From: a virus | Direction: 5' to 3' (one strand) | Virus record (IMG/VR): IMGVR_UViG_3300008255_000097 | Span: 123,225 to 187,224 of that record | Length of the DNA: 64,000 bases | Part shown: piece by piece, positions 1 to 64,000 of the stretch | Position numbering within the stretch: the first letter of the stretch is position 1 | Layout of the letters: every line of letters starts with the position of its first letter | Notes under the pieces: generated by a model | What the model saw: the letters and a program-made list of their open reading frames with translations, nothing else | Database searches by the model: none | Told to the model about the DNA's origin: nothing | Program-made: the position numbers and the translations under genes

Positions 1-696
1 TCACTATCGTACACCAGCTCAATTTTACTAACATTACAGTAGATATAGTCATGTGTTAGCTTGAATAAGAATGTTCGATCTTTTCCGTCTACCGTAACAC
101 ACACTTTTGTAAAAATCGGGCAAGTGGTATAGTCATTAAATTTAACACCATTAAATTGTTCTCTAATACTAACTTGCAATAGATGCACAATTAACGTCTT
201 ACATAACCAACATCGTTCTCTATTTCTTGTGTTTTTATCCTCTGCAGCGTATAGTTTATTACCGAAATGTTCTAAACTATTTTTATCTTCCAATGATTCA
301 ATTAAATCAAAAAACATTTCATCTGTTTTAATATCACTACCACTGATAACCTCTTGCTCACACAACCACCGTGTAGAATAACTTAAATCTGGAGTAACAG
401 AATACGCCTGCATATTTCTTCCTCTACTAGCTTTATCGGGGCTACTTTCTAGAGTTAAAGGTACAGGTACAAACTCTGCTTTTGATGCTTCCTCGAGTAA
501 AGGAACGTATATGTTTTTATGATAATTTTTTTGAACTATACAAGCGCGGTGATGTGCACGGATAGCGCGCTTTATATTTTCTTCGAGTGTATGTCGATTA
601 TGTAGGTGTAGTTTTTTTCCGTTGAGAAATACTATAGTATACTCTCTCCATAATATTTCAATAGTATCTTCTGTAAAGCTGACATGCGGGCTAGTT
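1..696 (-). CDS. hypothetical protein, partial (continues beyond window start)
   Basis: Minus-strand frame open from the window edge to an ATG at 696..694 (MKSRTSPHVSF...). It is not in the ORF track because the stop lies outside the window. Confidence 0.45.
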
Positions 697-930
697 CTAG
701 ATTTCATCTATATATTCCTGCCAGTTGTTACTGTCATCATCCCAATGACGACAATCATAAATTTTAACTCCTAGATACAGGCCATATAGCTCTATAACAA
801 ACTCAAATCCTGCGTGGTCGCATTTATGCGTCCAATGACAGTGAACATCGAAGAAGTATCCACTATCTTTAAAATAATCTAACTGAATCTCAAAAAATTT
901 GTTAAGAGTTATTTGTATAGTTTTACACAT
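697..930 (-). CDS. hypothetical Cys/His-rich small protein
   Basis: 77-aa ORF in operon orientation; contains HCHWTHKCDH. Confidence 0.4.
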   Translation of the reverse strand: MCKTIQITLNKFFEIQLDYFKDSGYFFDVHCHWTHKCDHAGFEFVIELYGLYLGVKIYDCRHWDDDSNNWQEYIDEI

Positions 931-936
931 ATTGTT

Positions 937-1167
937 CTACTCCAGTGCTATGTTTGCTAACTCATACGCTTCATCAACCTGAGCTCCCATTCGTTCGAGT
1001 ATGCCACAAGTATAGTTATAATGTCTAATGAGCCCCTTTAGATTTTTGACTACCGCAGTATGCTTTTGTTCGAGTGTTGATAAACGTATCTCTAGCTCTT
1101 TAATTCTCTCCTCAGGAGTTGAATTATGCTTAGCTTTCTTCGATGAAGAGGTGTTGCCTTTTTTCAT
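937..1167 (-). CDS. hypothetical coiled-coil protein
   Basis: 76-aa ORF with a heptad-like Lys/Glu-rich sequence. Confidence 0.4.
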   Translation of the reverse strand: MKKGNTSSSKKAKHNSTPEERIKELEIRLSTLEQKHTAVVKNLKGLIRHYNYTCGILERMGAQVDEAYELANIALE

Positions 1168-1672
1168 TAATTATCCTCGCATACTGTTCATTCATAATTA
1201 CATTGTTCGGTATATTATAGTCTATAAACAATGAAGCTATCTCTTCGCAGCTATACCCAGCAAGTTTTGATCCAATCATTGTTACAAAAAATTCAAGCTC
1301 TGGATGCTCTGTTGCGTACTGTATAAAGTATCTGATTTGTCTCTTAATCTTGTGCAGCGGTACAGACCTCATACCACCATTCTTATTAACACGGAGATCT
1401 TTAGTTACAATAGCATATGATCGTCCTTGTCGTCCATATCCTTGTCCATACTTCGCTCCAAATAAGCGTCTAGCAGTTTCAGCCGCACCTTTGCCGTGTC
1501 TACCTTCAGGGTTTGAACCAAAAACAAATATTTGATTAGGCTCTAGCTCTGTAATAAGTCCACTAAATGTTCTCATCTTCGAACTCTTTTTCCCATCTTG
1601 CAACCCATTCTTTGACTCTCGATTTGAATAGACTAAATCGAAGATCATCTTCAAACTCTTCATTAATTTCAC
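1130..1672 (-). CDS. hypothetical protein with Rossmann-like GSN..HGKGAA motif (SLOG-like)
   Basis: FVFGSNPEGRHGKGAAETARRLFGAKYG resembles the nucleotide-binding loop of SLOG/LOG/DprA-like folds. Function unknown. Confidence 0.35.
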   Translation of the reverse strand: MKLMKSLKMIFDLVYSNRESKNGLQDGKKSSKMRTFSGLITELEPNQIFVFGSNPEGRHGKGAAETARRLFGAKYGQGYGRQGRSYAIVTKDLRVNKNGGMRSVPLHKIKRQIRYFIQYATEHPELEFFVTMIGSKLAGYSCEEIASLFIDYNIPNNVIMNEQYARIINEKRQHLFIEES

Positions 1673-1799
1673 ACAATAAATTAGACATATTCTGTCCAGC
1701 TACTACCATTGACTGCATGCGAAGCATATCGTTTCTAAATTCATCTTCAAATTCATCGAATTTAGCTTCTGCTTCTGAAAATGGCTCTGTTGTATTCAT
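1563..1799 (-). CDS. hypothetical acidic protein
   Basis: 78-aa Glu/Asp-rich ORF. It overlaps the neighbouring ORF, so the start is uncertain. Confidence 0.3.
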   Translation of the reverse strand: MNTTEPFSEAEAKFDEFEDEFRNDMLRMQSMVVAGQNMSNLLCEINEEFEDDLRFSLFKSRVKEWVARWEKEFEDENI

Positions 1800-2092
1800 A
1801 CGTTTCCTACCACAAATTCTAATGCATACTCCGATGATATTCTAGCCGTCTTTCTTGCAAGTTCTTCAATTTGTTCAAAGTATTTCTTATCGTTACTCTT
1901 CTCAGGTATTTCTTGATTTTGATATATCTCAACCATTCGAGCTTCAACAGGATAAACAGCTTGTAATCGTTTAAAGTTGTTACTATCAGCCGTTGACAAC
2001 AGCCCAAATAATTTACATGTGAAATTATCAGGAACTGGTAGTACAGTATGAAATACAAAGAACATATCTAAAGCTACACTCATTTTATACAC
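1796..2092 (-). CDS. hypothetical protein
   Basis: 98-aa ORF in operon orientation with ATGA overlap coupling. Confidence 0.35.
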   Translation of the reverse strand: MYKMSVALDMFFVFHTVLPVPDNFTCKLFGLLSTADSNNFKRLQAVYPVEARMVEIYQNQEIPEKSNDKKYFEQIEELARKTARISSEYALEFVVGNV

Positions 2093-2337
2093 CGCCTTGA
2101 TTTTTCTGAGTTTTTAAACGACCATGTTATTTTACTCAGACACTCTCTAATATCTTTCAATACATCTGATGCCATCTCTTCATTTCTTATATAGTGCAGT
2201 TCAAGCAGAGTAAGCCAGTTTAATAAACTAACACCATCAATACGTACTTGTGTGATGTTACACTTCTCTACATCAATAGCATCAAAATCTCTAGATGCTT
2301 GTAGGTTTTGTGGTAATGGTATGTTATTCATAGTCAC
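2080..2337 (-). CDS. hypothetical protein
   Basis: 85-aa ORF in operon orientation. Confidence 0.35.
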   Translation of the reverse strand: MTMNNIPLPQNLQASRDFDAIDVEKCNITQVRIDGVSLLNWLTLLELHYIRNEEMASDVLKDIRECLSKITWSFKNSEKSRRCIK

Positions 2338-3568
2338 GAATGATTTTCAATTTTGCAAAACGAGGAATACCATAGCGAGTATACCGGAAGAACTTAAATG
2401 TTCCTCTCTTACCGATGAGCTCATCCTTGTTGTCGAGCAGCCATTTTGCATATGTTTCGGTACCGATAATACCGGCTCTGAATGGTTTACCTTGATGAGT
2501 ACGACCACAGGCACGTGCAGCAATATTGGCTTTGTTGCCGTTTCCAGAAAGAATATCAGTAATGATAAACTCATCATCATCGAACATCTTATACTTGATA
2601 AGCTTTTTTGTCCGCTTATTCTCGTATGGTCCATCAATGCGAATGATCAGTCCTTCATATCCTTCACTAGTGAATTTGTCATGTAGCGGGCGAAGATCTG
2701 CTTCGGAGTTGATTGGATAGTTTTCAACGAGAACAAACATACCAGTATCCCATAGTCCGTGCTTTGTAAGTGCTTCGACCATCAGCTTGTATCGTGATGT
2801 GAACTTTGCACTAAGACCGAGATTGCCAATCTGAGGGCAATCGTAGATATGATACTGAATCTTCTCTTCTGCTTCAAACAAATCAGCAACAGAAGGTTTT
2901 GTCTTTTTAATAAGACTGCAAAGCTTCTCGAACCCACCATCTTCAGCTTCAGGTGTGAACCCTCCACATTGATCAACATTTTCCGGATCAAGAGTTTCCT
3001 CACTTACACCACCACTGTGATATTCGTGATTATACAACTCACCGTCCAGAATAAGATTCGGATACTCTTTAAAGACTGGTTTAAGTGCCGCTAACAGATG
3101 AGGCACTGTACACTGAGGTGTACCTTCACGGGAGAACGCACCCTTCGTTGACATAATGGAGCGAACACCATCTGACTTGCGCTGGCCAATACATGGATAT
3201 TTGATTGTCAGCTTGACTGTCAACATAGTGTTGTCAGGTTGTACCTTCTCCTTTTCAAAAGGCTCAGCAAGCATTGGACGGAAACTTTCCGCAAGAGCGG
3301 AATCGATGTTGTCAATATCTTCTGTGTATCCTTTGTCCTTCTGCTTTTTCCATTTGCTTTCTGCATCTGCGAAAGCTTGTTCATTTGCAGTAGTCTCATT
3401 ACTGCGACCGACATTCTTTCGATCGCATGCTGTTGGTGCACTCTCAGTAATTACACCACCAACCTGACCAGAGCGTGTATAATACAAACCCCCCGACTGT
3501 ACAATAATTGTCCATTCCTGAACAGCGCCAGTAGATGTTCGTTTGTAAAGTGTTGGTAACTGTGTCAT
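2324..3568 (-). CDS. ATP-dependent DNA ligase
   Basis: Nucleotidyltransferase motif I KSDGVR (GQRKSDGVRSIM) in a 414-aa protein of T4/T7 ligase size. Confidence 0.7.
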   Translation of the reverse strand: MTQLPTLYKRTSTGAVQEWTIIVQSGGLYYTRSGQVGGVITESAPTACDRKNVGRSNETTANEQAFADAESKWKKQKDKGYTEDIDNIDSALAESFRPMLAEPFEKEKVQPDNTMLTVKLTIKYPCIGQRKSDGVRSIMSTKGAFSREGTPQCTVPHLLAALKPVFKEYPNLILDGELYNHEYHSGGVSEETLDPENVDQCGGFTPEAEDGGFEKLCSLIKKTKPSVADLFEAEEKIQYHIYDCPQIGNLGLSAKFTSRYKLMVEALTKHGLWDTGMFVLVENYPINSEADLRPLHDKFTSEGYEGLIIRIDGPYENKRTKKLIKYKMFDDDEFIITDILSGNGNKANIAARACGRTHQGKPFRAGIIGTETYAKWLLDNKDELIGKRGTFKFFRYTRYGIPRFAKLKIIRDYE

Positions 3569-3644
3569 TTTTCTCCTTATTGTGTGAAATTCTTCAATTT
3601 ATATATGAGATAATAAGGGATTTATGAATGAATGTCAAGCGATA

Positions 3645-3974
3645 TTATTGTATGATTGCTTGATATGTCGGGCGAATATGTATTTCTTTACCAGATTTAA
3701 TTAGTTCATCATACACATCTGCAAATTTCTCTGCATAACCAAGATCCACCCATAGAAATGATGCTTCATTCCAGTCAATCGGTTTTTGTTGGCGTTTACT
3801 CTCTTCATATTTAAAGATTTCAATACACTTCATTTGAATCATAAACCGATCATCTAATAAAGAACATCTTACACAAAGTTCTTTTAGAATACAATAATGA
3901 TCCTCCGGACAGTGCTCGCAGAGTTCATTTACCATACTTGCAGGTAAATTTCTTTTCATACAAATATTTATCAA
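3645..3974 (-). CDS. hypothetical Cys-rich protein
   Basis: 109-aa ORF with CEHCPEDHYC...CVRC. Confidence 0.4.
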   Translation of the reverse strand: MINICMKRNLPASMVNELCEHCPEDHYCILKELCVRCSLLDDRFMIQMKCIEIFKYEESKRQQKPIDWNEASFLWVDLGYAEKFADVYDELIKSGKEIHIRPTYQAIIQ

Positions 3975-4561
3975 ATTCGGTTAATAAATCTGGCTGTCTC
4001 TATCTCTTCAAATAACACTTTGTCTGAGAAATCTTCAACTGACTGTTCAATTATATTCGCAGCTTCACAGACACAAAATGAACAGATTTTTTGACCTATT
4101 ATCTCGAGATATTTCATGCCTGGTGGAATAAGTGCACCGCACTCATTACAGTGTAAATTACTGTAATCGAACCAATTAGGGAGTACTCGATCAACTTTAA
4201 GACTAGTGTGTGTTGATTTTCTATCAGTGGATGTTTTCGGTAGACAGAGACAGAGTTGCTCTTGAGGGTATGTTTCATATTCCTCAATTTCAAACATAGC
4301 GAGAATTTCTTCAGCAGTATTGTCAGGTAGTCTTAGTTTCTCTGGCAGTTTACTAACGAATACCTCTGCAAGAGTTTTATCTTTGTATTTAAATCCGCGC
4401 TTAAAGTCAAGAGTATTCACTGTAATCGTTGATTTTCCATTTATTTGTTTTCCTTCAAGGAAAGAGTAGTAGTGGGATCGCTCACGAGAAGATAGGAGTT
4501 TCGGTACCCAGGTTCCGGTCGGGAGATGTTTAATCATGTAGAACATAGTATTACCTTCCAA
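3971..4561 (-). CDS. hypothetical zinc-finger protein
   Basis: 196-aa ORF with CNECG...CSFCVC. Confidence 0.4.
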   Translation of the reverse strand: MEGNTMFYMIKHLPTGTWVPKLLSSRERSHYYSFLEGKQINGKSTITVNTLDFKRGFKYKDKTLAEVFVSKLPEKLRLPDNTAEEILAMFEIEEYETYPQEQLCLCLPKTSTDRKSTHTSLKVDRVLPNWFDYSNLHCNECGALIPPGMKYLEIIGQKICSFCVCEAANIIEQSVEDFSDKVLFEEIETARFINRI

Positions 4562-4615
4562 ATATGTTTTATATCATACCTAATATAAGAGATTTGAAAT
4601 CATATTGCAATGAGA

Positions 4616-4915
4616 TTATAAGAGAAACTCAAAATATTCCGATATAAACTCATTAGAAGTTAGTACTTTTATAATTTTTTCACTATTAATTAGTATTGTT
4701 CCTTTTTGACTATATATTTGTAGTTCACAAGGATTATCTATCCATTTCCAGTTCGGTGAACTAATAAAGATAAAACCACAATTTTCATTTATAGTTTGTT
4801 CCATAGTAGATAATGCATCTACAGCTTCAACCTTTCCTATAATTTTAATTGTAGGATAATCTGAAACAGTACAAACTATATACTTACCTTGTAGATTTTG
4901 TTGACTGTATCTCAC
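4616..4915 (-). CDS. hypothetical protein
   Basis: 99-aa ORF. Confidence 0.35.
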   Translation of the reverse strand: MRYSQQNLQGKYIVCTVSDYPTIKIIGKVEAVDALSTMEQTINENCGFIFISSPNWKWIDNPCELQIYSQKGTILINSEKIIKVLTSNEFISEYFEFLL

Positions 4916-5176
4916 TGATAAGTCCTTTTATTAACTCTGATTCGGTTATATGTGGTGTCGCATATATGTTTTTAAGAAAGTCGACATAGATCTTCGGTAC
5001 ACATATATTAGTTTTGGGTGTTAAATTATTCGGTGATATAATACATTGATTGCATTTACACATAATATTTCCTTCTTCTATTATTATACATATGATAAAA
5101 GAATATGCAAGGGCAGATTAGACGTAAGAATTTGGAGATTGTTACCAAAAAGAGCTGCCCTTGCATATAAATATTT

Positions 5177-5779
5177 ATGGAGATTGTTATGAAAAAACCA
5201 AAAGCAGGAACACCTGAATATTGTCGCTGGTATCACGAGCAACACCGCGATGAAATTAACCAAAAGTGTAAAAAACACCAAAAGGCTTATCAAGAGCGTA
5301 AGGGTGAAGTATTTAAACAAGCGGTTCAAATGCATTCTAAAGCTTCCTATGATCGACATAAAGAAGAATATAAAGATAAGTATTCCTCAGAAGAATTTGC
5401 AGAACCTCGTCGTCAACGAATTAGAAAAAGACTACAAACAGACGTATCTTTTAAACTATCACTATCATGTCGCAACAGAATACTACGTGCTATCAAAGAG
5501 CAAAATCAAACCAAACAAAAACAGACTTTTGAACTACTTGGATGTTCTGTTGATGAATTAAAAGCACATCTTGAAAAGCAGTTTCAACCGGGTATGTCGT
5601 GGGAAAACCATGGACGTGGTGAACAATGTTGGCATATTGATCATATTAGACCTTGTGCGTCTTTTGATCTATCTGATCAAAAACAACAACAGCTTTGTTT
5701 TAATTATACAAATCTTCAACCTCTATGGGAATCAGAAAACCTCTCGAAAGGAGCCAAATATTCAAATGAACACATTTAA
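5177..5779 (+). CDS. HNH homing endonuclease
   Basis: WHIDHIRPCASF ... NLQPLWESENLSKG, the HNH H-N-H signature. Isolated plus-strand gene. Confidence 0.7.
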   Translation: MEIVMKKPKAGTPEYCRWYHEQHRDEINQKCKKHQKAYQERKGEVFKQAVQMHSKASYDRHKEEYKDKYSSEEFAEPRRQRIRKRLQTDVSFKLSLSCRNRILRAIKEQNQTKQKQTFELLGCSVDELKAHLEKQFQPGMSWENHGRGEQCWHIDHIRPCASFDLSDQKQQQLCFNYTNLQPLWESENLSKGAKYSNEHI

Positions 5780-6059
5780 TACATACATCAAAGACATCGT
5801 TGTTGAGAGATCTTTACTCGGTGATCCTAATAAACCTTGGGAATTTCTAAGGAATGATCTTATGGGAGTCGATGCTGATGTTAACATAGAAGATAAAACA
5901 GGCAAATTTAATTCAACAAATTGACCGACAATTAAATCACGGCTAGAATCTCAAGGATACACAGTTACTCAAAATCAGAAACTACAAGACGGGAGAATTG
6001 AGTATAAAATTACTGGCAATTCTCCTAAACATGTTAAAGAGTTTTATATAGCTGTCTGA

Positions 6060-6284
6060 TTAAATTATGTTGTCCTCCATCCACCTATATAACCTTACCC
6101 GCGCATTATGAGACATTTTACTGACTTCATTGTGTATTGTTGTCTCAAGTTTAGTCTCTGTACTCTGCGCATCTTTCTTTGCTTGAAGTTGATCATCAGC
6201 CGGTCTCGGCTCTCCACAAAAACTGCATCGGCTAATATCATACCGATTCGTACATTTACATTTCATACATTTCCAATTATTCAT
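6060..6284 (-). CDS. zinc-ribbon protein
   Basis: CMKCKCTNRYDISRCSFCGEPR. Confidence 0.4.
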   Translation of the reverse strand: MNNWKCMKCKCTNRYDISRCSFCGEPRPADDQLQAKKDAQSTETKLETTIHNEVSKMSHNARVRLYRWMEDNII

Positions 6285-6338
6285 ATCTTACCTCCTTTAT
6301 ATATTAACATGAGCTCCTCATAAAGCAACAAAATGAAA

Positions 6339-6367
6339 AGAGGGCTATATATTAATTATAGCCCTCT
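6339..6367. terminator. perfect 11-bp inverted repeat hairpin (bidirectional terminator candidate)
   Basis: AGAGGGCTATA tattaat TATAGCCCTCT flanked by A-run and T-rich sequence. Confidence 0.4.
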
Positions 6368-6809
6368 TCTCTATTAAATGGATAAGTATTGATTTAACTG
6401 ACATATGGATAAGCCAGTAATATATTATATCTGCTTTACGGTGACATGTCTACTCCTGTTTATTGTGTTTAATGTCAGAGTTTATTTATTATTATATCTA
6501 TACTAATAAAATGGATAAGATTTCTTTTAATTGGCCTGATGGTTAACGGCCGATATATAAATATGTATATATCACATTACATATATTAATATCTCTATTT
6601 ATTAAATCAAGTGTAAAACTTAAATATTTATATGAAGACGCTCATATCAATACTCTCTTTCATCGTTTCACTGTTAGTTCGCTTCTCCACTAACATAAAA
6701 AAGGATAAAATTACTGATGATCAAAAAGTAGCTGATGCTATTAGAAACGGAGACGGTCGACGAATAGCAGAAGAATGGAAGCGTAGACGAAAGTATTAAT
6801 AGGTACTAA

Positions 6810-7151
6810 ATGAAAAGATTGTTAAAACTATTTTGTATTGGTTTAATTTTATTTGTATATGGATGTACTACACCAGCGCCACCTCTAACAGAATCAGAAA
6901 TTCCCTGGAGAATGAAACCCGGCTCATATAGAGACGATAGAGGTGCTATACATTTAGTACAAGAAGTAAAGCCTCGGTGGTCTGTTTCAGAGGCGTATCT
7001 ACTTGAAGCGGTTACAGATGCAGACAAAGAACAAAAAGATAATTATTGGCTCAAAACACGTGAGTTTACTAAAGAACATTGGTTTGAGCTTTTAATTCTA
7101 TTAGGGTTGCTGATTGGAGCTATAAAACATAGCAAGTTAGAGCCTAAATAA
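6810..7151 (+). CDS. putative lipoprotein
   Basis: Signal peptide with an LFVYGC lipobox; plus-strand mini-cassette next to the lysin. Confidence 0.45.
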   Translation: MKRLLKLFCIGLILFVYGCTTPAPPLTESEIPWRMKPGSYRDDRGAIHLVQEVKPRWSVSEAYLLEAVTDADKEQKDNYWLKTREFTKEHWFELLILLGLLIGAIKHSKLEPK

Positions 7152-7169
7152 TTCAGAAGGAGGTATGGT

Positions 7170-7628
7170 ATGAAAAAGTTACGAGTATTAGTTTTTAGTT
7201 TACTACTAGCAGGTATTGTTATACTTCAAAGTGGTTGTGCGAGTTATGCAGCATATAGTTATAATAAAAGCACCGCATACGGTGCAGCTGCAAGAGGTAT
7301 AAACACTGAGCAAGCTATTAGAGCTTATGCTAATGGAGATTATATTGCCATTGGTGTTGATCTTGCTGCAACTGATGTTATTTTACAGGACTGGAGAAGC
7401 TTAGGACTACAACTAGGTGGTGCAATTGTTGATGGAATAACACTCTGGGCAGCAATAGACGCAATTGATGATATGAGAGATGATGATAAACCTAATCCTA
7501 AACCTGTAGTAGAGCCTGATCCAGTTAGTGTTCCTCAAGGACAAACTGCTCAAGGTGATAATACATCTATAACAGTTAATGGTGACGGAAATTCAGTTGA
7601 ATACACAATAAATATAGGACAAGAATAA
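7170..7628 (+). CDS. putative lipoprotein (spanin-like candidate)
   Basis: MKKLRVLVFSLLLAGIVILQSGC is a classical lipoprotein signal; strong GGAGG RBS. Confidence 0.5.
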   Translation: MKKLRVLVFSLLLAGIVILQSGCASYAAYSYNKSTAYGAAARGINTEQAIRAYANGDYIAIGVDLAATDVILQDWRSLGLQLGGAIVDGITLWAAIDAIDDMRDDDKPNPKPVVEPDPVSVPQGQTAQGDNTSITVNGDGNSVEYTINIGQE

Positions 7629-7644
7629 TTATAAAGGAGAAATT

Positions 7645-7959
7645 ATGTTTAAGAAAATATTACTAATGTTTAGAGCTGGTTGGTTATGTCAAGCTGTAAC
7701 AAAGCTTATTTCTGGATTTACATCTGCTATAACAGTGTTAAACTTTGTGATCAAAGAAATATCAGGGTCACCTCTCGGTGCTCAAGTTTTAGTATACTTA
7801 CAGGCTATTAAAGATTTGTTAGAGTCTGCCCTCAATGTACTAACAAAGATTGGTACTTTTGTTTGCGGTGTTGAAGCAGTTGCAGAAGCTAAGACACAGT
7901 CTGTTGAATCTGCGCTACGCAATATAAGAGACAAATCTACAGATCTCAAAAAGCTTTAA
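7645..7959 (+). CDS. hypothetical small protein (holin/lysis candidate)
   Basis: 104 aa, hydrophobic N-terminal half, last gene of the plus-strand cassette. Confidence 0.35.
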   Translation: MFKKILLMFRAGWLCQAVTKLISGFTSAITVLNFVIKEISGSPLGAQVLVYLQAIKDLLESALNVLTKIGTFVCGVEAVAEAKTQSVESALRNIRDKSTDLKKL

Positions 7960-8146
7960 CCTTTTGGTGAATAAGTGGATGAGCTTGGTGCATCCGCTGT
8001 TGCTGGATTTGAATTAACATTCTGTACAGCGCGATGTGCACCTGGTAGAATAATTCTAGAAGAGTCCTTTTTAGGACTCTTCTTTTTTGTTCCGTTCATT
8101 CGAGATCTTATAACTCTGTTATGGAAATAGGTTTTGAAATTCTCTT

Positions 8147-8704
8147 TCATTTTGCTCTATATGCTCCTTGCTTAGAAAATAGATGACTACCAATTCTGGT
8201 TTCTTTTTCTTTAGCCCATCCTGGAGATACTATCTTATCGTTGTAATAATGAGTTGCATCAGTGGTCGGTGTGAATGTTCCATTTACTAATTCAGTTGCA
8301 ATTTTAATAGCAATATTCCATTCTGGTCCGTCATATTGTTTTATTTTAAAATTAGCCCAATCTGAAGGTGTCATCTTATTCCAGCAACTAAACTGTTTTG
8401 GTGCTTTTATAGCATCTACCATTTTAGTGACATTACCTTTTCCACGATTATAAATAACTGATGCAACAGCTCGCATTCCAGTTTCTCCATCATTTCGAGC
8501 TTCTCTCCATAGAGTTCGAGCAATAATATTGTGCATTTCTTTTGTAGAGTAACGGTTAACACCTATACTCGATGTAATCCCAGGTGGTGTATTTGCTGCA
8601 TTTGAAATTGCAGGTGCAGATGTCCCGAGCAATGTCGCTGCTAATGCACTTCGAGCAAAATTTCTCATAGCGCCCTCATAAAGAGTTTCATATTTTGTAT
8701 TCAT
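8147..8704 (-). CDS. SleB-like cell wall hydrolase (endolysin candidate)
   Basis: Signal peptide followed by REARNDGETGMRAVASVIYNR ... HYYN, matching the Hydrolase_2/SleB domain. Confidence 0.65.
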   Translation of the reverse strand: MNTKYETLYEGAMRNFARSALAATLLGTSAPAISNAANTPPGITSSIGVNRYSTKEMHNIIARTLWREARNDGETGMRAVASVIYNRGKGNVTKMVDAIKAPKQFSCWNKMTPSDWANFKIKQYDGPEWNIAIKIATELVNGTFTPTTDATHYYNDKIVSPGWAKEKETRIGSHLFSKQGAYRAK

Positions 8705-9051
8705 ACAAATATTTATTAAATATCTATATGAGCTGTGATCCAGAATTTAAAAAACGTTTCCATTACTTCTTTATTTCAAAGGTCTATTACTTATTGAATA
8801 ATACACCGGAAATATTTATGTATCAACGACTTAAGCCAGCTCTACTAGGTGAATGTGATTGGGAAAATATTAAAGTTAATCCATTCAATGAACAAACCAA
8901 TGTTGTCTCAGTAACTATTCATGAGGCTCTTCATTGGTACTATCCTGATTGGTCTGAGACAAAAGTGCTTGAGATAGAAAAAAAGATTATGCACAATATG
9001 TCGAAGATACAATTTAAACGACTTACAGGTCTAATCTTAAAAGTCATATGA
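8695..9051 (+). CDS. hypothetical protein with HExxH motif
   Basis: TIHEALHWYYPDW; plus-strand ORF between minus-strand genes; weak support. Confidence 0.3.
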   Translation: MYSYKYLLNIYMSCDPEFKKRFHYFFISKVYYLLNNTPEIFMYQRLKPALLGECDWENIKVNPFNEQTNVVSVTIHEALHWYYPDWSETKVLEIEKKIMHNMSKIQFKRLTGLILKVI

Positions 9052-9070
9052 CTGCAGGGCGCGCGGTCAA

Positions 9071-9517
9071 TTAACTAACTTGAATATCAACGTCAGTTAT
9101 ATCAGGCTCCTTAAATGGAACCGTTACAGCAAGGATACCGTCTTTGTATATACTGGTAACCTTCTTTGCATCTGCATCTGGACTTAGTGGAATTTGTCTG
9201 CGCATAGAGCGACGACTAATACCGCGATGTCTATAATTGGCCTTAACCTTTTCTGTCTCTTCTACTGCAATGACAGTAATTAAGATATGGTTATTGATAA
9301 CCTTTACAGAGATGTTCTCTTTTGGAATACCTGCAAGAGCGAACTGAATTTCATCTCCGAGATATTTATCATCTTTTACGATTTTCATGACGTTATAGGG
9401 ATAACTATTCTCTTGTCCAAGACGAAAGTCTGCGCCAAGAATGTCATGCATCTCTTTAATAAAAGATTCTGGTAGTAGTGATGGGAACGAACGCTCCCGT
9501 GGAATTATTTGTGTCAT
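9071..9517 (-). CDS. Hsp20/alpha-crystallin small heat shock protein
   Basis: C-terminal AKKVTSIYKDGILAVTVPF and overall alpha-crystallin-domain pattern. Confidence 0.75.
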   Translation of the reverse strand: MTQIIPRERSFPSLLPESFIKEMHDILGADFRLGQENSYPYNVMKIVKDDKYLGDEIQFALAGIPKENISVKVINNHILITVIAVEETEKVKANYRHRGISRRSMRRQIPLSPDADAKKVTSIYKDGILAVTVPFKEPDITDVDIQVS

Positions 9518-9613
9518 ATTATTTCTCCTTTCTTAAGCAAGAATATGTTTTATCAACCCGCGCCCTGCAGCATTGACAAATATATTTATAACATCAATAG
9601 ATAAAAAATCCAC

Positions 9614-9916
9614 TCAATATATTAAATTTTTCAGTTTACTTTCAATGTCTTCAATTTCTTTTCTGATAAGAAAGTTTTCCTGCTCAAGTTTTCCAATTTC
9701 ATCTGCTTGAGAGAGAACAAATCCGGGTCTCCTTAGCTCTACTAGAACTGCTTCATTACGAACAATTATACTTTGCTTCTGAATCAGTTTACTTTTTAGG
9801 TTTATTCTTTTGTTTCTTCTCATCCGATGTTTTATTACATTTATCCACATCTTTTTTCTCCTTCCAGTAGTCAGCTTCCCAGTAGTTACTCCAATTAGTA
9901 TTTCGCCATTTATCAC
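9614..9916 (-). CDS. hypothetical protein
   Basis: 100-aa ORF. Confidence 0.35.
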   Translation of the reverse strand: MINGEILIGVTTGKLTTGRRKKMWINVIKHRMRRNKRINLKSKLIQKQSIIVRNEAVLVELRRPGFVLSQADEIGKLEQENFLIRKEIEDIESKLKNLIY

Positions 9917-9943
9917 CTTTACCTGCCATAATTAGTCTTCTTT

Positions 9944-10408
9944 CTACATATATTGATATACCCTATCCCAGAGATACTCAGATTGTTCATCATCCATCTT
10001 ATACTTTTTGAGTAAAACTTTCATCATATTATCTATTGCTTTTTCTTCAGACTTTAGGAGTTTGTAGGCATCCTTATATTCCTGAATCCTAGTAATACCA
10101 TATGCTTCTGCGTCAAAATCTACTTCACCGTCTTCCCAAAATACACTTACAGGCACTGATACTTTGATTGTTGTACGCATTAGCTTTTTTAGTCTTCTAG
10201 CAATAGGTAAGATATCTGTTTTAGGTATAGAATATACTGTGTCTGTCTCTTTATATCTTACTTCATCTAACTCTTTAGTTAGTTTTTCAATTTCAGCTTT
10301 GATTTGTTGTTCTGTTCTCATAATTTTCTCTGTCATCACCATCCTCGTTTCTCCATCCACTCTATTATAGACATAACTATTACACAAGTTACAATAAGAC
10401 CAATACAA
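9944..10408 (-). CDS. hypothetical protein
   Basis: 154-aa ORF. Confidence 0.4.
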   Translation of the reverse strand: MYWSYCNLCNSYVYNRVDGETRMVMTEKIMRTEQQIKAEIEKLTKELDEVRYKETDTVYSIPKTDILPIARRLKKLMRTTIKVSVPVSVFWEDGEVDFDAEAYGITRIQEYKDAYKLLKSEEKAIDNMMKVLLKKYKMDDEQSEYLWDRVYQYM

Positions 10409-10472
10409 AGTAGTATCGGTGTAATAATAAAAATTACAAGTAAACCATAAATAAGTAATAGTAAATTTATCA

Positions 10473-10859
10473 TTAGTAATTTAAAATATAACTATCCTCT
10501 TCGTTCAATTCCACTTCATCAGAATATCTAGCTAAACTTATTAATTTTTGAGCATGCATAACCCATTTTTCACTGTAACTATTGTAATATTCTTTCATAG
10601 TACAGTAAAAATACTCATGTAGTACATCGCCTATATGATCAACAGTATCCATCCAATTAAGAATAGATTCTGTTTCTGCAGTCATTGAACCGTATTTCTT
10701 TTTTATCCTTCTCTTATACCCTCTTGCAGTTAAGTCTAGTAAATCTTCTCTAATCTCTTTGACTTTTTTATCAATTCGTCTTTGGTTTCGTACTTTAACA
10801 CACTCAATGTATGCGGTACATTTCTCAATAACTACAGTAGATTTTACATATGCTTTCAT
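10473..10859 (-). CDS. hypothetical protein
   Basis: 128-aa ORF. Confidence 0.4.
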   Translation of the reverse strand: MKAYVKSTVVIEKCTAYIECVKVRNQRRIDKKVKEIREDLLDLTARGYKRRIKKKYGSMTAETESILNWMDTVDHIGDVLHEYFYCTMKEYYNSYSEKWVMHAQKLISLARYSDEVELNEEDSYILNY

Positions 10860-11002
10860 AATACTCTTTCAGTTTAAAATTATCCAATCGCGCTTATTTT
10901 TCATTTTTTGTTTTGCCTTCCTCAGCTTATGCTCTTTCTTCCACAGCGTAGATTTCATAGTGAGTATCTTTATCGCCAGCCGAGTCTTCATAAATACCTC
11001 AA

Positions 11003-11266
11003 CTACTTTGTACTTAAACTCTTAAGATGCTGCTTGAAGCTAGCAGCCTTCTGTGGATGGTCAGGATAACATTTTGGACATGCACCATACTTATATTTCG
11101 TACCCCATGATTTGATTGTACCGCCTCCTTTGCATCTCTTGCAATCTGGATTTGGTTTAAACTCCAGTGGCTGAAATCGGTCTGTATCACTAGGATCCAT
11201 AGCTTTACGAATAACATTTAAATCCTCTGTAGTTGCTTCAAATACTTGTCCTGTTCTTGTATCCAT
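11003..11266 (-). CDS. zinc-ribbon protein
   Basis: CKRCKGGG...CPKC. Confidence 0.4.
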   Translation of the reverse strand: MDTRTGQVFEATTEDLNVIRKAMDPSDTDRFQPLEFKPNPDCKRCKGGGTIKSWGTKYKYGACPKCYPDHPQKAASFKQHLKSLSTK

Positions 11267-11267
11267 T

Positions 11268-11846
11268 TTATCTCTCCTTAATATTCATCAAATCATTGAC
11301 AACAGTAATCCAATTAGGATATAACTCGCTACCAAATAATATTAACTTTCCTTCAAATCTGTCTTGACCATCAGTTATCGAATCATCTATAAGATAGTCT
11401 CCCTTTAATAGAGACTTATCACATGACATGATAAGCTTATTTAAATACTCAACTCCAAGATGTTGTTGAATCCACATCGCTTTTTCAGTATAACTTAGTA
11501 GATTGTATATTGACGGTCTTGTTAAAATATAAATGTCAAATTTCTCACTTAATTTCTGAATTGAACTAAGAGCGTTTGTAATAGGCTCTAGATTTAAAAA
11601 GAATCCATATGCTGATTGTGGAAATGGCTGAGATGGATTCTTTTGTTTATCTTGCTCAAAGGCTGATCTAAAATTACATAACACACCATCCATGTCACAA
11701 TATAGAATTGGTTTTGGTTTAATTATCTTTTCATGATGACAAGAGCACATACATCTCCAACCACCAAATGATCCTGGAGTATGCTCACCACCTGTACATG
11801 TATCACAGTTACAGTTATGACGTAGTTGTACCATTAAATCTCCCAT
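11268..11846 (-). CDS. HAD-family 5'(3')-deoxyribonucleotidase-like phosphatase with N-terminal Cys-rich region
   Basis: LYCDMDGVLCNF matches HAD motif I DxDGVL. Confidence 0.55.
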   Translation of the reverse strand: MGDLMVQLRHNCNCDTCTGGEHTPGSFGGWRCMCSCHHEKIIKPKPILYCDMDGVLCNFRSAFEQDKQKNPSQPFPQSAYGFFLNLEPITNALSSIQKLSEKFDIYILTRPSIYNLLSYTEKAMWIQQHLGVEYLNKLIMSCDKSLLKGDYLIDDSITDGQDRFEGKLILFGSELYPNWITVVNDLMNIKER

Positions 11847-12103
11847 GTAGTTGTTACTATGCGGTCACCGCATGTATCACATTCATGTTCGCTCATTTCA
11901 TAGTCATCATATTGAAACAATTGAATAATGTCGTTAATACTCACAGCACTATTTTTTATCTCTTCTCGGAGCCGTACAAAGAGATGTTCAACCAGAAGCG
12001 CTCGCTCTTCATCTGTCATAACATTGTTACCCTCACCATACAGAAGCTTACCGTCTACTGTTGTATGGAAAGCTGTACAACCCTCACTGATTACAATCTT
12101 CAT
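11834..12103 (-). CDS. hypothetical protein
   Basis: 89-aa ORF. Confidence 0.35.
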   Translation of the reverse strand: MKIVISEGCTAFHTTVDGKLLYGEGNNVMTDEERALLVEHLFVRLREEIKNSAVSINDIIQLFQYDDYEMSEHECDTCGDRIVTTTWEI

Positions 12104-12298
12104 ACTATTGTTCCAATATTACCAAAGCTCTACCAAGCTCTGTTTTGCTTGTACTCATCGTTCCTACTGAGGTTGATGGTACTAGTGGGCAGATTGTTTC
12201 TACCGCCCAGCCTCGTTCCAGCTTTGTGTTAAGATCCTCTACATCTCTACTTGTTTGAACCATTATTGCTAATTGCATCATATCTCCTTCACCTATGT

Positions 12299-12441
12299 TG
12301 GAAGCGCAGGTGGGAATCGAACCATTGAATGTTGAGTTACTAGTTTTCAACATTCCACATCTTAAAGCATACTCAGCTATATTTGCCCGGGCTTGTATAA
12401 CTTTTTAGCTCTACATTCTACCAGTTAAACTACTGCGCCAT
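12299..12441 (-). ncRNA. tRNA-like element (143 nt, atypical or insert-containing)
   Basis: Canonical 5' half (GGCGCAG TA GTTTAACTGGTAGAAT) and 3' end (GGTTCGATTCC...CTGCGCT T CCA) pair as an acceptor stem, but they are separated by about 65 extra nt including a 9-bp hairpin. Confidence 0.3.
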
Positions 12442-12708
12442 CATCTAAACGGGCGCTCGGGGCTGGAATCACACCAACATCTATAGTATGCTGTTTTACA
12501 TGACGTAGTACTCCATCATGCATCATATACACCATCGTATTATTCTAAGACTACCGCTCGGATATTGCCCTTACGGTCTTCATCTTTTTTTATACGACCC
12601 AAGCATTATTTCTATCTAAAATGGTACGCGATAAGTCTAGCATTTGGTGGTGCACTCAACCTTTCTTCGAACTCAATCGACGCATTGATATATGCTAATC
12701 ACGTAAAC

Positions 12709-12786
12709 TGGTACGGGCGGAGGGACTCGAACCCCCGACCCACGGATTAGAAATCCGTTGCTCTATCCACTGAGCTACGCCCGCGT
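12709..12786 (-). tRNA. tRNA-Arg(TCT)
   Basis: Anticodon loop TTTCTAA, T-arm GGGGGTTCGAGTCCCTC, 7-bp acceptor with G1-U72, CCA encoded. Confidence 0.75.
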
Positions 12787-12798
12787 ACTATTTTGAAA

Positions 12799-12876
12799 TG
12801 GTGGGCTCTGCCGGACTTGAACCGACAACCTGAGGCTTATGAGGCCACTGCTACTAACCAATTGAGCTAAGAGCCC
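12799..12876 (-). tRNA. tRNA-Met/Ile(CAT)
   Basis: Anticodon loop CTCATAA, T-arm GTCGGTTCAAGTCCGGC, acceptor GGGCTCT/AGAGCCC, CCA encoded. Confidence 0.7.
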
Positions 12877-13025
12877 TATTTATTCTTTATAAGTAATCTT
12901 TATCTTACCACATCTCCATAGGATTCTTCCAATTATGTACCCGATCAATAAGATAAACCATATTCCGGTTAAGATCTTAATGAACCAAATATCTATAAAG
13001 TACATCATTATTATTCTCCTATGAG

Positions 13026-13102
13026 TGGTAGACGCTATGGGGTTCGAACCCATGACCCCTGCATTAAAAGTGCAATGCTCTGTCCAACTGAGCTAAGCGT
13101 CC
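13026..13102 (-). tRNA. tRNA-Lys(TTT)
   Basis: Anticodon loop CTTTTAA, T-arm ATGGGTTCGAACCCCAT, CCA encoded. Confidence 0.75.
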
Positions 13103-13110
13103 AAAACTCC

Positions 13111-13401
13111 TTATTTGAAATACTTTTCTGCGCGAGCAACCATTTGCTCCCAAGCCACAGAGGTTGTAGTAATCATGTCACCAGGAATATTGCAAGGAAC
13201 ACCTTTCTCTGCACGACCGATTGCAATATCACGGCCAACCTTTTTCTTGAATACGTCGTTCCTGTTGCAGAATGATGCACCGATCAAAAACGAACGCGAG
13301 TCTCCACTCTCTTGTCCTGGTACCTTACGACCTGTGCAGGTGATGCATCCGCGACGGTTACCTGTATTGTCGTTCAGGTACTTAATCAATGTATTCTTCA
13401 T
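13111..13401 (-). CDS. hypothetical protein
   Basis: 96-aa ORF. Confidence 0.35.
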   Translation of the reverse strand: MKNTLIKYLNDNTGNRRGCITCTGRKVPGQESGDSRSFLIGASFCNRNDVFKKKVGRDIAIGRAEKGVPCNIPGDMITTTSVAWEQMVARAEKYFK

Positions 13402-13757
13402 TTTGTTTTTCCTTTCTTTTTTGTGTATTGTTTACATATCTTAGCCATTGCATATATCATTTCCGTACTCATATCACTTTTTTGACCGTTAGCTGTTGTA
13501 TCACAAGCAATAACATTACCAGCAATATACCCCTTTGTATTGTCAATACGATCAATCGATGTATTGCATTTAGGACCGTAATGAATCAGAGTACGGCCTG
13601 AATATGGACACACTTTACGCTTTAACAAATTCTTATAAGCGCAGAGAGATAAGTTAAATTCTATTTGTCGATCTTTAGCACTGGTAACCAATCTTAAATA
13701 CTTTCTACATAAATCAATATCAGGAACACCTTCAGTTACATCTATATCGGTTTTCAT
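13398..13757 (-). CDS. HNH endonuclease
   Basis: CPYSGRTL...IDRIDNTKGYIAGNVIAC, an HNH core. Confidence 0.7.
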   Translation of the reverse strand: MKTDIDVTEGVPDIDLCRKYLRLVTSAKDRQIEFNLSLCAYKNLLKRKVCPYSGRTLIHYGPKCNTSIDRIDNTKGYIAGNVIACDTTANGQKSDMSTEMIYAMAKICKQYTKKKGKTK

Positions 13758-13790
13758 TTACTCTCCTTTGTCTTAATCTAATGTTAACTA

Positions 13791-13997
13791 TTACTGATAA
13801 TTTTCTTCTTGATATGCTTTATGCATTCCGTCTTGTATACCTTCTCGAAACGCCATCACAAGAGCATCTCTAATTAACTGAAGAGTTACTCTATTTAGTC
13901 CTTTTTCATTTGTTCTGTCTATATCCAATGTATCTATTCCAAAGATTTTCTTTGCAATATCCTCAGTTACTGCTTCCTCTCTCGTTCTAATTCTCAT
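13791..13997 (-). CDS. hypothetical protein
   Basis: 68-aa ORF. Confidence 0.3.
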   Translation of the reverse strand: MRIRTREEAVTEDIAKKIFGIDTLDIDRTNEKGLNRVTLQLIRDALVMAFREGIQDGMHKAYQEENYQ

Positions 13998-14433
13998 ATG
14001 GCATCACAATCCAATTTTCTGGATCAATTATTTTAAACGAGGATAGTTTCATTCTATCCAGAACATCTTTTGAGTATAGAGTCAGGAAATGATAATTATT
14101 GCAGTGACACTCCTCTAATTCCTGCTTGACAACATGCTCCCATGTTTCTCCTGTGTCGAGAATCTCATCTAGTATAAGCACACGTTCGAACTCTATACTC
14201 GATGGAAGATGCTGATATACAATAGGGAACTCTCTCTTCACATCACCATCATAATAAGTTACTCCTAGTGAATAGACTTTCGTAATTCCCAGCTTATGTG
14301 CAATAATAGTTGCAGGAATTAGTCCACCACGAGCAATACCAACTATTGCTGTAAACGGTCCGTGCACTGATGCACAACTAGCTGCGTTACAGCAATCAGT
14401 TATATACTCATCCCATTTAATAAACGTTTTCAT
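13987..14433 (-). CDS. purine phosphoribosyltransferase (HGPRT/XGPRT-like)
   Basis: PRPP-binding motif VLILDEILDTGET. Confidence 0.6.
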   Translation of the reverse strand: MKTFIKWDEYITDCCNAASCASVHGPFTAIVGIARGGLIPATIIAHKLGITKVYSLGVTYYDGDVKREFPIVYQHLPSSIEFERVLILDEILDTGETWEHVVKQELEECHCNNYHFLTLYSKDVLDRMKLSSFKIIDPENWIVMPYEN

Positions 14434-14464
14434 GTTATCCTAAACTCATTCTGTAATCTTGTCA

Positions 14465-14803
14465 TTAATAAGAATCCCTCAGATAGTTCATCATTTTAAT
14501 CAACCGATTATGAGGCATAGGAATCAATTCGGTATTGTTTAAATATTCTGCCATTTCTGCAGGAGTTTTTTGTGTACCAACCATGCCATCAGTCATTGAG
14601 ATCAAAACTGTTCCTTTCGAACTACCTCCTATGAAACCTATCTTATGTGTCCATTTAGCAGTCCATCTATCAGGCGTCCAACTCCTATCTTTGTTTACAT
14701 TACAAATCGGCTTATAAACAAAAATACCGCAAACAACATCTTTTTCTTCCCAGATATATTTCATAATATCCTTAAGTATAGAGGCGCCTGCAGATTTGCT
14801 CAA
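14465..14803 (-). CDS. hypothetical protein
   Basis: 112-aa ORF. Confidence 0.35.
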   Translation of the reverse strand: MSKSAGASILKDIMKYIWEEKDVVCGIFVYKPICNVNKDRSWTPDRWTAKWTHKIGFIGGSSKGTVLISMTDGMVGTQKTPAEMAEYLNNTELIPMPHNRLIKMMNYLRDSY

Positions 14804-15887
14804 GCAATTTTTTAATCATTCTTTGCTCAATCGGGTGATTATCTAGATGTAGAAACGCACACTTCGTTTTTTCAGTTGATCCATACGCTTCCTGGATACG
14901 GCGAGCTACCTCTTTACGTTCAATAGTACGAAGAGGTTCTACAAACTTCTCAACATGCGCTAGCATTTTATCTAGTTCTTGCTTTGCATTGCAAACTTTA
15001 GAAACCAGACCTTGAGCCATCTGAACACACTCCCAATCAAAGTCAGCTGTCAACTGATCAATATATTCTTGGTAAGTTGGACATCCTCTTTCGACAAACA
15101 TTTCAAGAACCGACTTCATCGTGCAATGAGATAAGAACGCATGCTTAGCGAGGTATTCAGTTCCTTTTAGTTTGAGTATCTGTTGGTGGTCTTTTCCGAA
15201 GTAGACACAAACACCTTCTTTACCTTTGAATGCTCTTACAGCATCAACCATATCAGATACAGAATTGAAATCGTATGTCCGAGCTCGCTCAACATTCATC
15301 ATGACAGCAACCCCGTCAAGTTTATCTTGAGATGCAATTTTGTATTCTTCGTGTTTGACTATACCGGTTAAGAACAACTGTGGTTCACTGCCGTAGTCAA
15401 GTACAATTCGATTGGTAGGAGTTACCCATTCAAACAAAAGAGTATGCTTTTCAGAATTAATCAACTGATTATCAAATGCAACAGGATACTTTTCCATGAG
15501 CAAGTCAATCTCTTGACCGTTCTCGAGATCACGTGCATTAACTGTGCCGCGTGTTCGAATGATGAGCTCTCCACACCACTTCGAAACAATCAAGCAGGAG
15601 CCGTCAATCTTTTCAACAGCTACAGCGCCCGTGAGGCTTTCTGGCGGCTCACATAAATCAGCACGTTCACCCCAATTGAAGAATTTAGGATACGACAAAG
15701 AGACAGGAACTTTTAGCTCCTTTAACCACATAGAACTACGAAACTTAACTAGATCAGAGTTCCAGTTAATATCAAACATGTTACCTTTGCTTGGATAAAT
15801 AAGAACACAGGCATCACCAGCAACTTCACAGTCTCTAACTATGAATCCCTTTTTAAGCAACTCAATTTGTTCTTCTTCCCATGTCAT
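14772..15887 (-). CDS. RNA ligase (Rnl1-like)
   Basis: Motif I VEKIDGSCLIV (KxDG); the 371-aa length matches T4 Rnl1. Confidence 0.55.
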   Translation of the reverse strand: MTWEEEQIELLKKGFIVRDCEVAGDACVLIYPSKGNMFDINWNSDLVKFRSSMWLKELKVPVSLSYPKFFNWGERADLCEPPESLTGAVAVEKIDGSCLIVSKWCGELIIRTRGTVNARDLENGQEIDLLMEKYPVAFDNQLINSEKHTLLFEWVTPTNRIVLDYGSEPQLFLTGIVKHEEYKIASQDKLDGVAVMMNVERARTYDFNSVSDMVDAVRAFKGKEGVCVYFGKDHQQILKLKGTEYLAKHAFLSHCTMKSVLEMFVERGCPTYQEYIDQLTADFDWECVQMAQGLVSKVCNAKQELDKMLAHVEKFVEPLRTIERKEVARRIQEAYGSTEKTKCAFLHLDNHPIEQRMIKKLLEQICRRLYT

Positions 15888-16165
15888 AATACACCATCTT
15901 TCACTTTTCCAAATCCATATCCGTATTGCTTTGCTAGAATTTCGACAGTCTCTAAAAATGTTTTCGCCGCTTCTGTAATAGTACCTTCATATACAACGCA
16001 TAGTTCATCGTCGTCATTGTTCTCTAGTGTGACTTTATTATCACCAATAACAAAAGTGATATTATTAGGTAGCACCGCACTGGCATCAATCATATACGGT
16101 TGTAACAACCGATCATCCATCGTATACATGCTACTATCACAGATAGATAGTTCATTATTCATCAT
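15884..16165 (-). CDS. hypothetical protein
   Basis: 93-aa ORF, translationally coupled. Confidence 0.35.
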   Translation of the reverse strand: MMNNELSICDSSMYTMDDRLLQPYMIDASAVLPNNITFVIGDNKVTLENNDDDELCVVYEGTITEAAKTFLETVEILAKQYGYGFGKVKDGVL

Positions 16166-16168
16166 ATA

Positions 16169-16456
16169 CTAATTCAACCTCTCGTAAATATGCCAAACCA
16201 GCCCTCGAATATCTTGAACGGTACTAATATATTTTCGCTCAGTGCCCATATCCTCTCTAAGAGTGTGTCCAGTACCAACAATTTCAAACATACGCTCGCT
16301 CTGCTCTTTTTTTGGATCGACTTCCGCCCAAATACAAATTACACCTCGCTGTATTTGAGCTGTTAACACAGTACTACCTATCGGCATCAAAATGGTAGCA
16401 CCTGCCCAGTCTTTATCGTCAATACTATATTTCCATATCTGCTTCATAATATCCAA
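16169..16456 (-). CDS. hypothetical protein
   Basis: 95-aa ORF. Confidence 0.35.
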   Translation of the reverse strand: MDIMKQIWKYSIDDKDWAGATILMPIGSTVLTAQIQRGVICIWAEVDPKKEQSERMFEIVGTGHTLREDMGTERKYISTVQDIRGLVWHIYERLN

Positions 16457-16601
16457 TCTTCATATATAATAGAATATCAATGATATAAACGCAAGCATAA
16501 TCATAAAAATTCTTCAAAGTGAGACTCAAAATATTCATCAAAATTCATTTTGTCATCAAAAACAATTATCGAACCACCCTCTAGCTCTATTACCCATGCA
16601 T

Positions 16602-17009
16602 TCATAGAAATCTTACAAAATTTTGTTCCATAAATCGTTTAAATGTATCAAATACCTCAAACCGAATGCAATTTTCAATTCCATTAATTATTGTGTGCTT
16701 ATGTGTTTCAGTTGGGTTACTTGACCATGCAACATCTATTATAATATCTGTTGTCTTTTCTTCCTTATTTTGGCTTGGTAGTTGTTTTAGATAATGTTTA
16801 TGAATGTCAATTACTCTACCGGCTACTTGAAGATCAAGTGATACCACGTAACCCCATTGACCTAACCCAATCAAAGCTCGTCGTTCCCGCTTAATATTGT
16901 TAATTTTCTCTCTTTTAAGAGTTTCTTTCTTCTTTTTTTTATACTCTTTGCGTCTAATACTACTAGTAGTACCGTATTTTCTATAAATAGGGTTCATTAT
17001 ACACCTCAA
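16602..17009 (-). CDS. hypothetical protein
   Basis: 135-aa ORF. Confidence 0.35.
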   Translation of the reverse strand: MRCIMNPIYRKYGTTSSIRRKEYKKKKKETLKREKINNIKRERRALIGLGQWGYVVSLDLQVAGRVIDIHKHYLKQLPSQNKEEKTTDIIIDVAWSSNPTETHKHTIINGIENCIRFEVFDTFKRFMEQNFVRFL

Positions 17010-17013
17010 ATTT

Positions 17014-17421
17014 TTATAATAGTATTATTTCTCTTCCTAGTTTTGTTGCAGTTTTAATTGTATTTTCAGTTCCACCGGTTCTATCTCTAGCAACCAATGC
17101 AAGAAGAATATCACAATCCTCCGCAATTAAAGTATTACGAGTGTAGTTTGCATTTACATAATCCGAGTATTGTGAGCCTTTTGGTACTGTCTTTGGCCTG
17201 TGTATTATTAAGAATCCATTTTCTTCTGTAAGATTTAACTTCTCTGCAATTAACTCCGCAAACTTATCACCGCCTTGCGTACAACCACCTGATACTATTT
17301 TATCTCCTGGTTTATAAATTTCCAAAAAAGCTGTTAAAAGCTGTTTTAAATCAGTATCTGTATTACGTCGGCGAGATCCTACTATTCCAATAACTTTGTA
17401 TGGTTTAATTATATCTCTCAT
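17014..17421 (-). CDS. SLOG/DprA-like Rossmann-fold protein
   Basis: VIGIVGSRRR ... IVSGGCTQGGDKFAELIA resembles the DprA/YpsA/LOG nucleotide-binding loops. Confidence 0.4.
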   Translation of the reverse strand: MRDIIKPYKVIGIVGSRRRNTDTDLKQLLTAFLEIYKPGDKIVSGGCTQGGDKFAELIAEKLNLTEENGFLIIHRPKTVPKGSQYSDYVNANYTRNTLIAEDCDILLALVARDRTGGTENTIKTATKLGREIILL

Positions 17422-17433
17422 ATCGGTGTGGTT

Positions 17434-18567
17434 CTATAAATTGTGTGTTATGAGTAATTCCGTGGCTTTAGCTCTAATCTCATCTGTCTTCAACTCAGCG
17501 TCTGTTAGTCCTTTGAACTCATCTCGCACATTGAGCCATTTAATCCACTTACCTACTTCAGGTCCTGGTTCTATCTTAAGTATGTCCATGATATCTTTAC
17601 CAGAGAGAATTTGACGACACTTCTTATCAACTGCGGTTGCTTTTGCTATAATCTTCTCAACTCTATCACTGCCAAATATTCGCTTCTCTATTTCATAGTC
17701 ATTATTTGTTACTGTTGCACTCTTTTTTATGTTACGCAAGATGTCATAGGTGTCTTGAACCTCTTGTTTCTTTTTTGCTGCAGCATGTGCTTTTCGATTC
17801 TCAACAACAAGATTCCGGCCATCAACAAACCGTGGCTTGTTCCATACATCCCAATCATATCTCGGAGAGTTAGATATCCATGTCGCAACTCCATTTGGAT
17901 CAAATAAAATAGGATCTTCAAACTGAACAGGATCAAGCATAAGTAACTGAAACACTTCGTTTATATCTCTAGTTAGCATTATGTTATGAAAGTTGTCTTT
18001 AGTATCTTTTAAACGGATAAAAAACGCTTGACTGTCATATTTATACCCACAGCTGCGAGCAAAGCTACCAATCAGAGCCGGTACGATAGTTCCATGCCCA
18101 TGAAAAAACTTTTTAAACTCAAATGATTGTGTGGTTGTCAGTAGAAAATCGATCATGTACTGTTTACCATCTCCCAGCAAATCTTTAACAACAAGCATTA
18201 ATTGCGGTCCATTGCTTTCATGTGCAACGATATTTTCATCTATTGGAGCATTTGCTAACTTATGCCACTTATCATTATGATAATTTTTTCTAACTAAAAT
18301 ATCTCGCCTCCAGAAAGAGTTACCGCTCTTTTCTGACCCTTGTTTAGGTACAATAACAATATCCATATCGCCAGTATCAACTCGACCCATTGCTTTCTTA
18401 TGAGCATTAGGAATAAACATTTGACTGAATAGATGTCCCCACCGCTCAGTTACAGCTTCTGCAAGAGCATCGAACTTATCAAGTGGTATACGCTCAGGCT
18501 GTTGATCAATTGGATAGTGTTTAAACGCGCCATTCATATTCTCTCCTTGTAATCTCCACTGAATCAA
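17434..18567 (-). CDS. hypothetical protein (possible nucleotidyltransferase fold)
   Basis: 377 aa; GRVDTGDMDIVIV weakly resembles the pol-beta NTase hG[GS]...DhD signature. Confidence 0.3.
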   Translation of the reverse strand: MIQWRLQGENMNGAFKHYPIDQQPERIPLDKFDALAEAVTERWGHLFSQMFIPNAHKKAMGRVDTGDMDIVIVPKQGSEKSGNSFWRRDILVRKNYHNDKWHKLANAPIDENIVAHESNGPQLMLVVKDLLGDGKQYMIDFLLTTTQSFEFKKFFHGHGTIVPALIGSFARSCGYKYDSQAFFIRLKDTKDNFHNIMLTRDINEVFQLLMLDPVQFEDPILFDPNGVATWISNSPRYDWDVWNKPRFVDGRNLVVENRKAHAAAKKKQEVQDTYDILRNIKKSATVTNNDYEIEKRIFGSDRVEKIIAKATAVDKKCRQILSGKDIMDILKIEPGPEVGKWIKWLNVRDEFKGLTDAELKTDEIRAKATELLITHNL

Positions 18568-18784
18568 AAAACATTACTACGATTACAACAAATGTAAACC
18601 ACGGTAACGGCACTTTAGTCATATAGCATATGCCTAATTGACCTACTACACAAAAGAATTTGGCTAGAAAATAAAACCAAATGTTTAGAACTTTTTTGGA
18701 TAAAAACGTTACCAATAATGCAACGCCCCAGGACCAAAATGCTACGTATTTTGTTATAATGAAAAAGTATAATAAGTATTCCAA
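18521..18784 (-). CDS. hypothetical membrane protein
   Basis: 87 aa with two hydrophobic segments. Confidence 0.3.
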   Translation of the reverse strand: MEYLLYFFIITKYVAFWSWGVALLVTFLSKKVLNIWFYFLAKFFCVVGQLGICYMTKVPLPWFTFVVIVVMFFDSVEITRREYEWRV

Positions 18785-18793
18785 GATACCTTT

Positions 18794-19078
18794 CTAGCGC
18801 TTCTTTTTACGCTTCATTGTAATTCGAAAATGATCGGGTTTCTTTTGTATCCATTTAATCCATTTTTGAATATCACTGACAGCTAAGATTGATTCAATCG
18901 TAAAATATTTCCGTTCTAACTCTTTCTCTGTGAATAACTGATGAATCATATCATGACAATCACAACACATTAATTCAGTTATTTTACCTTTTCTACACTT
19001 TGGTATTAAATGATGTTTCTCCATATAACAGTCTGGTGTTATTCGGTCACATATCGGGCATTGATTATTCATTACCAA
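18794..19078 (-). CDS. small HNH nuclease
   Basis: CPICDR...EKHHLIPKCRKG...CCDCHDMIH. Confidence 0.55.
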   Translation of the reverse strand: MVMNNQCPICDRITPDCYMEKHHLIPKCRKGKITELMCCDCHDMIHQLFTEKELERKYFTIESILAVSDIQKWIKWIQKKPDHFRITMKRKKKR

Positions 19079-19520
19079 ATGTACTCTGTAAAATATGCTC
19101 TAGTTGCTTGATTGTATCATCCGCCGAAGTGTGTAAAATACCTATTCCACCTGCTGCTGTCCATTTCATTATATTTGATTCTCTATCATCAATCAATATA
19201 AAATTTGGCGTAGCGTAGTTTTCTTTTTTGCTTGTTAGTATAACTTCAACATCCCCTATGTTATCTTTGCACCATTTCATCTTCCCGGTCTTGCTAGCAT
19301 TACTTCGGCTCGGAGTTGATGCTATTTTTACAGGAAAGTTACTTATGAACTTCCACAGTTCTTGTCCATCTGGCATCCAAGGCATTTCACTCCAAAACTC
19401 CTCACCAGCTTGATTAATAACTCTCCAGAGCGCAGGCTGCCCTCTGGATTTCAATTGTTCTATTGTTCCACGACCAAGCGCAGTAACCCCTCGATCAAAA
19501 TCGCACAATACACCATCCAT
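19065..19520 (-). CDS. HAD-family 5'(3')-deoxyribonucleotidase
   Basis: N-terminal MDGVLCDFDRG matches the NT5C-type DxDGVL motif I. Confidence 0.6.
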   Translation of the reverse strand: MDGVLCDFDRGVTALGRGTIEQLKSRGQPALWRVINQAGEEFWSEMPWMPDGQELWKFISNFPVKIASTPSRSNASKTGKMKWCKDNIGDVEVILTSKKENYATPNFILIDDRESNIMKWTAAGGIGILHTSADDTIKQLEHILQSTFGNE

Positions 19521-19548
19521 ATCGCAGTAGATAATTAAGTTAGTTATA

Positions 19549-19836
19549 TTATATATCCAGGTCTAGTTGTTTAGGTTTAGTTGGTTCTACTTTCGGGGGT
19601 GCCGGTGGTACCTCCACTATATTCCAATAGCTTAATTCTATTCGATCATTTAACTCTCTCGGTGATGGTATACCAGGATTTCCAGCCTTCCACTTACCCT
19701 TAAAGTTTGTCCAAGCCTCTTTACGAGTATCGGCAGTTGTGTAAGCATATTTGTTTAACGGTTCCTTTGTCAGGTTGTGTACTATTGCCCATACAGCCAT
19801 TTTATCTCCTATAAATCTTAAATCGATGCAATGCAA
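19549..19836 (-). CDS. hypothetical protein
   Basis: 95-aa ORF. Confidence 0.35.
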   Translation of the reverse strand: MHCIDLRFIGDKMAVWAIVHNLTKEPLNKYAYTTADTRKEAWTNFKGKWKAGNPGIPSPRELNDRIELSYWNIVEVPPAPPKVEPTKPKQLDLDI

Positions 19837-21271
19837 ATTGTTTTAACTCTTCTTCAGTAGCATCAAACTTTTCAGAGTTAATAATCCATTCATGGACATC
19901 TTTCATGATTCGACCAATCAGTGGTTTGTTATCACGTATATTTAAGTCTGGTACCCATTTGAGAAGTTTACTCCCATCAATAAGTTGTTTGAGTCTATTT
20001 TTTAATCCTGCACTTCCCCCACTGACAGACATTTTCTGTAGCACTTCTTCTGCATATTTCATCTTCGCTTCATATCCTTCTGGATCTGCGAGCGGCTCAC
20101 CTCGACTCATTTCATCTGCATAAACAACATCCTTCAACACAGACCAATTAATATCGCTAACAAGATCAACAATCTTCTTCTTAGTTAGTCTACTTCCAAT
20201 ATAATGAGCCTTCATATGACCCGCAGCAGCAAACGAAATCGATTCAACGTCTGCACTGGAGATTTTTAAACGCTCACCAATTTGTTTAATTAATGGAAGC
20301 CCTGCAGTCTCGTGACCGTAATATGTATGCTTACCGTCACGATTTCTGTATGTGATTCCTTTGCCAACATCATGCAATAAAACTGCTATGTTAGTAACTG
20401 GATCGATTGAACGACTAGCATGTACAGCAGCGATGGTATGCTGATAACAATCCCCTTCAGGGTGATGGTGTGGAGCTTGTTTCAATCCTTGCAGAGCTTT
20501 TATCTCCGGAAGAATTTTTTGTAGCAGTCCTACTCTATCGAGATGTTTTATATAGTTTGCAAGAGACTTGCCAGTATGTGAAGCACTGTATAGCTCCTCT
20601 CTTACTCTCTCTTTTGCTAGGCTAACTGTATGACCTTGTTTAATTAATTTTTTTGCTGCTTCATATGTATCATGTTCAATATTGAAGTTGAGCTTCGATG
20701 CAAATCTAAACAGCCTATAAATTCTTAATGCATCCTCTTGGAATCGTTCTTCAGCATTGCCGACTGCACGGAGCATATTGGACATGAGATCCTCGAATCC
20801 TCCATAGTAGTCGTATATATTTGCCGCGGCATCGATCCCGAGGGCGTTAACAGTAAAATCTCTCCGGGCTGCATCGGTTTGAAACGACTCCGCTTTCTCG
20901 ACTTTGTCTGGTCTCCTATTATCTGAGTAACCAACTTCAGTCCTAAATTGAGCAATTTCATAGCTAAATCCTTCCCACTTCACTGTCACTATACCAAAAT
21001 CTTTTGATTTTCCGATATCATGAGTTTGAAACGCTTGTTCGATATCATTGATATCAATATTAGTTGCAATATCAACATCTTTGATTGGTTTATGAAGCAA
21101 CAAATCCCGTACAGTACCACCGACAATCAAACTCTGGGAAGATGGAAAGCGATCATCTAGCTCTCTAAGTAGAGATACGCCGGCGGAGAGCATGGGGTTT
21201 TTTGCGATTTCTTGTTCCCATATTTCGATTATTGGTGTGTTATTTATTTTCATAATGACTCGATAAACCAT
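19802..21271 (-). CDS. cca: tRNA nucleotidyltransferase (CCA-adding enzyme) with HD domain
   Basis: Head-domain motif GGTVRDLLLHKPIKDVDIAT, HD motif LLHDVGK, 489 aa. Confidence 0.8.
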   Translation of the reverse strand: MVYRVIMKINNTPIIEIWEQEIAKNPMLSAGVSLLRELDDRFPSSQSLIVGGTVRDLLLHKPIKDVDIATNIDINDIEQAFQTHDIGKSKDFGIVTVKWEGFSYEIAQFRTEVGYSDNRRPDKVEKAESFQTDAARRDFTVNALGIDAAANIYDYYGGFEDLMSNMLRAVGNAEERFQEDALRIYRLFRFASKLNFNIEHDTYEAAKKLIKQGHTVSLAKERVREELYSASHTGKSLANYIKHLDRVGLLQKILPEIKALQGLKQAPHHHPEGDCYQHTIAAVHASRSIDPVTNIAVLLHDVGKGITYRNRDGKHTYYGHETAGLPLIKQIGERLKISSADVESISFAAAGHMKAHYIGSRLTKKKIVDLVSDINWSVLKDVVYADEMSRGEPLADPEGYEAKMKYAEEVLQKMSVSGGSAGLKNRLKQLIDGSKLLKWVPDLNIRDNKPLIGRIMKDVHEWIINSEKFDATEEELKQFALHRFKIYRR

Positions 21272-21594
21272 AATGTTTTTACATTACCTACTTCTTTAAA
21301 CCGTACAGAATTTTTAACTTTTTTCTTATATGCTCGCAACCGTTCTTTTAGTTCTACATAACGTTTTATTGATGTCTTTGCGTTTTCCACTGTTGTGTAG
21401 GTTACATGAAATTCGTCGTTATGTTTTACATCAATCTCATTTAATTTACGAGCAATTTTATCACCAGAAATATACAGATCACTCCAGATCGGCATAAAAA
21501 TAGATCTAATATAAACTCTAAATTCATCCCGAAACATATTGTTAATTTGTTGAATTTTATACTGCATTTGAACGTTCCATAAGAAGCATTTCAT
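21250..21594 (-). CDS. hypothetical protein
   Basis: 114-aa ORF. Confidence 0.35.
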   Translation of the reverse strand: MKCFLWNVQMQYKIQQINNMFRDEFRVYIRSIFMPIWSDLYISGDKIARKLNEIDVKHNDEFHVTYTTVENAKTSIKRYVELKERLRAYKKKVKNSVRFKEVGNVKTLWFIESL

Positions 21595-22084
21595 ATCGTT
21601 TCTGTATTTCTTCAGTCAATTGCCACCTACCGAGCATTTTCTCGATTACAAATTTTGGAACGTTATGCACTCCATAGTGACACAATTCACTTACACACCT
21701 CTTTAAGTCCCATCCTACAACCTGATCCGGTTTCACATTACGCTGTTGGAGATAATATTCAATATTCCGCCACCAGTCACTAATTGACTCTTGGAATATA
21801 ATTTCATATCCGAGTCGAACTGCAGCTACCGCATACGGGTCGATTTCCTTCCAGGTCGTATTGGTATTATCAACAACGATAGGAGTTATACCTTTCTGCA
21901 TAGCTTCGGCCACTCGTTGCTGATTCCATCGATGTGCTTGACCGATCTTTGCAATATCAAAATCATAATTAGGTCCCCAGTATTCATCTGTTGAGAATAT
22001 GTTTTCCTTACTTGCAAGTGTTTTTGCAGTAAACGACTTACCTGCCCCAGGAATACCACGCATAATATAGCAAATTTTCTTCAT
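21557..22084 (-). CDS. P-loop kinase (polynucleotide kinase-like)
   Basis: Walker A GIPGAGKSFTAKTL; 175 aa; sits in the RNA-repair neighbourhood. Confidence 0.55.
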   Translation of the reverse strand: MKKICYIMRGIPGAGKSFTAKTLASKENIFSTDEYWGPNYDFDIAKIGQAHRWNQQRVAEAMQKGITPIVVDNTNTTWKEIDPYAVAAVRLGYEIIFQESISDWWRNIEYYLQQRNVKPDQVVGWDLKRCVSELCHYGVHNVPKFVIEKMLGRWQLTEEIQKRYEMLLMERSNAV

Positions 22085-22162
22085 GAATCTCCTTTTTATA
22101 ACACATATTATAGCGAATCTAATAGGAGATGCAATAAATAATTAAAATGGAGATACATTTCT

Positions 22163-23254
22163 ATGACATATGAAAAACTAATTCAGCGGCTCCTCGAGCG
22201 TACAGACAATTTTCCTGAGCCAACAGATGAACCTCCACTAGAAGGTAAGCCTAGCGCTTCAGCTATTATTCCAGGTTCAAAAGAAGACTTTTTTAATGAA
22301 TTAGTAAAAAAGGGATACAAGATTGAACAAGCGCCTGTTGATCCAGAGGCTGATGCTATGTGGGATCATGATCCAACTGACCCACAAACTACATGTGAAG
22401 ATGCAAAAGAAAAAATAGACCTAGCAAAATTAAGACTTGAGCGTGGGTTCTTCGCATTAGGTTCATTTTTAAATTATGTGAATATGGTCTGTAATGACCC
22501 ACGAATTGCATCTGCTGCTGTTGACCAGTCTGGTAATTTTTATTACAATAGTGATTTTATTAGTAAATTACCAATTGGTCAAGTTGCTGGACTAATAATG
22601 CATGAAGTCGCTCATATTGGAATGGGAGACCTCTTTAGATCAGAAGGACTCGACGGTAAACGCTGGAACATTGCAGCTGATTATGTTAATAATTGGTATA
22701 TAATGAACGATTTAGTTTCTCTGAATGCAGGACAAGAAGATGATGGTGAAGAAGGACTAAAACCTATACCTAGAGGTGGAGCACAAATTGTTATTAGTCT
22801 TCCAGTCGGAGGTCTTTATCCGGATCCGGATGGAATAATTCGACAAGTTCGTCTAGACAAAGAGAATGTATTAATCTTTCCAGACGCTAAACAAATAGAT
22901 CTTAATATGAGATCAACAGAAGAAGTATATGAAATGTTGAAAGAGCTTGATGATGATGTAATAGAAGCTATGAATGATGATCGATTTGATTCACATGTAT
23001 CGGCTACAAGTATTAATGCGGTTACAATTGAAGAGGTTGTAACAGAAGGTGGCAGCGGCGGTAGCGGGGGTAAAGGGCCAATAATTCCGGCAGACTTAAA
23101 AAATCTCTTAGTTATCGATAAACGTACCGGGCAGTTAGCTATTGTGGTTAATACAAACGACACGAACAAAACTGCAACTATTATTCCATTATCCAATCAG
23201 GAAGTTGAAACTATAAAGAGAGAATTTGATCTTAATGATCTACCAATACAATGA
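22163..23254 (+). CDS. HExxH metallopeptidase-like protein (vWA-partner type)
   Basis: LIMHEVAHIGMGD, C-terminal Gly/Ser-rich linker GGSGGSGGKG, ATGA overlap with the downstream vWA gene. Confidence 0.5.
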   Translation: MTYEKLIQRLLERTDNFPEPTDEPPLEGKPSASAIIPGSKEDFFNELVKKGYKIEQAPVDPEADAMWDHDPTDPQTTCEDAKEKIDLAKLRLERGFFALGSFLNYVNMVCNDPRIASAAVDQSGNFYYNSDFISKLPIGQVAGLIMHEVAHIGMGDLFRSEGLDGKRWNIAADYVNNWYIMNDLVSLNAGQEDDGEEGLKPIPRGGAQIVISLPVGGLYPDPDGIIRQVRLDKENVLIFPDAKQIDLNMRSTEEVYEMLKELDDDVIEAMNDDRFDSHVSATSINAVTIEEVVTEGGSGGSGGKGPIIPADLKNLLVIDKRTGQLAIVVNTNDTNKTATIIPLSNQEVETIKREFDLNDLPIQ

Positions 23255-24798
23255 ATAAATTTATCATATTTTTTGAAGCAAACAGTAAAGTAGATGTCGA
23301 TCAACTCGGAGGTATTCATCTACCTGACACAATTATCAAAGATATAATGTCTCGTAGTAATCCAGTTAATCGTACATTTGAGGAAATTGTTCGTGTTGCA
23401 GAATTAGTTGATCTTGTACCTCCAGAAGGCAGCGGAGGAGGCGGAGGTGGAGGTGGGGCACCTGCCCCGCGAGTTGATCCGCTACTAGATACAATGGCAA
23501 CAAAAGTTAGAAAGCCTAAATCAGACGGAGGGAAACCTGGAGAAGGAGAGCCAGGAGAGCCAAGTAAACCTGGAGAGCCAGGTAAGTCTGGAAGGCCAAA
23601 TACCCCAGGAGAGCCAGGGGAGCCTGGAGAACCTGGGGAGGGTACACCTGGTGAAGATGATAGTACACCAGGAGGACAACCCTCTGCTACCAGTGATGAA
23701 CCTAGTGCTGATGCGGATTACGGTGATACTGTTTCAGTAACACCTAATCCCGACGGTACGTTTACTGATCAGGATGGTAATATCTGGACTGCTGATCAGA
23801 TTCGAGATGCAGTACAGCGCGGCACACAGGTTAAAGGTGTTAGTAAACTATCAAAAGGATCGAGTGATCGTGTGCATGAAGCTGGTACTTTAATTACAAA
23901 AGAGGAACAGCGTAGCAAGCAAGGTATTGAGCAAATAGAAGATGAATATTCAGATGATAAGCCATCACAAAGCAGTGAAAATCAGTCAGTTGATGATATT
24001 AAGCGCGGGCTACGTAATACTAAATTATCCAAACATGATATAGAAGCACTCAAAGCCAAAATGGAAGAGCAAGCGGAGAAAGCGCGCGAGCAGATTGTCG
24101 AAGACCCTGATGCTACCGATGATTTTTGGAAGCAGAGAGCTAGAGAAGGTGCTGATATATCAACATCAAAAGGTTCTGGTGGAGGTGGTTCTAGTAATGA
24201 AAAGCTCACTGATAAAATAGTTAAAAGATTAAAAGCTAATATTAACTGGAAAGATGCACTAAAACGATTATTTACAAAACCAGGTGATAAGTATGAAGAC
24301 TGGAGACATCCATCTCGTCGTACATACGGTACAAGAGCTTATATGCCAATCCAGCGTGAAGATGAAAGTGAAATAGATGACTTTGCTGTAGCTATTGACC
24401 AATCAGGTTCATTGATGAGCAGTGAGGCTTTTTCCAAATTTATGAATGAGGTTATTAACTTGTTTAAGACAATTGATAACGCTCGCGGAGTTGTCTTAGT
24501 TTATGATGATAAAGTAACTGATGCAGTAGAGATTACACCTCAAAACTATAATAAACTATTAAATGTTAGACCTTCAGGTGCTGGTAATGATATGGATGCA
24601 GTACCAGCATATATGGAACGCCATATGAAGAATTTTAGACCGAAGGGTGTTATTTTCTTCACGGATGGATATGAAGAGCGGCCAAACTTACCAAAGAAAA
24701 TTAACGGTCAAATTGTAGATTATATTTTCTTTTTAGTTCCAGGAGGTAAAAGAGAGACCGTTGAGGGATTTGGACCAATTTATCCTATTGTTATGTAA
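23251..24798 (+). CDS. vWA (MIDAS) domain protein with collagen-like Gly-X-Y repeats
   Basis: GEPGEPSKPGEPGKSGRPNTPGEPGEPGEPGEGTPGE repeats and the MIDAS motif AIDQSGSLMS in the C-terminal third. Confidence 0.65.
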   Translation: MNKFIIFFEANSKVDVDQLGGIHLPDTIIKDIMSRSNPVNRTFEEIVRVAELVDLVPPEGSGGGGGGGGAPAPRVDPLLDTMATKVRKPKSDGGKPGEGEPGEPSKPGEPGKSGRPNTPGEPGEPGEPGEGTPGEDDSTPGGQPSATSDEPSADADYGDTVSVTPNPDGTFTDQDGNIWTADQIRDAVQRGTQVKGVSKLSKGSSDRVHEAGTLITKEEQRSKQGIEQIEDEYSDDKPSQSSENQSVDDIKRGLRNTKLSKHDIEALKAKMEEQAEKAREQIVEDPDATDDFWKQRAREGADISTSKGSGGGGSSNEKLTDKIVKRLKANINWKDALKRLFTKPGDKYEDWRHPSRRTYGTRAYMPIQREDESEIDDFAVAIDQSGSLMSSEAFSKFMNEVINLFKTIDNARGVVLVYDDKVTDAVEITPQNYNKLLNVRPSGAGNDMDAVPAYMERHMKNFRPKGVIFFTDGYEERPNLPKKINGQIVDYIFFLVPGGKRETVEGFGPIYPIVM

Positions 24799-24803
24799 GG
24801 AGT

Positions 24804-27746
24804 ATGATGAACATATTTAATGAAGAAATAAGAAAGCTTTATGAAGCAAATGACCTAGAAGGGTTTGATCCAGTCCCAGGTAAGGGCCAGGGAGGTGTAG
24901 GCGGATGGAAAGATGTTGGAATGTATCGCCCACAAGGTATGGGAACAACTGCAACAGATCCAGATGCGCCTGGATTACCAGCAATCAACCATGCAACGTA
25001 TAAATTTTTAGTTGAAGAATCTTATGGTGTTGAAGAAACTGAAGCAGAGCTTGGAACATCAAAAAAGCCTCTTCTTGTATTGGGTCGACCGGGGGTTGGT
25101 AAGTCTTTTGTTGTTAGAGATGTACTCGAAGACATGGCTTCAAAATATCCGAAGGCGGGTAACCCAGAGGAAATGCGCGAACCAGTTGTGTTTAACCAGC
25201 TTGATGTAGATAAGCAGCAAGCAGTTTTAAATACTCCAGGTGACTATTTTATTCTTATTGATGTACGAACATCACAACTAGAGTCAGTTGACTTTATCGG
25301 TATTCCAAAATTCAATACTGAAACTGGTCAAATTGAGGCTAATCAGAGGAAAGATGTAAAATCTCTATACGATCAAGGATTTACTCCAGATGAAATACAA
25401 GCTGTTTTAAGTAAAAACACGCAAGAATATTTACGAACAGCAAAATATAAATGGGCATATTTATCAACTCATCCAGATTCTCGTGGGTATCTATTCTTCG
25501 ATGAAATTAATCAAGGCACGCCTGATGTTATTAATGCTATGTATGCCGTAGTGCTAGATAGGGTTATATTTGATAAAAAAATATCTGATGGTGTTGCAAT
25601 TGTTGCAGCTGGTAATTTACAGGAGCACGATCCTGCGTCGCAAAACCGTCCGATGCCAAAAGCGTTGATACGTCGGTTCCAGCAAGGAGTCGCATCTTTG
25701 GTTATCGATCCAGATGATTGGTTAAGTTGGGCGATTAGTAAGAATATTCATCCAACTATTATTGCATTTGTCTCATCAAATAAAGCGCAAAACTTCTACC
25801 ATCGATTTGATGCAGATAGTCAAAATAATCGATTTGCAGATCCAGACTCAATTACTAATCTTTCAAAATTTTTATACAACGCAGAACGCCGATTCTTTTC
25901 GCAAGATGTTGACGCTCGTAACTATGCTGATCTGGTTCGAGAGTATGATCGTATCGCTAGAGCTATTGTTGGCTCACAGTGGGCAGCTAACTTTGTTAAG
26001 TTTGTTACAGAGCTCAAATCTGATAAATTTATCAGTCCTAGAAAATTAGGTGCTGGACAGCGATGGAAGAATATCAACACTGCACAGACATTAACTATGA
26101 TGCTCGTTACAACTGATCCACAACTAAAAAAACCTCAATCTCAAGCTCTTGCATCTGCTATTCTTAATTGGCGGGATAAGACTGAAGCAGATGATAGACA
26201 GACCGCCAATAATGTTATCGGTGCACATCAAATTGAAGGATTAACAAATGAATTAGTTATTTTTAAAGAGTCTTTAAAAACTTTTAGTAAATCTGACAAA
26301 AGACTATCTGATGAACAAATATCCCAGGCTGTGGAGCAAGCTGTAGGGGGTGAATATCAAAGTGAATTTACCACTTATGCTAACTCTGATGAAACAACTA
26401 ATCTCTTAGCTGTTAACCATGCAAGCTATTTAAAGACATTAGAACACGCTTGGGATACAAAAGAGTCATTACTAGTGTACGGTGACCCTGGTATCGGAAA
26501 GAGCTGGGCTGTTAAGAAGTTCGCACAACAGAAAGCAGAAGAGCTTGATTTACCGTTTGCAGATGTTAGTAGTATGCCAAAAGATGAGCTATCAAAAGTA
26601 GCGAGTAATTCTAACGGGTATTTTCTATTCATGGATGTTCGTGTTGCACAGATGACAACCGCTGACTTTATTGGTATTCCGAATGTATTTGATGCAGAGA
26701 AGGAGTATCTAGAAACTAAACCGTATCTATGGGTATGGCTGGCAACTAGACCAAATGTTGTTGGTATACTATTCTTTGATGAAATGAATCAAGCAAGTAA
26801 ACAAGTATTGAAAGCTATGTACTCAGTTGTTAATGCAGATGATAAATTTATTTTTGACCGTAAGATATCAAAAGATATTCTTGTTATTGGAGCTGGTAAC
26901 TTAAAATCTCAAGAAAACGCAGCCGCTGTCAAAACTCAACTACCTATTGCACTAACTAGACGATTTAAAGCAGGTACTGTTGTACTTGAACTTGATCCAG
27001 AAGAGTGGATAGATTGGGCTCTCAATCAAACAGGAACGCCAAATGAAATTCATCCAATCTTATTATCGTTTATCATGTCTAGACCGCATCCAAAAGCATA
27101 TATCTTTTACAAAGAGGGGGATTACGACTATTCCCAGGATGTAACACCGGATACACTAAGAGCACTGTCTCAGAACATCCGTCAATCTGAACAAAAAATG
27201 AAACAAGCTCTTCAAAGTGGTAGTATAGATGAAAATCAAGCAAAACAAATGTTTACAAAAGATGTACAGACCCATGTCCGTGCTAATACACCACCTAACT
27301 ATGCGAATGAACTTCTTGATTTCTTATATAAGATTGTAAATATTAATTGGGACCAGATTGTAGCAAATAAAGAGATGTTTAGAGATCCGCAGGCACTCCG
27401 TCGACAGGGAGAAGAGGGTAAGAGTATGTTAGCAACTATATTTGCTTGGTTACCTTATAAGATAGAAGTACTAAAAACTATTATTGCAAGAGATCCAGAA
27501 ATGCAGAGCCCTATAACTCGTCAAAGAGTAAAAGAAATTATTGATTTAATGGGAATATACCATAATAACTATCGTAGTGCATTCTTCTCGTTTATGAAAC
27601 GCTTAATTGGTGATACAGCTATTAAGGATTTTATGATCAAATATGTTGCAAACAACCCCCATTTAGATGCAGAAACAAAAAACAAAGCAAAAGAGATTTT
27701 TATTTCTACCGCAACACGTACACAACAAGCACTTGGAGGAAAGTAA
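24804..27746 (+). CDS. tandem AAA+ ATPase (two MoxR/AAA_5-type modules)
   Basis: Two Walker A sites (LGRPGVGKSF and YGDPGIGKSW), two Walker B sites (LFFDEINQ and LFFDEMNQ), two sensor/arginine-finger segments (AAGN...RRF and GAGN...TRRF); 980 aa. Confidence 0.75.
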   Translation: MMNIFNEEIRKLYEANDLEGFDPVPGKGQGGVGGWKDVGMYRPQGMGTTATDPDAPGLPAINHATYKFLVEESYGVEETEAELGTSKKPLLVLGRPGVGKSFVVRDVLEDMASKYPKAGNPEEMREPVVFNQLDVDKQQAVLNTPGDYFILIDVRTSQLESVDFIGIPKFNTETGQIEANQRKDVKSLYDQGFTPDEIQAVLSKNTQEYLRTAKYKWAYLSTHPDSRGYLFFDEINQGTPDVINAMYAVVLDRVIFDKKISDGVAIVAAGNLQEHDPASQNRPMPKALIRRFQQGVASLVIDPDDWLSWAISKNIHPTIIAFVSSNKAQNFYHRFDADSQNNRFADPDSITNLSKFLYNAERRFFSQDVDARNYADLVREYDRIARAIVGSQWAANFVKFVTELKSDKFISPRKLGAGQRWKNINTAQTLTMMLVTTDPQLKKPQSQALASAILNWRDKTEADDRQTANNVIGAHQIEGLTNELVIFKESLKTFSKSDKRLSDEQISQAVEQAVGGEYQSEFTTYANSDETTNLLAVNHASYLKTLEHAWDTKESLLVYGDPGIGKSWAVKKFAQQKAEELDLPFADVSSMPKDELSKVASNSNGYFLFMDVRVAQMTTADFIGIPNVFDAEKEYLETKPYLWVWLATRPNVVGILFFDEMNQASKQVLKAMYSVVNADDKFIFDRKISKDILVIGAGNLKSQENAAAVKTQLPIALTRRFKAGTVVLELDPEEWIDWALNQTGTPNEIHPILLSFIMSRPHPKAYIFYKEGDYDYSQDVTPDTLRALSQNIRQSEQKMKQALQSGSIDENQAKQMFTKDVQTHVRANTPPNYANELLDFLYKIVNINWDQIVANKEMFRDPQALRRQGEEGKSMLATIFAWLPYKIEVLKTIIARDPEMQSPITRQRVKEIIDLMGIYHNNYRSAFFSFMKRLIGDTAIKDFMIKYVANNPHLDAETKNKAKEIFISTATRTQQALGGK

Positions 27747-28048
27747 TGGAAAAAGACAATTTTAGTTTTAATAGAACAGCACAAAGCTTAGTAAAAGATA
27801 CTGATTCTGATGAATTAGTAGAGCCATCTAAATTTTTTACACAAGCTATGAATGAGCTTCAAGAACGATATAACATTCTACAAAGCTCTAAACAATTCAA
27901 CGAAGCAAAGAGTCATTTATTAACTATTGTTAAAACAACCAGTAGATTGACTGAAGATGAACAAGACTATTATGCAAATCGGGTAAATAATCTAAGAGGT
28001 ATAGTACAATTGTTAATGTTTCTACATCAAGAAATAAAAGGATTATAA
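27746..28048 (+). CDS. hypothetical helical protein
   Basis: 100 aa, ATGA-coupled to the ATPase gene. Confidence 0.4.
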   Translation: MEKDNFSFNRTAQSLVKDTDSDELVEPSKFFTQAMNELQERYNILQSSKQFNEAKSHLLTIVKTTSRLTEDEQDYYANRVNNLRGIVQLLMFLHQEIKGL

Positions 28049-29382
28049 TGAGAACACACTCTGAAACGCTATTAGAGCAAATTTACCGTAAGCAAGTTTT
28101 AAAAACAGATGCACCTGTATTAGTGGAAGCATCAGTTTTTGCAAAGTATTTTGAAATGCCCGGAAAGGCAATGGAAACTATTCATGATGAAATAGGTATT
28201 ACAGCAGATGCAGTGCCCGAAAGACCTATTGATGTAAGTAAGAGTGATAGACCGTTTGATCCGACTGGGATGAAACAGCAAAGATGGTCAGGGAGAGGAC
28301 TAGCATCAACACCAGATGCGAGTTTAGGACCAAAGCATAAAGAATTGAGAAAAGTCTTTGAGAGAGGTGATGGACTTTTTGTTGTTAACCCTGAGACAAA
28401 TACAAGAGTTATTATCAAACATAAAACCGAAAATCCATATCAAAGCCCAGCAACACGTGACAGCAGACACGTACCTAAGCAGTCTACATATAATGTATGG
28501 ATATTCGATGAAGCTGGTGATTTGAGAAAGAAGATTAACTGTCCAATGACAGGAAGAACAGAGAGAATTCAATATGTGGATCCTACCGGTAAGATTGCAA
28601 CTGGTGCTCCTATCGTTATGCATAAGATTCCAGAGAAAGGTGTGTACGTTGAAGAGTCGGATCTCTTAGCTTGGAAAGCATATGAAAAGAATAGCTCACT
28701 TTCTCCGCCAGCTACATATACTTCAGAAGAACTTCAAAAGATGCATAATAGCGGTCAAAATATAATCTTTGTTGAGCCTATTCCGAAGGATGCAAGTAGT
28801 AATATGTATGTTCGTTATGTTGATCAAACAGATGCAAAAGCGTTCATAATACCTAATACAGCTTTTCGTGCCACTAAAAAAGATGATCTAGGTTATGTCG
28901 GTGTTAGTTCCTACAGAACCTCTTTGAATAAAGTATCAACTCCTGTAAGACCTACTAGAGAAATTAGCAAATTAATAATCAATAAGTACGGAAAAGCAAT
29001 TAAAGCAAAAATTCAATCAGTTTTAGAACCTCTAAAAAATGGTATTGTTGATGTATTAAGCGATCTTCGTGTTGATACTGAAGTTGTTCAAAAATTGATA
29101 ACAGATTATCGTACCTTTTTAAAGCTACAGAATGATGTATCACAGCTAGATCTTGCAACTGACATTGCGAATTTTCTTGATTTGGACACAGATACTAACG
29201 CAAGAGTAAAAGGAGGTAATATAGGAGATTATGGTATAACGACACGTGATGGTGTTGTTTTCTTCAAAAGTGAAGAATCTTTTAACCAGTTTCTCCGTGA
29301 ATTCACTCTCGCTTATATTAAAACTTTTACTTCAACACAAACTGAGGAAGCTGTAGTTGATTCTATGGTAGATATCTTCTAA
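28048..29382 (+). CDS. hypothetical protein
   Basis: 444 aa, ATGA-coupled; no recognisable motif. Confidence 0.45.
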   Translation: MRTHSETLLEQIYRKQVLKTDAPVLVEASVFAKYFEMPGKAMETIHDEIGITADAVPERPIDVSKSDRPFDPTGMKQQRWSGRGLASTPDASLGPKHKELRKVFERGDGLFVVNPETNTRVIIKHKTENPYQSPATRDSRHVPKQSTYNVWIFDEAGDLRKKINCPMTGRTERIQYVDPTGKIATGAPIVMHKIPEKGVYVEESDLLAWKAYEKNSSLSPPATYTSEELQKMHNSGQNIIFVEPIPKDASSNMYVRYVDQTDAKAFIIPNTAFRATKKDDLGYVGVSSYRTSLNKVSTPVRPTREISKLIINKYGKAIKAKIQSVLEPLKNGIVDVLSDLRVDTEVVQKLITDYRTFLKLQNDVSQLDLATDIANFLDLDTDTNARVKGGNIGDYGITTRDGVVFFKSEESFNQFLREFTLAYIKTFTSTQTEEAVVDSMVDIF

Positions 29383-29390
29383 ATACTAAT

Positions 29391-29879
29391 ATGAAAAGTA
29401 CAACAAAAAAATCATCTAGAACTAAAACTATAAAAAAGAAACTACCTGTGGCAACAGATAAAGACATTAACGCGCTAGCAAGTAGTATTATTGCAGAGAG
29501 AGAAGAAGCGCGAGTTAAAGAAGATATCCAACTCGAGGACCCTGATATTAGTATCGATCTACCTGCTGCTGTACACAGTTTTGAAGAAGAACCTCGTTCT
29601 ATAGAGCAACCTAAACAAGTTACTCGTAAAAATATTACAGAAGGAAAAACACCTTTAACACCTATCATTATAAAGAAGCACGATAGAGAAATATTCAACC
29701 ATCTCTCCGAGCAGTTCGGCGAACAAGATGGTAGCTTCTTTGTTTTGAATGAACTATGTCAATGGCGAACTAGATCAGATGGTAGGAAGAAGATAAAGAC
29801 AGTATTAGTCGAAGATATAAACGGCTATAGATATCAAATATTCTTCGATGTCACAGCAACTAGCTTTCTCCATGGGTAG
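29391..29879 (+). CDS. hypothetical basic protein
   Basis: 162 aa with a Lys-rich N-terminus; last gene of the plus-strand island. Confidence 0.4.
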   Translation: MKSTTKKSSRTKTIKKKLPVATDKDINALASSIIAEREEARVKEDIQLEDPDISIDLPAAVHSFEEEPRSIEQPKQVTRKNITEGKTPLTPIIIKKHDREIFNHLSEQFGEQDGSFFVLNELCQWRTRSDGRKKIKTVLVEDINGYRYQIFFDVTATSFLHG

Positions 29880-30111
29880 AGTCTGCTAATTTTTCAAACA
29901 TCATTCTCGCTCCGAGCGTTGCTGCTTCCATCAACCTATCACCTTGCTCTATCAGCTGTAAATTTGGGTGATGTTTAATTGTATTATTAATTGTATATTG
30001 AATTTGTTCTCTAATTTCCTCAATACAAGCCTCACAAAATACTTTATCATCCGGTAGTAACTCGCTCATTTTATGGCTACTCTCCTCATGAAGTGACCCC
30101 AACTTTTGCAC
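29860..30111 (-). CDS. hypothetical protein
   Basis: 83-aa ORF. Confidence 0.3.
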   Translation of the reverse strand: MQKLGSLHEESSHKMSELLPDDKVFCEACIEEIREQIQYTINNTIKHHPNLQLIEQGDRLMEAATLGARMMFEKLADSTHGES

Positions 30112-30656
30112 ATATGCTTATCTGTGTTGATATTATCCAGTGGGGTTTCCCATGCAGGTTTATGTGGTTTGTGTTTTAGTTTCATTCCAGCCTGTGACGG
30201 TGTACGATCTGCCTTATACTGATTGCATTTAAAACAGGAGGCAATTACATTATCCCATGTTGTTAGCCCGCCTTGTGCTCTAGGTATAATATGATCAACT
30301 GTAAGGTCTTTTAGTTTGAATTGTTTTCCACAATATCCACACTTACACCCATCTCTTGTAAATACATTCTGTCGACTGTATTTTACGCACCGAGTTGGTA
30401 GATGATTGAATGTAACAGATACTATAATTTCTGGAATCGCGATCGTTATTGACGTTCCTTTTACCTTATAATAGTCTTCAGCATTACGCAGAGAAAAGTC
30501 AAGCCAATCAGGGTACCGATAAGCAGTCAGATCGTGGTCGAGTGAGTTTACCTTCTCTTGGTAAATCAAGCTCATAGCTCTCTGCCAATCAATAATATAG
30601 ATTGGTGCCCAGCTCTTATTTAAAACCAATACATCATGCTTTTTCTTTTTTGACAT
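30066..30656 (-). CDS. HNH endonuclease
   Basis: CGYCGKQ...LTVDHIIPRAQGGLTTWDNVIASCFKCNQYK. Confidence 0.7.
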   Translation of the reverse strand: MSKKKKHDVLVLNKSWAPIYIIDWQRAMSLIYQEKVNSLDHDLTAYRYPDWLDFSLRNAEDYYKVKGTSITIAIPEIIVSVTFNHLPTRCVKYSRQNVFTRDGCKCGYCGKQFKLKDLTVDHIIPRAQGGLTTWDNVIASCFKCNQYKADRTPSQAGMKLKHKPHKPAWETPLDNINTDKHMCKSWGHFMRRVAIK

Positions 30657-30664
30657 TTTCTTCC

Positions 30665-30880
30665 TTAAAGTAATTCACATATATTCTCACTAATAATGTC
30701 CAATAGCTGCTCATTCGTAATGAGGGAATTTTGTCTAAGTATACCTTGTCTGTCCTTTATCAATAAGTATCTATCCCCTATTTGCCTAAAAGCTATATCA
30801 TATGAAAATATCCCTGGAGGTGTTAGAGCTTTTCCGTTGAATGTGCGGACATCTCCTTCTTTATAAATCTTAATGGTCAT
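30665..30880 (-). CDS. hypothetical protein
   Basis: 71-aa ORF. Confidence 0.3.
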   Translation of the reverse strand: MTIKIYKEGDVRTFNGKALTPPGIFSYDIAFRQIGDRYLLIKDRQGILRQNSLITNEQLLDIISENICELL

Positions 30881-31475
30881 AGTATTCCCTGTAGTAACTA
30901 ACTATATCGTCATCGCTTAGAGCCGTACCTCGACGCCAGAACTTATTCGGATCGTGATCTACCAAGTATAAATGCTTCTCTCCCTTGAATACACCTGGAT
31001 GTAGACATAGATGATCTTCAACAGAAGGATTACCAACACCTCTCCGAATTAAAATCTTCGCTTCCTTCAACAATAGCTCATATATAGTCTTCCAATCATC
31101 CTCTTCAAATCCACCTTTATCATCCAGAATAATATCATAGTAAAACTTCTTGCTAAAATCGGCATACCCTCTTGATGCACATTCAGAGTTCTCATTCAAA
31201 TAATCTATCTTTATTCCGTTATCCTTAAACATCTTAAATACACCTGTTAGACTATCTTCCGATGTAGATGTATATAGAATGATGCACATATCAGGTCTCA
31301 TAGTCAACATACGGAGAACGTAAGGAGCAAAGCGAAACATACGCTCTGGGGTACGATTAGCATCATAGGTTGGAGCGATAATGGTGCTGTGCAAATCAAT
31401 GCACCAATATAGCTTTTTCCATCCTTTTTGCTCTCTACAATTAAGCGCGCGTTGAACTATGTTTGTAATATTCAT
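30870..31475 (-). CDS. hypothetical protein
   Basis: 201-aa ORF. Confidence 0.4.
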   Translation of the reverse strand: MNITNIVQRALNCREQKGWKKLYWCIDLHSTIIAPTYDANRTPERMFRFAPYVLRMLTMRPDMCIILYTSTSEDSLTGVFKMFKDNGIKIDYLNENSECASRGYADFSKKFYYDIILDDKGGFEEDDWKTIYELLLKEAKILIRRGVGNPSVEDHLCLHPGVFKGEKHLYLVDHDPNKFWRRGTALSDDDIVSYYREYYDH

Positions 31476-31686
31476 TTGTTACTGTTGGTATCCCATTGGA
31501 TGAATATGTAGTGTATGCTATTACACCAGGTTTAACATCAACTGGTACCGCTAACATTTTATTGGTAGTAGTTCGATTATCTTTGCACCATCTTAATACA
31601 GCCTTCTGTAGTGTTTTTGCCTTAACAAAACTCAGGTGTATTATACCAGCGTCATCAATATACTTAATTTTAAATTTCTTTTTCAT
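31441..31686 (-). CDS. hypothetical protein
   Basis: 81-aa ORF. Confidence 0.3.
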   Translation of the reverse strand: MKKKFKIKYIDDAGIIHLSFVKAKTLQKAVLRWCKDNRTTTNKMLAVPVDVKPGVIAYTTYSSNGIPTVTNEYYKHSSTRA

Positions 31687-31687
31687 A

Positions 31688-32164
31688 TCATTTACTTAAA
31701 TTAAAATCAATTGAATCAAACCTCTCTACGACTGTTTGTTCCTTCTTCTTTTGTTCCGTCGTTATTTTCTTTTGTTCAACTTCTTTTGGAGGATCATCCG
31801 GTACAATTTTAATTGTATCCCATTTGACATTTTGATACATAGGTTTAAGATGATAGGCATTACATAAATATGAAGTATATTCTATCACTCCTGGTTTAAT
31901 ATCAATAATAAACTCATACATTCCGTTCTTATCCTTAGTGCAGAACGAATAATGAATAGTATATATTGATTCTATATGAGTGTCCTGTCTCTTCACACAA
32001 ACAACAAGTATAGGATATTTATTTACTTGACTACCGTTAAGTGTAAATGTCATTTCTGCACCCGCAGATGATAGTATAAGTATTAACAGTGATATAATCA
32101 TAACAACTATACGCTTCATTTTAACTCCTTGATATATTGCTGCACATACCACAATTGTCCGCAC
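31688..32164 (-). CDS. hypothetical secreted/membrane protein
   Basis: Signal-peptide-like RIVVMIISLLILILSSAGA. Confidence 0.4.
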   Translation of the reverse strand: MRTIVVCAAIYQGVKMKRIVVMIISLLILILSSAGAEMTFTLNGSQVNKYPILVVCVKRQDTHIESIYTIHYSFCTKDKNGMYEFIIDIKPGVIEYTSYLCNAYHLKPMYQNVKWDTIKIVPDDPPKEVEQKKITTEQKKKEQTVVERFDSIDFNLSK

Positions 32165-33003
32165 CCACCTCCAATATCATCTTGACCAGCAGGATCAAAA
32201 ATTCGAGTGTCATATCCCTCCTGCATAAAGATCTTTTCGAACGCATTTATATGTTCGATATTTCTGTATGCAGTTTCTTTCATATTTTCATCTGCAGAAC
32301 ATACAACAGAAAAGGTGAAACAAAATACAGTTGGTGGAAATCTATTTATTAAATTTTCAGCATCTTTAATACTATTATTAGATCCATTAATACAATAGTT
32401 ACAGTAGGGCTTTCTACCGGTTTCTTTCCACCATTCAATTCCATAATTGCGAATCTCATTTAAGTTTAACTTGCTTTTATATGGTATAAGAATATCTCGA
32501 GCAACATCCGTTGATTCATGAATAGAAAATTGTAATCCGATGCGAGGATCATTTTTACATAATTCTATAAAATGCTTCATCTGTGGTACTCTATACGGTG
32601 CAATAGTAGAAATGAGGAGCTGTACATTTTCGAATTGTGGGTCATTGAATCCCTTCATTAGTACAGATGCTACACAACTATAATTAAGAAAGGGCTCTCC
32701 CATACTCATAAACATAATTTGGAATTTTTCAACCTTTTCACCGTGAATATCTTTATCTTTGAGGATGTAGTTTACTTGAGCCATTATTTCATCCGGAGTC
32801 AGATTTCTAATAAAAGTTTTGCCTGTGCCGCAAAATGTACAACCAACAGGGCATCCAGATTGAACTGATACACAAATTACTGTACGCTCCTCAAATGAAC
32901 CATACCTGTAAAGTACAGCTTCAGCAACAGCATCATTTAGTATAAATACATATTTCCAAACATTACCTTCTGAGCTTTCGAAAACTTTTACATCTTTCAG
33001 CAT
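32116..33003 (-). CDS. radical SAM enzyme (RlmN/Cfr-like RNA methyltransferase)
   Basis: SVQSGCPVGCTFCGTG (CxxxCxxC) and FMSMGEPFLNY resemble RlmN motifs. Start placed at the ATG at 33003..33001 to avoid overlapping the upstream pilin gene. Confidence 0.55.
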   Translation of the reverse strand: MLKDVKVFESSEGNVWKYVFILNDAVAEAVLYRYGSFEERTVICVSVQSGCPVGCTFCGTGKTFIRNLTPDEIMAQVNYILKDKDIHGEKVEKFQIMFMSMGEPFLNYSCVASVLMKGFNDPQFENVQLLISTIAPYRVPQMKHFIELCKNDPRIGLQFSIHESTDVARDILIPYKSKLNLNEIRNYGIEWWKETGRKPYCNYCINGSNNSIKDAENLINRFPPTVFCFTFSVVCSADENMKETAYRNIEHINAFEKIFMQEGYDTRIFDPAGQDDIGGGCGQLWYVQQYIKELK

Positions 33004-33004
33004 A

Positions 33005-33478
33005 TCACTCCTCACTCTTAAGCTGTGTATGGAAAAAATCATCAAAATCAGAATCAAATGTTTTGTTTGCTTTAATAGAAGACTCTTTATGGCGCATGTC
33101 CTGTGTCTCTGATAACGGTAAAGGAGCATACACAACTACCTCTATATCTCGTTTTAGAGGATTATCTGCAACCTTAGCCACCGTCTCAGTCAGATCATTC
33201 GGATCAACCGTATCAAAAAACAAACCATCGTCGTACTCTATACGTACTCTAAAATCATCTCTACTAACCCATTTTGTAATTTTTGTTATTTTTGCTTTAC
33301 CTTTGTGTGGAGCAACATCGACATAATTGTAGCAAAAACTATCAAATTTAAATCCTAGCTCTTTTACTTCTGCTCTTCGGCTTGTCTGAACACAGCTTGG
33401 AACGAACAGTGCAAGAAGTAACCCGATGATAGCTAATACTATCAAAACCTCTATAAACGTAAATCCTTTATTTTTCAT
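33005..33478 (-). CDS. type IV pilin-like (ComGC/pseudopilin-type) protein
   Basis: N-terminal MKNKGFTFIEVLIVLAIIGLLLALFVPS is a prepilin cleavage/methylation motif. Confidence 0.55.
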   Translation of the reverse strand: MKNKGFTFIEVLIVLAIIGLLLALFVPSCVQTSRRAEVKELGFKFDSFCYNYVDVAPHKGKAKITKITKWVSRDDFRVRIEYDDGLFFDTVDPNDLTETVAKVADNPLKRDIEVVVYAPLPLSETQDMRHKESSIKANKTFDSDFDDFFHTQLKSEE

Positions 33479-33555
33479 TTTCTTACCTCTCATATATGAT
33501 ATAAAAAAGAGAGGGAGAAGCAAGTGAATAATGCTTCTCCCTCATATTACGCCTG

Positions 33556-34941
33556 TTAGAGAGCTGCGTTGGCGCGCACTTGATCAAATGTGATCTCGTT
33601 TACCATCAACCCGTTAACAAACACAGGCTTTAGACGGTTAACTGTTGATTCTGTAGCCTCTTCAACTCGTATTGTTTCGAACTGACCGTTATTACTTGTC
33701 AATATCAAACGACCACTCTTCGACTTCTTGCTGGTATCTAACGGATTCTTCTGGATATCATACCACACATCACTACGCTGCTGAGCGCTGCTTTTGAAAG
33801 CAAACCGTTGTGTATCGCGATTAATTTTCTGTAGAAGACCACCGCCCATACCAAATACAATATTGTCTGCACACCAGTGGTTGTTGCGCATGGTATACAG
33901 AATACCGCGAATACCGTTGTAGTCAATACCATCACCCCAAAGCGTACCGACCTTTGGATTAAGCTGGCGATATCCTTTAGCGTTTTTGGTTGAGCCAAAT
34001 ACCGTATCAAGACCTTCCAGCACATCAATTGTTACTGAATCAGGATCACCGGAGTCGGGACGAAATACAACCTTACCATCTCGTGCAAGAATTTGGTCTT
34101 TAAATTCTTTTGCATACTCATCAATGAAGCGACGATAGTTGTATGAGTCGATAACCACACTAAGGATGCCCTTTGGGAATCGATCAAGCATCTGTTTGAA
34201 TACAGCTTTCTCTCCTGATTCACCGCGAGCAGTCATAACACTGTGCTCCGACGCTGGAACACTATATGCAAGACCGTTGATAGGTGCGTCATAATACTCT
34301 CGAGCATACTGCATTGCTGCAATAGTGTCCGTACCCATGAAGTTGACGATGTGACCTGCACCAGCGATGCCTGCTGCTTCACATTGGTTGACACCACGGA
34401 ACCCAAAGTCATGTAACATGAAGTTGAGTGCACCCATGTTGCCGCCAGTTGCCTCTAAATAGTAATTAAGAAGAATCTTAACCTCTCGACTCAAAGACGC
34501 AACAGTCGATGGACCCCAGACGTGTGTAAGGAGTGACTCAAAGTGATTTGTCAATGGAGCACACCGTGGATCGGTATTTTCAACAGTCATCATCACGTTG
34601 TTGATATCAACTGGAGTACCTTCCGGTACAGCCATAATCCTCAACGGAAGTCGCCCGCCATGGACCCTGAGAATATGCTCCCACATCTCGCGATTAAAAT
34701 ATTCAGCACTTCCAAGATGTGCAACGACGAGCTCTTCACCTTCGTCGATATCTTTCTTTGTGATCCCTTTCACTAAATACTCTTTGATGAGATACTGAAG
34801 ACCGAAAAATACGGTCTTGTTGAATGTTGCACCAACCCGTGCTTCAAAGTATGAATAAACTGTCTGTGTATCGCTAGGATACATAGCGTGGTGTAACACT
34901 TTGTAGGAATCGGTTAGTACTGTCAGGTTCTCTTTATTCAT
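33556..34941 (-). CDS. nadV: nicotinamide phosphoribosyltransferase (NAMPT/NadV)
   Basis: N-terminal LTDSYKVLHHAMYP...VYSYFEAR matches the NAMPT signature; 461 aa. Confidence 0.8.
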   Translation of the reverse strand: MNKENLTVLTDSYKVLHHAMYPSDTQTVYSYFEARVGATFNKTVFFGLQYLIKEYLVKGITKKDIDEGEELVVAHLGSAEYFNREMWEHILRVHGGRLPLRIMAVPEGTPVDINNVMMTVENTDPRCAPLTNHFESLLTHVWGPSTVASLSREVKILLNYYLEATGGNMGALNFMLHDFGFRGVNQCEAAGIAGAGHIVNFMGTDTIAAMQYAREYYDAPINGLAYSVPASEHSVMTARGESGEKAVFKQMLDRFPKGILSVVIDSYNYRRFIDEYAKEFKDQILARDGKVVFRPDSGDPDSVTIDVLEGLDTVFGSTKNAKGYRQLNPKVGTLWGDGIDYNGIRGILYTMRNNHWCADNIVFGMGGGLLQKINRDTQRFAFKSSAQQRSDVWYDIQKNPLDTSKKSKSGRLILTSNNGQFETIRVEEATESTVNRLKPVFVNGLMVNEITFDQVRANAAL

Positions 34942-35151
34942 TTTATTTTCCTTTCATGTATCATTAAACCATTACTTGGTTATTTTATTCATCCTCTATT
35001 TCTGCCTCTAACTTTCGACCATCAATTACGTATTGTACTGCTATTCCAGTTGCAGATGAATTACTATCTTTATGATAGATCTCCAATGGAGATTCACAAA
35101 CAACTTCCCATCCATCAGATTCAAGTAAACACTTATCTGTAATGTCCATTT

Positions 35152-35391
35152 TTAACTCCTTGGTGAATGAACTCGTAGTATAGATTGTTGACCTTTGCGA
35201 TTTGTATTCTTTTTGAATTCTTTGAATCCGTCATTAGACACAATCTGTATCGACGGAGCTGTTTTATGCTCCCATACCATTACTCCACAGACTTTTGATG
35301 TAGTGACATTTTTTGCACACATCGAGCATTTATCACTGTTGAGTAGCTCGATTCGTACTTGTTCAATTTCTCTACCGCAACGACATCTCAT
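35152..35391 (-). CDS. zinc-ribbon protein
   Basis: CRCGRE...CSMC. Confidence 0.35.
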   Translation of the reverse strand: MRCRCGREIEQVRIELLNSDKCSMCAKNVTTSKVCGVMVWEHKTAPSIQIVSNDGFKEFKKNTNRKGQQSILRVHSPRS

Positions 35392-35396
35392 AGCTG

Positions 35397-36332
35397 CTAT
35401 ACTTCTTTAGCGGTTTCAGATGGACAAAGAACTTTGTCTTGTAGCGCTTTGTATAGTATGCGATGGTTTGGAACGATATTATCTAATGTAATGTCACTCA
35501 CATTAAACCATTTACATTCTGCGATATCATCCGCAGCGCGAGGTGACCCGAAGAGGTACTCTGTGTAATAAAACAGAGTGCGAATACAATCATCACATGA
35601 CTGGTAACGCCAGTCTTCAATATTGTAGCTTCCGAGGTAATTCTTATATGTGATAGGTGTCGTTTCGATGTCAGGAATCTCTTCAGATAGCTCGCGGTTA
35701 GCAGCAGCTTCGTTATTCTCATCACGACTGTCGACAAACCCTCCTGGGAAGCGCCATAAGATCTCATTCGACTTCCTTGCGAGGAGTACTTGGCTGTGAT
35801 CTGGTTTAATAACAGCTATATCAACGGTCGTATAGACAGTATCAAAACGTTGCCATGAAGCCCAAATAGCACCGTGACGAAATTCACGACATGCATGAAC
35901 TTGGTTCTTGACCATTGCACGGATTTCAGAACCAGATACCCAATGCTCTTGGATAAGCTCCTGGGTATTGTATCGTCCTTTGTAGTGGTCGATAAATGAA
36001 TCACGTCCACCATATAGGGTTACGGATTGCTTTGGACCGACAAGTGACCGGATTTGATCATCGAGCTTCGAACTCCAGATCTCATCGAGTGGTTCGTCTT
36101 TAATATAAGCAACCATAACACTCGGAAATGCTTCGTTGATCATATGCTGACGAGATTGGAAGTCTAGTGGGTCTTCAGAATTGAAGACAGGTGACAATCC
36201 AAGAAAGACGATAACTTTATCGTGCTCATCACAGATGGATTGAATAAGTTCTTTATGCGCCTCATGTAGATCGGGAACTTGAAACCGACCTACAATTATA
36301 CCAACATCAGTTTTATCACGTTTAACCTTCAT
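35397..36332 (-). CDS. natV: bifunctional NMN adenylyltransferase / Nudix hydrolase (NatV-like)
   Basis: GIIVGRFQVPDLHEAHKELI is the NMNAT nucleotidyl-binding motif; C-terminal Nudix box ANRELSEEI. Confidence 0.75.
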   Translation of the reverse strand: MKVKRDKTDVGIIVGRFQVPDLHEAHKELIQSICDEHDKVIVFLGLSPVFNSEDPLDFQSRQHMINEAFPSVMVAYIKDEPLDEIWSSKLDDQIRSLVGPKQSVTLYGGRDSFIDHYKGRYNTQELIQEHWVSGSEIRAMVKNQVHACREFRHGAIWASWQRFDTVYTTVDIAVIKPDHSQVLLARKSNEILWRFPGGFVDSRDENNEAAANRELSEEIPDIETTPITYKNYLGSYNIEDWRYQSCDDCIRTLFYYTEYLFGSPRAADDIAECKWFNVSDITLDNIVPNHRILYKALQDKVLCPSETAKEV

Positions 36333-36430
36333 TGCTTTCTCCTTTATCTAGCGTTGAAAAAAATCGATAAGACGTTAAATTGTTATCTTGTCTTATTGAT
36401 ATAATAATTTATGCTTTTCGCATATGGAAA

Positions 36431-36718
36431 TCAAGCATCAATTTGGTTGGATCTTAATATCTCTAGTTCACGCTGAGCTTTCTGTATCGTTTGTTGTGCT
36501 GCTTTAATTCGATACGCTTCGTGTGCCGCCTTTCGATCCAACTCGCGTTGTTTTTTAACATCAACACGTAGTTTGCACCAGTCTTTAGCAGGAGTTGAAT
36601 CTGTGCAAACAAATTCAAGCTCAACAACTTCAGCATTGGCATACTCGACCATATATTTTTCTGGGCTTTGTGCTAGATGGGAGTTTAATTTGCCTTGACT
36701 TGTCCAGATCTTTCCCAT
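36431..36718 (-). CDS. hypothetical protein
   Basis: 95-aa ORF. Confidence 0.35.
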   Translation of the reverse strand: MGKIWTSQGKLNSHLAQSPEKYMVEYANAEVVELEFVCTDSTPAKDWCKLRVDVKKQRELDRKAAHEAYRIKAAQQTIQKAQRELEILRSNQIDA

Positions 36719-36809
36719 TTTTCCCAGCGAACAGGTGGATAGCCACCGAGTGAAAACAGACCGTCTGACAAACGACGAATTTTAAACATTTTCATTTTTA
36801 CCTCAATAA

Positions 36810-37106
36810 TTAAAACTGAATGTCATTCCATTTGTTTAGTACAGCATTATTTGTTCTTGGAGGAGAAGCAATGATTGTGTTGGTCTTAATAACTTCCACA
36901 GGCATAATAACTTCTTTTACGATAACTCGTTCAGTTACTTGTGTAACTACAACAGTTTTGGCTGTTATACTTGGGGTATTCGTACCTTCCCATATCTCAG
37001 CAATTGCAGTTTTTAATCCTACCACTTCACTGCGCTCGATGGCTGTGCATGCTCTAGTAATTAGCGCAATACATATAAAAAATAAAACTATTTTTAGGAG
37101 GTCCAT
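36810..37106 (-). CDS. hypothetical secreted protein
   Basis: N-terminal signal peptide. Chosen over the overlapping plus-strand ORF because of operon orientation. Confidence 0.35.
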   Translation of the reverse strand: MDLLKIVLFFICIALITRACTAIERSEVVGLKTAIAEIWEGTNTPSITAKTVVVTQVTERVIVKEVIMPVEVIKTNTIIASPPRTNNAVLNKWNDIQF

Positions 37107-37107
37107 T

Positions 37108-37494
37108 TTAGTACGCTGGGAGATTACCAGTTATAAGTTTAATTTTGTCAAAATCTGCAGGTCCAATTGATAGCCCTGTTGTCGTAAGAATAGGTCGACG
37201 TAAAATCTCTGAATAGATAGTATCTTTAAACAGCCAAACCGGTAAACTTACCTGGTTTGCTTCCTTAAAAATGATGTCTAATTCATCAAAATTGTTTACA
37301 GCAAGAACTGATATATACGGATCTTTCATCCAATCTCTTACATCAGGAGGAAAAATATCCTTTATAGTTTTATCTGGATTCTCCCAAATCTTCTGGCGCA
37401 TAAAGTGATCTGAAATATGGGCGGCTTGAGCCATTGCTGCCCCCAGTGAAAGGTGCAGATCGCGTCTAATAATAATTACATGTCGTGTATTCAT
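37108..37494 (-). CDS. peptidyl-tRNA hydrolase, PTH2 family
   Basis: VIIIRRDLHLSLGAAMAQAAHIS matches the Pth2 core (DLxMxxGKxAAQxxHA). Confidence 0.6.
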   Translation of the reverse strand: MNTRHVIIIRRDLHLSLGAAMAQAAHISDHFMRQKIWENPDKTIKDIFPPDVRDWMKDPYISVLAVNNFDELDIIFKEANQVSLPVWLFKDTIYSEILRRPILTTTGLSIGPADFDKIKLITGNLPAY

Positions 37495-37537
37495 AATGTG
37501 TATAATATAGGAAATGAGAAATATTGCAATAAAAAAA

Positions 37538-37963
37538 TTAGCTTGTATATCCTAGCTCTTTAATGTGAGCTTCACATAGAGTTTTATACCAGCCACCCTT
37601 CTTTACTGTTTGACCATATTTACCGCAGATCTCACAAGTTTGCTCGCTGTTACGTTCAGCCGCACCTATTACATGGTAAATAATTTTATCCCAAACATCC
37701 GCATTTTCAAAATTTGGTGGAAATAATACATTGACATAAAATCGAAGACCGCCAAATTTTTCTTTACATTGCTGTGCTATAGTCTGTATACCTGTCATTT
37801 TCTCAATTGCATCCAACTCCTCACACATCTCATCGATTAATTCATACCAACCGTCATCACATTCAAACCCAAAACACATTAAACTTTGTGTCGGTGGTAA
37901 ATCTTTATTCTGAAATATAGTTGGATATTTCTCGTGTAGCTTTTTTGTATTCTCTTTATTCAT
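37538..37963 (-). CDS. hypothetical zinc-binding protein
   Basis: 141 aa; CEICGKYGQ...C. Confidence 0.4.
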   Translation of the reverse strand: MNKENTKKLHEKYPTIFQNKDLPPTQSLMCFGFECDDGWYELIDEMCEELDAIEKMTGIQTIAQQCKEKFGGLRFYVNVLFPPNFENADVWDKIIYHVIGAAERNSEQTCEICGKYGQTVKKGGWYKTLCEAHIKELGYTS

Positions 37964-37983
37964 TATTTATTTCCTATCTAAAA

Positions 37984-38355
37984 TGGTGGACCCGGGGGGA
38001 GTCGAACCCCCGTCCGTATTAGAAGCCGTCATACTTTCGTTCACATGCTTTGCAATGATTTATCGACCCATGCTCGTCTATCTAAGTTATATGCTTTTAG
38101 TAAGCTGATATAGTTCTTTCCACTATTCAAAGTCCAGGTTCATTTACGGTTCTACCTATCTCCGGTCTTTGTAATGACGCTAATAACACTTACCAAGACA
38201 ATCTCAGTGCGTTTGCGGGCTAGGTATCTCTACGCAGCCATTTTGAGTTCAGTGTCGCCACTTAATTCTTGTACCCGGATTTTTTACGAGGCCAACCAGA
38301 TATCCTCGGCATGCAAATATAATCTCTAACCTATACGTCGAAACCAAACGGGCCC
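37984..38355 (-). ncRNA. ssrA: tmRNA (ssrA)
   Basis: 3' end GGACGGGGGTTCGACTCCCCCGGGTCCACCA (T-arm plus acceptor plus CCA); 5' GGGCCCG pairs with CGGGTCC and includes G3-U70; GCATGCCGAGG...GGTTGGCCTCGTAAAAAA aligns to the PK1 region; candidate tag frame GGC GAC ACT GAA CTC AAA ATG GCT GCG TAG. Confidence 0.8.
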
Positions 38356-38562
38356 TTAAATCTCTGCAATAATGTACTCTGCCTTCTTGGCACCTTCAGG
38401 AACACCTTTCTCAAAAAGCTGTTTCCATTCTTGATCTGTGATCTTTGCTGTCGGAATACAAAATATGTTTTCAGTGTCATTCCAGTACATCTGGTGAAAT
38501 ACCTCAAACAGGACTTGATATCCCGTAACAAGTAAAATACAATTTGTTTCAAATACTTTCAT
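38356..38562 (-). CDS. hypothetical small protein
   Basis: 68-aa ORF ending at the tmRNA 5' end. Confidence 0.25.
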   Translation of the reverse strand: MKVFETNCILLVTGYQVLFEVFHQMYWNDTENIFCIPTAKITDQEWKQLFEKGVPEGAKKAEYIIAEI

Positions 38563-38606
38563 AACACATAATATATGATATTACCTACATGAAATCTACA
38601 GAAAAA

Positions 38607-39305
38607 TTAGTTAATTTCTTTTAGTAGCTCCAGTCGCCTGGCTTGAAGTAGTTTATCAACTTGACCACCGACACTATTAACACTAAAAACTTTTAATTGT
38701 GTCTTTTCTCTTTCTTTCGCATAATTCTTAAACCACAGTATGCCGCCTATTTTACATGGCATCTTAAAACAACGCTCAATCAACCGACGATATATCTCTA
38801 GCTGCAATGAAAACTTATCTATTTTATCATCACTAACTCTGTCACCTTTTGGTCTAGGTACAGAAGTCTTTATATCCCATAGCCATATGCAATCTTCATC
38901 TATTTCAATAATGTCAGCTGTACCCGCGATAAGAAACTCTGGATCGTGTAATATGACCTCAGATAATAATTGCCCTTTAAATTTTAACCGTGAAAATTGT
39001 ACAACGAGCGGGGTGAGTTTCTTATCGGTTGGGTATGCTCCTTCATTAATAAAGTCTTCTATTGATTTATGAACTGTTGTACCGAGCGGAGCTGAATCAG
39101 CCCACTGTTGTATAACAGCGTCTTTATCCATGCCATAGTATTTACTTCGTGGATTACAAATAACACGAGTTGCTATGGCTTCTGCATTAAACTCTTCGTC
39201 ACCTTTGATAAATGTAGTAACAGACGTATATTCTTGACCATCTTCGTCAAAATATTTATGCTGTTTAGGATCGAATGTTAGTGGTTTGTATGGTAATTTA
39301 AACAA
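38607..39305 (-). CDS. hypothetical protein
   Basis: 232-aa ORF. Confidence 0.4.
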   Translation of the reverse strand: MFKLPYKPLTFDPKQHKYFDEDGQEYTSVTTFIKGDEEFNAEAIATRVICNPRSKYYGMDKDAVIQQWADSAPLGTTVHKSIEDFINEGAYPTDKKLTPLVVQFSRLKFKGQLLSEVILHDPEFLIAGTADIIEIDEDCIWLWDIKTSVPRPKGDRVSDDKIDKFSLQLEIYRRLIERCFKMPCKIGGILWFKNYAKEREKTQLKVFSVNSVGGQVDKLLQARRLELLKEIN

Positions 39306-39316
39306 TTAGTTAGCTC

Positions 39317-39541
39317 CTACATTAAATCTACTATATGATTTTCGATAAAACTCTGTACATTCTCTTCCGGTATCCAACAGTTATATTCACCACAAGTTTT
39401 AAGTAAACCAGTATCATCTTTTGTTATGAGATAAAATACTTTTTCTACACCTATATATAATTTCTTAAAAACTATATCATATTCACTATATGAATTATCT
39501 CTTGTGTCCTTAGATACATCCTCAACCAGTAAAATTCTCAT
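39317..39541 (-). CDS. hypothetical protein
   Basis: 74-aa ORF. Confidence 0.3.
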   Translation of the reverse strand: MRILLVEDVSKDTRDNSYSEYDIVFKKLYIGVEKVFYLITKDDTGLLKTCGEYNCWIPEENVQSFIENHIVDLM

Positions 39542-39543
39542 AT

Positions 39544-40443
39544 CTAAGCAACCATAGGTTTCAACCTATTTTGTATTCTCTGTTTAAATAGACCAACGGT
39601 TTTTTTGCTTATTGCTGATCGAGCCTCTTTTGTATCTACAATCTCTCCCTCTGCTTCTCTCATCACATCTTCAAGCATTGCCTTGATTACGTCTGGAATA
39701 TTCTCCATGCCTATCCCTTGTGGAAGCTTGTCTAAGACGTGCTCAAGCCTCATCTCAGTAACCCATTCATCAGCGATCTCATTAGCTTCAGTTAATACTT
39801 TAAGTTTCGCTGGATCAATTATCTTTTGAACAGTCTTTCTTTCAGAGAATTTATCACTCTTATGCTTGGCACAAATACGTGATCCATTGTTACCAGTCAT
39901 CTCCATGAGTGGACGTAGCACAACACCTTCACGCAGTAGTGTCTTTCCTTCCGGTAGTTTACTTGTATCGACCTTATTACGGAAACATTGCACTGAATCA
40001 CGATCTCTTTCATGGTCAATCGCTTCTACAGTCGCCGGAATCCTTACATAGTCCACAAATTCTAGATCAAAAGCTTTAGTTACACTCTCAGCATCTAGTA
40101 CACTAAGCCAGCAATCGTCAACTTTTACATCGAAAACTACAAATTTCAATTCTTTACCATACAGGTAACTCATGCCCTGGCATTTGCCGCCATATGCTTC
40201 ACCGTATAGTGTGTAAGTTATAGTCGATGCCGGATCAAGAGCCAAATAACGAGTACGTAGATCTTCTTGATTAAACAAGCCAACGAAATTAGTATGCTTC
40301 TCGCCACCGGAAAAAAATATAATGTCATTAGGTGTTATTTTTACATGTGCACTTGTACCGTGGATTTTTTCCATTGCAAAGCACTCTTTAAACATTAAGA
40401 TATTTTGTTCCTTGTATAGGTTAGAAATGTGCGCGTACCCCAC
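39544..40443 (-). CDS. RNA ligase (Rnl2-like)
   Basis: Motif I MEKIHGTSAHVK matches the KIHGTN adenylation site of T4 Rnl2. Confidence 0.65.
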   Translation of the reverse strand: MGYAHISNLYKEQNILMFKECFAMEKIHGTSAHVKITPNDIIFFSGGEKHTNFVGLFNQEDLRTRYLALDPASTITYTLYGEAYGGKCQGMSYLYGKELKFVVFDVKVDDCWLSVLDAESVTKAFDLEFVDYVRIPATVEAIDHERDRDSVQCFRNKVDTSKLPEGKTLLREGVVLRPLMEMTGNNGSRICAKHKSDKFSERKTVQKIIDPAKLKVLTEANEIADEWVTEMRLEHVLDKLPQGIGMENIPDVIKAMLEDVMREAEGEIVDTKEARSAISKKTVGLFKQRIQNRLKPMVA

Positions 40444-40444
40444 T

Positions 40445-41077
40445 TTATACCTCCTTTAAATAACTAGTGATTTTAATACCTAACTCTGGATTGTCCTTTA
40501 AAAATCCAACTGCAACATTACAATTATTACAGAGCAATCCTCTTATTTTTCCTGTTTTATGGTCATGATCAACTGCGAGCGACTTATTATTATCTACTGG
40601 AGTCAAACCACATATCTTACATCCACCTTTTTGTTCAGTTAACAGTTCTTCATACTCAACTAATGTTATTCCATACTTTTGTACAAGACATCTATTTTTC
40701 TGAACTCTCCAACCTTTTTTATAGTATTTGTGACGCCTAGTCGGGTTAACTTTTTTTTGTAGTTCTTTTGAACATTCTTTGCAGTGGGAAGCAACTCCAC
40801 TATTACTATCTCCAGCAGTATAAAACTCTATTAATGGTCTTGTTTTTTCACATCCCGGGCAATATTTCATACCCTTCTCTCTATCCTTTCTGGCATCAAG
40901 AGTATATCGTCTTTTAGTTTTTCCTGCTTTTAAAGATTTTGCTCTCTTCCAATCTGTATAACAAACTATACATGAACACTGCCTCCCAGATCGGTTAGAA
41001 TTATCTATATAAAAATCAGTTAATGGTTTTTCTACTTTACATTTTGAACACTTTTTTGTTTTATCGGATATACACAT
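40445..41077 (-). CDS. HNH endonuclease (endonuclease VII-like)
   Basis: LAVDHDHKTGKIRGLLCNNCNVAVGFL. Confidence 0.7.
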   Translation of the reverse strand: MCISDKTKKCSKCKVEKPLTDFYIDNSNRSGRQCSCIVCYTDWKRAKSLKAGKTKRRYTLDARKDREKGMKYCPGCEKTRPLIEFYTAGDSNSGVASHCKECSKELQKKVNPTRRHKYYKKGWRVQKNRCLVQKYGITLVEYEELLTEQKGGCKICGLTPVDNNKSLAVDHDHKTGKIRGLLCNNCNVAVGFLKDNPELGIKITSYLKEV

Positions 41078-41130
41078 ATAAATACTTATGTTCTTGAGCT
41101 CTATTTATATGTGTATATCCACCCCTATCG

Positions 41131-42639
41131 TTAGTCCTTCAATGAAATCTTCTCAATCATATGCACAAGCGCCTTACAGTCCTGCTCCAGCATCTTCATG
41201 ATATCAAAAATCTTATCACTAAATCCGGCAATACAATAGACATCATTCTCTGGGAACATCATGTCACCTTGACCACTAAGATCAAAGCTATAGATCTTCG
41301 GAGTTACATTGAACTTCTTCTTGTATTCCGTAAACTGCTTGGTAGGTGCACCACCAGATATCCACCCTTGCATATCCGAAAAGATAACAATACGGTTGTA
41401 CGCCTTATTTATAGTCTTGAAGATCAAAGGGAAATCTGTTCCATGTCCTACCTGCATCTTTCCACCCGTCACCGATGAAGATGATCCCCAGCCGCTGCTA
41501 TTGTTATGAGTCATAAACTCATCCGCAAGAGCCAGTGCCGGGATTGACGGATTATAATCGATGTACGCCGCACTATTACCGAAGATCATGAAGTCTCCGT
41601 TTTGTGCCTTTGCCATCAGTGCACCAAATATAGACCCGATACCGCGATATGATGTTGGACCATTCCCCATCGATCCAGAGTAATCAACTACAACGAGAGT
41701 ATCACCGTCAAGGACAGGAATATTTGCACAAGAAATATCAAGTGCCTTAGTAAGAGCAACAGTCGCCTTACGAACTCGTGCGGAATCACCCTTGAGGTTA
41801 TTAATTGCAGTTAGAAAGCGGTATGGAAATACCAACGACTTCTTAATCATATGCTCATTAACGAGAACCTCAAGCAACGCGTTGAACGTATCTGCATCAG
41901 CCTGCTCGATAATGTTGTTGATGTTTCGAAGCGCCGCGAAGTAACCGAGCTTCTTCTCTGCAAGCAAAGTCTTCCACGCATCTGCCTTCGCATCTGCCTT
42001 CTCCTCTTCAGTGTTAGAATTCTGACCAGCCGCGGTAAGCTTTGCCTCCCACGTCTCTGTGGAGCGAAGATTATCATTAATAAGACCCTTAAGAGCCTCT
42101 GCATTCTTTTCTGTCGGTGCTGGGCGTACGAGATTAACAACATCTACAAGGGAGACGTTCTTGCCGTCACCACGATACTTTGCTAGCTGGTAACTGTCGA
42201 ACTTTCCAAACGCCTTTGCAAATCCCTTCTTGAGAGAGTTTGGAATTGGCTTGCCATAAGTCCTAAGATAGTAAGCGAGCGTCTCAGTCATATCATCCGG
42301 GCGATAAACAACCTTTGCAAAAAAGTCCTTGGTCCAGTCAGCACCCTTTACGGTATTTGCAACTTCAGCAGCTACAACATGCGTAATTGAACGCATACCG
42401 AATTCATTACGAGCAAAGATTGCAGACTTCGCAAGAAACTCCTTATCAGCAAGCCCTCTGACGAGTTCTTGTGTGCGAGTAACTTGTTCACTTGCCGACC
42501 GATAATATTGATCCTTGATCAATGATGTTAGAAGCAACGAGATAAACTCGAGCTTATCTGTCTGCTTGTATGCTGCTCCACCTGCGCGGTTTATAGTCTT
42601 AGTTGTCTTCTGTGGGATAGCTGAATTGAACCTTGCCAT
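41131..42639 (-). CDS. Ro60-like TROVE domain protein with C-terminal vWA domain
   Basis: N-terminal NRAGGAAYKQTDKLEFISLL resembles TROVE; MIDAS motif LVVVDYSGSMG; 502 aa. Confidence 0.7.
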   Translation of the reverse strand: MARFNSAIPQKTTKTINRAGGAAYKQTDKLEFISLLLTSLIKDQYYRSASEQVTRTQELVRGLADKEFLAKSAIFARNEFGMRSITHVVAAEVANTVKGADWTKDFFAKVVYRPDDMTETLAYYLRTYGKPIPNSLKKGFAKAFGKFDSYQLAKYRGDGKNVSLVDVVNLVRPAPTEKNAEALKGLINDNLRSTETWEAKLTAAGQNSNTEEEKADAKADAWKTLLAEKKLGYFAALRNINNIIEQADADTFNALLEVLVNEHMIKKSLVFPYRFLTAINNLKGDSARVRKATVALTKALDISCANIPVLDGDTLVVVDYSGSMGNGPTSYRGIGSIFGALMAKAQNGDFMIFGNSAAYIDYNPSIPALALADEFMTHNNSSGWGSSSSVTGGKMQVGHGTDFPLIFKTINKAYNRIVIFSDMQGWISGGAPTKQFTEYKKKFNVTPKIYSFDLSGQGDMMFPENDVYCIAGFSDKIFDIMKMLEQDCKALVHMIEKISLKD

Positions 42640-42769
42640 TTTATTCTCCTTAGTTTTTCAGTGAGAAACTCACTGCACTGTTATTACTAAATCCTCCATG
42701 TACCTTACATAGAGGGATTGCACATACCTCTATAATAGAGGCAAGATTGAAAAATGCAACAGGGGGAAC

Positions 42770-43639
42770 TTAGAATATTGCATCAGCAATATCGTAATCG
42801 GTTTCATCGGTGCCGAAATCTTGACTTGTCTGTCCTTTTTTCATAATACCGACCTTTGGAATAACTGTTTTTAGATACATCTTCCAAAGTCTACTGCTTT
42901 GACTGTTTGCATATGAGTCAGGATGGTGTTTCAAATTTTTAATAAATGATTCCAGTCGAGCGTCTCGTTCGATACCTGTTTTTGCAAAATGTTCAATAAG
43001 TGATTCAATTAAACCTATAGCATCATAAACACGCTCTCGGTCTTCTAGGTATGCTACTACTTTATTAAGTAACGTATTTACCAAATCTGGTCTATGTATA
43101 GATAAATGCTTCACATAGGTAGTTATTGACCATATAGGTAAATATTGAATTAGTTCAGACCACTCTTTGCCACGAACAGTTTCATATTTCGCAACATCCT
43201 CTCCGTCAATACTAGTAATCTCCCCTTCTTCACCAGCTAGTTTATTTATTAGAAGTTGCTCTAAATCCTTATACGGCTTCCCGAGAGTTACCATATATTC
43301 AATTAAAAGCTCTGGATTTAGTTTTGGTTCAATTTCAGTCCAGCGATTTTTACCTCTTAGCTCTATATATTTTAACAATAAAAACCCAATATAATCGCCT
43401 AACTCTCCGCCGGTCCTATTCCAATCCGTAATTGCTTGTTTTTCAAGTTGCGGACTAACTATACCGGTACCTAACATATAATTAATATTCTCACTGCCAT
43501 GTAAGAATGGTGTAATTTCTGGCCATGGGTCCATTTCATCGTGTATCAAGCGGCCCACATCGTAATGTGAAATATTACCAGTCTTCTTAAGATGCGTTAA
43601 ATATTTTATAACTAAATCTTCTATTCTATTAGCAACCAC
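42770..43639 (-). CDS. hypothetical protein (frame stays open upstream to about 43864 without an ATG; probably continuous with 43797..44177)
   Basis: 289-aa ORF assigned a GTG start; see the frameshift finding. Confidence 0.45.
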   Translation of the reverse strand: MVANRIEDLVIKYLTHLKKTGNISHYDVGRLIHDEMDPWPEITPFLHGSENINYMLGTGIVSPQLEKQAITDWNRTGGELGDYIGFLLLKYIELRGKNRWTEIEPKLNPELLIEYMVTLGKPYKDLEQLLINKLAGEEGEITSIDGEDVAKYETVRGKEWSELIQYLPIWSITTYVKHLSIHRPDLVNTLLNKVVAYLEDRERVYDAIGLIESLIEHFAKTGIERDARLESFIKNLKHHPDSYANSQSSRLWKMYLKTVIPKVGIMKKGQTSQDFGTDETDYDIADAIF

Positions 43640-43796
43640 AGGATTTGTTTCATGTAAAATTAAATAGCTATTTACAGCATTAGGCTCAGTTACAATAATC
43701 GGTTCTCCTGCTTTCCATATCTTATCCGGAAATACCGTTGCTGCATAATCAACTGCTTTTTCCGCTGCGTTAGGATATGCGCCAGTAGATGCAACT

Positions 43797-44177
43797 TCAA
43801 TTAATTTTTCTGTTTCTTCTTCTGTAAAAATATGGCGCCATTTTTTTTGTTGTTGCTTTTGTAATTATACTATTAATATCAAGAGTAGGAATATAGTCCC
43901 TTTTAGGGTCCATCTTAATAAGATAATACATTTGGTATTTTTTTAAATGTGCTGTTGGATTAACATGTTTAGTTAGCCATAAGATAATATCATTTAGATC
44001 CAATCCCTTAGACCGACCGCCATATTTAATGTTACGTACCTTTTCACCGTAGACTTTAAGCACCTCAAAATATTGTGAGAGGATCTTATATGCTTCTGTG
44101 AAGGGTATTTTTTTGTTTTGTACAGGCAGTGCTAATCGCTCGGTTGCTTCAAAAAAAGTATCAAATCTATGTTTCAT
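43797..44177 (-). CDS. hypothetical protein (possible N-terminal part of a frameshifted gene)
   Basis: 126-aa ORF ending just after an A8 tract (43841..43848). Confidence 0.4.
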   Translation of the reverse strand: MKHRFDTFFEATERLALPVQNKKIPFTEAYKILSQYFEVLKVYGEKVRNIKYGGRSKGLDLNDIILWLTKHVNPTAHLKKYQMYYLIKMDPKRDYIPTLDINSIITKATTKKMAPYFYRRRNRKIN

Positions 44178-44189
44178 ATAAGTATTTAA

Positions 44190-44264
44190 TGGTACTCATA
44201 TCCAGATTCGAACTGGAAATAAGAGTTTAGGAAACTCCTGTGTTATCCCTTACACTATACGAGC
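44190..44264 (-). tRNA. tRNA-Arg(CCT)
   Basis: Anticodon loop TTCCTAA, T-arm TCCAGTTCGAATCTGGA, CCA encoded. Confidence 0.7.
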
Positions 44265-44268
44265 AATA

Positions 44269-44345
44269 TGGCGTCCTTGGAGGGACTCTAACCCCCACTA
44301 TCGACGTTAGAACCGTCGTGCACTATACAATTATACTACAAGGAC
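44269..44345 (-). tRNA. tRNA-Arg(TCT) second copy
   Basis: Anticodon arm CGACG GTTCTAA CGTCG; unusual T-loop TTAGAGT; CCA encoded. Confidence 0.6.
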
Positions 44346-45042
44346 ATAAATTAATACACAGAACATTATCTGTAATAGAGTTAATTTCGTAAAAATACAT
44401 ATTATGTGGTCTTTCATCTCTATACCAGGGATCCAAACCGTTTTCAGTACTTTCTGGATCATAGCACATCTTTAACATAAAGATAAAATTATCAAACGTA
44501 AAAATAGTATATACTTCAAAATATCCAGTATCCACAGTTGATTCTTTTAATAAACTAATATCAATCTTATTAAGAATGTCAACTGCTACTTCTTCAAGAC
44601 AGAAATCGATAGTTTTTGAGCAGTTCGATGTAATTCGTTCCTGTCTATGTTCAAATCTATATGAGAGTCGATCTAGGAAATACTTAATGGATTTAAAAAA
44701 CTCAACATCAATCATATCCTTAATCATTGCGTCATTTTGTGTCGTAGAAACTTCTATCACATTTATACCATCTTTAGTTATCTCATATCCATACCGAGTT
44801 TCTTCATGAATAGCAAGTAATCGATCAGCGCATCTCTCATCTAAAAGCTCCTGTGCATATTGCTTTACATAATTAGATCTAAACGTACCGGAATGTTTAT
44901 TAGTATGTTGTTCAGCTCTTTCACATAGTCGCGCATGCTTAGTTAGATATTGAAAATGCTTATATGGATATTGAATTACCTTATTCATGCCACATATTAT
45001 ATAGGAAACATGAATAAGATAAAGCAAAATTTTGGTTAACAT
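44323..45042 (-). CDS. hypothetical protein
   Basis: 239-aa ORF whose 3' end overlaps the tRNA by about 20 nt. Confidence 0.4.
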   Translation of the reverse strand: MLTKILLYLIHVSYIICGMNKVIQYPYKHFQYLTKHARLCERAEQHTNKHSGTFRSNYVKQYAQELLDERCADRLLAIHEETRYGYEITKDGINVIEVSTTQNDAMIKDMIDVEFFKSIKYFLDRLSYRFEHRQERITSNCSKTIDFCLEEVAVDILNKIDISLLKESTVDTGYFEVYTIFTFDNFIFMLKMCYDPESTENGLDPWYRDERPHNMYFYEINSITDNVLCINLCPCSIIV

Positions 45043-45140
45043 GCTATTTCACGCAGAGCGTGAAACGATGCTCCTTCCACTCTTACATACTTCTAATGGT
45101 AGATGAGCCATATATCAGCCACTAATAACTGTGACAAGAT

Positions 45141-45215
45141 TGGTCCCGTAGAGTGGAGTCGAACCACTTATACACTGCGTATGAAGCAGCTGCCTAGCCG
45201 GTTAGCTTCTACGGG
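45141..45215 (-). tRNA. tRNA-Met/Ile(CAT)
   Basis: Anticodon loop TTCATAC, T-arm AGTGGTTCGACTCCACT, CCA encoded. Confidence 0.7.
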
Positions 45216-45423
45216 GTCATGAGATGCACAGTTTTCTCATCCTTAATATCTAGTTGTGAGCTAAACTTTGGGGAGTAGTGAGGATATAAATTCAGGAACA
45301 ACCCTCTGTTTATAGCCCACACGACACGACCACTTTACTTCGCTGCATTGAATAGTTTGTTATAACATTTTGCTACTATTCACCACAGTTTATGTAGCAT
45401 CTCATCTCTTAGTCGCTTCGAGT

Positions 45424-45497
45424 TGGAACGGGTAACGGGGATCGAACCCGTATCATTAGCATGGCAAGCTAACACTCTACCATTGAGATATACCCGC
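45424..45497 (-). tRNA. tRNA-Gly(GCC)
   Basis: Anticodon loop TTGCCAT, T-arm ACGGGTTCGATCCCCGT, CCA encoded. Confidence 0.75.
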
Positions 45498-45502
45498 AAA
45501 AT

Positions 45503-45576
45503 TGGTTGGCTCGGAAAGATTCGAACTTCCGCAAACTGAGTCAGAGTCAGTTGTGCTACCATTACACCACAAGCCA
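45503..45576 (-). tRNA. tRNA-Gln(CTG)
   Basis: Anticodon loop CTCTGAC, U1-A72, CCA encoded. Confidence 0.7.
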
Positions 45577-45577
45577 T

Positions 45578-46042
45578 TTAAAAAATTGTTGAATGTAGCC
45601 CGATATCATTGTGTCGTCTAGTGAGTGTATCCAATAACTTCTCTACTGTCGGTCCTTCATGATAACCTGTGCTACTGTTAAACTCAAATCCCCAGCCTTT
45701 TACTAAAGAATCAAACGCTTTATCAATTCTCATAAATCGTTCAACATCAATATCATTTAATAAAACACTACCGTTGCGCCTTATAAGAATCTTATCACTC
45801 CAGTTAGGTAATATTATAGAAGCTATTACCCCATTAGTATCCTTCTTTTGTGCTCGTATTCCTTTTGGTGTGTATAATATTTCTAGTATGTTAGAACCTG
45901 CATCAGCTCTGGTTTCCTTCTCTCTAGTTATTTTACCAGGAGTTGCTACTCCCCAAATACGTTCAATACGATCTGCCATGAAATCAAACAACGTGAATAA
46001 ATCACTTTGATTAGTCTCAAAATATAGATTAAACGAGTTCAT
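45578..46042 (-). CDS. hypothetical protein
   Basis: 154-aa ORF. Confidence 0.4.
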   Translation of the reverse strand: MNSFNLYFETNQSDLFTLFDFMADRIERIWGVATPGKITREKETRADAGSNILEILYTPKGIRAQKKDTNGVIASIILPNWSDKILIRRNGSVLLNDIDVERFMRIDKAFDSLVKGWGFEFNSSTGYHEGPTVEKLLDTLTRRHNDIGLHSTIF

Positions 46043-46095
46043 ATAGATATTTATACACTTATGATATATTCCTAAGGAGACCCTGAATAAAAAAT

Positions 46096-46842
46096 ATGCT
46101 GTCTCCTATAAATATTTATATGAAAACAATTTTGGATTCTATAGTTAACATTGATCAGTTTCATTCTGCAAAATATGATGACATTGTTGAAGTCGTCTGT
46201 GCACAATGCTCGCAAACATATAAAAGAAAAAAACGAGATATTAAGGCATATCAACGAAGAAATTTATCTGCAAGTGTATGCAAAAAATGTCAAAATGCTA
46301 ATCAAAAAACCGGCTCAAAAGTACAATGCCCAGAATGTGGAAAGTCTAGCTACAAACCGGTAGAGAAGATATCAAAAGGTTACATATTTTGTAATGCTAC
46401 TTGCTCTACCACATACAATAATAAACATAAAGATTACGGATATAGACGCTCAAAACTTGAAAAATGGATAGAAGATCGGTTAATACAGGACTTTCCAATA
46501 CTTGATATTCATTTTAACTCTAAACAAGCAATCGAAAGTGAACTTGATATTTACATTCCTGCTCTCCGTTTAGGTATTGAATTGAATGGTATCTTTCATT
46601 ATGAGCCTATTTACTCACCGAATCAATTTAAACGAATTCAAAATAATGATCAACAAAAAATTATTGAATGCTATAAACGTGGAATTGAGCTCTGTGTTAT
46701 TGATACTTCAACACAAAAATACTTCTCTGATAAAACATCAGAAAAATATTATGCCATAGTCACTAATATAATTAATCGCTGTTTGAAAAGATTGGAGCAG
46801 ACAGAGGGAATCGAACCCCCGACAGGCTTATCACCTGCTTAA
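46096..46842 (+). CDS. Vsr/DUF559-like PD-(D/E)xK endonuclease with N-terminal zinc fingers (homing-endonuclease-like)
   Basis: C-terminal LDIYIPALRLGIELNGIFHY...GIELCVID fits the DUF559 core (D...IExDG.H); CxxC pairs at the N-terminus; lone plus-strand gene in the tRNA array. Confidence 0.5.
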   Translation: MLSPINIYMKTILDSIVNIDQFHSAKYDDIVEVVCAQCSQTYKRKKRDIKAYQRRNLSASVCKKCQNANQKTGSKVQCPECGKSSYKPVEKISKGYIFCNATCSTTYNNKHKDYGYRRSKLEKWIEDRLIQDFPILDIHFNSKQAIESELDIYIPALRLGIELNGIFHYEPIYSPNQFKRIQNNDQQKIIECYKRGIELCVIDTSTQKYFSDKTSEKYYAIVTNIINRCLKRLEQTEGIEPPTGLSPA

Positions 46843-46885
46843 CCGGATTTGCAGTCCGGCGCCTTAGCCACTCGGCCATATCTGC
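46793..46885 (-). tRNA. class II-type tRNA with GCA anticodon (possible tRNA-Cys on a long-variable-arm scaffold)
   Basis: Anticodon arm CCGGA CTGCAAA TCCGG, 22-nt variable arm, T-arm GGGGGTTCGATTCCCTC, discriminator U73, CCA encoded. Confidence 0.5.
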
Positions 46886-46930
46886 TATTTATTTTTATCA
46901 TCGCCTAACCACTCGGCCACGGGGTCATGT

Positions 46931-47004
46931 TGGAGCCACCTACCAGTATCGAACTGGTATTTGCTGCATACCAAGCAGCTGTTCTACCTTTGAACTAAAG
47001 TGGC
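46931..47004 (-). tRNA. tRNA-Thr(GGT)
   Basis: Anticodon loop TTGGTAT, T-arm ACCAGTTCGATACTGGT, CCA encoded. Confidence 0.75.
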
Positions 47005-47008
47005 ATTA

Positions 47009-47094
47009 TGGTACGGGAGGAGGGACTTGAACCCTCATGCACCATTACTCTAATTATAACCGCCCTGCTTATAAGACAGGTGAGATACTCCCGT
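47009..47094 (-). tRNA. atypical tRNA-like gene (86 nt; anticodon arm CCTGT CTTATAA GCAGG gives TAT; D-arm not resolved)
   Basis: Clear T-arm GAGGGTTCAAGTCCCTC, acceptor ACGGGAG/CTCCCGT and CCA; internal fold is ambiguous. Confidence 0.35.
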
Positions 47095-47110
47095 ATACTA
47101 TTAATATTTA

Positions 47111-47785
47111 TTATCCTATAGTAACTTGATTATTAAAAGCATCTGCTGTAACAGGAAAAAGTTCTTTCATAATTTTAAACATTGCAATAGCATATTGTCT
47201 AATTTCCCATTGGGCATGCTCATCCATACGCAACCGTAAAAAATGCATTAGATTATGGATATCACAATTCACATACACTTCTGTATACAAATTAACAGGT
47301 AGAACCATTCTTGCCATTTCTCTTGCAACATTTTTAGATAACAAATCTTGGTAAAATTTGTATGACTCTCTACAGTGAGTCACCAGATGATCATTCAACA
47401 AATATTGTGTCAATTCTGAACTCTCAACACCGCCTTGCTTATTCTTTGTATCCTGCACTCTCCATCCATCAGGAATATAAAATTCATCTTTCATTTCTGT
47501 GTATCGTGCAGATTGCTCATTAAGACGGAAAGTACGATGGCGAACAAATTGTCTCATAACAAAGATTGGCATCTTTATATTGTATGTTATATTAACCGCT
47601 TCAAATGGGGAAGTATGTCTGTTCATATACAGATATTTCAACAGTTTCATATCCTGCTCTTCACCTTTTGATGGTGCATCATAGCAAATTCGTGCTGTCT
47701 CAACAATTCGTTGATCATTACCTAAATGGTCTATGTATCGCACAAACCCTTTATCCAAAACATCAATCGTAAACCCTTTATCCAT
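47111..47785 (-). CDS. thyX: flavin-dependent thymidylate synthase ThyX
   Basis: ThyX signature RHRTFRLNEQSARY (RHR...S.RY). Confidence 0.8.
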   Translation of the reverse strand: MDKGFTIDVLDKGFVRYIDHLGNDQRIVETARICYDAPSKGEEQDMKLLKYLYMNRHTSPFEAVNITYNIKMPIFVMRQFVRHRTFRLNEQSARYTEMKDEFYIPDGWRVQDTKNKQGGVESSELTQYLLNDHLVTHCRESYKFYQDLLSKNVAREMARMVLPVNLYTEVYVNCDIHNLMHFLRLRMDEHAQWEIRQYAIAMFKIMKELFPVTADAFNNQVTIG

Positions 47786-47803
47786 ATTGTTAAACTTCCT
47801 TAC

Positions 47804-47877
47804 TGGCTCCTAGACCTGGGCTCGAACCAGGAAAAACAGATTAACAGTCTGCTGTGATACCATTTCACCATCTAGGA
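47804..47877 (-). tRNA. tRNA-Asn(GTT)
   Basis: Anticodon loop CTGTTAA, T-arm CCTGGTTCGAGCCCAGG, CCA encoded. Confidence 0.7.
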
Positions 47878-47945
47878 TTCATCTTCACAATTATCAAATG
47901 GGGCCGCTTTTAAGGATTTTCACCTAAGGTCTATCGGCCGGTGAC

Positions 47946-48266
47946 CTATATCTTATCGACACCTGTTTTTTGCAGAAACTCAACAAATTTCTTGCAATCT
48001 TCTCTTCTAAGCTCCCAGCAATCCCAATGACCATATCTACATTGATAGCCGAATATGTATTTAATAGCTACCCAAATACGTTTAAATATATTTCTCCATT
48101 GAACAAGCTGAACTTCGAGATACAGACCTGCATCATCAAAATCTACTATTCCATCCTCATCTGCAAAATACACAAACCGTATAGTGTGATCCGAGCTTGC
48201 ACAAATACAATCAAAATACTCAGTCTTTAGCTGGCTCTGGTAACTGTTCTTCTTTGACTTTTTCAT
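47946..48266 (-). CDS. hypothetical protein
   Basis: 106-aa ORF. Confidence 0.35.
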   Translation of the reverse strand: MKKSKKNSYQSQLKTEYFDCICASSDHTIRFVYFADEDGIVDFDDAGLYLEVQLVQWRNIFKRIWVAIKYIFGYQCRYGHWDCWELRREDCKKFVEFLQKTGVDKI

Positions 48267-48414
48267 ACGGTGGTGGTCCTATTTTAACGAGATGATTTAT
48301 ATCTATACAAACTTTCTGTTGTTGTCTAATAGACTGAGCTTGTGCCATCATTCTTCTTAATTCTTCTAAAGGTATCTGTTGCATGTTATGTCCATAGAGC
48401 ACGACGAATATCAA
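48220..48414 (-). CDS. hypothetical small protein
   Basis: 64-aa ORF bridging two larger ORFs. Confidence 0.25.
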   Translation of the reverse strand: MIFVVLYGHNMQQIPLEELRRMMAQAQSIRQQQKVCIDINHLVKIGPPPYEKVKEEQLPEPAKD

Positions 48415-49012
48415 TAAGTCGTTTTAGATATTCTTGTTCTTCGTCATGTAATTTTTCTTCAAGTATATGAAGATCATCAAACATTTTCTTTACTTCAGGT
48501 GTGTCATTTGAGTTTAAACGTTCAAGCCAATTGTCTCCGCATCCTTCAAATTTCGCATCATGCCATTCTGTGAGCTTATCACTGATTTCCTGCTCACGGG
48601 TTGGATAATTTTTCCACCAATCATAAATTGCGTGAATCTCCTTAGCTACGTGTGCATGTTCAGGGTCGCTATCCCAAGCAATAACCTCGAAACACTTTTC
48701 CTTTTCTACAAAATCAACTAAAAGATTCATCATACCATAAAGAATGAGTTCAACCTTATCACACCACTGTCCTTTATTAAGACCGGTTGGTATTAAGTCA
48801 TACCGACGAAGGAGAAAATTACGAATCCAGTAATAGATATCTTTTGGTTTTGACCAACAGTAGTATGTAATCTCAAACCACATATCTTCAAGGATTGTAA
48901 CAACTCTTGACGGTTTCTTCTTTGTAATAGATTCAATGCTCTTTGTTAATTGTTTGAAATCTTTCATATATACCTCACTAAATGGAGCCACCAGACGGTC
49001 TCGAACCGACAA
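48386..49012 (-). CDS. hypothetical protein
   Basis: 208-aa ORF. Confidence 0.4.
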   Translation of the reverse strand: MSVRDRLVAPFSEVYMKDFKQLTKSIESITKKKPSRVVTILEDMWFEITYYCWSKPKDIYYWIRNFLLRRYDLIPTGLNKGQWCDKVELILYGMMNLLVDFVEKEKCFEVIAWDSDPEHAHVAKEIHAIYDWWKNYPTREQEISDKLTEWHDAKFEGCGDNWLERLNSNDTPEVKKMFDDLHILEEKLHDEEQEYLKRLIDIRRALWT

Positions 49013-49058
49013 CCTGCTGATTACAAATCAGCTGCTCTACCAACTGAGCTATAGTGGC
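48983..49058 (-). tRNA. tRNA-Thr(TGT)
   Basis: Anticodon loop TTTGTAA; T-loop TTCGAGA; CCA encoded. Confidence 0.7.
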
Positions 49059-49062
49059 ATAT

Positions 49063-49137
49063 TGGAGCCGCCAGCCCCACTCGAAGAGGCTTTTCCTGGG
49101 TACAGGCCAGGCGCATCACCGTATATGCTTTGGCGGC
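49063..49137 (-). tRNA. tRNA-like gene with non-canonical anticodon loop (CCTGTAC, C33) and A8; possible pseudogene
   Basis: Good acceptor (GCCGCCA), T-arm and D-arm, but U33 and U8 are missing. Confidence 0.4.
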
Positions 49138-49186
49138 AAGATGAATAAAGAAAATTTAGTAACAGTGTTTTTTGAAGATAAAGTTC

Positions 49187-49214
49187 GAAGTAACCGCTTC
49201 TATCACTTTTATTC
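49187..49214 (+). repeat. tRNA-trailer hairpin repeat copy a (GAAGTAAC...ATCACT...TATT)
   Basis: Member of an 8-copy family, each directly adjacent to the CCA end of a minus-strand tRNA; extended upstream similarity AGTGTTTTTTGAA..AAAGTTC is shared with copy f. Confidence 0.6.
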
Positions 49215-49289
49215 TGGAGCCACTGCAGGGATTCAAACCCTATTATCCGATTTACGAGACCGGCGCATCATCACTTATGCTTCAATGGC
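49215..49289 (-). tRNA. tRNA-Thr(CGT)
   Basis: Anticodon loop CTCGTAA, CCA encoded. Confidence 0.65.
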
Positions 49290-49362
49290 AAAAAAATGAA
49301 CCTCTATAAACTGCCTGTTTAATTACTCTCTTTAAACTACCTATTATTTTTATCTTGTCTTT

Positions 49363-49384
49363 TGGTGACTTAGTCACCTTTTTA
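49363..49384 (+). terminator. rho-independent terminator-like hairpin (plus-strand sense)
   Basis: GGTGAC TTA GTCACC followed by TTTTTATT. Confidence 0.4.
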
Positions 49385-49409
49385 TTAGATGTCTTTTTAG
49401 CTCTAGCAG

Positions 49410-49434
49410 TTTTTGTTTTTGTTTTTGTTTTTGT
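49410..49434. repeat. (TTTTTG)x4 tandem repeat
   Basis: Direct hexamer repeat just downstream of the hairpin. Confidence 0.6.
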
Positions 49435-49453
49435 TTTTGCTTCTTTCATTTGA

Positions 49454-49526
49454 TGGAGCGGGTAAGGAGAATTGAACTCCTGTATTCAGATTGGAAGTCT
49501 GACGCACAACCATTATGCCATACCCG
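49454..49526 (-). tRNA. tRNA-Gly(TCC)
   Basis: Anticodon loop CTTCCAA, T-arm AGGAGTTCAATTCTCCT, CCA encoded. Confidence 0.75.
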
Positions 49527-49538
49527 CGTTACCAATAT

Positions 49539-50120
49539 TTATCTCAATCGTTGTATAATACTTTGTCGAACTCTACCCGGCATTCCATTGAGTTGTTTTA
49601 TTATTTTTAACACCTCCGGACTATCAATCAAATCCATTGCTTTCATTGAATCACAATAATCACCGACGTTCTTCGAATAATGTCGCATCAACTCTGCTGC
49701 TTTAAAAAACTCATCATCAATATTACAAGTATCTGAGACAATCTTCTCTACCTCTTTACCTGGACGGAAAAACTGTACTTCTGCGAATGCTGCTTTTTGT
49801 AGACTTTCATATTTTTCAGGGTTATTTTTCGCTAAATCAGAAATTCGAATTTTTTCTCTTAGCATTTCCGTGAACGGTTTATTTATATCCTTCTCAGGTT
49901 TTGTATCGATATCGACAACATTAAAGGTACATATAGCAAAGAGATTTTTATCTCTATGCTCTACTAAAAGATAACTATTTTCACAGTTGAATAGATATTC
50001 ATTATCTAATAGTTTCTCCACATTGGCCTGTGACGATTGAACAGCCTTCAATATTTGTTTTACAAACCAATCAATATACGTGGTTGGAATATTATCTATT
50101 TTTAAATCTTTGATTTCCAT
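49539..50120 (-). CDS. hypothetical protein
   Basis: 193-aa ORF between tRNA genes. Confidence 0.4.
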   Translation of the reverse strand: MEIKDLKIDNIPTTYIDWFVKQILKAVQSSQANVEKLLDNEYLFNCENSYLLVEHRDKNLFAICTFNVVDIDTKPEKDINKPFTEMLREKIRISDLAKNNPEKYESLQKAAFAEVQFFRPGKEVEKIVSDTCNIDDEFFKAAELMRHYSKNVGDYCDSMKAMDLIDSPEVLKIIKQLNGMPGRVRQSIIQRLR

Positions 50121-50188
50121 ATTATCTCCTGTCCTTAATTATACTCTATTGCAAATATAAATCAACACATGCCTTAATATTTATTTTT

Positions 50189-50262
50189 TGGTTGGATCGG
50201 GAAGATTTGAACTTCCACCAAGAGAGTCAAAGTCTCTTGTGCTGCCATTACACTACGACCCA
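50189..50262 (-). tRNA. tRNA-Gln(TTG)
   Basis: Anticodon loop CTTTGAC, U1-A72, CCA encoded. Confidence 0.7.
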
Positions 50263-50271
50263 TTTTATAGA

Positions 50272-50348
50272 TGGTGTACCTGGAGGGACTCGAACCCCCA
50301 TTAGTCTTGGTCCGTAGCCAAGTGCCATATCCATTAGGCGACAGGTAC
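50272..50348 (-). tRNA. tRNA-Arg(ACG)
   Basis: Anticodon loop CTACGGA, CCA encoded. Confidence 0.75.
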
Positions 50349-50388
50349 ATATTGAGAGGAAAACAATGAGAGGGTATTTCAAATGTCC

Positions 50389-50424
50389 GAAGTAACTCTA
50401 CATCTCACTTCTCAAATAAATTAT
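50389..50424 (+). repeat. tRNA-trailer hairpin repeat copy b
   Basis: GAAGTAACTCTACATCTCACTTC...AATTATT immediately before the CCA of tRNA-Ile. Confidence 0.6.
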
Positions 50425-50500
50425 TGGTAGGCGACCAAGGATTTGAACCTTGTCGACGAGATCTTATCAGGATCTCCGGCATAACCAATGCCCGCCGCCT
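50425..50500 (-). tRNA. tRNA-Ile(GAT)
   Basis: Anticodon loop CTGATAA, T-arm CAAGGTTCAAATCCTTG, CCA encoded. Confidence 0.75.
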
Positions 50501-50505
50501 ATTAA

Positions 50506-50582
50506 TGGTAGCGGAAGCAGGACTCGAACCTACGTCTTCGGCTTATGAGACCGAGCTGGAACCACCTCCAGTCTATTCCGCA
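50506..50582 (-). tRNA. tRNA-Met(CAT), initiator-like (U1·U72 mismatch)
   Basis: Anticodon loop CTCATAA, U8 A9, unpaired 1:72, CCA encoded. Confidence 0.55.
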
Positions 50583-50583
50583 A

Positions 50584-51042
50584 CTATATTCTATAAACTT
50601 CTGCAAATCTACAATTTTGTTTCTTTAGCTTAGGAGGATCAACACGTAAATTTATACTCTTTTGCACAGTAAATCCGTCTTCTTGAACACAATCAACGAC
50701 AGGTATTAAATATCCTTTTTGTGTTTCATCACACCAAATCGCAATTAAATCAATTTCTTTTATGCTATACGTAAATACAGCACTTTTACTTGTAGTGCCG
50801 ACTGTTCTTCTTGTATAAGCACGTACTGCGCCATTCTTTATAAGTCCGTTTTTTATCTGTACTCTTTCAAATCCATTACCGCGGTTGATTACTATATCAT
50901 AGAGTTGATTATCTCCAAAAGGCTGCAAAACAATCCAATTTTTATTTATACATTTCGCAATAATATTTATTTCTGCTTTATCCCCTATATTCTTAGTATT
51001 CATATTCAAAAATGGCTCAAGGGAGTTTAGGACCTTACCCAA
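50584..51042 (-). CDS. YraN/Hjc-like PD-(D/E)xK nuclease (paralog 1)
   Basis: GDKAEINIIAKCI...YDIVINRGNGFERVQIKNG matches the YraN pattern G..E...L...G...DLI...vEVK. Confidence 0.5.
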   Translation of the reverse strand: MGKVLNSLEPFLNMNTKNIGDKAEINIIAKCINKNWIVLQPFGDNQLYDIVINRGNGFERVQIKNGLIKNGAVRAYTRRTVGTTSKSAVFTYSIKEIDLIAIWCDETQKGYLIPVVDCVQEDGFTVQKSINLRVDPPKLKKQNCRFAEVYRI

Positions 51043-51105
51043 GAACTGTCCAAGGCGTTAGCTCTCGCCAACCTCCACCATCTAGTTTACTAACTAGCAA
51101 AAATA

Positions 51106-51525
51106 CTAAATTTCAAAATCTTTTGCCCAGAGAATACTTGCTTTTTGGTTATTTTTTGGTGCTTGTACTCTTAAACACACATCAACTGTCCCTCTATACT
51201 CCTCTATACCTATTCTATATAACTTATTATTGTCTTGACAAAAAATAATAAAACTATCAATTTCTTTATCTGTATACTGTTGAAGTATTGTTGTATTATA
51301 TTTCCGTTTCTGAACCCGACATCTTACAATTCCATTTATTTCTCTACCAGTTTTTACTTGAACTCTTTCAAATCCATTACCGAAATCTACTAAAATATCA
51401 TATTTTTGTTCATCCAAATACGGTTTAGCAACATCATACCCTTTTTCGAGTAAATACACTGCTACTTTATATTCATTAACCATTCCACGGCGTTGATTAT
51501 CATGTCCCTTTTCAATCTCTGTCAT
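51106..51525 (-). CDS. YraN/Hjc-like PD-(D/E)xK nuclease (paralog 2)
   Basis: GMVNEYKVAVYLLEKGYDVA...YDILVDFGNGFERVQVKTG. Confidence 0.5.
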   Translation of the reverse strand: MTEIEKGHDNQRRGMVNEYKVAVYLLEKGYDVAKPYLDEQKYDILVDFGNGFERVQVKTGREINGIVRCRVQKRKYNTTILQQYTDKEIDSFIIFCQDNNKLYRIGIEEYRGTVDVCLRVQAPKNNQKASILWAKDFEI

Positions 51526-51585
51526 TTTATCTCCTATAAATATTTATAAGAGATCATCTGCTATTATAGCAGATATTCAAATTAC

Positions 51586-51661
51586 TGGTCGGAAATGTCG
51601 GATTTGAACCGCTCCCAGACGCCCCAAACGTCTTGTGCTACCAAGTTACACCACATTTCCG
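51586..51661 (-). tRNA. tRNA-Pro(TGG)
   Basis: Anticodon loop TTTGGGG, perfect acceptor CGGAAAT/ATTTCCG, CCA encoded. Confidence 0.65.
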
Positions 51662-51692
51662 AATATTGGAAGAAAAGCTAACAGAGGTTTTA

Positions 51693-51760
51693 ATTTCATA
51701 CTAGGAGTTGAACCTAGAATATGAACCTTTTAAGGGTTCTGCATTTTCCAATTTTGCTAT
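51693..51760 (-). tRNA. tRNA-like fragment/pseudogene with Leu(TAA)-type anticodon arm
   Basis: Clear T-arm CTAGGTTCAACTCCTAG and anticodon arm GAACC CTTAAAA GGTTC, but no 5' acceptor partner and no CCA. Confidence 0.3.
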
Positions 51761-51791
51761 ACGATGTATCTCTATTAATCACTATCCAAAC

Positions 51792-51866
51792 TGGTACACG
51801 CAGAAGGAATCGGACCTCCATCTCCAGTGTGTAAAACTGGGGTACTAACCATTGTACGATGCGTGC
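51792..51866 (-). tRNA. tRNA-Val(TAC)
   Basis: Anticodon loop TTTACAC, CCA encoded. Confidence 0.7.
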
Positions 51867-51912
51867 ATTAAAAGAGAAAATCGACATTGAGTGTGTTTTA
51901 ATTCCCATAATT

Positions 51913-51942
51913 GAAGTAACTCAACATCTCACTACTTTTATT
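51913..51942 (+). repeat. tRNA-trailer hairpin repeat copy c
   Basis: GAAGTAACTCAACATCTCACTACTTTTATT before the CCA of tRNA-Ala. Confidence 0.6.
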
Positions 51943-52017
51943 GGTGGACCCGACAGGAATTGAACCTGCATCTCCTCGGTGCAAGCGAGGTGCTAAACCA
52001 GTGTCAGCTACGAGCCC
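51942..52017 (-). tRNA. tRNA-Ala(TGC)
   Basis: Anticodon loop CTTGCAC, G3-U70 pair, T-arm GCAGGTTCAATTCCTGT, CCA encoded. Confidence 0.8.
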
Positions 52018-52282
52018 AGAATATTTAAGGATAAAGTTGGCAAAAGTGTTCAGTGTTTTACAACGAACTGTACGTTGTGCGGCTCGTTTTAAGTGTCTCC
52101 AGCTTCCACTTGATACATAGTATCAATTCATGTATTTTTCGAAGTATCTTTTCCCTCAATGCCTTAAACATAACATCATTATATATGCATAAAATATTTA
52201 TGCAAGATCTTTAAAAAATTAATAGAGAAAGTCAAGAAAAAGTGTTTTTCGCGTGCTAACATTACACTAACCCTCGATTAAT

Positions 52283-52310
52283 TGGTTGAGGGTGAAGGAA
52301 TTGAACCTCC
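52283..52310 (-). tRNA. tRNA 3' fragment (T-arm plus acceptor strand plus CCA only)
   Basis: TGG T TGAGGGT GAAGGAATTGAACCTCC, with no anticodon or D arms. Confidence 0.3.
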
Positions 52311-52328
52311 TCTTCGTCATTATGTATT

Positions 52329-52360
52329 GAAGTAACTCTTTCTTTCACTACTATTAAAAC
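52329..52360 (+). repeat. tRNA-trailer hairpin repeat copy d
   Basis: GAAGTAACTCTTTCTTTCACTACTATTAAAAC. Confidence 0.6.
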
Positions 52361-52459
52361 TGGTCGGGAAGGTGGGATTCGAACCCACGAAGCACACACG
52401 CTTAGTGCACTTGTCCGGTTCCAAGCCGGATGAGGAAAGCCAGACTCCTCCACTTCCCG
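52361..52459 (-). tRNA. class II-type tRNA with TGG anticodon (Ser-like scaffold)
   Basis: Anticodon arm TCCGG CTTGGAA CCGGA (E. coli tRNA-Ser(UGA) has CUUGAAA), about 25-nt variable arm, 5' CGGGAAG, T-arm GTGGGTTCGAATCCCAC, CCA encoded. Confidence 0.45.
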
Positions 52460-52792
52460 TAAATTGGCAGTGTGATTTGGTTATCATCATTGGATTTCAC
52501 GATGTTCTGTCTTTGATCTTCGTGTGAGACATAGGAGTCGAACCTAAGCACTCGGGCCCGTGAAAGGATGAGTGGCAACCAGCTTCTCCGATCAAATACA
52601 TCTATCAACTACTTCACCAAATACATCTACCGCATACCGGTAGCGTTCTTTTAACCAGATGGATTTCAATATTTTTTCCTACTTGATATTGCTTTCATTA
52701 TTCTAGAACTAATTACTCACCTCTCAACGTCTATCATCTGTTTTATCTTGCCATAAAGACAAGAGTTATGATTTGAACTATCACACGTAAAA

Positions 52793-52867
52793 TGGTACCC
52801 TCGAGGAGAATTGAACTCCCTTTTACAGATTGAAAGTCTATCGAATTAACCAATATTCGACGAGGGC
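52793..52867 (-). tRNA. tRNA-Glu(TTC)
   Basis: Anticodon loop CTTTCAA, CCA encoded. Confidence 0.75.
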
Positions 52868-52935
52868 AAAAATTATTAGAGAAAAGTTGGCGTGAGTGTA
52901 TACTGTGCTAGCCGCTACACTACATGCGGAATTAT

Positions 52936-52981
52936 TGGCCCGCATGCCGGGACTCGAACCCGGCCCAGTCAATTAACAGTT
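52936..52981 (-). tRNA. tRNA 3' fragment (anticodon arm with CTGTTAA loop, T-arm, acceptor strand, CCA)
   Basis: The 5' half is replaced by hairpin repeat copy e. Confidence 0.3.
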
Positions 52982-53002
52982 GAAGTAACTCGTACCATCA
53001 CT
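52982..53002 (+). repeat. tRNA-trailer hairpin repeat copy e
   Basis: GAAGTAACTCGTACCATCACTACTAATAAAT. Confidence 0.6.
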
Positions 53003-53124
53003 ACTAATAAATTGGTGGGGACGAAAGGATTTTCACCTTTAATAACCATATAGGCACCTGGTGTACTGTCAGGCTTGCTCATTAAGTTTCGATACTTAAT
53101 TGCGATGTCCGCTGCCGCGTTCCC
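53003..53124 (-). ncRNA. tRNA-like/structured RNA of unclear type (about 120 nt)
   Basis: CCA, GGGGACG acceptor-like strand and AAAGG ATTTTCA CCTTT T-arm-like hairpin, then an ATTAAG-TTTCGATA-CTTAAT hairpin; no canonical cloverleaf. Confidence 0.25.
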
Positions 53125-53227
53125 CTTTGATTGTTACACGAAGTGGATTCTCACCACACTTGTACCCGAAGCACCGTGCATCAATTATAACTGATTCTAC
53201 ACTATTCGTGAAATTTTTTCATGAAAA

Positions 53228-53303
53228 TGGTAGGTGTGGCGGGACTCGAACCCGCGACAGTCCGGTTAAAAGCCGGAGGCTCTATCAACTGAGCTACGCA
53301 TCC
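53228..53303 (-). tRNA. tRNA-Lys(TTT) second copy with two acceptor-stem mismatches (possible pseudogene)
   Basis: Anticodon loop CTTTTAA, D-arm TAGCTCAGTTGATAGAGC, T-arm GCGGGTTCGAGTCCCGC, A·C mismatches at 3:70 and 6:67. Confidence 0.5.
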
Positions 53304-53713
53304 AAACATCTATCAAAATCTAAATAATCCTCATACCAATTTGTTGTTTTTGTAATTCTTTCATTCTTTTCATATCGGATAACAATACACTTCTTCTTAC
53401 TAAAATCTTTCCAACTCAAATATATAACTCTTTCAATCTCTGGTATATAATATGCAAATACATCTAGATCTCTTTCAGTGTATGTAAATCTATAATTTGG
53501 ACCGCTCTTACTAAGCACACAATCTATTGAACCTCCTGTCTTATTATAACATTGATGGTTCTTCACTTGTATACGAATAGGTATACTACCAACTAAAGCA
53601 ATTAAATCAACTTTTGATAAATCACCTAGCTCTGTAAAAACAGCATATCCTTTCTTTAAAAGATCCAATGCAACAGCACACTCACCTATATTTCCTTTAA
53701 TTTTTGAATGCAT
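53294..53713 (-). CDS. YraN/Hjc-like PD-(D/E)xK nuclease (paralog 3)
   Basis: GNIGECAVALDLLKKGYAVFTELGDLSKVDLIALVGSIPIRIQVKN. Confidence 0.55.
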   Translation of the reverse strand: MHSKIKGNIGECAVALDLLKKGYAVFTELGDLSKVDLIALVGSIPIRIQVKNHQCYNKTGGSIDCVLSKSGPNYRFTYTERDLDVFAYYIPEIERVIYLSWKDFSKKKCIVIRYEKNERITKTTNWYEDYLDFDRCLDA

Positions 53714-53765
53714 ATTTAACCTCTTATCTGTATAGTATATTGCTATAATACACTCATATTAGAAA

Positions 53766-53842
53766 TGGCGGAGACGACGAGAATTGAACTCGCGCTTCTA
53801 GTTAGACAGACTAGTGTGCAGAAACCACTACACTACGCCTCC
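53766..53842 (-). tRNA. tRNA-Asp(GTC)
   Basis: Anticodon loop CTGTCTA, CCA encoded. Confidence 0.7.
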
Positions 53843-53854
53843 AGTAAAATCAAT

Positions 53855-53941
53855 TGGTGCACTTGGGGAGACTCGAACTCCCATTGACCGAAGTCATCTG
53901 GTCCTCAACCAGACGCGTTTGCCAAATTACGCCACAAGTGC
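53855..53941 (-). tRNA. tRNA-Leu(GAG)
   Basis: Class II: anticodon loop TTGAGGA, variable arm TGAC..GTCA, exact 7-bp acceptor, CCA encoded. Confidence 0.75.
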
Positions 53942-53988
53942 AATATATGAAGAAAATCGACTAAGAGTGTTTTTTGAATTAAAAGTTC

Positions 53989-54021
53989 GAAGTAACTCTT
54001 TATCTCACTATCATAAAAATT
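53989..54021 (+). repeat. tRNA-trailer hairpin repeat copy f (not followed by a tRNA)
   Basis: GAAGTAACTCTTTATCTCACTATCATAAAAATT with the same upstream extension as copy a. Confidence 0.55.
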
Positions 54022-54085
54022 GTTAGTAAAGAAAATCTAGAAGAGTGTAATCATCACCAAGGTCGGCCGAAGCTGTGGGGGTGTT

Positions 54086-54103
54086 GATAGGAGTCGAACC
54101 TAT
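54086..54103 (-). tRNA. isolated T-arm fragment
   Basis: GATAGGAGTCGAACCTAT between repeat copies f and g. Confidence 0.25.
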
Positions 54104-54110
54104 TATAACC

Positions 54111-54140
54111 GAAGTAACTCATTCTATCACTATTACTAAA
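54111..54140 (+). repeat. tRNA-trailer hairpin repeat copy g
   Basis: GAAGTAACTCATTCTATCACTATTACTAAA before the CCA of tRNA-Phe. Confidence 0.6.
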
Positions 54141-54215
54141 TGGTGGAAGCCCCGGGGATTGAACCCGATTGTCTGGATTTTCAGTCCAGCGCATTGACCA
54201 CAATTGCTTGACTTC
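54141..54215 (-). tRNA. tRNA-Phe(GAA)
   Basis: Anticodon loop CTGAAAA, CCA encoded. Confidence 0.75.
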
Positions 54216-54302
54216 CAAAATGGTGGACGTGAGTTTTACAAGGATGCGCCCTCCCCTTGCGTTAATTAACTTAGCATTTCTATTGATCAGATAAAAACAC
54301 TA

Positions 54303-54377
54303 TGGTGCCCCCACGGGTAATCGAAACCCGATTTCCAGATTGAGAGTCTGATGTCCTGACCGTTAGACGACAGGGCA
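54303..54377 (-). tRNA. tRNA-Glu(CTC)
   Basis: Anticodon loop CTCTCAA, D-arm GTCTAACGGTCAGGAC, T-arm CGGGTTTCGATTACCCG; acceptor stem pairs at only 5 of 7 positions. Confidence 0.5.
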
Positions 54378-54473
54378 TGAAAATTTAAGAGAAAATTTAA
54401 GAGAAAATCTGAATGAGAGCTTTTTATTGACGGGTGTGTTTACCAGTTTCACCACAAGGCAGCTATGAACCAC

Positions 54474-54512
54474 CAAGGTAGGACTCGAACCTACAATATC
54501 CTGTTTGTTTGA
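54474..54512 (-). tRNA. tRNA 3' fragment (T-arm plus acceptor strand) fused to repeat copy h
   Basis: CACCAAG GTAGGACTCGAACCTAC, with no CCA, followed by the repeat hairpin. Confidence 0.25.
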
Positions 54513-54538
54513 AGTAACTCATACATCACTACTTAAAT
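54513..54538 (+). repeat. tRNA-trailer hairpin repeat copy h
   Basis: GAAGTAACTCATACATCACTACTTAAATTA. Confidence 0.6.
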
Positions 54539-54539
54539 T

Positions 54540-54627
54540 ATGGCTGATAGGGCCAGACTTGAACTGGCAGGGATACAAAGTATCAAAGGTTAACAGCCTT
54601 CCCCGTTACCATTACGGTTTACCTATC
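54540..54627 (-). tRNA. class II-type tRNA with GTT anticodon (Tyr-like scaffold)
   Basis: Exact acceptor TGATAGG/CCTATCA, anticodon arm GAAGG CTGTTAA CCTTT, 16-nt variable hairpin GATAC..GTATC, CCA encoded. Confidence 0.5.
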
Positions 54628-54638
54628 ATTCGCGAAAA

Positions 54639-54719
54639 ATGGTGGGCAGAGGAGGACTCGAACCTCCGTGTGGTATGCCAGATTTACAGTCTGGTGCAGT
54701 CGCCGCTGTGCCATCCACC
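54639..54719 (-). tRNA. tRNA-Tyr(GTA)
   Basis: Anticodon loop CTGTAAA, 10-nt variable region, CCA encoded. Confidence 0.65.
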
Positions 54720-55016
54720 CAAAATAAATGAAGCCCCTACCTACGCTTACATTCGTGTTCGACTATGCCTTTAGGGCGCTGACCTCGGGTTACATCACGT
54801 ATAGATTTTTTACATCACCCCGATATTCTGCGACGGTCGTTTCGAACTTACCTTTTTTAATAGCGAATAAGACGCTCTATCGTTTCTATTTCAAAACAAT
54901 GCGCAGACTTATAGCGACGTCTTATGTTTTCAGGTACATAATCCAACAAACCTATTAAATTTTGATTTGACACGGTTAAATTAGCATTTCTACTAACGCC
55001 CGTTGCTATGTCAAAC

Positions 55017-55093
55017 TGGTGAACGTGGTGGGACTTGAACCCACATATTCTCGGTTAAGAGCCGAGCCTAAATTCCTTTCTAGTCACACGTTC
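55017..55093 (-). tRNA. tRNA-Lys(CTT)
   Basis: Anticodon loop CTCTTAA, exact acceptor GAACGTG/CACGTTC, CCA encoded. Confidence 0.7.
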
Positions 55094-55169
55094 AAAAAAT
55101 TGCGGCTTTTAAGGTATTGCAACCTAACGAGAACCGCGTCGTACTGATTTCACGGAAGGGCAATTTCCA

Positions 55170-55195
55170 ATAAAAAACCCATCCTGTTGGATGGG
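55170..55195 (-). terminator. rho-independent terminator (minus-strand sense)
   Basis: CCCATCC AACA GGATGGG followed by TTTTTTT on the minus strand. Confidence 0.6.
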
Positions 55196-55476
55196 CTAAT
55201 GTAAACTTGTTTGTATTGGCAGCTTACATCAGCACTTCCGTTCCCCCATATCTTCCGCTGTATACGGATGACGATTATTACCTGGGAGGCACTCGTACCC
55301 GCTAAAGCGTCTGATCTGTTTCAAAGTTATAAATTGTGTTTCCATATTTCATTAATTATTTATGCTCTTTGCCTCAATTTCCAGCATATTTCATAAATTT
55401 CTTTCTTTCAATACTCATATATTATAATAATCAGAATATAATGCAACATAAAAACTAAATTTTATGCATTAACGAA

Positions 55477-55824
55477 TCATATGCCTAGAGGATTAACTCT
55501 AGTTAGCTGCTTGAATGTCTCAGTCTTCTTACCTACATTCATTATAGCATGGCCCCAAAAAGCCTTGTTTATTGTACGAGGTTTCTCTGTTTTAATTTCG
55601 TAATAACATTTTGTAATAAACATTTGTTTTTTATTATGACCACCACCAATTTTTCGACGCCTATCTTCAGCCTCCCCTGGGATTTTATAGATAGTAGCAT
55701 GCTTACACTCAGATTGCCAGCCATTACATTCACGATAATAAAAACATCTCATAGTAGGCCCGTGGAAATATCCTAAAATATAACCGATTTTATACTGGTG
55801 TTTAGTTCTACGCTTTGCTTTCAT
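55477..55824 (-). CDS. hypothetical Cys-rich protein
   Basis: 115-aa ORF. Confidence 0.35.
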   Translation of the reverse strand: MKAKRRTKHQYKIGYILGYFHGPTMRCFYYRECNGWQSECKHATIYKIPGEAEDRRRKIGGGHNKKQMFITKCYYEIKTEKPRTINKAFWGHAIMNVGKKTETFKQLTRVNPLGI

Positions 55825-56159
55825 AATAATTCCGTAAAGTGTACTGCTATTAGATCTTCAAATGTGTCGTGAACTTCCCATATTTGTGCTTGAGGTAATG
55901 TTATTAGTTGTGTGTGTAATTCTTCATTATTTGTTGATTTACAATAAAACCTTGTATTCTTTAAAATAGTTGATCCAATATCTGTAATGTAGTAATCTAG
56001 TTCATATATTGGAGATCCTATATACCATAATTGTTTAACTGGTTTTTCATAACCAAATTGTGTAGTCATTCTTGTATTTATAGCCCATATCCACTTCCTC
56101 ACAGGAGTGTCACAAGATGCCGTTCGACTAATTGCTCTAGCGAGTTGTATGTTTTCCAT
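55821..56159 (-). CDS. hypothetical protein, member of ELL-tail paralog family
   Basis: C-terminus ...FEDLIAVHFTELL. Confidence 0.4.
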   Translation of the reverse strand: MENIQLARAISRTASCDTPVRKWIWAINTRMTTQFGYEKPVKQLWYIGSPIYELDYYITDIGSTILKNTRFYCKSTNNEELHTQLITLPQAQIWEVHDTFEDLIAVHFTELL

Positions 56160-56410
56160 TTGTACTCAGATTTTGTAAATTCAACAGAATCCCCTGGTTT
56201 TAAGTTTTTAGAGCTACGCAGAGTCGATCGTAAAATTTTACCTTCCACAATTGTAACCGTGTGTAAATTTCCCTCTCGGTTTCTATATGAATATCCACCA
56301 CTAACATGAACATCTCTTAGAATAGCAAACCCATTATCTTCGATACGAAGTTTGAATAGACCAAGAGATGATTTAATGTTACGTACCTTAGGTTGTATAA
56401 ATGCAAACAT
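56099..56410 (-). CDS. hypothetical protein, member of ELL-tail paralog family
   Basis: C-terminus ...LEQLVERHLVTLL. Confidence 0.4.
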   Translation of the reverse strand: MFAFIQPKVRNIKSSLGLFKLRIEDNGFAILRDVHVSGGYSYRNREGNLHTVTIVEGKILRSTLRSSKNLKPGDSVEFTKSEYKWKTYNSLEQLVERHLVTLL

Positions 56411-56437
56411 TAGTTGTTTTATATAGTGTTAATGTAA

Positions 56438-57274
56438 TTATTTACTGTTCCAATTTTTAGGGGGAGTAGCAAATTTACCAAATGCCGACGGTAATACTAC
56501 TTGCTCTTTTTTTATCATCGGTACTCCTAATGATTTCAACCCAGTTTGACTTGCATAATATATAACTAATTCTGCAACTTGATTTCCTATATTAAATTCA
56601 TCTTGCACTACATGTGAGCTTTTTTGTTGTCCCCACGTAGTACCAACACCGAAAGGATCTTCCTTTACTGATGTACAACACTTCACATCTCCGCTATATA
56701 AACTTCTAGACTTTGAATTTACTCCATAACAATCTAGCGTTCTATTAGAAGTACTGGAACAGTTAATATTATTTGATACCTGGCTATTATACAGTGTCCA
56801 AGGTGGTGTACCAGTTCCGGGATCTATACCTGGAACATATTTAATATCTTTTGCTGAATCACTCGTAATAGTCCAATAAGATGGTATACATATATCTACC
56901 TTCTCTTCAAAAATTAAAGCGCCAATTACCCCATTATTACCTGGTGCACCGGCTTCGTTGCAGTAGCTTCTATCTTTTCGACAGAATTTAAACGCACCAA
57001 CTGTCTCCATATCTTTACGAAAACCTTTAATCTCTAAAGTATCGTTAGCGTTTACTATGTATCCTGTATCGCCTGGTTTTGCAGGCTCTCCAGTAATAGC
57101 ATTAATACCATCTATAGAAGGAATCGCCAGTATCCGATTGTATGAGTGATTACGGATTTGTAAGGAATATTCAGTTCCAACTCGACTTTCAATAAAAGTA
57201 TTGTTGTCTTTGTGGAACTCTTGAACAGGATGGCCGTTGACGAGTATACGTAGCTCGTATTGATTTATTTTCAT
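56438..57274 (-). CDS. hypothetical protein
   Basis: 278-aa ORF. Confidence 0.4.
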   Translation of the reverse strand: MKINQYELRILVNGHPVQEFHKDNNTFIESRVGTEYSLQIRNHSYNRILAIPSIDGINAITGEPAKPGDTGYIVNANDTLEIKGFRKDMETVGAFKFCRKDRSYCNEAGAPGNNGVIGALIFEEKVDICIPSYWTITSDSAKDIKYVPGIDPGTGTPPWTLYNSQVSNNINCSSTSNRTLDCYGVNSKSRSLYSGDVKCCTSVKEDPFGVGTTWGQQKSSHVVQDEFNIGNQVAELVIYYASQTGLKSLGVPMIKKEQVVLPSAFGKFATPPKNWNSK

Positions 57275-57348
57275 TTTTCTCCTGCCTCATATGAGGACTT
57301 CATATCACATCTGTGACATATATATTTATATAGGCTGTAGAAAATAAA

Positions 57349-57705
57349 TCAAGCATTTAATGCGGATAAAAGCATATGAAAAGGTAAAACTTCTGCATTC
57401 GGTAGAAGATATTTCATTTCTTTCGCTCCGACTGGATTCATACTATGAATTAGTATTCGTGGTGGATTAGTAATATTATTAGCTATCCATTTTGCTACTT
57501 CCCAGCCAGTACCTTCACCAGATGCAACGTACACTTTACCACCTAAATCATGATCGAGAAATATCATATCAAACGGACTATTATCTTTTAGTTGTTCAAT
57601 GGCTTCAATAGCTGTTTGAGCCCAAATAGTTTCTGCTCTGCCTACCATTGCCTTTGAGAATGAACTCCACCGAGCTGGATCATCATCCAGGAATAATACT
57701 TTCAT
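57349..57705 (-). CDS. CheY-like receiver (REC) domain protein, putative
   Basis: MKVLFLDDDP...DMIFLDHDLGG resembles the REC acidic pocket and phospho-acceptor Asp; weak. Confidence 0.35.
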   Translation of the reverse strand: MKVLFLDDDPARWSSFSKAMVGRAETIWAQTAIEAIEQLKDNSPFDMIFLDHDLGGKVYVASGEGTGWEVAKWIANNITNPPRILIHSMNPVGAKEMKYLLPNAEVLPFHMLLSALNA

Positions 57706-57989
57706 TTTGAAAATCCTATCTTTATGACTGGTGTCTTAGGTACAACATCAATCTCATCTTCGCGTATGGTTAGTGTTTTTCTTTCTCTTCCCTGCCACCA
57801 GCTTACATCATAAAATATAGACAAATCTCTTCCAGTAATTCCGATATTTTCTATAACTGCTTCAAATGGTTCTTCTGCTTTTACGATAATTGTGGTACCA
57901 GGGGACAAAATATCAAGTTTTTCATGTAAGTATTTATTTACTACCACCGAGTATAAAAGTACTTTTAATGTGTTCATTAAGCTTAGCAT
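57702..57989 (-). CDS. hypothetical protein
   Basis: 95-aa ORF. Confidence 0.3.
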   Translation of the reverse strand: MLSLMNTLKVLLYSVVVNKYLHEKLDILSPGTTIIVKAEEPFEAVIENIGITGRDLSIFYDVSWWQGRERKTLTIREDEIDVVPKTPVIKIGFSK

Positions 57990-58542
57990 TTACATGAGAA
58001 AAGTCCATCATATATTTCTTTTCAAGAGCGGCTTCTATAATCTTCATTTTATATTCAACTAATTCTAATGGTACTGGAGTATAATCCCACATATCCGTGC
58101 CAACATCAAAAGACAGTGAATCTCCCTCTTTTAATCGACCATGAGAGTGGCCATATAAATGCCAAGCACCATGAACAGAAGATGCCCAAGTATTCATTGA
58201 ATAATGACATAAAGTTACATCTTTACCGTTAAATCGTCGACGAAGAAATGGATGTACTTCACGAAAGAGATTTTTTACCTCCACACTCATTTTATCGTGG
58301 TTTCCTTCAATGAGAATCTTCTTTCCATTGAGGCGATGCAGAAACCATGCATGATTCTTGAATGCAAAATCTCCAATGATATACACAGTGGAACCAGGTT
58401 TTACCATATCGTTCCATCTCTGCATCAACACTTCATTCATCTCTTTTACATCTGCAAATGGACGCTTACAGTGACGAAGAATACCTGCATGATCAAAGTG
58501 AGTATCTGCAGTAAAGAAAGTTTTGCTTGGATATTTGATCAT
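57934..58542 (-). CDS. calcineurin-like metallophosphoesterase
   Basis: Motifs DTHFDH, GDFA, GNHD, HGHSH. Confidence 0.7.
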   Translation of the reverse strand: MIKYPSKTFFTADTHFDHAGILRHCKRPFADVKEMNEVLMQRWNDMVKPGSTVYIIGDFAFKNHAWFLHRLNGKKILIEGNHDKMSVEVKNLFREVHPFLRRRFNGKDVTLCHYSMNTWASSVHGAWHLYGHSHGRLKEGDSLSFDVGTDMWDYTPVPLELVEYKMKIIEAALEKKYMMDFSHVNAKLNEHIKSTFILGGSK

Positions 58543-58559
58543 TTTACTACTCCTGATTG

Positions 58560-58640
58560 AGAGTTAAATTGGTACGCCCGAAAGGACTCGAACCTCTATC
58601 CCCAACATTATTAGTGTTGGCGCTCGCGAAATATGTCGTC
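58560..58640 (-). tRNA. tRNA-like gene of uncertain identity (anticodon loop CTAATAA; no clean 5' acceptor)
   Basis: CCA, ACGCCCG strand, T-arm AGAGGTTCGAGTCCTTT, 6-bp anticodon-type stem. Confidence 0.3.
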
Positions 58641-58859
58641 TATTATCTAGGTACATCGATAATATCTAACAATAAGCCTAGATAATAAGGACTAAAAAAT
58701 ATTGATATCATTACCAAAAATGAGAAATAAGTCTTTAGCTATAATCTCGGGTACCACCGATCATATATACTGTACCTTATTTCCCATTTTCAGTTCTGAG
58801 TATCTCAAAGTTAGCGCTTACTACCATCCATTGAGCTACAGGCGCATTTTTTTGTTCTA

Positions 58860-59003
58860 TTACTTGTGTAGTTTGACGATATGTTGGTTATACATATCTA
58901 CATGACCACGCAATTCTTTGTTGGTTATTGCCAACTCAGCGCGTAGCTCTGCTACCACACGCTTGAGGTTTTCGATTTCTTTTATCATCACTTCTTCGTT
59001 CAT
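58860..59003 (-). CDS. small coiled-coil protein (47 aa; absent from the ORF track)
   Basis: ATG at 59003 preceded by AAAGGAGA; MNEEVMIKEIENLKRVVAELRAEL... Confidence 0.35.
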   Translation of the reverse strand: MNEEVMIKEIENLKRVVAELRAELAITNKELRGHVDMYNQHIVKLHK

Positions 59004-59034
59004 TTTGTTCTCCTTTAAATCTATCACTTACAGA

Positions 59035-59280
59035 TTAACTGTACTTTAAACTGTTTACGTTCTTCTCTTCTGTGCGAGCCTTTAGCTGTGCGTCTTTCTG
59101 TCTACGAGCTTCTGCACGCATTCTCTTCTTGCGTTTCTTCACACTAGGCTTCTGAAAGAACTCTCTTTCTCTTAGTTCTTGAAAAAGCTGAGTATCATCT
59201 ACCGCTTTCTTAAACCGCCTTGTCATTTTCTCAATAGTTTCGCGAGGTTTTCTTTTTATTGTTATTTGTGTCATACTCAT
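59035..59280 (-). CDS. rpsU: ribosomal protein bS21 homologue
   Basis: TRRFKKAVDDTQLFQELREREFFQKPSVKKRKKRMRAEARRQ parallels E. coli S21 RRFKRSCEKAG...RRREFYEKPTTERKRAK. Confidence 0.65.
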   Translation of the reverse strand: MSMTQITIKRKPRETIEKMTRRFKKAVDDTQLFQELREREFFQKPSVKKRKKRMRAEARRQKDAQLKARTEEKNVNSLKYS

Positions 59281-59576
59281 AATGTCTCTAAAAATATATC
59301 AGTTCTTACTTCACCAATGTTATTAAAAATACTGTCAGGATTATTTATATCAAACCTCCGACGTTCCACGTTGCTAGGTTTTCCACCATTACTCGACAAT
59401 ACAATAGATGTCTCTTTTAATGTCCATGTCCCCTTCTTCTTATTATGTTTTAATATAAACCGAATAATCGGTTCTTTTTTTCCTTCGATAATAAGAAGAT
59501 ATTCTATAAGCGTATAAGAAATCCAAGGCATAAGATGATTTTCGAATACATACTTATAATATATCTTTTTTCGCAT
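59277..59576 (-). CDS. hypothetical protein
   Basis: 99-aa ORF. Confidence 0.35.
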   Translation of the reverse strand: MRKKIYYKYVFENHLMPWISYTLIEYLLIIEGKKEPIIRFILKHNKKKGTWTLKETSIVLSSNGGKPSNVERRRFDINNPDSIFNNIGEVRTDIFLETL

Positions 59577-59602
59577 TATGCCACGTCTTTTTTAGTTTTT
59601 AT

Positions 59603-59674
59603 TGGCATGCGCGGAGGGAATCGGACCCCCTCCTAGAGTTTTGGAGACTCTTTGGCTACCATAGCCTCACGCAT
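59603..59674 (-). tRNA. tRNA-Trp(CCA)
   Basis: Anticodon loop CTCCAAA, CCA encoded. Confidence 0.7.
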
Positions 59675-59778
59675 ATCACTAATACTTTCTATTATTTGAA
59701 CCCTATGTATAGAACCCGCGTTTTGCGCCAAAAAATTTGGTCACGGGGTCTCGGGTTTCAGTTTCATTTTCAATTTAC

Positions 59779-59874
59779 TGGCGGAAGACAAGGGAATCGA
59801 ACCCTCACCAGACATATTTCAGCCTGGAACGCATTAGCAGTGCGCCGCCACGAACCATTATTAGCCTATCTTCC
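59779..59874 (-). tRNA. tRNA-Ser(GCT)
   Basis: Class II: anticodon loop CTGCTAA, about 22-nt variable arm, CCA encoded. Confidence 0.7.
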
Positions 59875-60100
59875 TTTTTTCATCTATCTTCGCTAAATTT
59901 CTCTCAAGCCTTTTAATAAGGGTTAAAAGATACAAACGAACTACCCCCTTCTTCTTTCCAGCTTCTAGTTTGAGAAACTCAATAACATCTACAAGATTAA
60001 CTCTTAATTCCTTTTCTGGTGTTCTGTAAACTTTAATGCTCATAAAATTACTCTCCAGGGCAGGATTATTATCCTTTTCTAACTCAAAAATTGTTTTCAT
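59861..60100 (-). CDS. hypothetical protein
   Basis: 79-aa ORF whose 3' end overlaps tRNA-Ser by about 14 nt. Confidence 0.3.
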   Translation of the reverse strand: MKTIFELEKDNNPALESNFMSIKVYRTPEKELRVNLVDVIEFLKLEAGKKKGVVRLYLLTLIKRLERNLAKIDEKRKIG

Positions 60101-60105
60101 TCTTA

Positions 60106-60444
60106 TTATAGTATTTTATGATATTGCATACTCGATAGGTTGGGCTCTAAATTTAAATTATCCTCAAATAAAGTAAATATCCTACATCGTTCAAACACTT
60201 CTTGAAATTGTTTTGTATCTTTATCAAAGAATTGTTCATACTCTACCAGCATAGGATGCTTACTTACTAAATCTCTGTAATCATAGAAACACTCCGATGT
60301 CGTTTTTATTGGATTTTTTGGACAGCTTGGACATATCACAACTCGTCTCGTTATAACACGCAAAGCTGGAAAAATCGTTCCATTATATCCTAATACTCCT
60401 TCTTCTATTGTATAATCAATATCATCATATGTCAAGGTTTTCAT
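60106..60444 (-). CDS. hypothetical protein
   Basis: 112-aa ORF. Confidence 0.35.
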   Translation of the reverse strand: MKTLTYDDIDYTIEEGVLGYNGTIFPALRVITRRVVICPSCPKNPIKTTSECFYDYRDLVSKHPMLVEYEQFFDKDTKQFQEVFERCRIFTLFEDNLNLEPNLSSMQYHKIL

Positions 60445-60445
60445 T

Positions 60446-60531
60446 TGGCGGAAGCGGAGGGACTCGAACCCCCAGGGCTGTTACACCCAGCTGTTTTCAA
60501 GACAGCCCGACTACCATTATCACACACTTCC
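60446..60531 (-). tRNA. tRNA-Ser(TGA)
   Basis: Class II: 5' GGAAGTG identical to E. coli tRNA-Ser, anticodon loop CTTGAAA, CCA encoded. Confidence 0.75.
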
Positions 60532-60532
60532 T

Positions 60533-60691
60533 TTATAACAATCTCATCTTTAGTTTCGCTTTGTCGTATTTTGCTTTCGTTTTATCATACTCCTCTCTCG
60601 AAACATTACTTTTATAATTCTTGCTCTCTAGTCTCTTTTTTAAGAATACTAAATATTGTTCTTCTTGAGCTTTAATATTCTTTTTACTCAT
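60533..60691 (-). CDS. hypothetical Lys-rich small protein (start trimmed to an internal Met to avoid the tRNA)
   Basis: The listed ORF 60533..60733 overlaps tRNA-Leu; the internal ATG at 60691 gives 52 aa. Confidence 0.25.
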   Translation of the reverse strand: MSKKNIKAQEEQYLVFLKKRLESKNYKSNVSREEYDKTKAKYDKAKLKMRLL

Positions 60692-60776
60692 TGGTGCGGG
60701 TGAGAGGACTCGAACCTCCACGCCTTGCGGCACAAGCTTCTAAGGCTTGCGTGTCTGCCAATTTCACCACACCCGC
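60692..60776 (-). tRNA. tRNA-Leu(TAG)
   Basis: Class II: anticodon loop CTTAGAA, exact acceptor GCGGGTG/CACCCGC, CCA encoded. Confidence 0.75.
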
Positions 60777-60777
60777 A

Positions 60778-60987
60778 TTATTTATTCTTTACTATTCTTT
60801 TCTTTGTTCTCTTCTTTTGCCTTGGCATACTTCCTGTATACCCTACCTCTTTTAAGAGCTCTTTATGATGTCTAACCCACTTATTCAAATCTTTTTGATT
60901 GCTGTCACTATTATATAGAGCCTCTTGTGCTGCTTCAATTTCATCTAGACAATAATCAGTTTCATATTTTTTCTGTTTTCTCGTCAT
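60778..60987 (-). CDS. hypothetical protein
   Basis: 69-aa ORF. Confidence 0.3.
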   Translation of the reverse strand: MTRKQKKYETDYCLDEIEAAQEALYNSDSNQKDLNKWVRHHKELLKEVGYTGSMPRQKKRTKKRIVKNK

Positions 60988-61112
60988 TTTAAATACTTAT
61001 AACAAATACTCAAACCATCTACTTGTAAACTGCTCTACTGTTACAAATTCTACTTTTGTGTGAAAATTAATACTCGACTTATGTGCTTTAAAATAGTCTC
61101 CTGCTGGAGTTA

Positions 61113-61307
61113 TTATAGGGTTTTAGTTGTATATACTTGATCGTTATAAATAACATACTCTTGTTCATATCTTACTTTTGTACCTCGCTTCCTGCAATGT
61201 ACATATGTATCATCCAGTATTACTATATCAGGGAGAGGTATAATCTTCTTCATGTAATCATCAATATGTGTACCATAATCTTGTTCCTTATCTCTAATAG
61301 CATTCAT
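61113..61307 (-). CDS. hypothetical protein (start trimmed to an internal Met)
   Basis: The listed 120-aa ORF overlaps tRNA-Ser(GGA); the internal ATG at 61307 gives 65 aa. Confidence 0.3.
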   Translation of the reverse strand: MNAIRDKEQDYGTHIDDYMKKIIPLPDIVILDDTYVHCRKRGTKVRYEQEYVIYNDQVYTTKTL

Positions 61308-61364
61308 CCGGGATGATGTTTGTCTTGCTTGCCACTTTTGCTTATGTGTTAACTTTTTTTCATT

Positions 61365-61452
61365 CTGGCGGAAAGCAGAAGACTTGAACTCCACTCCTTT
61401 CGGAGCCGACCGTGTTCCAGACGGTGGTAGCACCCTTGCTACTTTACTTTCC
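61365..61452 (-). tRNA. tRNA-Ser(GGA)
   Basis: Class II: anticodon arm ACCGT CTGGAAC ACGGT, variable arm CTCC..GGAG, CCA encoded. Confidence 0.7.
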
Positions 61453-61471
61453 CTATTACGTGCATGTCTAT

Positions 61472-62056
61472 TCATAATGTACTTTTAAGTTGATATGCGC
61501 GATTATAATTAGCGCCCTTTGGGTCCAAACCTAATCGTATTAACGCTTGTCTTATATTTTTCTCTTCTTTTAGTGCAATACAAAATTCTTCATCTGATAC
61601 TTTCTTTCCTTTTCCTCTATTGCCACCTTTATATGTCTTAGTTTGACTGTGGCAATTTGGACATAACCAGCGAAGATTCTCAACCCGACAATCGAGTCTT
61701 TCACCGTTAATATGATCCATTTCTAATACAATTGTCTTATTATTCCATTTTGTTAAGTTGCAACACGAGCATTTATATTCCTTTATTTGTTTAAATCGCG
61801 ATCTAATATAACATAAACTTCGATGACACTTTTCTGTAAATATATCTTTGTCATCTAAACTAGGCGTATTTTTTCTCCATCCTCGCTGTTCAAAAGTAAA
61901 TGTACATTTTTTATTTCCATTTTTATATGCTCGTTTTACACCATTTGAGTTTTTTAAACGAGTGTTCGGGCATTTATTAAATTTATCACTACAACACCAT
62001 TTACCATTTTTTAATTGGTATTTTGCTTCTTGTAGACATCCATATTGACACTTCAT
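61472..62056 (-). CDS. HNH endonuclease
   Basis: LEMDHINGERLDCRVENLRWLCPNCH; lies inside the tRNA array. Confidence 0.7.
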   Translation of the reverse strand: MKCQYGCLQEAKYQLKNGKWCCSDKFNKCPNTRLKNSNGVKRAYKNGNKKCTFTFEQRGWRKNTPSLDDKDIFTEKCHRSLCYIRSRFKQIKEYKCSCCNLTKWNNKTIVLEMDHINGERLDCRVENLRWLCPNCHSQTKTYKGGNRGKGKKVSDEEFCIALKEEKNIRQALIRLGLDPKGANYNRAYQLKSTL

Positions 62057-62104
62057 ATCTCTCCTTTTAAATACTTATATGGCAGAGATATTTTTTTATA
62101 AAAA

Positions 62105-62187
62105 TTGGTAGCCTAGGTGGGAGTCGAACCCACAAACCGAAGCGCCACTTTTTGAAAGTGGTGAGTATGCCAATTTCTCCACTAGGC
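62105..62187 (-). tRNA. tRNA-Leu(CAA)
   Basis: Anticodon arm CCACT TTCAAAA AGTGG, 11-nt variable region, CCA encoded. Confidence 0.7.
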
Positions 62188-62290
62188 CAATATCCATATA
62201 TCAAAGAACTTATCGAGAAAAATTTATCTCGACTTGAGTGCTCTTAGCGTTACCCAACTGCAACCACGGGGAGGTGGCACTCTCTGCAGT

Positions 62291-62362
62291 CGTTGATCGA
62301 CGAGAATTGAACTCGCGTCACCTGATTCACAGTCAGGCGCTCTGCCACTGAGCTACGACCAA
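62291..62362 (-). tRNA. tRNA-His(GTG) with encoded G-1
   Basis: Anticodon loop CTGTGAA, D-arm GCTCAGTGGCAGAGC, extra 5' G opposite discriminator C; CCA not encoded. Confidence 0.75.
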
Positions 62363-62369
62363 CATTACT

Positions 62370-62660
62370 TTATAACAACTCAACAAAATTATCTGCTACT
62401 AATTTCAATATATCTTCTTCATTAAGCAATCTAACATCATAAGATTTTGCTTTTCTAAGTCTCGTTTCCATTGCACTTTCTGATAATACAAATTGTTCAA
62501 ATTTAAACGGTGTATGTATGAATTTACCATAACTAAATGTATGAAACATTTGCCTATATCCTCTACCAATCTTCTTCCAAAATAAATGTACATCACACCG
62601 CGGAGCATTTTTATTAACTTTACTATAGTCACGAACAAATTGTACATAAGGTGCTTTCAT
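62370..62660 (-). CDS. hypothetical protein, member of ELL-tail paralog family
   Basis: C-terminus ...LKLVADNFVELL. Confidence 0.4.
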   Translation of the reverse strand: MKAPYVQFVRDYSKVNKNAPRCDVHLFWKKIGRGYRQMFHTFSYGKFIHTPFKFEQFVLSESAMETRLRKAKSYDVRLLNEEDILKLVADNFVELL

Positions 62661-62950
62661 AATAAATCCTCAAAAAAATCTGAAATAAACTCCTCCAGCG
62701 ACATCTCGTAACAATAAAAAGTTGAATTGTGTAATCCTGATGCTAAAGTTCTACCACTAATAATATGATTATATCTCTGCTGTTTATGCTCTATATACCA
62801 TCTATATCCGCATTTGCAGACATCTGTCCATCTTTTTATATGATCAGTTGTAACATATTTTATTTCGTATATACGACCGTCTTTATGGTAGAAGATTTCT
62901 TCTACATTATAGTCCCATATTCGCCATATTACGTCTGGATACTTTCCCAT
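62657..62950 (-). CDS. hypothetical protein, member of ELL-tail paralog family
   Basis: C-terminus ...LEEFISDFFEDLL. Confidence 0.4.
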   Translation of the reverse strand: MGKYPDVIWRIWDYNVEEIFYHKDGRIYEIKYVTTDHIKRWTDVCKCGYRWYIEHKQQRYNHIISGRTLASGLHNSTFYCYEMSLEEFISDFFEDLL

Positions 62951-63093
62951 TTGATCTCACAAAAGTTATGAATTCATTTATTGGTGTTGGCTTTGTCTTA
63001 TTTATTCTCAAATAAAACGCATTGTCCAGCACATCTCTACTAATCTTCTTTTGTCTTATTTTTGCTATTTCACTCTTTACACTATTATGTTAA

Positions 63094-63411
63094 TCACCAA
63101 TCTCCTAAAATTAATAACATACTGTTTTCTTCTTGAACTGTCTCTTCATCCACAGCAGCGATTGTATCAAATATTATCCCAACATAATCAGATAAAGATA
63201 TTTTTTCTTGCTTATCCCAAATTGTAGATATTACCTTACACAATTCATCTCGTTTCCATTCAAGAGCTGCCCGTCTCGGTAAACTTAATCTTTTTAGGTC
63301 ACTTAGTTTGCATATCTGACTTACACCTCTGCTATTCTTTTTATGAAGTGATATGTAAATTCCTGGATCATCTGCCATATTTTCCCATATTTCATCTGTT
63401 TCATCTTTCAT
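63094..63411 (-). CDS. hypothetical protein
   Basis: 105-aa ORF. Confidence 0.35.
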   Translation of the reverse strand: MKDETDEIWENMADDPGIYISLHKKNSRGVSQICKLSDLKRLSLPRRAALEWKRDELCKVISTIWDKQEKISLSDYVGIIFDTIAAVDEETVQEENSMLLILGDW

Positions 63412-63413
63412 GT

Positions 63414-63785
63414 CTATAGATCCTTTGAAATTAAATCTGCTAGAATAAAATTAACTGATTCAGACTCCCAATGTTGATTAAAACATTTTAACCAGCAATC
63501 AAGCTCCAGAGATATTTCTCCTTCAATCTTAAATTGATGTGGTACAAATACAATTCTCGGTACAGCTCTCACAACAAGACAGCCTCTCTGCTTTCCTATA
63601 TAAGGATAGCGACCATCTCCAGGCATTGCCAGTAAAAAATCAATAGTATTTTCAAACTGATCCAATTTATCACAGAAGATCCAACACTTATTTGGTGACG
63701 ATCTGAACGCAACATAGCTAATTTTTAATCGCTCTAATTCACTTATTGCTGCTTGATATTGTTCTTCTGTATCGCAGTCAATCAT
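63414..63785 (-). CDS. hypothetical protein
   Basis: 123-aa ORF. Confidence 0.35.
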   Translation of the reverse strand: MIDCDTEEQYQAAISELERLKISYVAFRSSPNKCWIFCDKLDQFENTIDFLLAMPGDGRYPYIGKQRGCLVVRAVPRIVFVPHQFKIEGEISLELDCWLKCFNQHWESESVNFILADLISKDL

Positions 63786-64000
63786 TGGAACTGTTTGATT
63801 AAAAATAGATGTAACAATCCAAAACGGATATTTTGGTTTAATGTTAACAGGTTTATTGGCTTTAAGACTCTCAATTTCATTAATTGTTTTTGTTTTATAG
63901 TAGCATTGACGAATTCCTTGCTCAAATTGAGCAGGTGTTATAATCGTAATAGGGGTATGTTTATATACCCCGTCTTCTATTACTCCGCCGTTATCTATTG
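63782..64000 (-). CDS. hypothetical protein, partial (N-terminus beyond window end)
   Basis: Minus-strand frame open from the window edge to a stop at 63782. Confidence 0.3.

Follow-up and report, generated by a model that had tools for sequence, protein, structure and literature searches.

The window analysed here, a 64,000-nucleotide stretch of a viral genome, contains a block of six plus-strand genes together with a short upstream box and a convergent endonuclease gene. These features are listed below in window coordinates.

22132-22140, plus strand: CAATAAATA box (NATAAATA, T4-late-promoter-like), 23 nt upstream of the g1 start
22163-23254, plus strand: g1 (363 aa), soluble zinc metallopeptidase (DUF2201_N, minigluzincin/M48-like), from Pfam and phrog_1314
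23251-24798, plus strand: g2 (515 aa), vWA/MIDAS adaptor, from Pfam DUF2201/VWA, phrog_1314 and MIDAS alignment
24804-27746, plus strand: g3 (980 aa), tandem-duplicated MoxR-type (AAA_5) ATPase, from Pfam AAA_5 and phrog_1297
27746-28048, plus strand: g4 (100 aa), small helical protein with homologues only next to a tandem ATPase
28048-29382, plus strand: g5 (444 aa), lineage-restricted protein, from homologue search
29391-29879, plus strand: g6 (162 aa), small protein whose N-terminus is rich in Lys/Arg, followed by an acidic middle part and a conserved C-terminal domain of ~70 aa, from phmmer/HMM
30066-30656, minus strand: convergent HNH endonuclease gene (Pfam HNH_5, 2e-16)

A preliminary description of this DNA had proposed six coupled genes, and all six ORFs are present with junctions to match: g1 and g2 share an ATGA overlap, g3/g4 and g4/g5 share TAATG overlaps, and the remaining gaps (g2/g3 and g5/g6) are 5 and 8 nt. 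The same description presented these genes as an island interrupting a minus-strand backbone. The GC skew of the window is indeed negative apart from exactly 22-30 kb, where it turns positive, but other plus-strand ORFs exist as well (e.g. 5177-5779 and 46096-46842), such that the backbone is mostly, rather than wholly, minus-strand. Insertion is not borne out. The GC content is 0.38 for block and backbone alike and their RSCU correlation is 0.93, which equals that of one half of the backbone against the other, while GC3 is only slightly lower in the block (0.23 vs 0.32 ± 0.06). The block is thus native to its ~236-kb tRNA-rich phage genome and is an island in orientation alone, not in composition. 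Furthermore, a search for the same arrangement recovered the block and its neighbours in six other contigs, with the relatives at 33-54% identity, whereas near-identical DNA is absent from 50,697 phage records. The neighbours in the window include RNA-repair and translation-rescue genes as well as NAMPT, NUDIX and other metabolic genes. No structural genes were recognised among the genes scanned within about 20 kb of the block, nor among those scanned near it in the contigs of relatives.

Peptidase, vWA protein and tandem ATPase

The key motifs of the three core proteins, all on the plus strand, are as follows.

22601-22615, plus strand: g1 HEVAH (aa 147-151)
22667-22681, plus strand: g1 NIAAD
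23527-23658, plus strand: g2 Gly/Pro/Glu-rich run (GEPGEPG), from composition (aa 93-136)
24397-24411, plus strand: g2 DQSGS (MIDAS) in the DUF2201 vWA domain (aa 383-387)
24577-24591, plus strand: g2 GAGND in the same domain
24655-24669, plus strand: g2 FFTDG in the same domain
aa 1-~480 of g3, plus strand: module 1, from its motif set
25083-25106, plus strand: module 1 Walker A (aa 94-101)
25491-25505, plus strand: module 1 Walker B, LFFDE (aa 230-234)
25605-25616, plus strand: module 1 sensor-1, AAGN (aa 268)
25671-25679, plus strand: module 1 RRF (aa 290)
aa ~480-980 of g3, plus strand: module 2, from its motif set
26481-26504, plus strand: module 2 Walker A (aa 560-567)
26769-26783, plus strand: module 2 Walker B, LFFDE (aa 656-660)
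26889-26900, plus strand: module 2 sensor-1, GAGN (aa 696)
26958-26966, plus strand: module 2 RRF (aa 719)

The HExxH protein g1 matches Pfam DUF2201_N (2.7e-11), and its residues H147, E148, H151, N169, A171 and D173 are invariant across 11 relatives. Profile searches place the minigluzincin MJ1213 first (4qhj, 4.7e-05), followed by M48 peptidases, and the peptidase part is succeeded by a Gly/Ser linker and a small C-terminal beta domain. In g2, a low-complexity spacer of ~270 aa, which includes the GEPGEPG run, separates a short N-terminal domain from the DUF2201 vWA domain (Pfam, 6.5e-07). Its earlier label of collagen-like vWA protein survives only in the second part. At most four Gly-X-Y triplets are in register and Pfam Collagen has no match in g2, so the resemblance is compositional and the segment is a low-complexity linker; a degenerate 9/18-bp DNA repeat lies within it (23544-23640). 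The MIDAS alignment shows that DxSGS and the final D are preserved, whereas the MIDAS Thr is replaced by Asn across all tandem-ATPase lineages, which could alter metal binding. Together, g1 and g2 tile a single phrog_1314 profile, with g1 at positions 8-147 and g2 at positions 128-377 (4.7e-26). Judging from these alignments, they represent the N-terminal and C-terminal halves, respectively, of one N4 gp25-type protein. The two parts are fused as one gene in loci L008 and L009, and L010 carries the split form alongside a single ATPase.

The ATPase g3 scores 39.1 bits against Pfam AAA_5 (cut-off 22) and belongs with N4 gp24 in one family of phage MoxR ATPases (phrog_1297, 5.4e-77). Its halves align over 374 columns with 30% identity (E = 6e-48), far above chance, in agreement with the two complete modules initially described. 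Walker A, Walker B, the sensor-1 Asn and RRF are preserved in both modules in 10/10 homologues, and in the module tree the N clade and C clade mirror one another. By these sequence criteria, both modules are catalytically intact and descend from one ancient tandem duplication. An AF2 monomer model (pTM 0.72, built on a 10-sequence alignment) sets the modules side by side, superposing jointly on adjacent ring modules of dynein (about 500 residues at 6.2-6.7 A) and midasin (455 residues at 4.8 A), whereas just ~200-260 residues align with the stacked-ring Hsp100 and p97. On the strength of this model, a side-by-side ring arrangement is probable. Taken singly, a module finds its top structural matches in the MoxR ATPases CbbQ and NorQ.

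Accessory genes and the upstream box

As originally noted, g4, g5 and g6 lack a recognisable motif, and Pfam and other profile searches assign none of them to a significant family; for g4, the family searches gave only weak sub-threshold matches. Homologues of g4 occur downstream of the ATPase in L006, L021, L022 and L008, and none were found in single-ATPase loci. The same four loci, which are all of the tandem-ATPase loci with sequence-checkable downstream DNA, encode g6 homologues, and a 5.8-billion-protein search with g6 matched close relatives only. The distribution of g5 is narrower, with only 9 matches among 1.84 billion representatives; it is present in L006, L021 and L022 and absent from L008, the most distant tandem-ATPase locus, while in the contigs of P0006 and P0008 similarly sized genes stand in its place. 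Its AF2 model is unusable (pLDDT 55). Directly 3' of the block, convergent HNH homologues are found in L006, L021, L022, L008 and the P0006 and P0008 contigs, and the HNH gene diverges in parallel with the block (E 4e-62 for the L008 homologue). In the single-ATPase operon of L009, an HNH homologue (E 3.9e-32) lies inside the operon on the same strand. The tandem ATPase is always accompanied by two or three lineage-restricted genes (g4, g6 and usually g5) plus the convergent HNH gene, which is possibly a seventh component or else merely a syntenic neighbor.

The CAATAAATA box sits in a 78-nt divergent intergenic region (22085-22162). Its position is shared with L006 and L022, and L021 has the variant GATAAATA, within upstream DNA that is otherwise poorly conserved. 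The window contains 22 matches to TATAAATA vs 8.9 ± 2.8 expected, an enrichment that does not extend to the exact 9-mer of the box. From its sequence and placement, the box may act as a promoter.

Family membership and candidate roles

The block is very probably this lineage's form of the phage MoxR AAA+/vWA/zinc-peptidase module, i.e. the N4 gp24 + gp25 type. The ATPase and metallopeptidase-vWA pair belongs to the core genes of N4-like phages (PMC4193335) and was reported in jumbo phages in 2021 (PMC7824862). We found the ATPase family in 816 phage records and the pair also in Rak2-like jumbo phages, Vequintavirinae, cyanophage S-TIM54 (a MoxR-like ATPase adjoining a DUF2201-type protein), phage G and huge uncultured phages; neighbors annotated as N4 gp24-like and N4 gp25-like occur in a Roseobacter phage, 121Q and phAPEC6. 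Vequintavirus slur16 gp063 is in the same MoxR family (E 3e-25 to 121Q gp563), as are ATPases of other Vequintavirus-sized E. coli phages (6e-26 to 121Q gp563); the slur16 gene is at least 94% conserved across the genus, with the DUF2201 partner gp071 nearby. Hence, the initial view that this is not a standard phage module does not hold, since the MoxR-vWA-peptidase module is already known and common in phages. Throughout this phage group, the block belongs to the conserved core and its ATPase keeps its partner. What is new is the duplicated, fused motor and the split adaptor-peptidase, rather than a new kind of system, and the distinctive features of the block are its tandem-fused ATPase, split partner and lineage-specific accessory genes.

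Several suggestions can be made regarding its mechanism. Since the g3 modules are modelled side by side like ring neighbors in dynein and midasin, three chains could close an (A-B)3 pseudo-hexamer instead of two stacked rings. The minigluzincin-like zinc peptidase g1 and the vWA/MIDAS protein g2, with its long disordered spacer, are clearly homologous to parts of one polypeptide in relatives; they probably re-associate. By analogy with CbbQ-CbbO, NorQ-NorD, RavA-ViaA and Rea1/midasin, a client protein would be gripped by an acidic residue at the MIDAS site, pulled on or remodelled as the ring hydrolyses ATP, and then cleaved by the tethered peptidase. Presumably, g4 and g6, usually with g5, are clients, specificity factors or regulators particular to this lineage.

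Regarding the client, we tentatively favor an intracellular, non-structural role during infection, in which a host or host-defence protein is remodelled and clipped, over a virion target. In N4, gp24/25 are middle genes and map to a non-structural region (PMC4193335), and the Bas54 MoxR gene is reported as needed specifically to overcome the predicted defence system DS-28, so that the phage can do without it on the reference strain (10.1101/2025.11.20.689424); bas54_0063 was matched to slur16 gp063 via genus-wide conservation and annotation, not via the Bas54 sequence. The RNA-repair and translation-rescue setting of the block, with no structural genes recognised nearby, points the same way. 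However, the DUF2201 partner was not reported as required against DS-28 (10.1101/2025.11.20.689424), and the universal presence of the pair, both among N4-like phages and within this lineage, makes it resemble a core life-cycle function more than a typical variable anti-defence gene. Such core status would suit virion morphogenesis, a less likely reading in which the MoxR ring and vWA protein fold or assemble a head or tail component that the peptidase processes. Iyer et al. proposed this role for jumbo phages, with the MoxR-vWA pair of Acidianus two-tailed virus as an analogous precedent (PMC7824862). The pair adjoins structural genes in 121Q and phAPEC6, and in S-TIM54 it has Hsp20 on one side and a virion structural gene on the other; in L021, an Hsp20 gene lies upstream of the block at a distance of ~1.2 kb. 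If the conserved NATAAATA box is a T4-type late promoter, a late, morphogenetic role would likewise be favored. The Rak2-like phAPEC6 ATPase gp265c was also detected in virion preparations by MS (6 peptides), but the same list includes thymidylate synthase, which indicates non-structural carry-over, and the gp25-like partner was not detected.

The remaining readings are weaker. In a classical MoxR role, the block would activate an enzyme complex of the phage or the host, for instance one of nucleotide metabolism, or mature its cofactor or metal center, and the peptidase would strip off a pro-sequence or an inhibitor. This would fit the CbbQ (Rubisco activase) and NorQ (NO-reductase maturation) matches of the single module and the metabolic genes near the block; moreover, in two phage groups that are unrelated, 3-4 genes separate the pair from thymidylate synthase or dCTP deaminase. 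This reading is nonetheless improbable, as no candidate client enzyme is conserved beside the block across lineages, the thymidylate synthase proximity may be coincidental, and sequence-level membership in the CobS, NorQ or chelatase families is lacking. Slightly less probable still is a phage-borne conflict cassette (superinfection exclusion or a MoxR-vWA "ternary" defence) with the peptidase and HNH nuclease as effectors. Known conflict systems do combine a MoxR-vWA core with variable effectors (PMC7159879), the HNH gene always adjoins the block and the lineage-specific accessory genes look like variable sensor or effector parts; yet the relatives retain the block in fixed synteny by vertical descent, with no effector swapping among them, and PADLOC matches are weak and P-loop-level only. 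Recent acquisition as a mobile island or as an insertion linked to a homing endonuclease, as hinted by the reversed orientation and flanking HNH gene, is highly improbable; it is contradicted by position and flanks that stay the same even where relatives share only 33% protein identity, the parallel divergence of the HNH gene, the native GC and RSCU and the absence of near-identical DNA from the 50,697 phage records. The range first envisaged, a chaperone/remodelling machine or an anti-defence function, remains the correct one.

Comparison with known systems

Like the N4 gp24/gp25 pair, the block combines phrog_1297 and phrog_1314 (Pfam AAA_5, DUF2201_N and DUF2201) in adjacent, co-oriented genes with intact HExxH and MIDAS DxSxS motifs. 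Examples are 121Q gp563/564, phAPEC6 gp265c/264c (Rak2-like) and, in rV5 (Vequintavirinae), a "MoxR ATPase" together with a protein mis-annotated as "HNH endonuclease". Unlike these, its ATPase is a 980-aa two-module fusion (theirs are 330-440 aa with one module), its partner is split in two genes with a ~270-aa disordered spacer, its order runs from partner to ATPase, reversed relative to the isolates examined, its MIDAS Thr is Asn, and it adds three co-transcribed genes and the convergent HNH gene.

Likeness to cellular and conflict systems, which the preliminary description had raised, is more distant, and the block matches neither CobS/CobT nor NorQ/NorD. NCBIfam gave no match of the block to cellular MoxR-vWA families and PDB searches found nothing beyond the P-loop; the block has no sequence-level family membership with CbbQ-CbbO (Rubisco activase), NorQ-NorD or RavA-ViaA, whose kind have adaptors without a zinc peptidase and ATPases that are single-module homohexamers. 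The ternary conflict systems (Kaur et al. 2020) share the MoxR + vWA core and extra linked proteins, but the block has no defining third component (VMAP, iSTAND, FtsH or beta-propeller), bpMoxR is under the cut-off, and the block is phage-encoded and vertically inherited without effector variability. Dynein, midasin (Rea1) and RNF213 belong to the same AAA_5 clade as g3 and concatenate modules in one polypeptide forming one ring, although g3 resembles them in fold alone (10-12% identity). As in the block, midasin couples its ring to a MIDAS domain via a long acidic, disordered linker, except that its MIDAS domain is on the ring polypeptide rather than on a separate protein (g2). With two modules instead of six, g3, which has no linker or stalk, would still need to oligomerise, probably as a trimer. 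A further parallel is the bacterial-looking P0011 locus, which encodes AAA_5 (259 aa), AAA_5-RpoA_CTD-AAA_5 (671 aa) and DUF2201_N/DUF2201 (425 aa) proteins. Despite a different module count, an inserted RNA polymerase alpha C-terminal domain, a partner that stays fused and a different genomic setting, MoxR modules have there been independently concatenated alongside the same peptidase-vWA partner.

Gene content and genomic setting of the block

The six genes of the block occupy the following positions of the window, and the plus-strand ORFs were recovered with exactly the coordinates that the preliminary description had assigned to them:

22163-23254, plus strand: g1, zinc peptidase
23251-24798, plus strand: g2, vWA/MIDAS protein
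24804-27746, plus strand: g3, tandem MoxR ATPase
27746-28048, plus strand: g4, accessory gene
28048-29382, plus strand: g5, accessory gene
29391-29879, plus strand: g6, accessory gene

Successive genes are joined by ATGA or TAATG overlaps, or else separated by gaps of 5-8 nt, an arrangement that is consistent with a single, putatively translationally coupled operon. GC skew is positive over 22-30 kb only and negative in the remainder of the window. A sigma-70 promoter scan returned fewer promoter-like sites than were found in shuffled sequences, and the terminator scan provided no informative terminator. A conserved NATAAATA box is located 23 nt upstream of g1, and the T4 late-promoter octamer TATAAATA occurs across the window more often than in shuffled sequences (22 matches vs 8.9 ± 2.8, a count of 22 being attained by none of 100 shuffles). 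Gene starts are closely preceded by several of these octamers (for example 41102-41109, 51541-51548, and 57323-57330, each on the minus strand), which suggests that the phage may employ T4-type late transcription.

The genes surrounding the block encode a largely RNA-related set of predicted products:

14772-15887, minus strand: Rnl1-type RNA ligase
19802-21271, minus strand: CCA-adding enzyme with an HD domain
21557-22084, minus strand: AAA_33 kinase
30066-30656, minus strand: HNH_5 endonuclease gene, convergent with the block and adjoining its 3' end
32116-33135: radical-SAM protein
33556-34941: NAMPT
35397-36332: NUDIX
37108-37494, minus strand: PTH2
37984-38355, minus strand: tmRNA (Rfam 108.8 bits, tag peptide GDTELKMAA)
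39544-40443, minus strand: second RNA ligase
41131-42639, minus strand: TROVE/Ro60-like protein (4.5e-18)

In addition, ARAGORN predicts about 40 tRNA genes, nearly all of them minus-strand, at 12709-13102 and 44190-62363; two overlapping long tRNA predictions on opposite strands at 52343-52459 look dubious. Judging from these predictions, the window around the block is an RNA-repair and translation-rescue neighborhood. As is typical for huge phages, the gene set is tRNA-rich and accompanied by a tmRNA. In the Rfam search of the window, no Y RNA match attained the gathering score.

The block had previously been described as an island within the surrounding backbone. Its composition is native and its synteny is preserved in relatives, and we therefore reject a foreign origin. 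GC content is 0.38 in both the block and the backbone, and the RSCU correlation between them (0.93) equals that of one half of the backbone with the other. The block also recurs together with its neighbors in contigs having ATPases that are 54%, 48%, 44%, 40%, and 33% identical. Its upstream neighbor is usually the AAA_33 kinase (absent from two of the tandem-ATPase loci, L021 and L008), its downstream neighbor is always the HNH gene, and radical-SAM, NAMPT, NUDIX, or TROVE genes follow at a greater distance in most of the relative contigs that are longer. When the 8-kb block was compared by megablast with 50,697 phage records, no match and hence no close isolate was found. The source contig is ~236 kb, and the closest counterpart of its DNA ligase (37%) is encoded by a 595-kb uncultured huge phage.

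The HNH gene invariably adjoins the block at its 3' end, in convergent orientation, and often overlaps g6 (loci L006, L008, L021, and L022), whereas its homolog in L009, a single-ATPase locus, lies on the same strand within the operon itself (12585-13199, plus strand). Since the HNH gene diverges in step with the block, it does not behave as a roaming homing endonuclease, and a functional link between the two is possible. As for the accessory genes, g4, g5, and g6 matched no family at meaningful scores in Pfam, PHROGs, NCBIfam, or PADLOC. Homologs of g4 and g6 were confirmed by sequence at every tandem locus with downstream DNA available, and genes of matching size follow the tandem ATPase in the other two contigs. 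Searches of all fetched loci with g4 and g6 HMMs detected no homologs adjoining single-module ATPases; at the corresponding position, L009 and a second single-ATPase locus, L010, encode a different conserved small protein. The homolog search with g6 returned close relatives only. g5 is present in all tandem-ATPase loci but L008, and an exhaustive HMMER search of 1.84 billion representatives identified only 9 lineage-restricted relatives, from which a 9-sequence alignment gave an AF2 model with a pLDDT of 55. The g5 position in L009 (9751-11739, plus strand) is occupied by a protein of 662 aa whose C-terminal region resembles leucine-rich repeats and which has no Pfam match at 1e-3. This pattern suggests an accessory slot filled by different proteins in different lineages.

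The tandem ATPase and its split partner

All of the motifs listed in the preliminary description were found, namely HEVAH in g1, DQSGS and a G/P/E-rich run in g2, and duplicated Walker A, Walker B, (A/G)AGN, and RRF motifs in g3. The g3 protein belongs to AAA_5 by Pfam (39.1 bits, above the curated cut-off of 22), and each of its modules carries the full MoxR-type AAA+ set of Walker A, Walker B, sensor-1 Asn, and an arginine finger of the "xxDRF" type: GRPGVGKS, LFFDE, AAGN, and LIRRF in module 1, and GDPGIGKS, LFFDE, GAGN, and LTRRF in module 2. Aside from conservative variants, Walker A, Walker B, the sensor-1 Asn, and RRF are retained in both modules of 10 of 10 tandem homologs. The duplication itself proved to be genuine, as aligning one half of g3 with the other gave 30% identity over 374 columns (E = 6e-48). 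Tandem-fused ATPases amount to about ten proteins of 946-1121 aa among 5.8 billion clusters; the family came from the protein database, and an IMG/VR scan with g3 recovered single-module relatives only. Within this family, the N- and C-halves form mirrored clades in a neighbor-joining tree, although bootstrap values were modest (N clade 50/100, C clade 32/100) and some distances were saturated. N-N and C-C identities are ~41% vs ~32% for N-C comparisons, and the closest single-module relative, the 496-aa ATPase of L009, is equally similar to both halves. Because these three observations agree, the sequences indicate that one duplication probably occurred at the base of the tandem-ATPase family and that both copies have likely been kept active. 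Both would thus have remained catalytically intact since an ancient duplication.

The partner proteins exhibit a comparable degree of rearrangement. g1 matches DUF2201_N ("putative metallopeptidase"; Pfam, 2.7e-11) and the g2 C-terminus matches DUF2201 ("VWA-like"; Pfam, 6.5e-07). Both also match the 394-position profile phrog_1314, g1 at positions 8-147 and g2 at positions 128-377; as they tile a single profile, g1 and g2 correspond to the two parts of a single divided protein. In L008, the most distant tandem locus, the peptidase and vWA parts are still fused in one gene of 666 aa, whereas L009 combines a fused partner with a single ATPase and L010 a split partner with a single ATPase. In a profile of 11 peptidase domains of the g1 family, H147, E148, H151, N169, A171, and D173 are invariant, and among solved structures this profile comes nearest in sequence to the minigluzincin MJ1213 (4qhj, 4.7e-05), with M48 peptidases next. 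In the g2 MIDAS, DQSGS and the last Asp (FFTDG) are kept and the Thr position is Asn (GAGND). This substitution (G.GND; g2 aa 443-447, window 24577-24591) occurs in all tandem-ATPase lineages, while single-ATPase relatives keep Thr, and it therefore coincides with the ATPase duplication.

g2 had also been described as collagen-like, a description that we do not uphold. Its longest in-register Gly-X-Y run comprises four triplets (GEPGEPGEPGEG), no Pfam Collagen match was obtained, and the G/P/E-rich run sits inside a ~270-aa low-complexity spacer that is equally long in relatives but of other composition (Q/G-rich in L010, acidic/Pro-rich in L008), so the region is better regarded as a linker. 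The g2 homolog search was swamped by low-complexity words and returned close relatives only.

Predicted structure, mechanism, and role

The AF2 model of g3 (pLDDT 77, pTM 0.72) has a MoxR-type fold, with known MoxR ATPases as its closest counterparts, and Foldseek ranked dynein first.

Structural comparisons with the g3 model (the second value gives aligned residues; the third is in A)
CbbQ (single module): 13.2; 217; 3.1 A
NorQ (single module): 13.1; 209; 3.3 A
Dynein motor domains: 13.4-13.9; 498-511; 6.2-6.7 A
Midasin: 10.2; 455; 4.8 A
Hsp100 and p97 (stacked rings): second value only, ~200-260

With regard to the two beta-hairpins expected of the helix-2-insert clade, to which AAA_5 belongs (the helix-2 insert and the pre-sensor-1 hairpin), DSSP assigned short strands to residues 254-259 of the model, ahead of the sensor-1 strand, and to residues 169-178 around an invariant DF.GIP motif, where pLDDT is below 50. 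PDB sequence searches with two ATPase profiles gave only P-loop or Walker-B-level matches to Hsp100 and p97 and were uninformative about the family. From the model, we infer that the two modules may sit side by side like ring neighbors, in which case a trimer would form a pseudo-hexamer. Packing of this kind would illustrate, in a simple case from nature, a route by which MoxR rings of single modules could give rise to concatenated rings like those of dynein and midasin.

Based upon the domains present and what characterized MoxR-vWA pairs do, a mechanism can be proposed in which the g2 MIDAS site would capture a client protein and the MoxR ring would remodel the client at the expense of ATP. 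Cleavage would then fall to the zinc peptidase, either tethered or re-associated. What such a machine might serve can be viewed in two ways. An intracellular anti-host or counter-defense role is plausible, if still somewhat doubtful. It is favored by the middle-gene timing of gp24/gp25 in phage N4 (PMC4193335) and by a report that the MoxR ATPase of the Vequintavirinae phage Bas54 is needed specifically to overcome the predicted defense system DS-28 (HIDEN-SEQ preprint, 10.1101/2025.11.20.689424). The Vequintavirus MoxR family, which is related to the ATPase family of the block, is at least 94% conserved across the genus, and the block itself has tRNA, tmRNA, RNA-ligase, CCA-adding, PTH2, and Ro60-like genes around it. 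A role in virion morphogenesis appears somewhat unlikely. A role in virion assembly and processing was proposed by Iyer et al., with ATV as a precedent (PMC7824862), and this is in keeping with the structural-gene neighbors of the pair in Rak2-like phages, the nearby Hsp20 in S-TIM54 and L021, and the position of the NATAAATA box in a genome enriched for TATAAATA. Mass spectrometry likewise detected phAPEC6 gp265c in virion preparations; thymidylate synthase was also detected there and the partner was not.

The anti-host role could be extended to a more specific scheme, which we hold to be rather unlikely in its complete form. The block, possibly with the adjacent HNH gene, would be a self-contained counter-defense or host-takeover machine built around a MoxR ring in the form of an asymmetric (A-B)3 pseudo-hexamer. 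Working through a MIDAS adaptor on a tether and a zinc peptidase able to detach, this ring would extract one particular host or defense protein and have it cleaved, with g4-g6 as specificity factors. If true, the (A-B)3 ring would represent a natural two-module intermediate towards dynein/midasin-type concatenated rings, and a function would be assigned to the N4 gp24/gp25 core gene pair. As the source phage is uncultivated, this function is no more testable here than it already is in N4 or Bas54. The genomic surroundings of the pair show some recurring, possibly coincidental, associations. Thymidylate synthase is encoded 3-4 genes downstream in loci L001, L002, and L018, and thymidylate synthase or dCTP deaminase is found near the pair in N4-like and Rak2-like phages, which are unrelated groups. 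Hsp20 lies beside or near the pair in L003 and L021 (cyanophage S-TIM54 and one tandem-ATPase contig).

Relationship to known systems

The preliminary description had likened the block to CobS/CobT, NorQ/NorD, and the MoxR-vWA ternary conflict systems. Neither of the former two is borne out by sequence membership or by a cognate CobT-, NorD-, or BchD-type partner. The CobS-type phrog_249 matched at only 4.8e-05 over a short stretch and Mg_chelatase at 0.01, below its cut-off, and the CobS/CobT and NorQ/NorD identities were rejected; no NCBIfam equivalog for CobS/T, NorQ/D, or Mg-chelatase was obtained, nor was there a significant NCBIfam match for any of the six proteins. Ternary systems include a third component (VMAP, inactive STAND, an FtsH pair, or a vWA-fused beta-propeller) plus variable effectors (Kaur et al. 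2020, PMC7159879). No such component is encoded by g4-g6, bpMoxR scored 21.7 bits vs a cut-off of 27, and, unlike the variable effectors, the gene content of the block is uniform among relatives; the ternary-system identity was accordingly rejected as well. PADLOC-DB 2.0 gave only weak P-loop-level matches among the six proteins (mad8 5e-05, IetA 8e-05) and nothing for g1, g2, g5, or g6, so that the block belongs to no PADLOC system.

The combination had further been regarded as nonstandard, yet it is a widespread and previously described phage gene pair and is thus not novel as such. g3 matches phrog_1297 at 5.4e-77 in two stretches, and tblastn with g3 identified single-module ATPases in 171 phage records, with matches falling on annotated N4 gp24-like ATPases. 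With 121Q gp563 as the query, the family extends to 816 phage records, including Schitoviridae, Vequintavirinae, Cronobacter, Aeromonas, and Vibrio phages, phage G, and 735-kb uncultured phages. In Roseobacter phage RD-1410Ws-07, the Rak2-like phages 121Q and phAPEC6, and the cyanophage S-TIM54, the gp24-like ATPase is followed by an N4 gp25-like or equivalent DUF2201-type protein. Phage G encodes an ATPase of the family, with no DUF2201 partner identified beside it, and in the Vequintavirus slur16 the "MoxR ATPase" gp063 and the DUF2201_N/DUF2201 partner gp071 (L020 1159-2619) are about 3.6 kb apart on different strands. The core gene set of N4-like phages numbers 14 and includes N4 gp24 and gp25, middle genes without known function (PMC4193335), and the MoxR/metallopeptidase-vWA pair was described in "group 2.2" jumbo phages by Iyer et al. 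2021 (PMC7824862). The pair belongs to the core genome of N4-like phages, occurs also in Rak2-like, rV5-like, and huge phages, and ranks among the most widespread phage gene pairs without known function. Like slur16 gp071, gp25-type DUF2201_N/DUF2201 proteins are widely labeled "HNH endonuclease" in RefSeq and PHROGs (phrog_1314). The proteins so labeled bear the HExxH motif of a zinc peptidase together with a vWA domain and no HNH nuclease, and under this wrong name the pair goes unnoticed in hundreds of phage genomes.

A further arrangement was encountered with P0011 and its 14.5-kb JGI contig, a bacterial-looking locus in which a 259-aa AAA_5 protein precedes a 671-aa AAA_5-RpoA_CTD-AAA_5 protein and a fused DUF2201_N/DUF2201. 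With three MoxR modules and an RNA polymerase alpha C-terminal domain match at 8e-21, this locus represents an independent concatenation of MoxR modules with the same partner, into which a DNA- or activator-binding domain has been inserted. Even the tandem feature of the block therefore has parallels.

By its profile matches, the block belongs to the gp24/gp25-type MoxR/DUF2201 module of phages, although its architecture is noncanonical. It shares with the N4 module both a phrog_1297 ATPase and adjacent DUF2201_N and DUF2201 domains. However, where the canonical N4-type arrangement consists of a single-module ATPase followed by one fused partner, the block has a tandem ATPase, a split partner, and a partner-to-ATPase gene order that is the reverse of that in the isolates examined. 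Intermediate architectures were found in L008, L009, and L010, and the plasticity of the module is evident from a lineage in which fused, split, and duplicated forms, as well as intermediates, all exist. The pair, its families, and its wide distribution among phages are known; what is new is a tandem-fused ATPase variant with a split partner.

Follow-up and report, generated by a model that had tools for sequence, protein, structure and literature searches.

A complete tmRNA gene in a very large phage

The minus strand of the window (the whole 64,000-nucleotide stretch of DNA that was analysed) carries at positions 37984-38355 a genuine, complete tmRNA gene. The gene belongs to a very large, tRNA-rich uncultured phage. 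ARAGORN and Rfam both return exactly these coordinates, in agreement with the original prediction of a 372-nt minus-strand tmRNA on a phage. ARAGORN calls the gene with the tag GDTELKMAA* at gene positions 97-126. In a scan of the whole window, the Rfam model RF00023 matches over its full length (positions 1-374 of the 374 in the model) with 108.8 bits and an E value of 1.3e-41, which is far beyond chance; the gathering score for RF00023 is 47. The covariance-model check proposed together with the prediction thus comes out above the threshold, and ARAGORN concurs.

The gene and the parts of its tRNA-like domain are:

37984..38355, minus strand: tmRNA (ssrA) gene, one-piece, 372 nt (ARAGORN; Rfam RF00023; identical copies elsewhere)
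38349..38355, minus strand: acceptor stem, 5' strand GGGCCCG (tmRNA nt 1-7), with G3 at 38353 (pairs with 37988-37994)
37984..37994, minus strand: acceptor 3' strand CGGGUCC (nt 362-368), followed by discriminator A and CCA (nt 369-372) (sequence, pair counts)
37995..38011, minus strand: T-arm GGGGG/UUCGACU/CCCCC (nt 345-361) (Rfam alignment)
51942..52017, minus strand: phage tRNA-Ala(UGC), for comparison (ARAGORN; sequence comparison)

The two ends of the RNA form a tRNA-like domain with a 7-bp acceptor, a G3·U70 pair, a discriminator A and a T-loop of the UUCGA type, and without an anticodon arm. The predicted tRNA-Ala-like acceptor with its G3-U70 pair can be read directly from the strands GGGCCCG/CGGGUCC, with the equivalent of U70 at 37990. 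A T-arm and an encoded CCA had also been predicted. Both are present, but the CCA does not directly follow the T-arm: the 3' strand of the acceptor intervenes, and then comes ACCA. A pair count over five sequences finds G3·U in 5 of 5 relatives and compensatory changes at acceptor positions 4-5. In the T-arm, 100% of cells are paired in the same count, and 2 pairs are changed on both sides.

The phage tRNA-Ala has the acceptor GGGCUCG/CGGGUCC-ACCA, which nearly equals the acceptor stem and ACCA end of the tmRNA. Such near-equal acceptors fit the charging of both RNAs by one AlaRS.

Tag reading frame

38230..38259, minus strand: tag frame GGC GAC ACU GAA CUC AAA AUG GCU GCG UAG (ARAGORN, sequence)

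The frame runs from the resume codon GGC (38257-38259) to the stop codon UAG (38230-38232). It encodes the peptide GDTELKMAA, so that the added tag is (A)GDTELKMAA. Frame and tag are exactly as first proposed; only the distance from the 5' end, given as about 95 nt, needs adjusting, because the resume codon starts at nt 97. Directly before GGC stand the 5 nt UAAGU, with U at -5 and A at -4, as in the conserved context that sets the frame in E. coli (U85 A86). The frame has the other properties of a tag frame as well: besides this upstream context, it has no start codon, its stop lies in the loop of helix 5 and its peptide ends in a hydrophobic residue followed by Ala-Ala.

TAG ends 14 of the 66 ORFs in the window. 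Hence TAG is an ordinary stop in a standard genetic code, and the tag ends at UAG. An alternative frame shifted by +1 (GCG ACA CUG..., giving ATLNSKWLRRDT) was rejected. It has neither U(-5)A(-4) nor an Ala-Ala end, and in the Rfam alignment the model's resume codon falls on GGC.

Secondary structure and covariation

Relatives of the tmRNA were collected from IMG/VR with the probe CTCGTAAAAAN{25,55}ATGGCNGCNTRR and from metagenomes with the probe CTCGTAAAAAN{8,24}TAAGTGGNNACAC. Five tmRNAs, the one in the window and four relatives (L179, L180, L177 and L189), were aligned over their full length. An explicit structure, consisting of H1, H2a-d, PK1, H5, PK2, PK3, two hairpins, PK4 and the T-arm, was written from the window sequence. 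Its elements between the acceptor and the T-arm are:

38309..38337, minus strand: helix 2, 5' strand (nt 19-47) (pairs with 38015-38048)
38015..38048, minus strand: helix 2, 3' strand (nt 308-341) (pair counts)
38273..38308, minus strand: PK1, with H3 at nt 48-52/65-69 and H4 at nt 55-60/78-83 (pair counts, five tmRNAs)
38218..38239, minus strand: helix 5 (nt 117-121/134-138); its loop contains the stop codon (structure, pair counts)
38165..38217, minus strand: PK2, with H6 at nt 139-141/176-178 and 146-149/167-170 and H7 at nt 157-161/187-191 (pair counts)
38135..38164, minus strand: PK3, with H8 at nt 192-194/207-209 and H9 at nt 198-202/217-221 (window and L179)
38082..38126, minus strand: two hairpins (nt 230-246 and 256-274) (stem replacement in L180 and L177)
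38052..38081, minus strand: PK4, with H10 at nt 275-280/289-294 and H11 at nt 283-285/302-304 (pair counts)

Rfam posterior probabilities are low from the tag to helix 2, the region of PK2-PK4, and we therefore tested the pseudoknots comparatively. Because the structure was written from a sequence that is itself in the alignment, the proportion of paired cells (83.7%, compared to 36-48% when the partners are slid by 1-3 columns) is favoured, whereas the number of pairs changed on both sides (26, compared to 4-12 in the slid controls) is not. The observed pairing values are matched by 0 of 500 shuffles. Thus the pair counts over five tmRNAs support the folding of the pseudoknots, on which the original prediction had made itself depend.

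The sub-helices of helix 2 are 79-100% paired across the relatives. The PK1-like segment that had been pointed out, GCAUGCCGAGG...GGCCUCGUAAAAAA, is confirmed by reading the sequence. PK1 lies upstream of the resume codon, and its helix H3 is invariant among the relatives. In H4, 5 of 6 pairs are changed on both sides, from UCUGG/CCGGG to GAUAG/CUAUC and to AAGG/CCUU. Each relative has a hairpin equivalent to helix 5, in a shifted register.

PK2 is 80-100% paired. Its pair C141-G176 becomes U-A in L179, and in L189 CAC/GUG becomes CAU/AUG and GUCUU/AAGAC becomes AUCUU/AAGGU. PK4 H10 is 92% paired. In L179, ACCU/AGGU takes the place of H11, and in L180 AUUAC/GUGAU does. Hence PK2 and PK4 H10 are conserved with compensatory changes.

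Support for PK3 and the two hairpins comes from the closest relatives only, mostly from two or three sequences and by-eye reading. PK3 is specific to the sub-lineage of the window and L179, where U202-A217 changes to C-G and U198·G221 to U-A. In L180 and L177 a deletion removes this region, and the five-sequence count backs PK3 more weakly. At the two hairpins the automated alignment is out of register, which explains the low pair counts there. Read by eye, the hairpin stems of L180 and L177 are made of other complementary sequences (AGUGU/ACACU, CUAG/CUAG, CGAU/AUCG). The first hairpin may also form a small pseudoknot, AAG 238-240 with CUU 252-254.

Copies and conservation in related phages

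An identical tmRNA, belonging to the same phage, occurs in six independent assemblies, on contigs whose lengths reach 171,746 bp, and the index also lists these genes on contigs of 0.2-1 Mb. Searched against GenBank phages, the tmRNA has no blastn match, and the 16 kb around it give a single megablast match of 186 nt. The best protein matches of the phage are to uncultured huge phages of 462-635 kb.

L179 is a contig of a related phage and has 18 tRNAs. Its gene order is endonuclease VII, RNA ligase, PD-(D/E)XK nuclease, 68-aa ORF, tmRNA and 141-aa ORF. The tmRNAs of the window and L179 are 88% identical at the nucleotide level; four of the five flanking genes are 69-82% identical and the endonuclease VII gene is 94% identical. 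Many of the substitutions between the two tmRNAs are compensatory. The tag is GDTELKMAA in the window, GDTQLKMAA in L179 and GNTDLKMAA in L180, which gives the pattern G-[DN]-T-x-L-K-M-A-A across the three variants. The tag frame of L180 also has a synonymous change (GCG>GCC) and a changed stop codon (UAG>UAA). Judged from these substitutions, both the tmRNA body and the encoded peptide look constrained.

Genomic setting

The window has a G+C content of 37% and contains between 34 (Rfam) and 40 (ARAGORN) tRNA genes, nearly all of them on the minus strand. The genes that matter for the setting of the tmRNA are:

38356..38562, minus strand: 68-aa ORF upstream of the tmRNA; its TAA abuts tmRNA nt 1 (70% amino acid identity in L179)
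37538..37963, minus strand: 141-aa Cys-rich ORF downstream of the tmRNA; starts 20 nt past the CCA (60% amino acid identity in L179)
37108..37494, minus strand: PTH2-type peptidyl-tRNA hydrolase, two genes downstream of the tmRNA (Pfam PF01981, E 6e-12)
39544..40443, minus strand: RNA ligase (Pfam PF09414, E 1.2e-11)
41131..42639, minus strand: Ro60/TROVE RNA-binding protein (Pfam PF05731, E 4.5e-18; PHROG 850)
19802..21271, minus strand: CCA-adding enzyme (Pfam PolyA_pol head, RNA-binding and HD domains)

The tmRNA lies among genes for RNA repair and translation that form an island in the genome of a huge phage. Upstream, the order is Ro60/TROVE, endonuclease VII, RNA ligase, PD-(D/E)XK nuclease and the 68-aa ORF; downstream follow the 141-aa ORF, PTH2, NMNAT/Nudix and NAMPT. 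All of these genes point in the same direction as the tmRNA. PTH2 is a second ribosome- or tRNA-recycling function close to the tmRNA. Farther off, the window also has the CCA-adding enzyme, two more ligases (one of the Rnl1 type, the other a DNA ligase) and a cREC domain of the cyclic-phosphate-processing kind. Just beyond the window lie a gene for bL28 and another with a weak resemblance to bL12.

Of the two direct neighbours, the 68-aa ORF has no Pfam and no PHROG match. The 141-aa ORF has no family match in Pfam or PHROG and no match in structure searches, and its homologues come from uncultured huge phages only. A functional link between this ORF and the tmRNA was considered and dropped, because in three huge phages the homologues do not lie beside a tmRNA. 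Around the Ro/TROVE gene, Rfam finds no Y RNA at E <= 1. A scan for promoters and terminators finds none above the shuffled background and none positioned to set off the tmRNA as its own transcription unit.

No integrase is found by Pfam among the 69 ORFs scanned. The tmRNA gene belongs to the phage and sits within its very large genome, unlike a host ssrA at the end of a prophage. That it is phage-encoded follows from its full length, its place in the interior of the contig, the phage-type neighbours, the absence of an integrase from the scanned ORFs and the synteny in L179.

A family of phage tmRNAs and their cellular counterparts

The IMG/VR probe returns 28 loci. Apart from four chance matches these are tmRNAs, spread over about 24 viral contigs, of which eleven span 120-494 kb; tRNA arrays are often adjacent to the tmRNA. 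ARAGORN misses many members of the family, which Rfam recovers at full length with 68-151 bits. The window tmRNA belongs to this broad family with short Gly...MAA tags, which include GNTFAMAA, GNTEFAMAA, GTNSYAMAA, GNSTFAMAA and GNSYAMAA, and further GEVSYAMAA, DEVSYAMAA, GEANYAMAA and GESQFAMAA. A subgroup of phage tags ends in [KR]MAA (ADAPMKMAA, ANSNTLRMAA, ..PLRMAA, ..PRRMAA). One clade of phage tmRNAs, whose bodies are related, has tags that end in LKMAA, FAMAA or LALAAA.

For the cellular set we used the same probe on one genome per species, which gives at least 120 loci. Among the matches listed (at least 120), a local ARAGORN run identifies 76 cellular tmRNAs with MAA tags, which come from many phyla. 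Tags that start with Gly are found, among these matches, in Saprospiraceae, Chitinophagales, Flavobacteriales, Bdellovibrionota, Phycisphaerae and Zixibacteria. Tags that end in RMAA are found, again among the matches listed, in Isosphaeraceae, Brocadiia, Balneolales and Rhodothermaceae. None of the 76 MAA-tagged cellular tmRNAs listed is a Firmicute tmRNA with a short Gly...MAA tag. Nor does any of these MAA-tagged matches resemble the window tmRNA beyond the universally conserved ends.

The tag had been described as Bacillus-style. The features behind this label, a Gly resume codon and an Ala-Ala end, are present and are shared with the B. subtilis tmRNA. The label itself carries little information, since Gly resume codons are widespread in phages and in many bacterial phyla, and since a short tag with an MAA end differs from that of B. 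subtilis. The latter is (A)GKTNSFNQNVALAA. It has 14 codons and an LAA end, whereas the window tag has 9 codons and an MAA end, and the two are otherwise unlike; nor does anything point to a Firmicute host.

The cellular Gly...MAA tags have the style of the phage family. They share the Gly resume codon, a length of 8-10 residues and the MAA end, as in Saprospiraceae (GKSNFAMAA), Chitinophagales (GNYQFAMAA), Bdellovibrionota (GDNYAMAA) and Phycisphaerae (GNSQFAMAA). However, the bodies of these tmRNAs are not close to that of the window, and position -4 is Ala (Arg in some phyla) where the phage has Lys. Compared to bacterial one-piece tmRNA in general (RF00023), the window tmRNA has the full architecture, from the tRNA-Ala-like domain to the downstream pseudoknots. 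It differs in being encoded by a phage within an operon-like array, without a promoter or terminator signal of its own. It also has two extra hairpins in the PK3/PK4 region, Lys at position -4 of the tag and no adjacent smpB.

SmpB and the host

SmpB, the partner of tmRNA, was searched for in several ways. Pfam finds no SmpB in the 69 window ORFs. An HMM built from 17 SmpBs that adjoin cellular or prophage-flank ssrA genes finds none in the six-frame ORFs of the window, none in the 10 kb past one window end or the 2.5 kb past the other, and none beside the relatives. A scan of IMG/VR for SmpB gives 400 loci. The best 80 of these are mostly host genes at prophage ends, and none of the 80 lies on a contig that carries a member of the window tmRNA family. 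From the absence of an SmpB match in roughly 77 kb of the phage, we conclude that the phage probably relies on the SmpB of its host.

For the host itself we tried two routes. Relatives of the phage among huge phages whose genomes measure 634 kb or more are predicted to infect Bacteroidetes. We regard this assignment as doubtful. Other proteins of the window do not point to these huge-phage genomes of at least 634 kb. In addition, SD-like motifs precede 22 of 48 ATG starts (46%, against a background of 11%), and frequent SD-like motifs are at odds with Bacteroidota. The similarity of the tmRNA itself does not lead to a host either: among the MAA-tagged matches listed, no cellular relative extends beyond the conserved ends.

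Previously described phage tmRNAs

Phage-borne tmRNAs had been called uncommon at the outset. For the class of huge phages this is overstated, given the earlier catalogues (PMC4131195, PMC7162821) and the approximately 24 viral contigs in IMG/VR. A catalogue of 2014 lists ssrA genes in phage G and in eight Bxz1-type mycobacteriophages, and a form consisting of the TLD only in DS6A (PMC4131195). In 2020 tmRNAs and SmpB were reported from huge phages (Al-Shayeb et al., PMC7162821), and in 2025 the tmRNA of Bacillus phage G was described again, with the tag AKLNITNNELQVA (PMC12484599).

The window phage resembles the huge or jumbo phages with tmRNAs (PMC7162821) and phage G (PMC12484599) in being a huge phage with many tRNAs and translation genes. 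It differs from them in its tag, and at the blastn level its tmRNA is unrelated to GenBank phages. SmpB has been reported in some huge phages but is not found in about 77 kb of this one. The subcluster C1 mycobacteriophages (Bxz1, Cali, Catera, Momo and others) are likewise large phages, with at least 30 tRNAs and one complete tmRNA, and are lytic (PMC4131195, PMC4472892). They differ in host phylum, tag and genome, which is unrelated. Hence phage tmRNAs of this sort are already documented, and the one in the window is a further example. The family-level picture and the conserved LKMAA end are modest additions.

A model for the function of the tmRNA

We know of no phage tmRNA whose function has been shown, so that any example open to experiment would matter; the one described here comes from an uncultured phage. 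From the sequence, it is most probably a canonical tmRNA of the one-piece type that is functional and takes part in ordinary trans-translation. It would be transcribed within a long polycistronic RNA from the minus strand and then processed, because no promoter or terminator signal sets the gene apart and it lies flush with the flanking ORFs. RNase P would cut at G1, and the 3' end would be trimmed to the encoded CCA. The CCA-adding enzyme of the phage could repair the 3' ends of the tmRNA and of the tRNAs. The host AlaRS would add alanine by recognising G3·U70 and A73, an identity set shared with the phage tRNA-Ala.

SmpB, probably that of the host, would then bring the tmRNA to ribosomes stalled on broken or stop-less mRNAs. 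Translation would resume at GGC, add (A)GDTELKMAA and terminate at UAG. The ribosome would be freed, and host proteases that act on C-terminal tags would degrade the tagged fragment. Together with PTH2, the RNA ligases, Ro, the CCA-adding enzyme and the approximately 35-40 tRNAs, the tmRNA would keep translation running during infection. Such upkeep may matter when host mRNAs decay or when host defences cut tRNAs or mRNAs. What lies beyond the required features of the RNA and the selection on them, that is, each of these steps, we infer.

The phage might also use trans-translation to its own ends. The tmRNA had been suggested to let the phage control trans-translation or tag stalled products with its own degron. 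If the L-K-M-A-A tag is unlike the tag of the host, then the tagged products could be sent to another protease or be kept off a host adaptor. LKMAA is kept in three phage variants, Lys occurs at position -4 in 0 of the 76 cellular MAA tags among the matches listed, and one phage clade varies its C-terminal end (LKMAA, FAMAA, LALAAA), all of which would suit a customised degron. We nevertheless think this unlikely. Arg at position -4 (RMAA) is normal in several cellular groups. Moreover, the phage tag ADAPMKMAA closely resembles the cellular tag ADAPVRMAA, a hint that phages tend to have tags like those of their hosts. We give a similarly small chance to the broader proposal that LKMAA is a degron of this phage lineage that re-routes stalled products, or that the tmRNA replaces a disabled host tmRNA, with PTH2 and the RNA-repair genes forming a counter-defence island directed at stalling. 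The phage tmRNA would in that case not simply raise the capacity for rescue. If the replacement part were true, either infection itself or a defence system that induces stalling would disable the host tmRNA.

We consider two further explanations far less probable. The RNA could mainly titrate SmpB or AlaRS of the host and thereby shut down host trans-translation. Such a decoy role has been proposed for TLD-only molecules, for example, that of mycobacteriophage DS6A, in a discussion of TLD-only phage ssrA and of inhibition by TLD mimics (PMC4131195). This precedent speaks for a decoy, as does the lack of a phage SmpB in the window, in its extensions of about 12.5 kb and beside the relatives. 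However, a decoy would not need a conserved mRNA-like domain. In the window tmRNA, this domain is intact and selected, with the resume context, tag frame, stop hairpin and PK1-PK4 all conserved. A decoy is therefore very unlikely. Least probable of all, by a small step, is a passenger, that is, a relic of host ssrA left at the attachment site of a temperate phage, or bacterial DNA that was binned wrongly. Many IMG/VR matches of a generic PK1 probe are indeed ssrA genes of the host that lie next to smpB at the ends of prophages. In contrast, the gene described here is full length and not a 3' fragment, and on contigs of at least 171 kb it occupies an internal position amid phage-type genes and tRNA arrays. 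None of the 69 ORFs is an integrase, the diverged phage L179 shows synteny and no cellular tmRNA among the matches listed resembles the window tmRNA beyond the conserved ends.

With ordinary trans-translation as the preferred reading, the window tmRNA is a well-documented addition to the translation-maintenance kits of huge phages. In this phage the kit consists of approximately 35-40 tRNAs, the tmRNA, PTH2, a CCA-adding enzyme, RNA ligases and Ro, with ribosomal protein genes nearby. The family of phage tmRNAs recovered with the probe is more useful than the single gene. Since one clade combines a conserved body with changing degron residues, it offers a way to test, once hosts are known, whether the tags of phages track the tags of their hosts.

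Detection of tmRNAs in phages

Many phage tmRNAs are not called by ARAGORN yet are full length in Rfam, where they score 68-151 bits. The missed genes lie on the IMG/VR loci L031, L033, L035, L036, L038, L043, L045 and L054, among others. Phage tmRNA surveys that use this program alone probably arrive at counts that are too low.

An interrupted tmRNA gene

Two loci carry the following features:
L023 (IMGVR_UViG_3300044634_001771) 265-855, plus strand: related phage tmRNA gene with the tag DEVSYAMAA, its T-loop interrupted by an insertion
L038 2190-2417, plus strand: group I intron, scoring 102 bits with the RF00028 model of Rfam

The insertion of about 240 nt splits the T-loop of the L023 tmRNA between GGUUC (at about 597) and GACUCCCC (at about 840), and the Rfam alignment of this tmRNA stops at 603. 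At the matching site the uninterrupted relative on L054 reads GGUUCGACUCCCC. The insert matches no Rfam family at E <=0.1, the group I intron included. Its folding gives z = -2.35, and it contains AUAUAGUCC, which we take to be a motif resembling those of group I introns. The insert may be a small intron or a mobile insertion. The group I intron of L038 is located about 7 kb away from another tmRNA of the phage family.

Variants and long tags

The tmRNA on L176 (Ga0100391_1044324) is a naturally occurring variant of that in the window. It differs by a single change, A>C at tmRNA nucleotide 29, which turns an A-U pair of helix 2b into C·U. An unusually long tag of 26 codons, GNTSIWDVINGFVGAPATEVEYA[VI]AA, is encoded by the tmRNAs of five metagenome contigs, phage or bacterial (L178, L184, L186, L190 and L192). 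All five share the start UAAGU|GGC AAC ACU.

Atypical tRNA calls

At window positions 52343-52459, ARAGORN calls an overlapping pair of tRNAs, Arg(tcg) on the plus strand and Pro(tgg) on the minus strand. Both are unusually long (about 100 nt each), and Rfam reports neither at its gathering score. Further long ARAGORN calls (88-96 nt) lie at 46793-46885, 54541-54628 and 59779-59874, while the tRNAs at 49218-49289 and 47012-47094 are found by Rfam only. These odd or discordant calls may represent tRNA genes that contain an intron or have degenerated.

Other genes of the phage

The RNA-repair island includes a Ro60/TROVE gene:
Window 41131-42639, minus strand: Ro60/TROVE protein
Window 42640-42769 and 43640-43796: intergenic gaps of this region

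Near this gene, Rfam detects no Y-RNA-like partner, even at E <=1.

Two genes on contigs of the same phage, just outside the window, enlarge its translation gene set:
L281 2-238, just past the window end: homologue of ribosomal protein bL28
L278 16657-17133, just before the window start: bL12-like protein (weak match)

The window also encodes an NAD+ salvage pair (33556-36332, minus strand) and has a single plus-strand block (22163-29879):
Window 33556-34941, minus strand: NAMPT
Window 35397-36332, minus strand: fused NMNAT-like/Nudix protein
Window 22163-29879, plus strand: DUF2201 metallopeptidase-like protein, VWA-like protein, double-AAA (MoxR/dynein-like) ATPase of 980 aa and three ORFs of unknown function

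L278 carries a second DUF2201_N gene (15293-16660), beyond the start of the window.

Follow-up and report, generated by a model that had tools for sequence, protein, structure and literature searches.

The window, a 64,000-nt stretch of the viral record IMGVR_UViG_3300008255_000097 (positions 123,225 to 187,224), carries on its minus strand an open reading frame for a protein of 502 aa (41131..42639), with an ATG start and an AAGGAG ribosome-binding site 7 nt upstream. A preliminary description made from the sequence alone had given this protein the Ro60 architecture, a TROVE region followed by a vWA domain with a MIDAS motif, and the profile searches bear this out. The Pfam TROVE model (PF05731) matches with 66.1 bits (E = 4.5e-18, cutoff 23), which disposes of the alternative of a vWA-only protein, and TROVE is also given for the protein by the precomputed annotation of public contigs. 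The Pfam model vWA_Ro60 alone scores weakly (14.5 bits, E = 0.034). The MIDAS reads VVDYSGSMG, and its residues D319, S321, S323 and D422 are invariant among 16 homologues. In a phmmer search, the protein matches the Ro60 of phage phiLo (2.7e-20), with DYSGSMG aligned to DVSGSM. When a family profile built from 16 sequences was run against the PDB, it picked up each of the four solved Ro60/Rsr proteins (five PDB sequences) along nearly its full length: phiLo Ro60 (9l5y, E = 4.8e-64), Rsr (2nvo, E = 1.9e-29), Xenopus Ro60 (1yvp, E = 1.3e-28) and human RO60 (9nen, E = 5.4e-28). The alignments extend through positions 463–474 of 481. The bacterial Rsr equivalog model (NCBIfam NF041674) gives the protein 17.6 bits where the cutoff is 900, which places it in a divergent phage clade and not with bacterial Rsr proper. 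Judged by its sequence, the open reading frame is a full-length phage Ro60 orthologue, with a TROVE HEAT-repeat ring and a C-terminal vWA domain carrying the MIDAS (D319-x-S321-x-S323 ... D422). The full-length matches to four solved ring structures predict the closed-ring (doughnut) fold.

Two genes downstream of Ro, the minus strand encodes an RNA ligase (PF09414; 39544..40443), and PTH2 (37108-37494) and a tmRNA (37984-38355) are also near Ro. Together, the three form an RNA-repair/translation-rescue island. The Ro neighbourhood showed no PNPase gene. Searched by megablast, GenBank phages gave no match to the Ro locus, and a distant blastn search with the tRNA-array region gave tRNA-level matches only, with no close sequenced relative.

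The 5′ flank of the Ro gene (42640..42769, 130 nt, minus strand) contains three hairpins followed by the AAGGAG ribosome-binding site. The two hairpins described earlier are both present, CAGUGAGUUUCUCACUG at 42675-42659 and CCUCUAUUAUAGAGG at 42741-27; a third, CCUCUAUGUA-AGG-UACAUGGAGG at 42715-42693, had been overlooked. The fold exceeds chance (z = -3.73, 1/200 shuffles), and scans of the flank for promoters and terminators stayed at chance level. The Rfam models Y_RNA and YrlA gave no match at E ≤ 10 over 36–48 kb and, at the gathering threshold over the whole window, none near the Ro gene. Of our own covariance models, R2 found nothing in the flank and the best R1 score was 10.7 bits (E ~ 9). 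The flank lacks the CGAA, UAGUGA and UUACUUC motifs as well as a terminal helix-loop-helix frame, and no homologous element was found in the relatives. The flank is thus structured and holds no recognisable Y RNA, in line with the earlier impression that none was obvious there.

Ten copies (e1–e10) of one RNA frame, all on the minus strand as is Ro, lie inside a tRNA array at 49.1–54.5 kb, 6.5–12 kb upstream of the Ro gene. The gaps between the elements and the neighbouring tRNAs are 0–9 nt. Four copies have a short, YrlB-like hairpin as head. In e1 (49143..49214; R1 56.7 bits, R2 57.2 bits), the terminal helix P1 directly follows the CCA of the preceding tRNA, and the element ends 5 nt before tRNA-Thr. 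e2 (50352..50415; R1 44.2 bits, R2 47.2 bits) lies between tRNA-Ile and tRNA-Arg, e3 (51869..51940; R1 62.8 bits, R2 68.5 bits) is flanked at 1–2 nt by tRNA-Ala and tRNA-Val, and e6 (53946..54015; R1 57.2 bits, R2 69.7 bits) is separated by 7 nt from e7, which precedes it, and by 4 nt from tRNA-Leu, which follows. Three long copies, e4, e5 and e8, carry a permuted T-acceptor-D mimic of the YrlA type. In e4 (52219..52357; R2 58.3 bits), the order is T arm, acceptor stem (six pairs and a C-A mismatch), A, encoded CCA, a 6-nt linker, UA and D arm. In e5 (52873..53010; R2 52.4 bits), the T arm (GCCGG/CCGGC) is followed by the acceptor stem (CAUGCGG/CCGCAUG), G, CCA, AUAAUU, UA and the D arm; NCCA is therefore encoded in both. 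The order is clear in e4 and e5, less perfect in e8 (54395..54538; R2 48.6 bits), where the acceptor-like stem is imperfect and the 3′ loop/P1 segment is duplicated downstream, and absent from e1, e2, e3 and e6. e7 (54023..54139; R2 57.6 bits) combines a T arm with an acceptor-like stem and lacks the D arm. The T arms of four elements had been passed over by tRNA finders.

The remaining two copies have heads of other kinds. In e9 (51666..51789; R2 42.7 bits, E = 1.7e-6), the frame surrounds a non-permuted tRNA-like module composed of a D-like hairpin, an anticodon-type arm (loop CUUAAAA) and a T arm. ARAGORN named its core (51692-51767) tRNA-Leu(taa), and the Rfam tRNA model aligned over positions 3–68 only. 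The core lacks the marks of such a tRNA: the acceptor pairs at 5/7 positions, the variable loop is 5 nt (AUAUU) in place of the long variable arm of tRNA-Leu, and a P1/loop/P2 frame encloses the core. e10 (52024..52168), a diverged copy with an apical insert of 95 nt, was read from the sequence; its loop is CAUUGA opposite AACUUUAU, P1 pairs at 7/7 and P2 at 7/8 positions, and the R2 score is marginal (20.8 bits, E = 0.076). A promoter-like TTGCAT-N16-TATAAT precedes it at 52205-52178. In our reading of the sequences, the anticodon loops of non-permuted heads carry UAA in the window and GCU, UUG and GUU in other phages.

The frame consists of P1, formed by the 5′ and 3′ ends, an asymmetric loop with UAGUGA on the 5′ side opposite GAUUUUCU on the 3′ side, and the helix P2. 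The joiners on the P2 side are conserved, UUACUUC on the 5′ side, which includes the YUAY of YrlA, and on the 3′ side an A-rich stretch ending in AAC/ACAC. UAGUGA holds the same topological position as GNCGAA, the Ro-binding motif of YrlA, and the loop is UAGCGA in copies of the sister loci L001 and L009 and AUGCGAA in those of Gordonia phage Trax; the pattern used for scanning biases loop statistics towards UAGUGA. The UGA...GA loop was also considered as a k-turn or C/D box, but its 6 nt opposite 8 nt do not suit a canonical k-turn. GTTACTTC occurs 10 times in the window (2.1 expected), 8 of them within 5.4 kb of the minus strand, and the half-frame pattern is found nine times on the minus and never on the plus strand, with about one match expected. 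The segmentation of e1–e8 was checked exactly against the sequence. For these eight together with two copies from L001, 92.4% of cells are paired, compared with 63.7% in shuffles (0/500) and 39–50% when slid; compensatory changes occur in 14 of 17 pairs, and P1 is 100% paired though all seven of its positions vary. Among 55 distinct copies from other phages, the pairing is 91% versus 60% in shuffles, with 256 compensatory cells versus 72. The folding energies of single elements are unremarkable (z from -1.7 to +1.7), so the structural support comes from covariation and not from thermodynamics. With a terminal helix, a conserved internal loop and a variable second module, the family has the parts that define Y RNAs in general.

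The covariance model R2 was built from 58 copies, all from other phages and none from the window. On the window, it finds e1–e9 at 43–70 bits (E ≤ 2e-6) and nothing else at that level; e10 follows at E ~ 0.08. The first model, R1, had missed the long copies of the window and all copies of Trax and of crAss001, because of their long inserts and loop variants and not because the copies are absent; R2 recovers the long window copies and those of crAss001. No window copy reaches the gathering score of the Rfam YrlA model RF02553 (69 bits). The best is e5 with 19.5 bits (52905-52963, model positions 31–81, all pairs canonical), and the same model gives 44.8 and 33.2 bits for copies in L009 and 44.1 bits in Trax. 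The public YrlA search over 37–46 kb that had been proposed as a check would have been negative, since it covers too little of the window and the model is too remote (19.5 versus 69 bits). The literal motif GNCGAA(N)G was found within 33–50 kb neither in the elements nor near Ro, and all of its sites there but one fall inside listed open reading frames. It was likewise not seen in the sequences of e1–e10 as read, where the window copies have UAGUGA.

The frame is linked to Ro genes in other phages. L001, whose Ro protein is 49% identical to that of the window, carries it directly before the Ro gene and in the same orientation. L009 (50% identical) also has copies directly upstream of Ro; of its four tandem copies, two score with Rfam YrlA. 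Trax has four copies, of which one accounts for the YrlA score given above, and in crAss001 (MH675552.1) the copies are located just downstream of the TROVE gene, gp96, which is followed by an unannotated gap at 95965-96869. A search of IMG/VR with the RNA motif alone retrieved 119 loci, of which 67 are positive with the covariance model; the 52 negative loci, about half, are chance matches of the pattern and served as an internal control. TROVE is encoded in 48 of the 67 positive and 4 of the 52 negative loci (Fisher p = 5.7e-13, odds ratio 30), the loci being partly non-independent as many are ~100-kb contigs from one sample. All 59 copies in the TROVE loci are on the strand of the TROVE gene, at a median distance of 195–318 nt, and 35 are upstream of it. 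A tRNA gene is absent from 30 of these 48 loci, and the link between the frame and TROVE is thus independent of tRNAs. The layout of the window recurs: of the 19 positive loci without TROVE in the stretch examined, 13 are tRNA arrays in which copies sit flush between the tRNAs. The ten window copies share the strand of Ro with their relatives, but not the proximity: the relatives lie within ~4 kb of Ro, the window copies at 6.5–11.9 kb.

We consider it likely, from these sequence comparisons, that the partner Y RNAs of the window Ro are the ten RNAs of the tRNA array. The earlier suggestion that tRNA-like oddities might be the partners would then stand in substance: the candidates are tRNA-like RNAs of the array, one of them named tRNA-Leu(taa), but the array at 49.1–54.5 kb is not adjacent to the gene. 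The family to which they belong is probably a phage Y-RNA family that is multi-copy, modular and embedded in tRNA arrays; the phage Ro–Y RNP as such is already known.

The closest parallels are YrlA and YrlB of Salmonella Typhimurium and Mycobacterium smegmatis and the YrlA-like RNAs of mycobacteriophages (PMC4201824, RF02553). Common to these and to the window RNAs are the co-orientation with Ro, the terminal stem, a purine-rich motif in the 5′ strand, YUAY (here UUAC) before the V region, the series T arm, acceptor-like stem, UA and D arm, and the presence in each genome of both a tRNA-like RNA and a shorter one of hairpin type. In its 7 bp, the acceptor stem corresponds to that of M. smegmatis YrlA, which is an RNase P substrate. 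The window RNAs differ in having UAGUGA in place of GNCGAA(N)G, with Rfam scores well short of the gathering threshold (window 19.5 bits, relatives 44–45 bits), ten copies instead of two, a genomically encoded CCA (e4, e5) and additional types of head (non-permuted D-anticodon-T, T-only). They are also located in a tRNA array 6.5–12 kb from Ro and not within 4 kb of the Ro gene, the limit used by Chen et al. (2014), who report 22 phage YrlAs (PMC4201824).

The Ro60 of Thermus phage phiLo, the closest solved structure by sequence (~24% identity by tblastn), has two phage Yrl RNAs as well as host PNPase as binding partners, and offers a functional model in which the ternary complex attenuates PNPase (Hu et al. 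2025, PMC12135203; PDB 9L5Y, 9KOP). Its partner RNAs are phage-encoded and on the same strand, as in the window. Yrl1 and Yrl2, however, are simple hairpins that bear CGAA and lie immediately before the gene, with no reported tRNA-like module and no tRNA array. The Rsr-Yrn1-PNPase complex of Deinococcus radiodurans (RYPER) and the Salmonella rsr-yrlBA-rtcBA operon also combine a Ro ring with a modular Y RNA, one module for Ro and the other for the effector, and the window differs from both in its phage context. The proximity of Ro to an RNA ligase is shared with the Salmonella RNA repair operon, although the ligase there is RtcB and in the window an ATP-dependent Rnl type (PF09414), two genes away. 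Functions related to tRNA are also near Ro in the window. Comparative genomics has noted TROVE proteins in jumbo phages (Iyer et al. 2021, PMC7824862), in company, as in the window, with an RNA ligase and a large set of tRNAs; the passages of that survey consulted identify no partner RNAs in phages, whereas here the likely partners are located and modelled.

The position of the elements, flush between tRNAs (0–9 nt) and 6.5–12 kb from Ro, would also suit punctuation of the tRNA array, that is, structures for processing or spacing, or else separate small RNAs matured with the tRNAs, in either case with no functional tie to Ro, which would itself act on misfolded or damaged tRNAs and on rRNA without a dedicated Y RNA. 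The 13 loci with elements in tRNA arrays and no Ro in the stretch examined fit such a reading, as does D. radiodurans Rsr, which is active in rRNA maturation without Y RNA (PMC4201824). We nevertheless regard it as unlikely, since 48 loci have the frame beside TROVE, in every case on the gene's own strand and in 30 without any tRNA, and since L001 and L009, which encode the two closest Ro homologues, carry copies directly upstream of Ro. A pure processing signal would need neither a conserved internal loop nor tRNA mimics of the YrlA type. Y RNAs usually depend on Ro to accumulate.

That the true partner is the flank at 42640-42769, as a lineage-specific stem-bulge-stem Y RNA like those of phiLo or as a leader autoregulated by Ro, appears quite improbable. 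Its fold (z = -3.7), the upstream position of Y RNAs in L001, L009 and Trax (35 of 59 copies overall) and the simple hairpins upstream of the phiLo gene would agree with this, but neither the CGAA, UAGUGA and UUACUUC motifs nor the frame are found in it, the R1 score is 10.7 bits (E ~ 9) and R2 has no match, no homologous element was found in relatives, and the same 130 nt must also carry the ribosome-binding site of Ro and any promoter. e4 and e5 could further be read as circularly permuted or split tRNA genes, made chargeable once cut at the acceptor end and trimmed back to CCA, with e9 as a real if odd tRNA-Leu(UAA) and the frame as a processing scaffold. The acceptor stem (perfect 7 bp in e5, 6/7 in e4) is indeed followed by a discriminator base, encoded CCA and a short AU linker, the T and D arms are canonical, ARAGORN calls e9 a tRNA, and RNase P cuts M. 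smegmatis YrlA at the equivalent site. In e4 and e5, however, P2 and a Ro-type loop take the place of the anticodon arm, and for want of this arm we reject the permuted-gene reading. e9 shows the acceptor (5/7) and variable-arm defects described above, the frame is kept by four copies without a tRNA module, and the architecture of e4 and e5 is that of YrlA, which to our knowledge is not known as a decoding tRNA. The whole reading is very improbable.

If the ten array RNAs are the partners of Ro, they would be co-transcribed with the tRNAs and freed by RNase P and the tRNA 3′-end machinery, as suggested by their distance of 0–9 nt from the tRNAs. Ro would dock onto the P1/loop/P2 frame, and the variable head may gate the Ro cavity, link Ro to host PNPase, tRNA-handling enzymes or another such partner, or do both. 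The resulting RNP may serve RNA surveillance or repair beside the RNA ligase, tmRNA and PTH2. It is possible, if doubtful, that the RNAs form a modular adapter library, in which interchangeable tRNA-mimic heads, made from tRNA arrays by tRNA processing, are joined to the constant Ro-docking frame. Each would mimic one tRNA, as a decoy for host tRNA-targeting defence nucleases or as a recruiter of repair or modification enzymes, and would thereby couple Ro to the RNA ligase, tmRNA and PTH2 as an anti-defence system.

Conserved from bacteria to humans, Ro60–Y RNA particles form a major autoantigen in lupus and Sjögren syndrome. A phage Ro gene without a neighbouring Y RNA may have its partners in a tRNA array, and absence near the gene is not absence. 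A large family of probable phage Y RNAs, with members in jumbo phages and in the cultured gut phage crAss001, scores too low to be detected by the curated YrlA model. Some of its members have probably been mis-annotated, e9 and the "tRNA-His(atg)" of L071 as tRNAs and Trax gp91-93 as small "hypothetical proteins". One docking frame with swapped heads is a natural experiment, which makes the function of the heads directly testable.

The Ro open reading frame of the preliminary description is confirmed. It spans 41131..42639 on the minus strand, encodes 502 aa and has an AAGGAG ribosome-binding site 7 nt to its 5' side. Pfam TROVE matches the protein with 66.1 bits (E = 4.5e-18, cutoff 23); the alternative of a vWA-only protein, raised in that description, therefore falls away. 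The best solved relative is Ro60 of Thermus phage phiLo (9L5Y/9KOP, E = 2.7e-20), whose DVSGSM aligns with DYSGSMG of the window protein, followed by human and Xenopus Ro60. A profile of 16 Ro homologues matches, over essentially its full length, phiLo Ro60 (4.8e-64), D. radiodurans Rsr (1.9e-29), Xenopus Ro60 (1.3e-28) and human RO60 (5.4e-28). The MIDAS residues D319, S321, S323 and D422 are invariant among the 16. The NCBIfam Rsr equivalog model gives only 17.6 bits against 900; the protein is a divergent phage Ro60 and not a bacterial Rsr. The window belongs to a very large phage and has about 41 tRNA genes plus a tmRNA, almost all of them encoded on the minus strand; public metagenomic contigs, three of which fall in the 0.2–1 Mb size class, also encode the exact Ro protein. 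By tblastn, homologues occur in 89 phage records; many of these already bear the annotation "Ro-like RNA binding protein", so the protein itself is no novelty.

The 5' flank of the Ro gene (130 nt) folds above chance (z = −3.7) and contains both hairpins that had been named there, plus a third. It carries no Y-RNA feature, and the preliminary description likewise saw no obvious Y RNA there: two covariance models of the RNA frame described below (R1, and R2, built from 58 copies of other phages) do not score on it, and scans for promoters and terminators give no more than chance would. The proposed search with Y RNA models near the gene came out empty, with no Rfam match to Y_RNA or YrlA (RF02553) across 36–48 kb at E ≤ 10. 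Neighbouring genes encode PTH2, tmRNA, a PD-(D/E)XK nuclease, an RNA ligase (PF09414) and an Endo VII-type nuclease. This setting fits a role in RNA repair and translation rescue; it is comparable to bacterial rsr-yrlBA-rtcBA operons and to earlier comments on jumbo-phage TROVE proteins (PMC7824862).

Past the stop codon of Ro and ahead of the next gene lies a perfect inverted repeat with a 17-nt loop (41066–41120, minus; 19-nt arms in the sequence, 20 pairs when folded; z = −6.6, 0/200 shuffles). The start codon (ATG, 41077) of the Endo VII-type nuclease ORF 40445–41077 falls within the 3' arm. The repeat could serve Ro as a terminator or processing site, or act as a translational lock on a homing-type nuclease; an Rfam mir-3149 match here, on both strands, is spurious. 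The sole sizeable plus-strand ORF listed within 37–47 kb (46096–46842) encodes 248 aa with an N-terminus that is Cys-rich and zinc-finger-like. It overlaps, on the opposite strand, a tRNA-Cys call of 93 nt (46793–46885) and may specify a homing endonuclease tied to an interrupted tRNA.

Published YrlA RNAs have a GNCGAA(N)G motif close to the 5' end and tRNA-like modules in the order V, T arm, acceptor-like stem, D arm, and lie on Ro's strand within about 4 kb of Ro (Chen et al. 2014, PMC4201824). Partners were searched for among T-loop motifs of the window unclaimed by any tRNA finder. Within the tRNA array (49.1–54.5 kb), several such orphan T arms on the minus strand each have a recurring AGUAGUGA...GAGUUACUUC ahead of them and, in the order known from YrlA, an acceptor-like hairpin and a D arm behind them. 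The window contains GTTACTTC 10 times (2.1 expected), with 8 of these inside 5.4 kb. Eight copies (e1–e8) were extracted, segmented manually and checked against the sequence; e9 and e10 were added by relaxed searches. All share a frame of P1 (5–7 bp, joining the 5' and 3' ends), a UAGUGA loop strand, P2 (9–10 bp), UACUUCRR, a variable apex, an A-rich joiner ending in AAC or ACAC, P2', GAUUUUCU and P1'.

The copies differ in the apex, or head. e1, e2, e3 and e6 are short (64–72 nt), e7 has only a T arm, and e4, e5 and e8 carry a permuted T-acceptor-D module. The e5 acceptor stem pairs perfectly over 7 bp, that of e4 at 6/7 positions with a C-A mismatch; in both, the stem leads into a discriminator base, an encoded CCA and an AU linker of 6 nt. 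The e9 frame encloses a non-permuted D/anticodon-arm/T cloverleaf, called tRNA-Leu(taa) by ARAGORN, without a long variable arm or a proper acceptor stem. e10 is a diverged copy. Copies sit 0–9 nt from the tRNA on their 5' side and 2–6 nt on their 3' side (18 nt for e8), except the e4/e10 pair, which borders a gap with a near-consensus sigma-70-like promoter at the 5' side of e10 (52178–52205, minus; TTGCAT, 16-nt spacer, TATAAT). A six-U run directly follows P1 of e4. The e8 segment made up of the 3' loop and P1 occurs twice in tandem ahead of tRNA-Glu (54377–54408, minus; UUUUCUCUUAAAU UUUCUCUUAAAU), which would offer two alternative P1 closures.

In e1–e8 and two copies of the closest relative, 92.4% of cells are paired, compared with 63.7% in shuffle controls (0/500 reach 92.4%) and 39–50% in slid controls. 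Compensatory changes occur at 14/17 frame pairs; P1 is 100% paired, yet all its positions vary. Among 55 distinct copies of other phages, which played no part in deriving the structure, 91.0% are paired (control 60.0%), with 256 compensatory cells against 72 and up to six pair types per position. Because single-sequence folding energies of the window copies are unremarkable while the pairing covaries, support for the frame is evolutionary, not thermodynamic. R2, which contains other-phage copies alone, finds e1–e9 (43–70 bits, E ≤ 2e-6) and, marginally, e10 (20.8 bits); across the window it matches nothing beyond these ten.

Four lines of evidence converge on e1–e10 as the most likely, though putative, partner RNAs of the window Ro. 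Within the 500 nt that precede its Ro-like gene, Gordonia phage Trax carries four copies built like those of the window, with which they share the GUUACUUC and AAACAC joiners. Their loop, AUGCG(A/U)AG, contains the published CGAA core, and Rfam YrlA matches one of them (44.1 bits, E = 9e-8). The closest IMG/VR Ro (L009, 50.4% identity) has four tandem copies upstream, with loops UAGCGA, UACUAA, UGGUAA and UAGUGA, two of which YrlA matches at 44.8 and 33.2 bits; in another locus, L029, one element is matched by the frame model and YrlA alike. On e5, YrlA aligns the T-acceptor-D module with every pair canonical at only 19.5 bits. The closest GenBank relative, LR745206 (635-kb uncultured phage, Ro 49% identity), has two frame copies immediately 5' of Ro.

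Scanning IMG/VR by RNA motif alone, with a pattern that biases loop statistics, gave 119 loci, about half of them chance matches that were used as controls. Of the loci positive by covariance model, 48/67 hold a TROVE gene, against 4/52 of the negative ones (Fisher p = 5.7e-13, OR 30; near-duplicates from one sample are among the loci). All 59 copies in those TROVE loci are on the strand of the TROVE gene, at a median distance of 195–318 nt, and tRNA genes are absent from 30 of the 48 loci. Of the 19 positive loci lacking TROVE, 13 are tRNA arrays with copies flush between tRNAs; the window layout thus recurs, and the window is the one confirmed case of array-embedded copies in a genome with Ro. 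In crAss001, R2 finds two copies at about 50 bits in a 905-nt unannotated gap after the TROVE gene.

Further observations concern these phages. The crAss001 gap (MH675552.1, 95965–96869, 3' of gp96) holds at least five frame copies with the loop variant UAGUGU, two with T arms. In Trax (MK967378.1, 3927–4337) the tiny ORFs gp91, gp92 and gp93 (132–153 nt) overlap the four Y-like RNAs and are probably not protein-coding. Vibrio phage TDDLMA has a 333-nt non-coding gap upstream of its Ro-like gene (4668–5000) with AUGCGAAAAUAG, a CGAA-type motif, and neither a UUACUUC frame nor an R1 match; it may hold a different Y-RNA type.

The frame RNAs are modular in the manner of Y RNAs, with a constant helix-loop-helix and a variable head, the purine-rich 5' loop strand taking the place of the Ro-binding motif of YrlA. 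The most likely mechanism would have four steps. The RNAs would be co-transcribed with the tRNAs (an internal promoter-like site lies ahead of e10) and released by RNase P and tRNA 3'-end enzymes. In M. smegmatis YrlA, RNase P cleaves a configuration like that of e4 and e5, a 7-position acceptor stem with encoded NCCA. The frame would then dock on Ro, and the head would gate the Ro cavity or tether Ro to a partner. PNPase is such a partner in D. radiodurans and Salmonella, an experimental precedent for the last step. Another is phiLo, whose Ro60 and Yrls bind and attenuate host PNPase (PMC12135203).

Other tRNA-like oddities were seen on the minus strand. Between two tRNAs, 330 nt (52460–52792) with a good T arm (UUAGGUUCGACUCCUAU, ~52545–52529) have no tRNA or RNA-family call and no Y-type frame. 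Two tRNA 3' halves (T arm, acceptor and CCA; ~58560–58700 and ~12300–12440, ...GGUUCGAGUCCUUUCGGGCGUACCA and ...GGUUCGAUUCCCACCUGCGCUUCCA), uncalled by ARAGORN and Rfam, may be tRNA genes broken by long inserts or introns; the latter has a D-arm-like sequence ~110 nt upstream. e5 is directly preceded by an uncalled tRNA-like 3' end (~53014–53100, AAAGGUGAAAAUCCUUUCGUCCCCACCA) whose T loop is atypical. At 52343–52459 ARAGORN calls a 96–100-nt tRNA on each strand (plus, Arg; minus, Pro), the minus one scoring 48 bits with Rfam tRNA and having a 23-nt extra arm.

Phage Ro60 and phage Y RNAs were already known from 22 phages (Chen 2014, PMC4201824) and, in 2025, from phiLo (PMC12135203). Relative to the literature found, and with possible overlap with the phage hits of Chen et al., the new elements are a frame variant out of reach of the curated YrlA model, ten copies in one genome, residence in a tRNA array kilobases from Ro, and a family breadth from jumbo phages to crAss001. 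Also new are the diverse tRNA-mimic heads, including non-permuted ones mis-called by tRNA finders. In tRNA arrays of other phages the frame likewise encloses D-arm/anticodon-arm/T-arm modules (L071 3845–3938, L063 2392–2501, L089 9877–9986, L015 1680–1789), whose anticodon loops differ and one of which ARAGORN calls "tRNA-His(atg)". In phage tRNA censuses, such tRNA calls may be Y-RNA heads.
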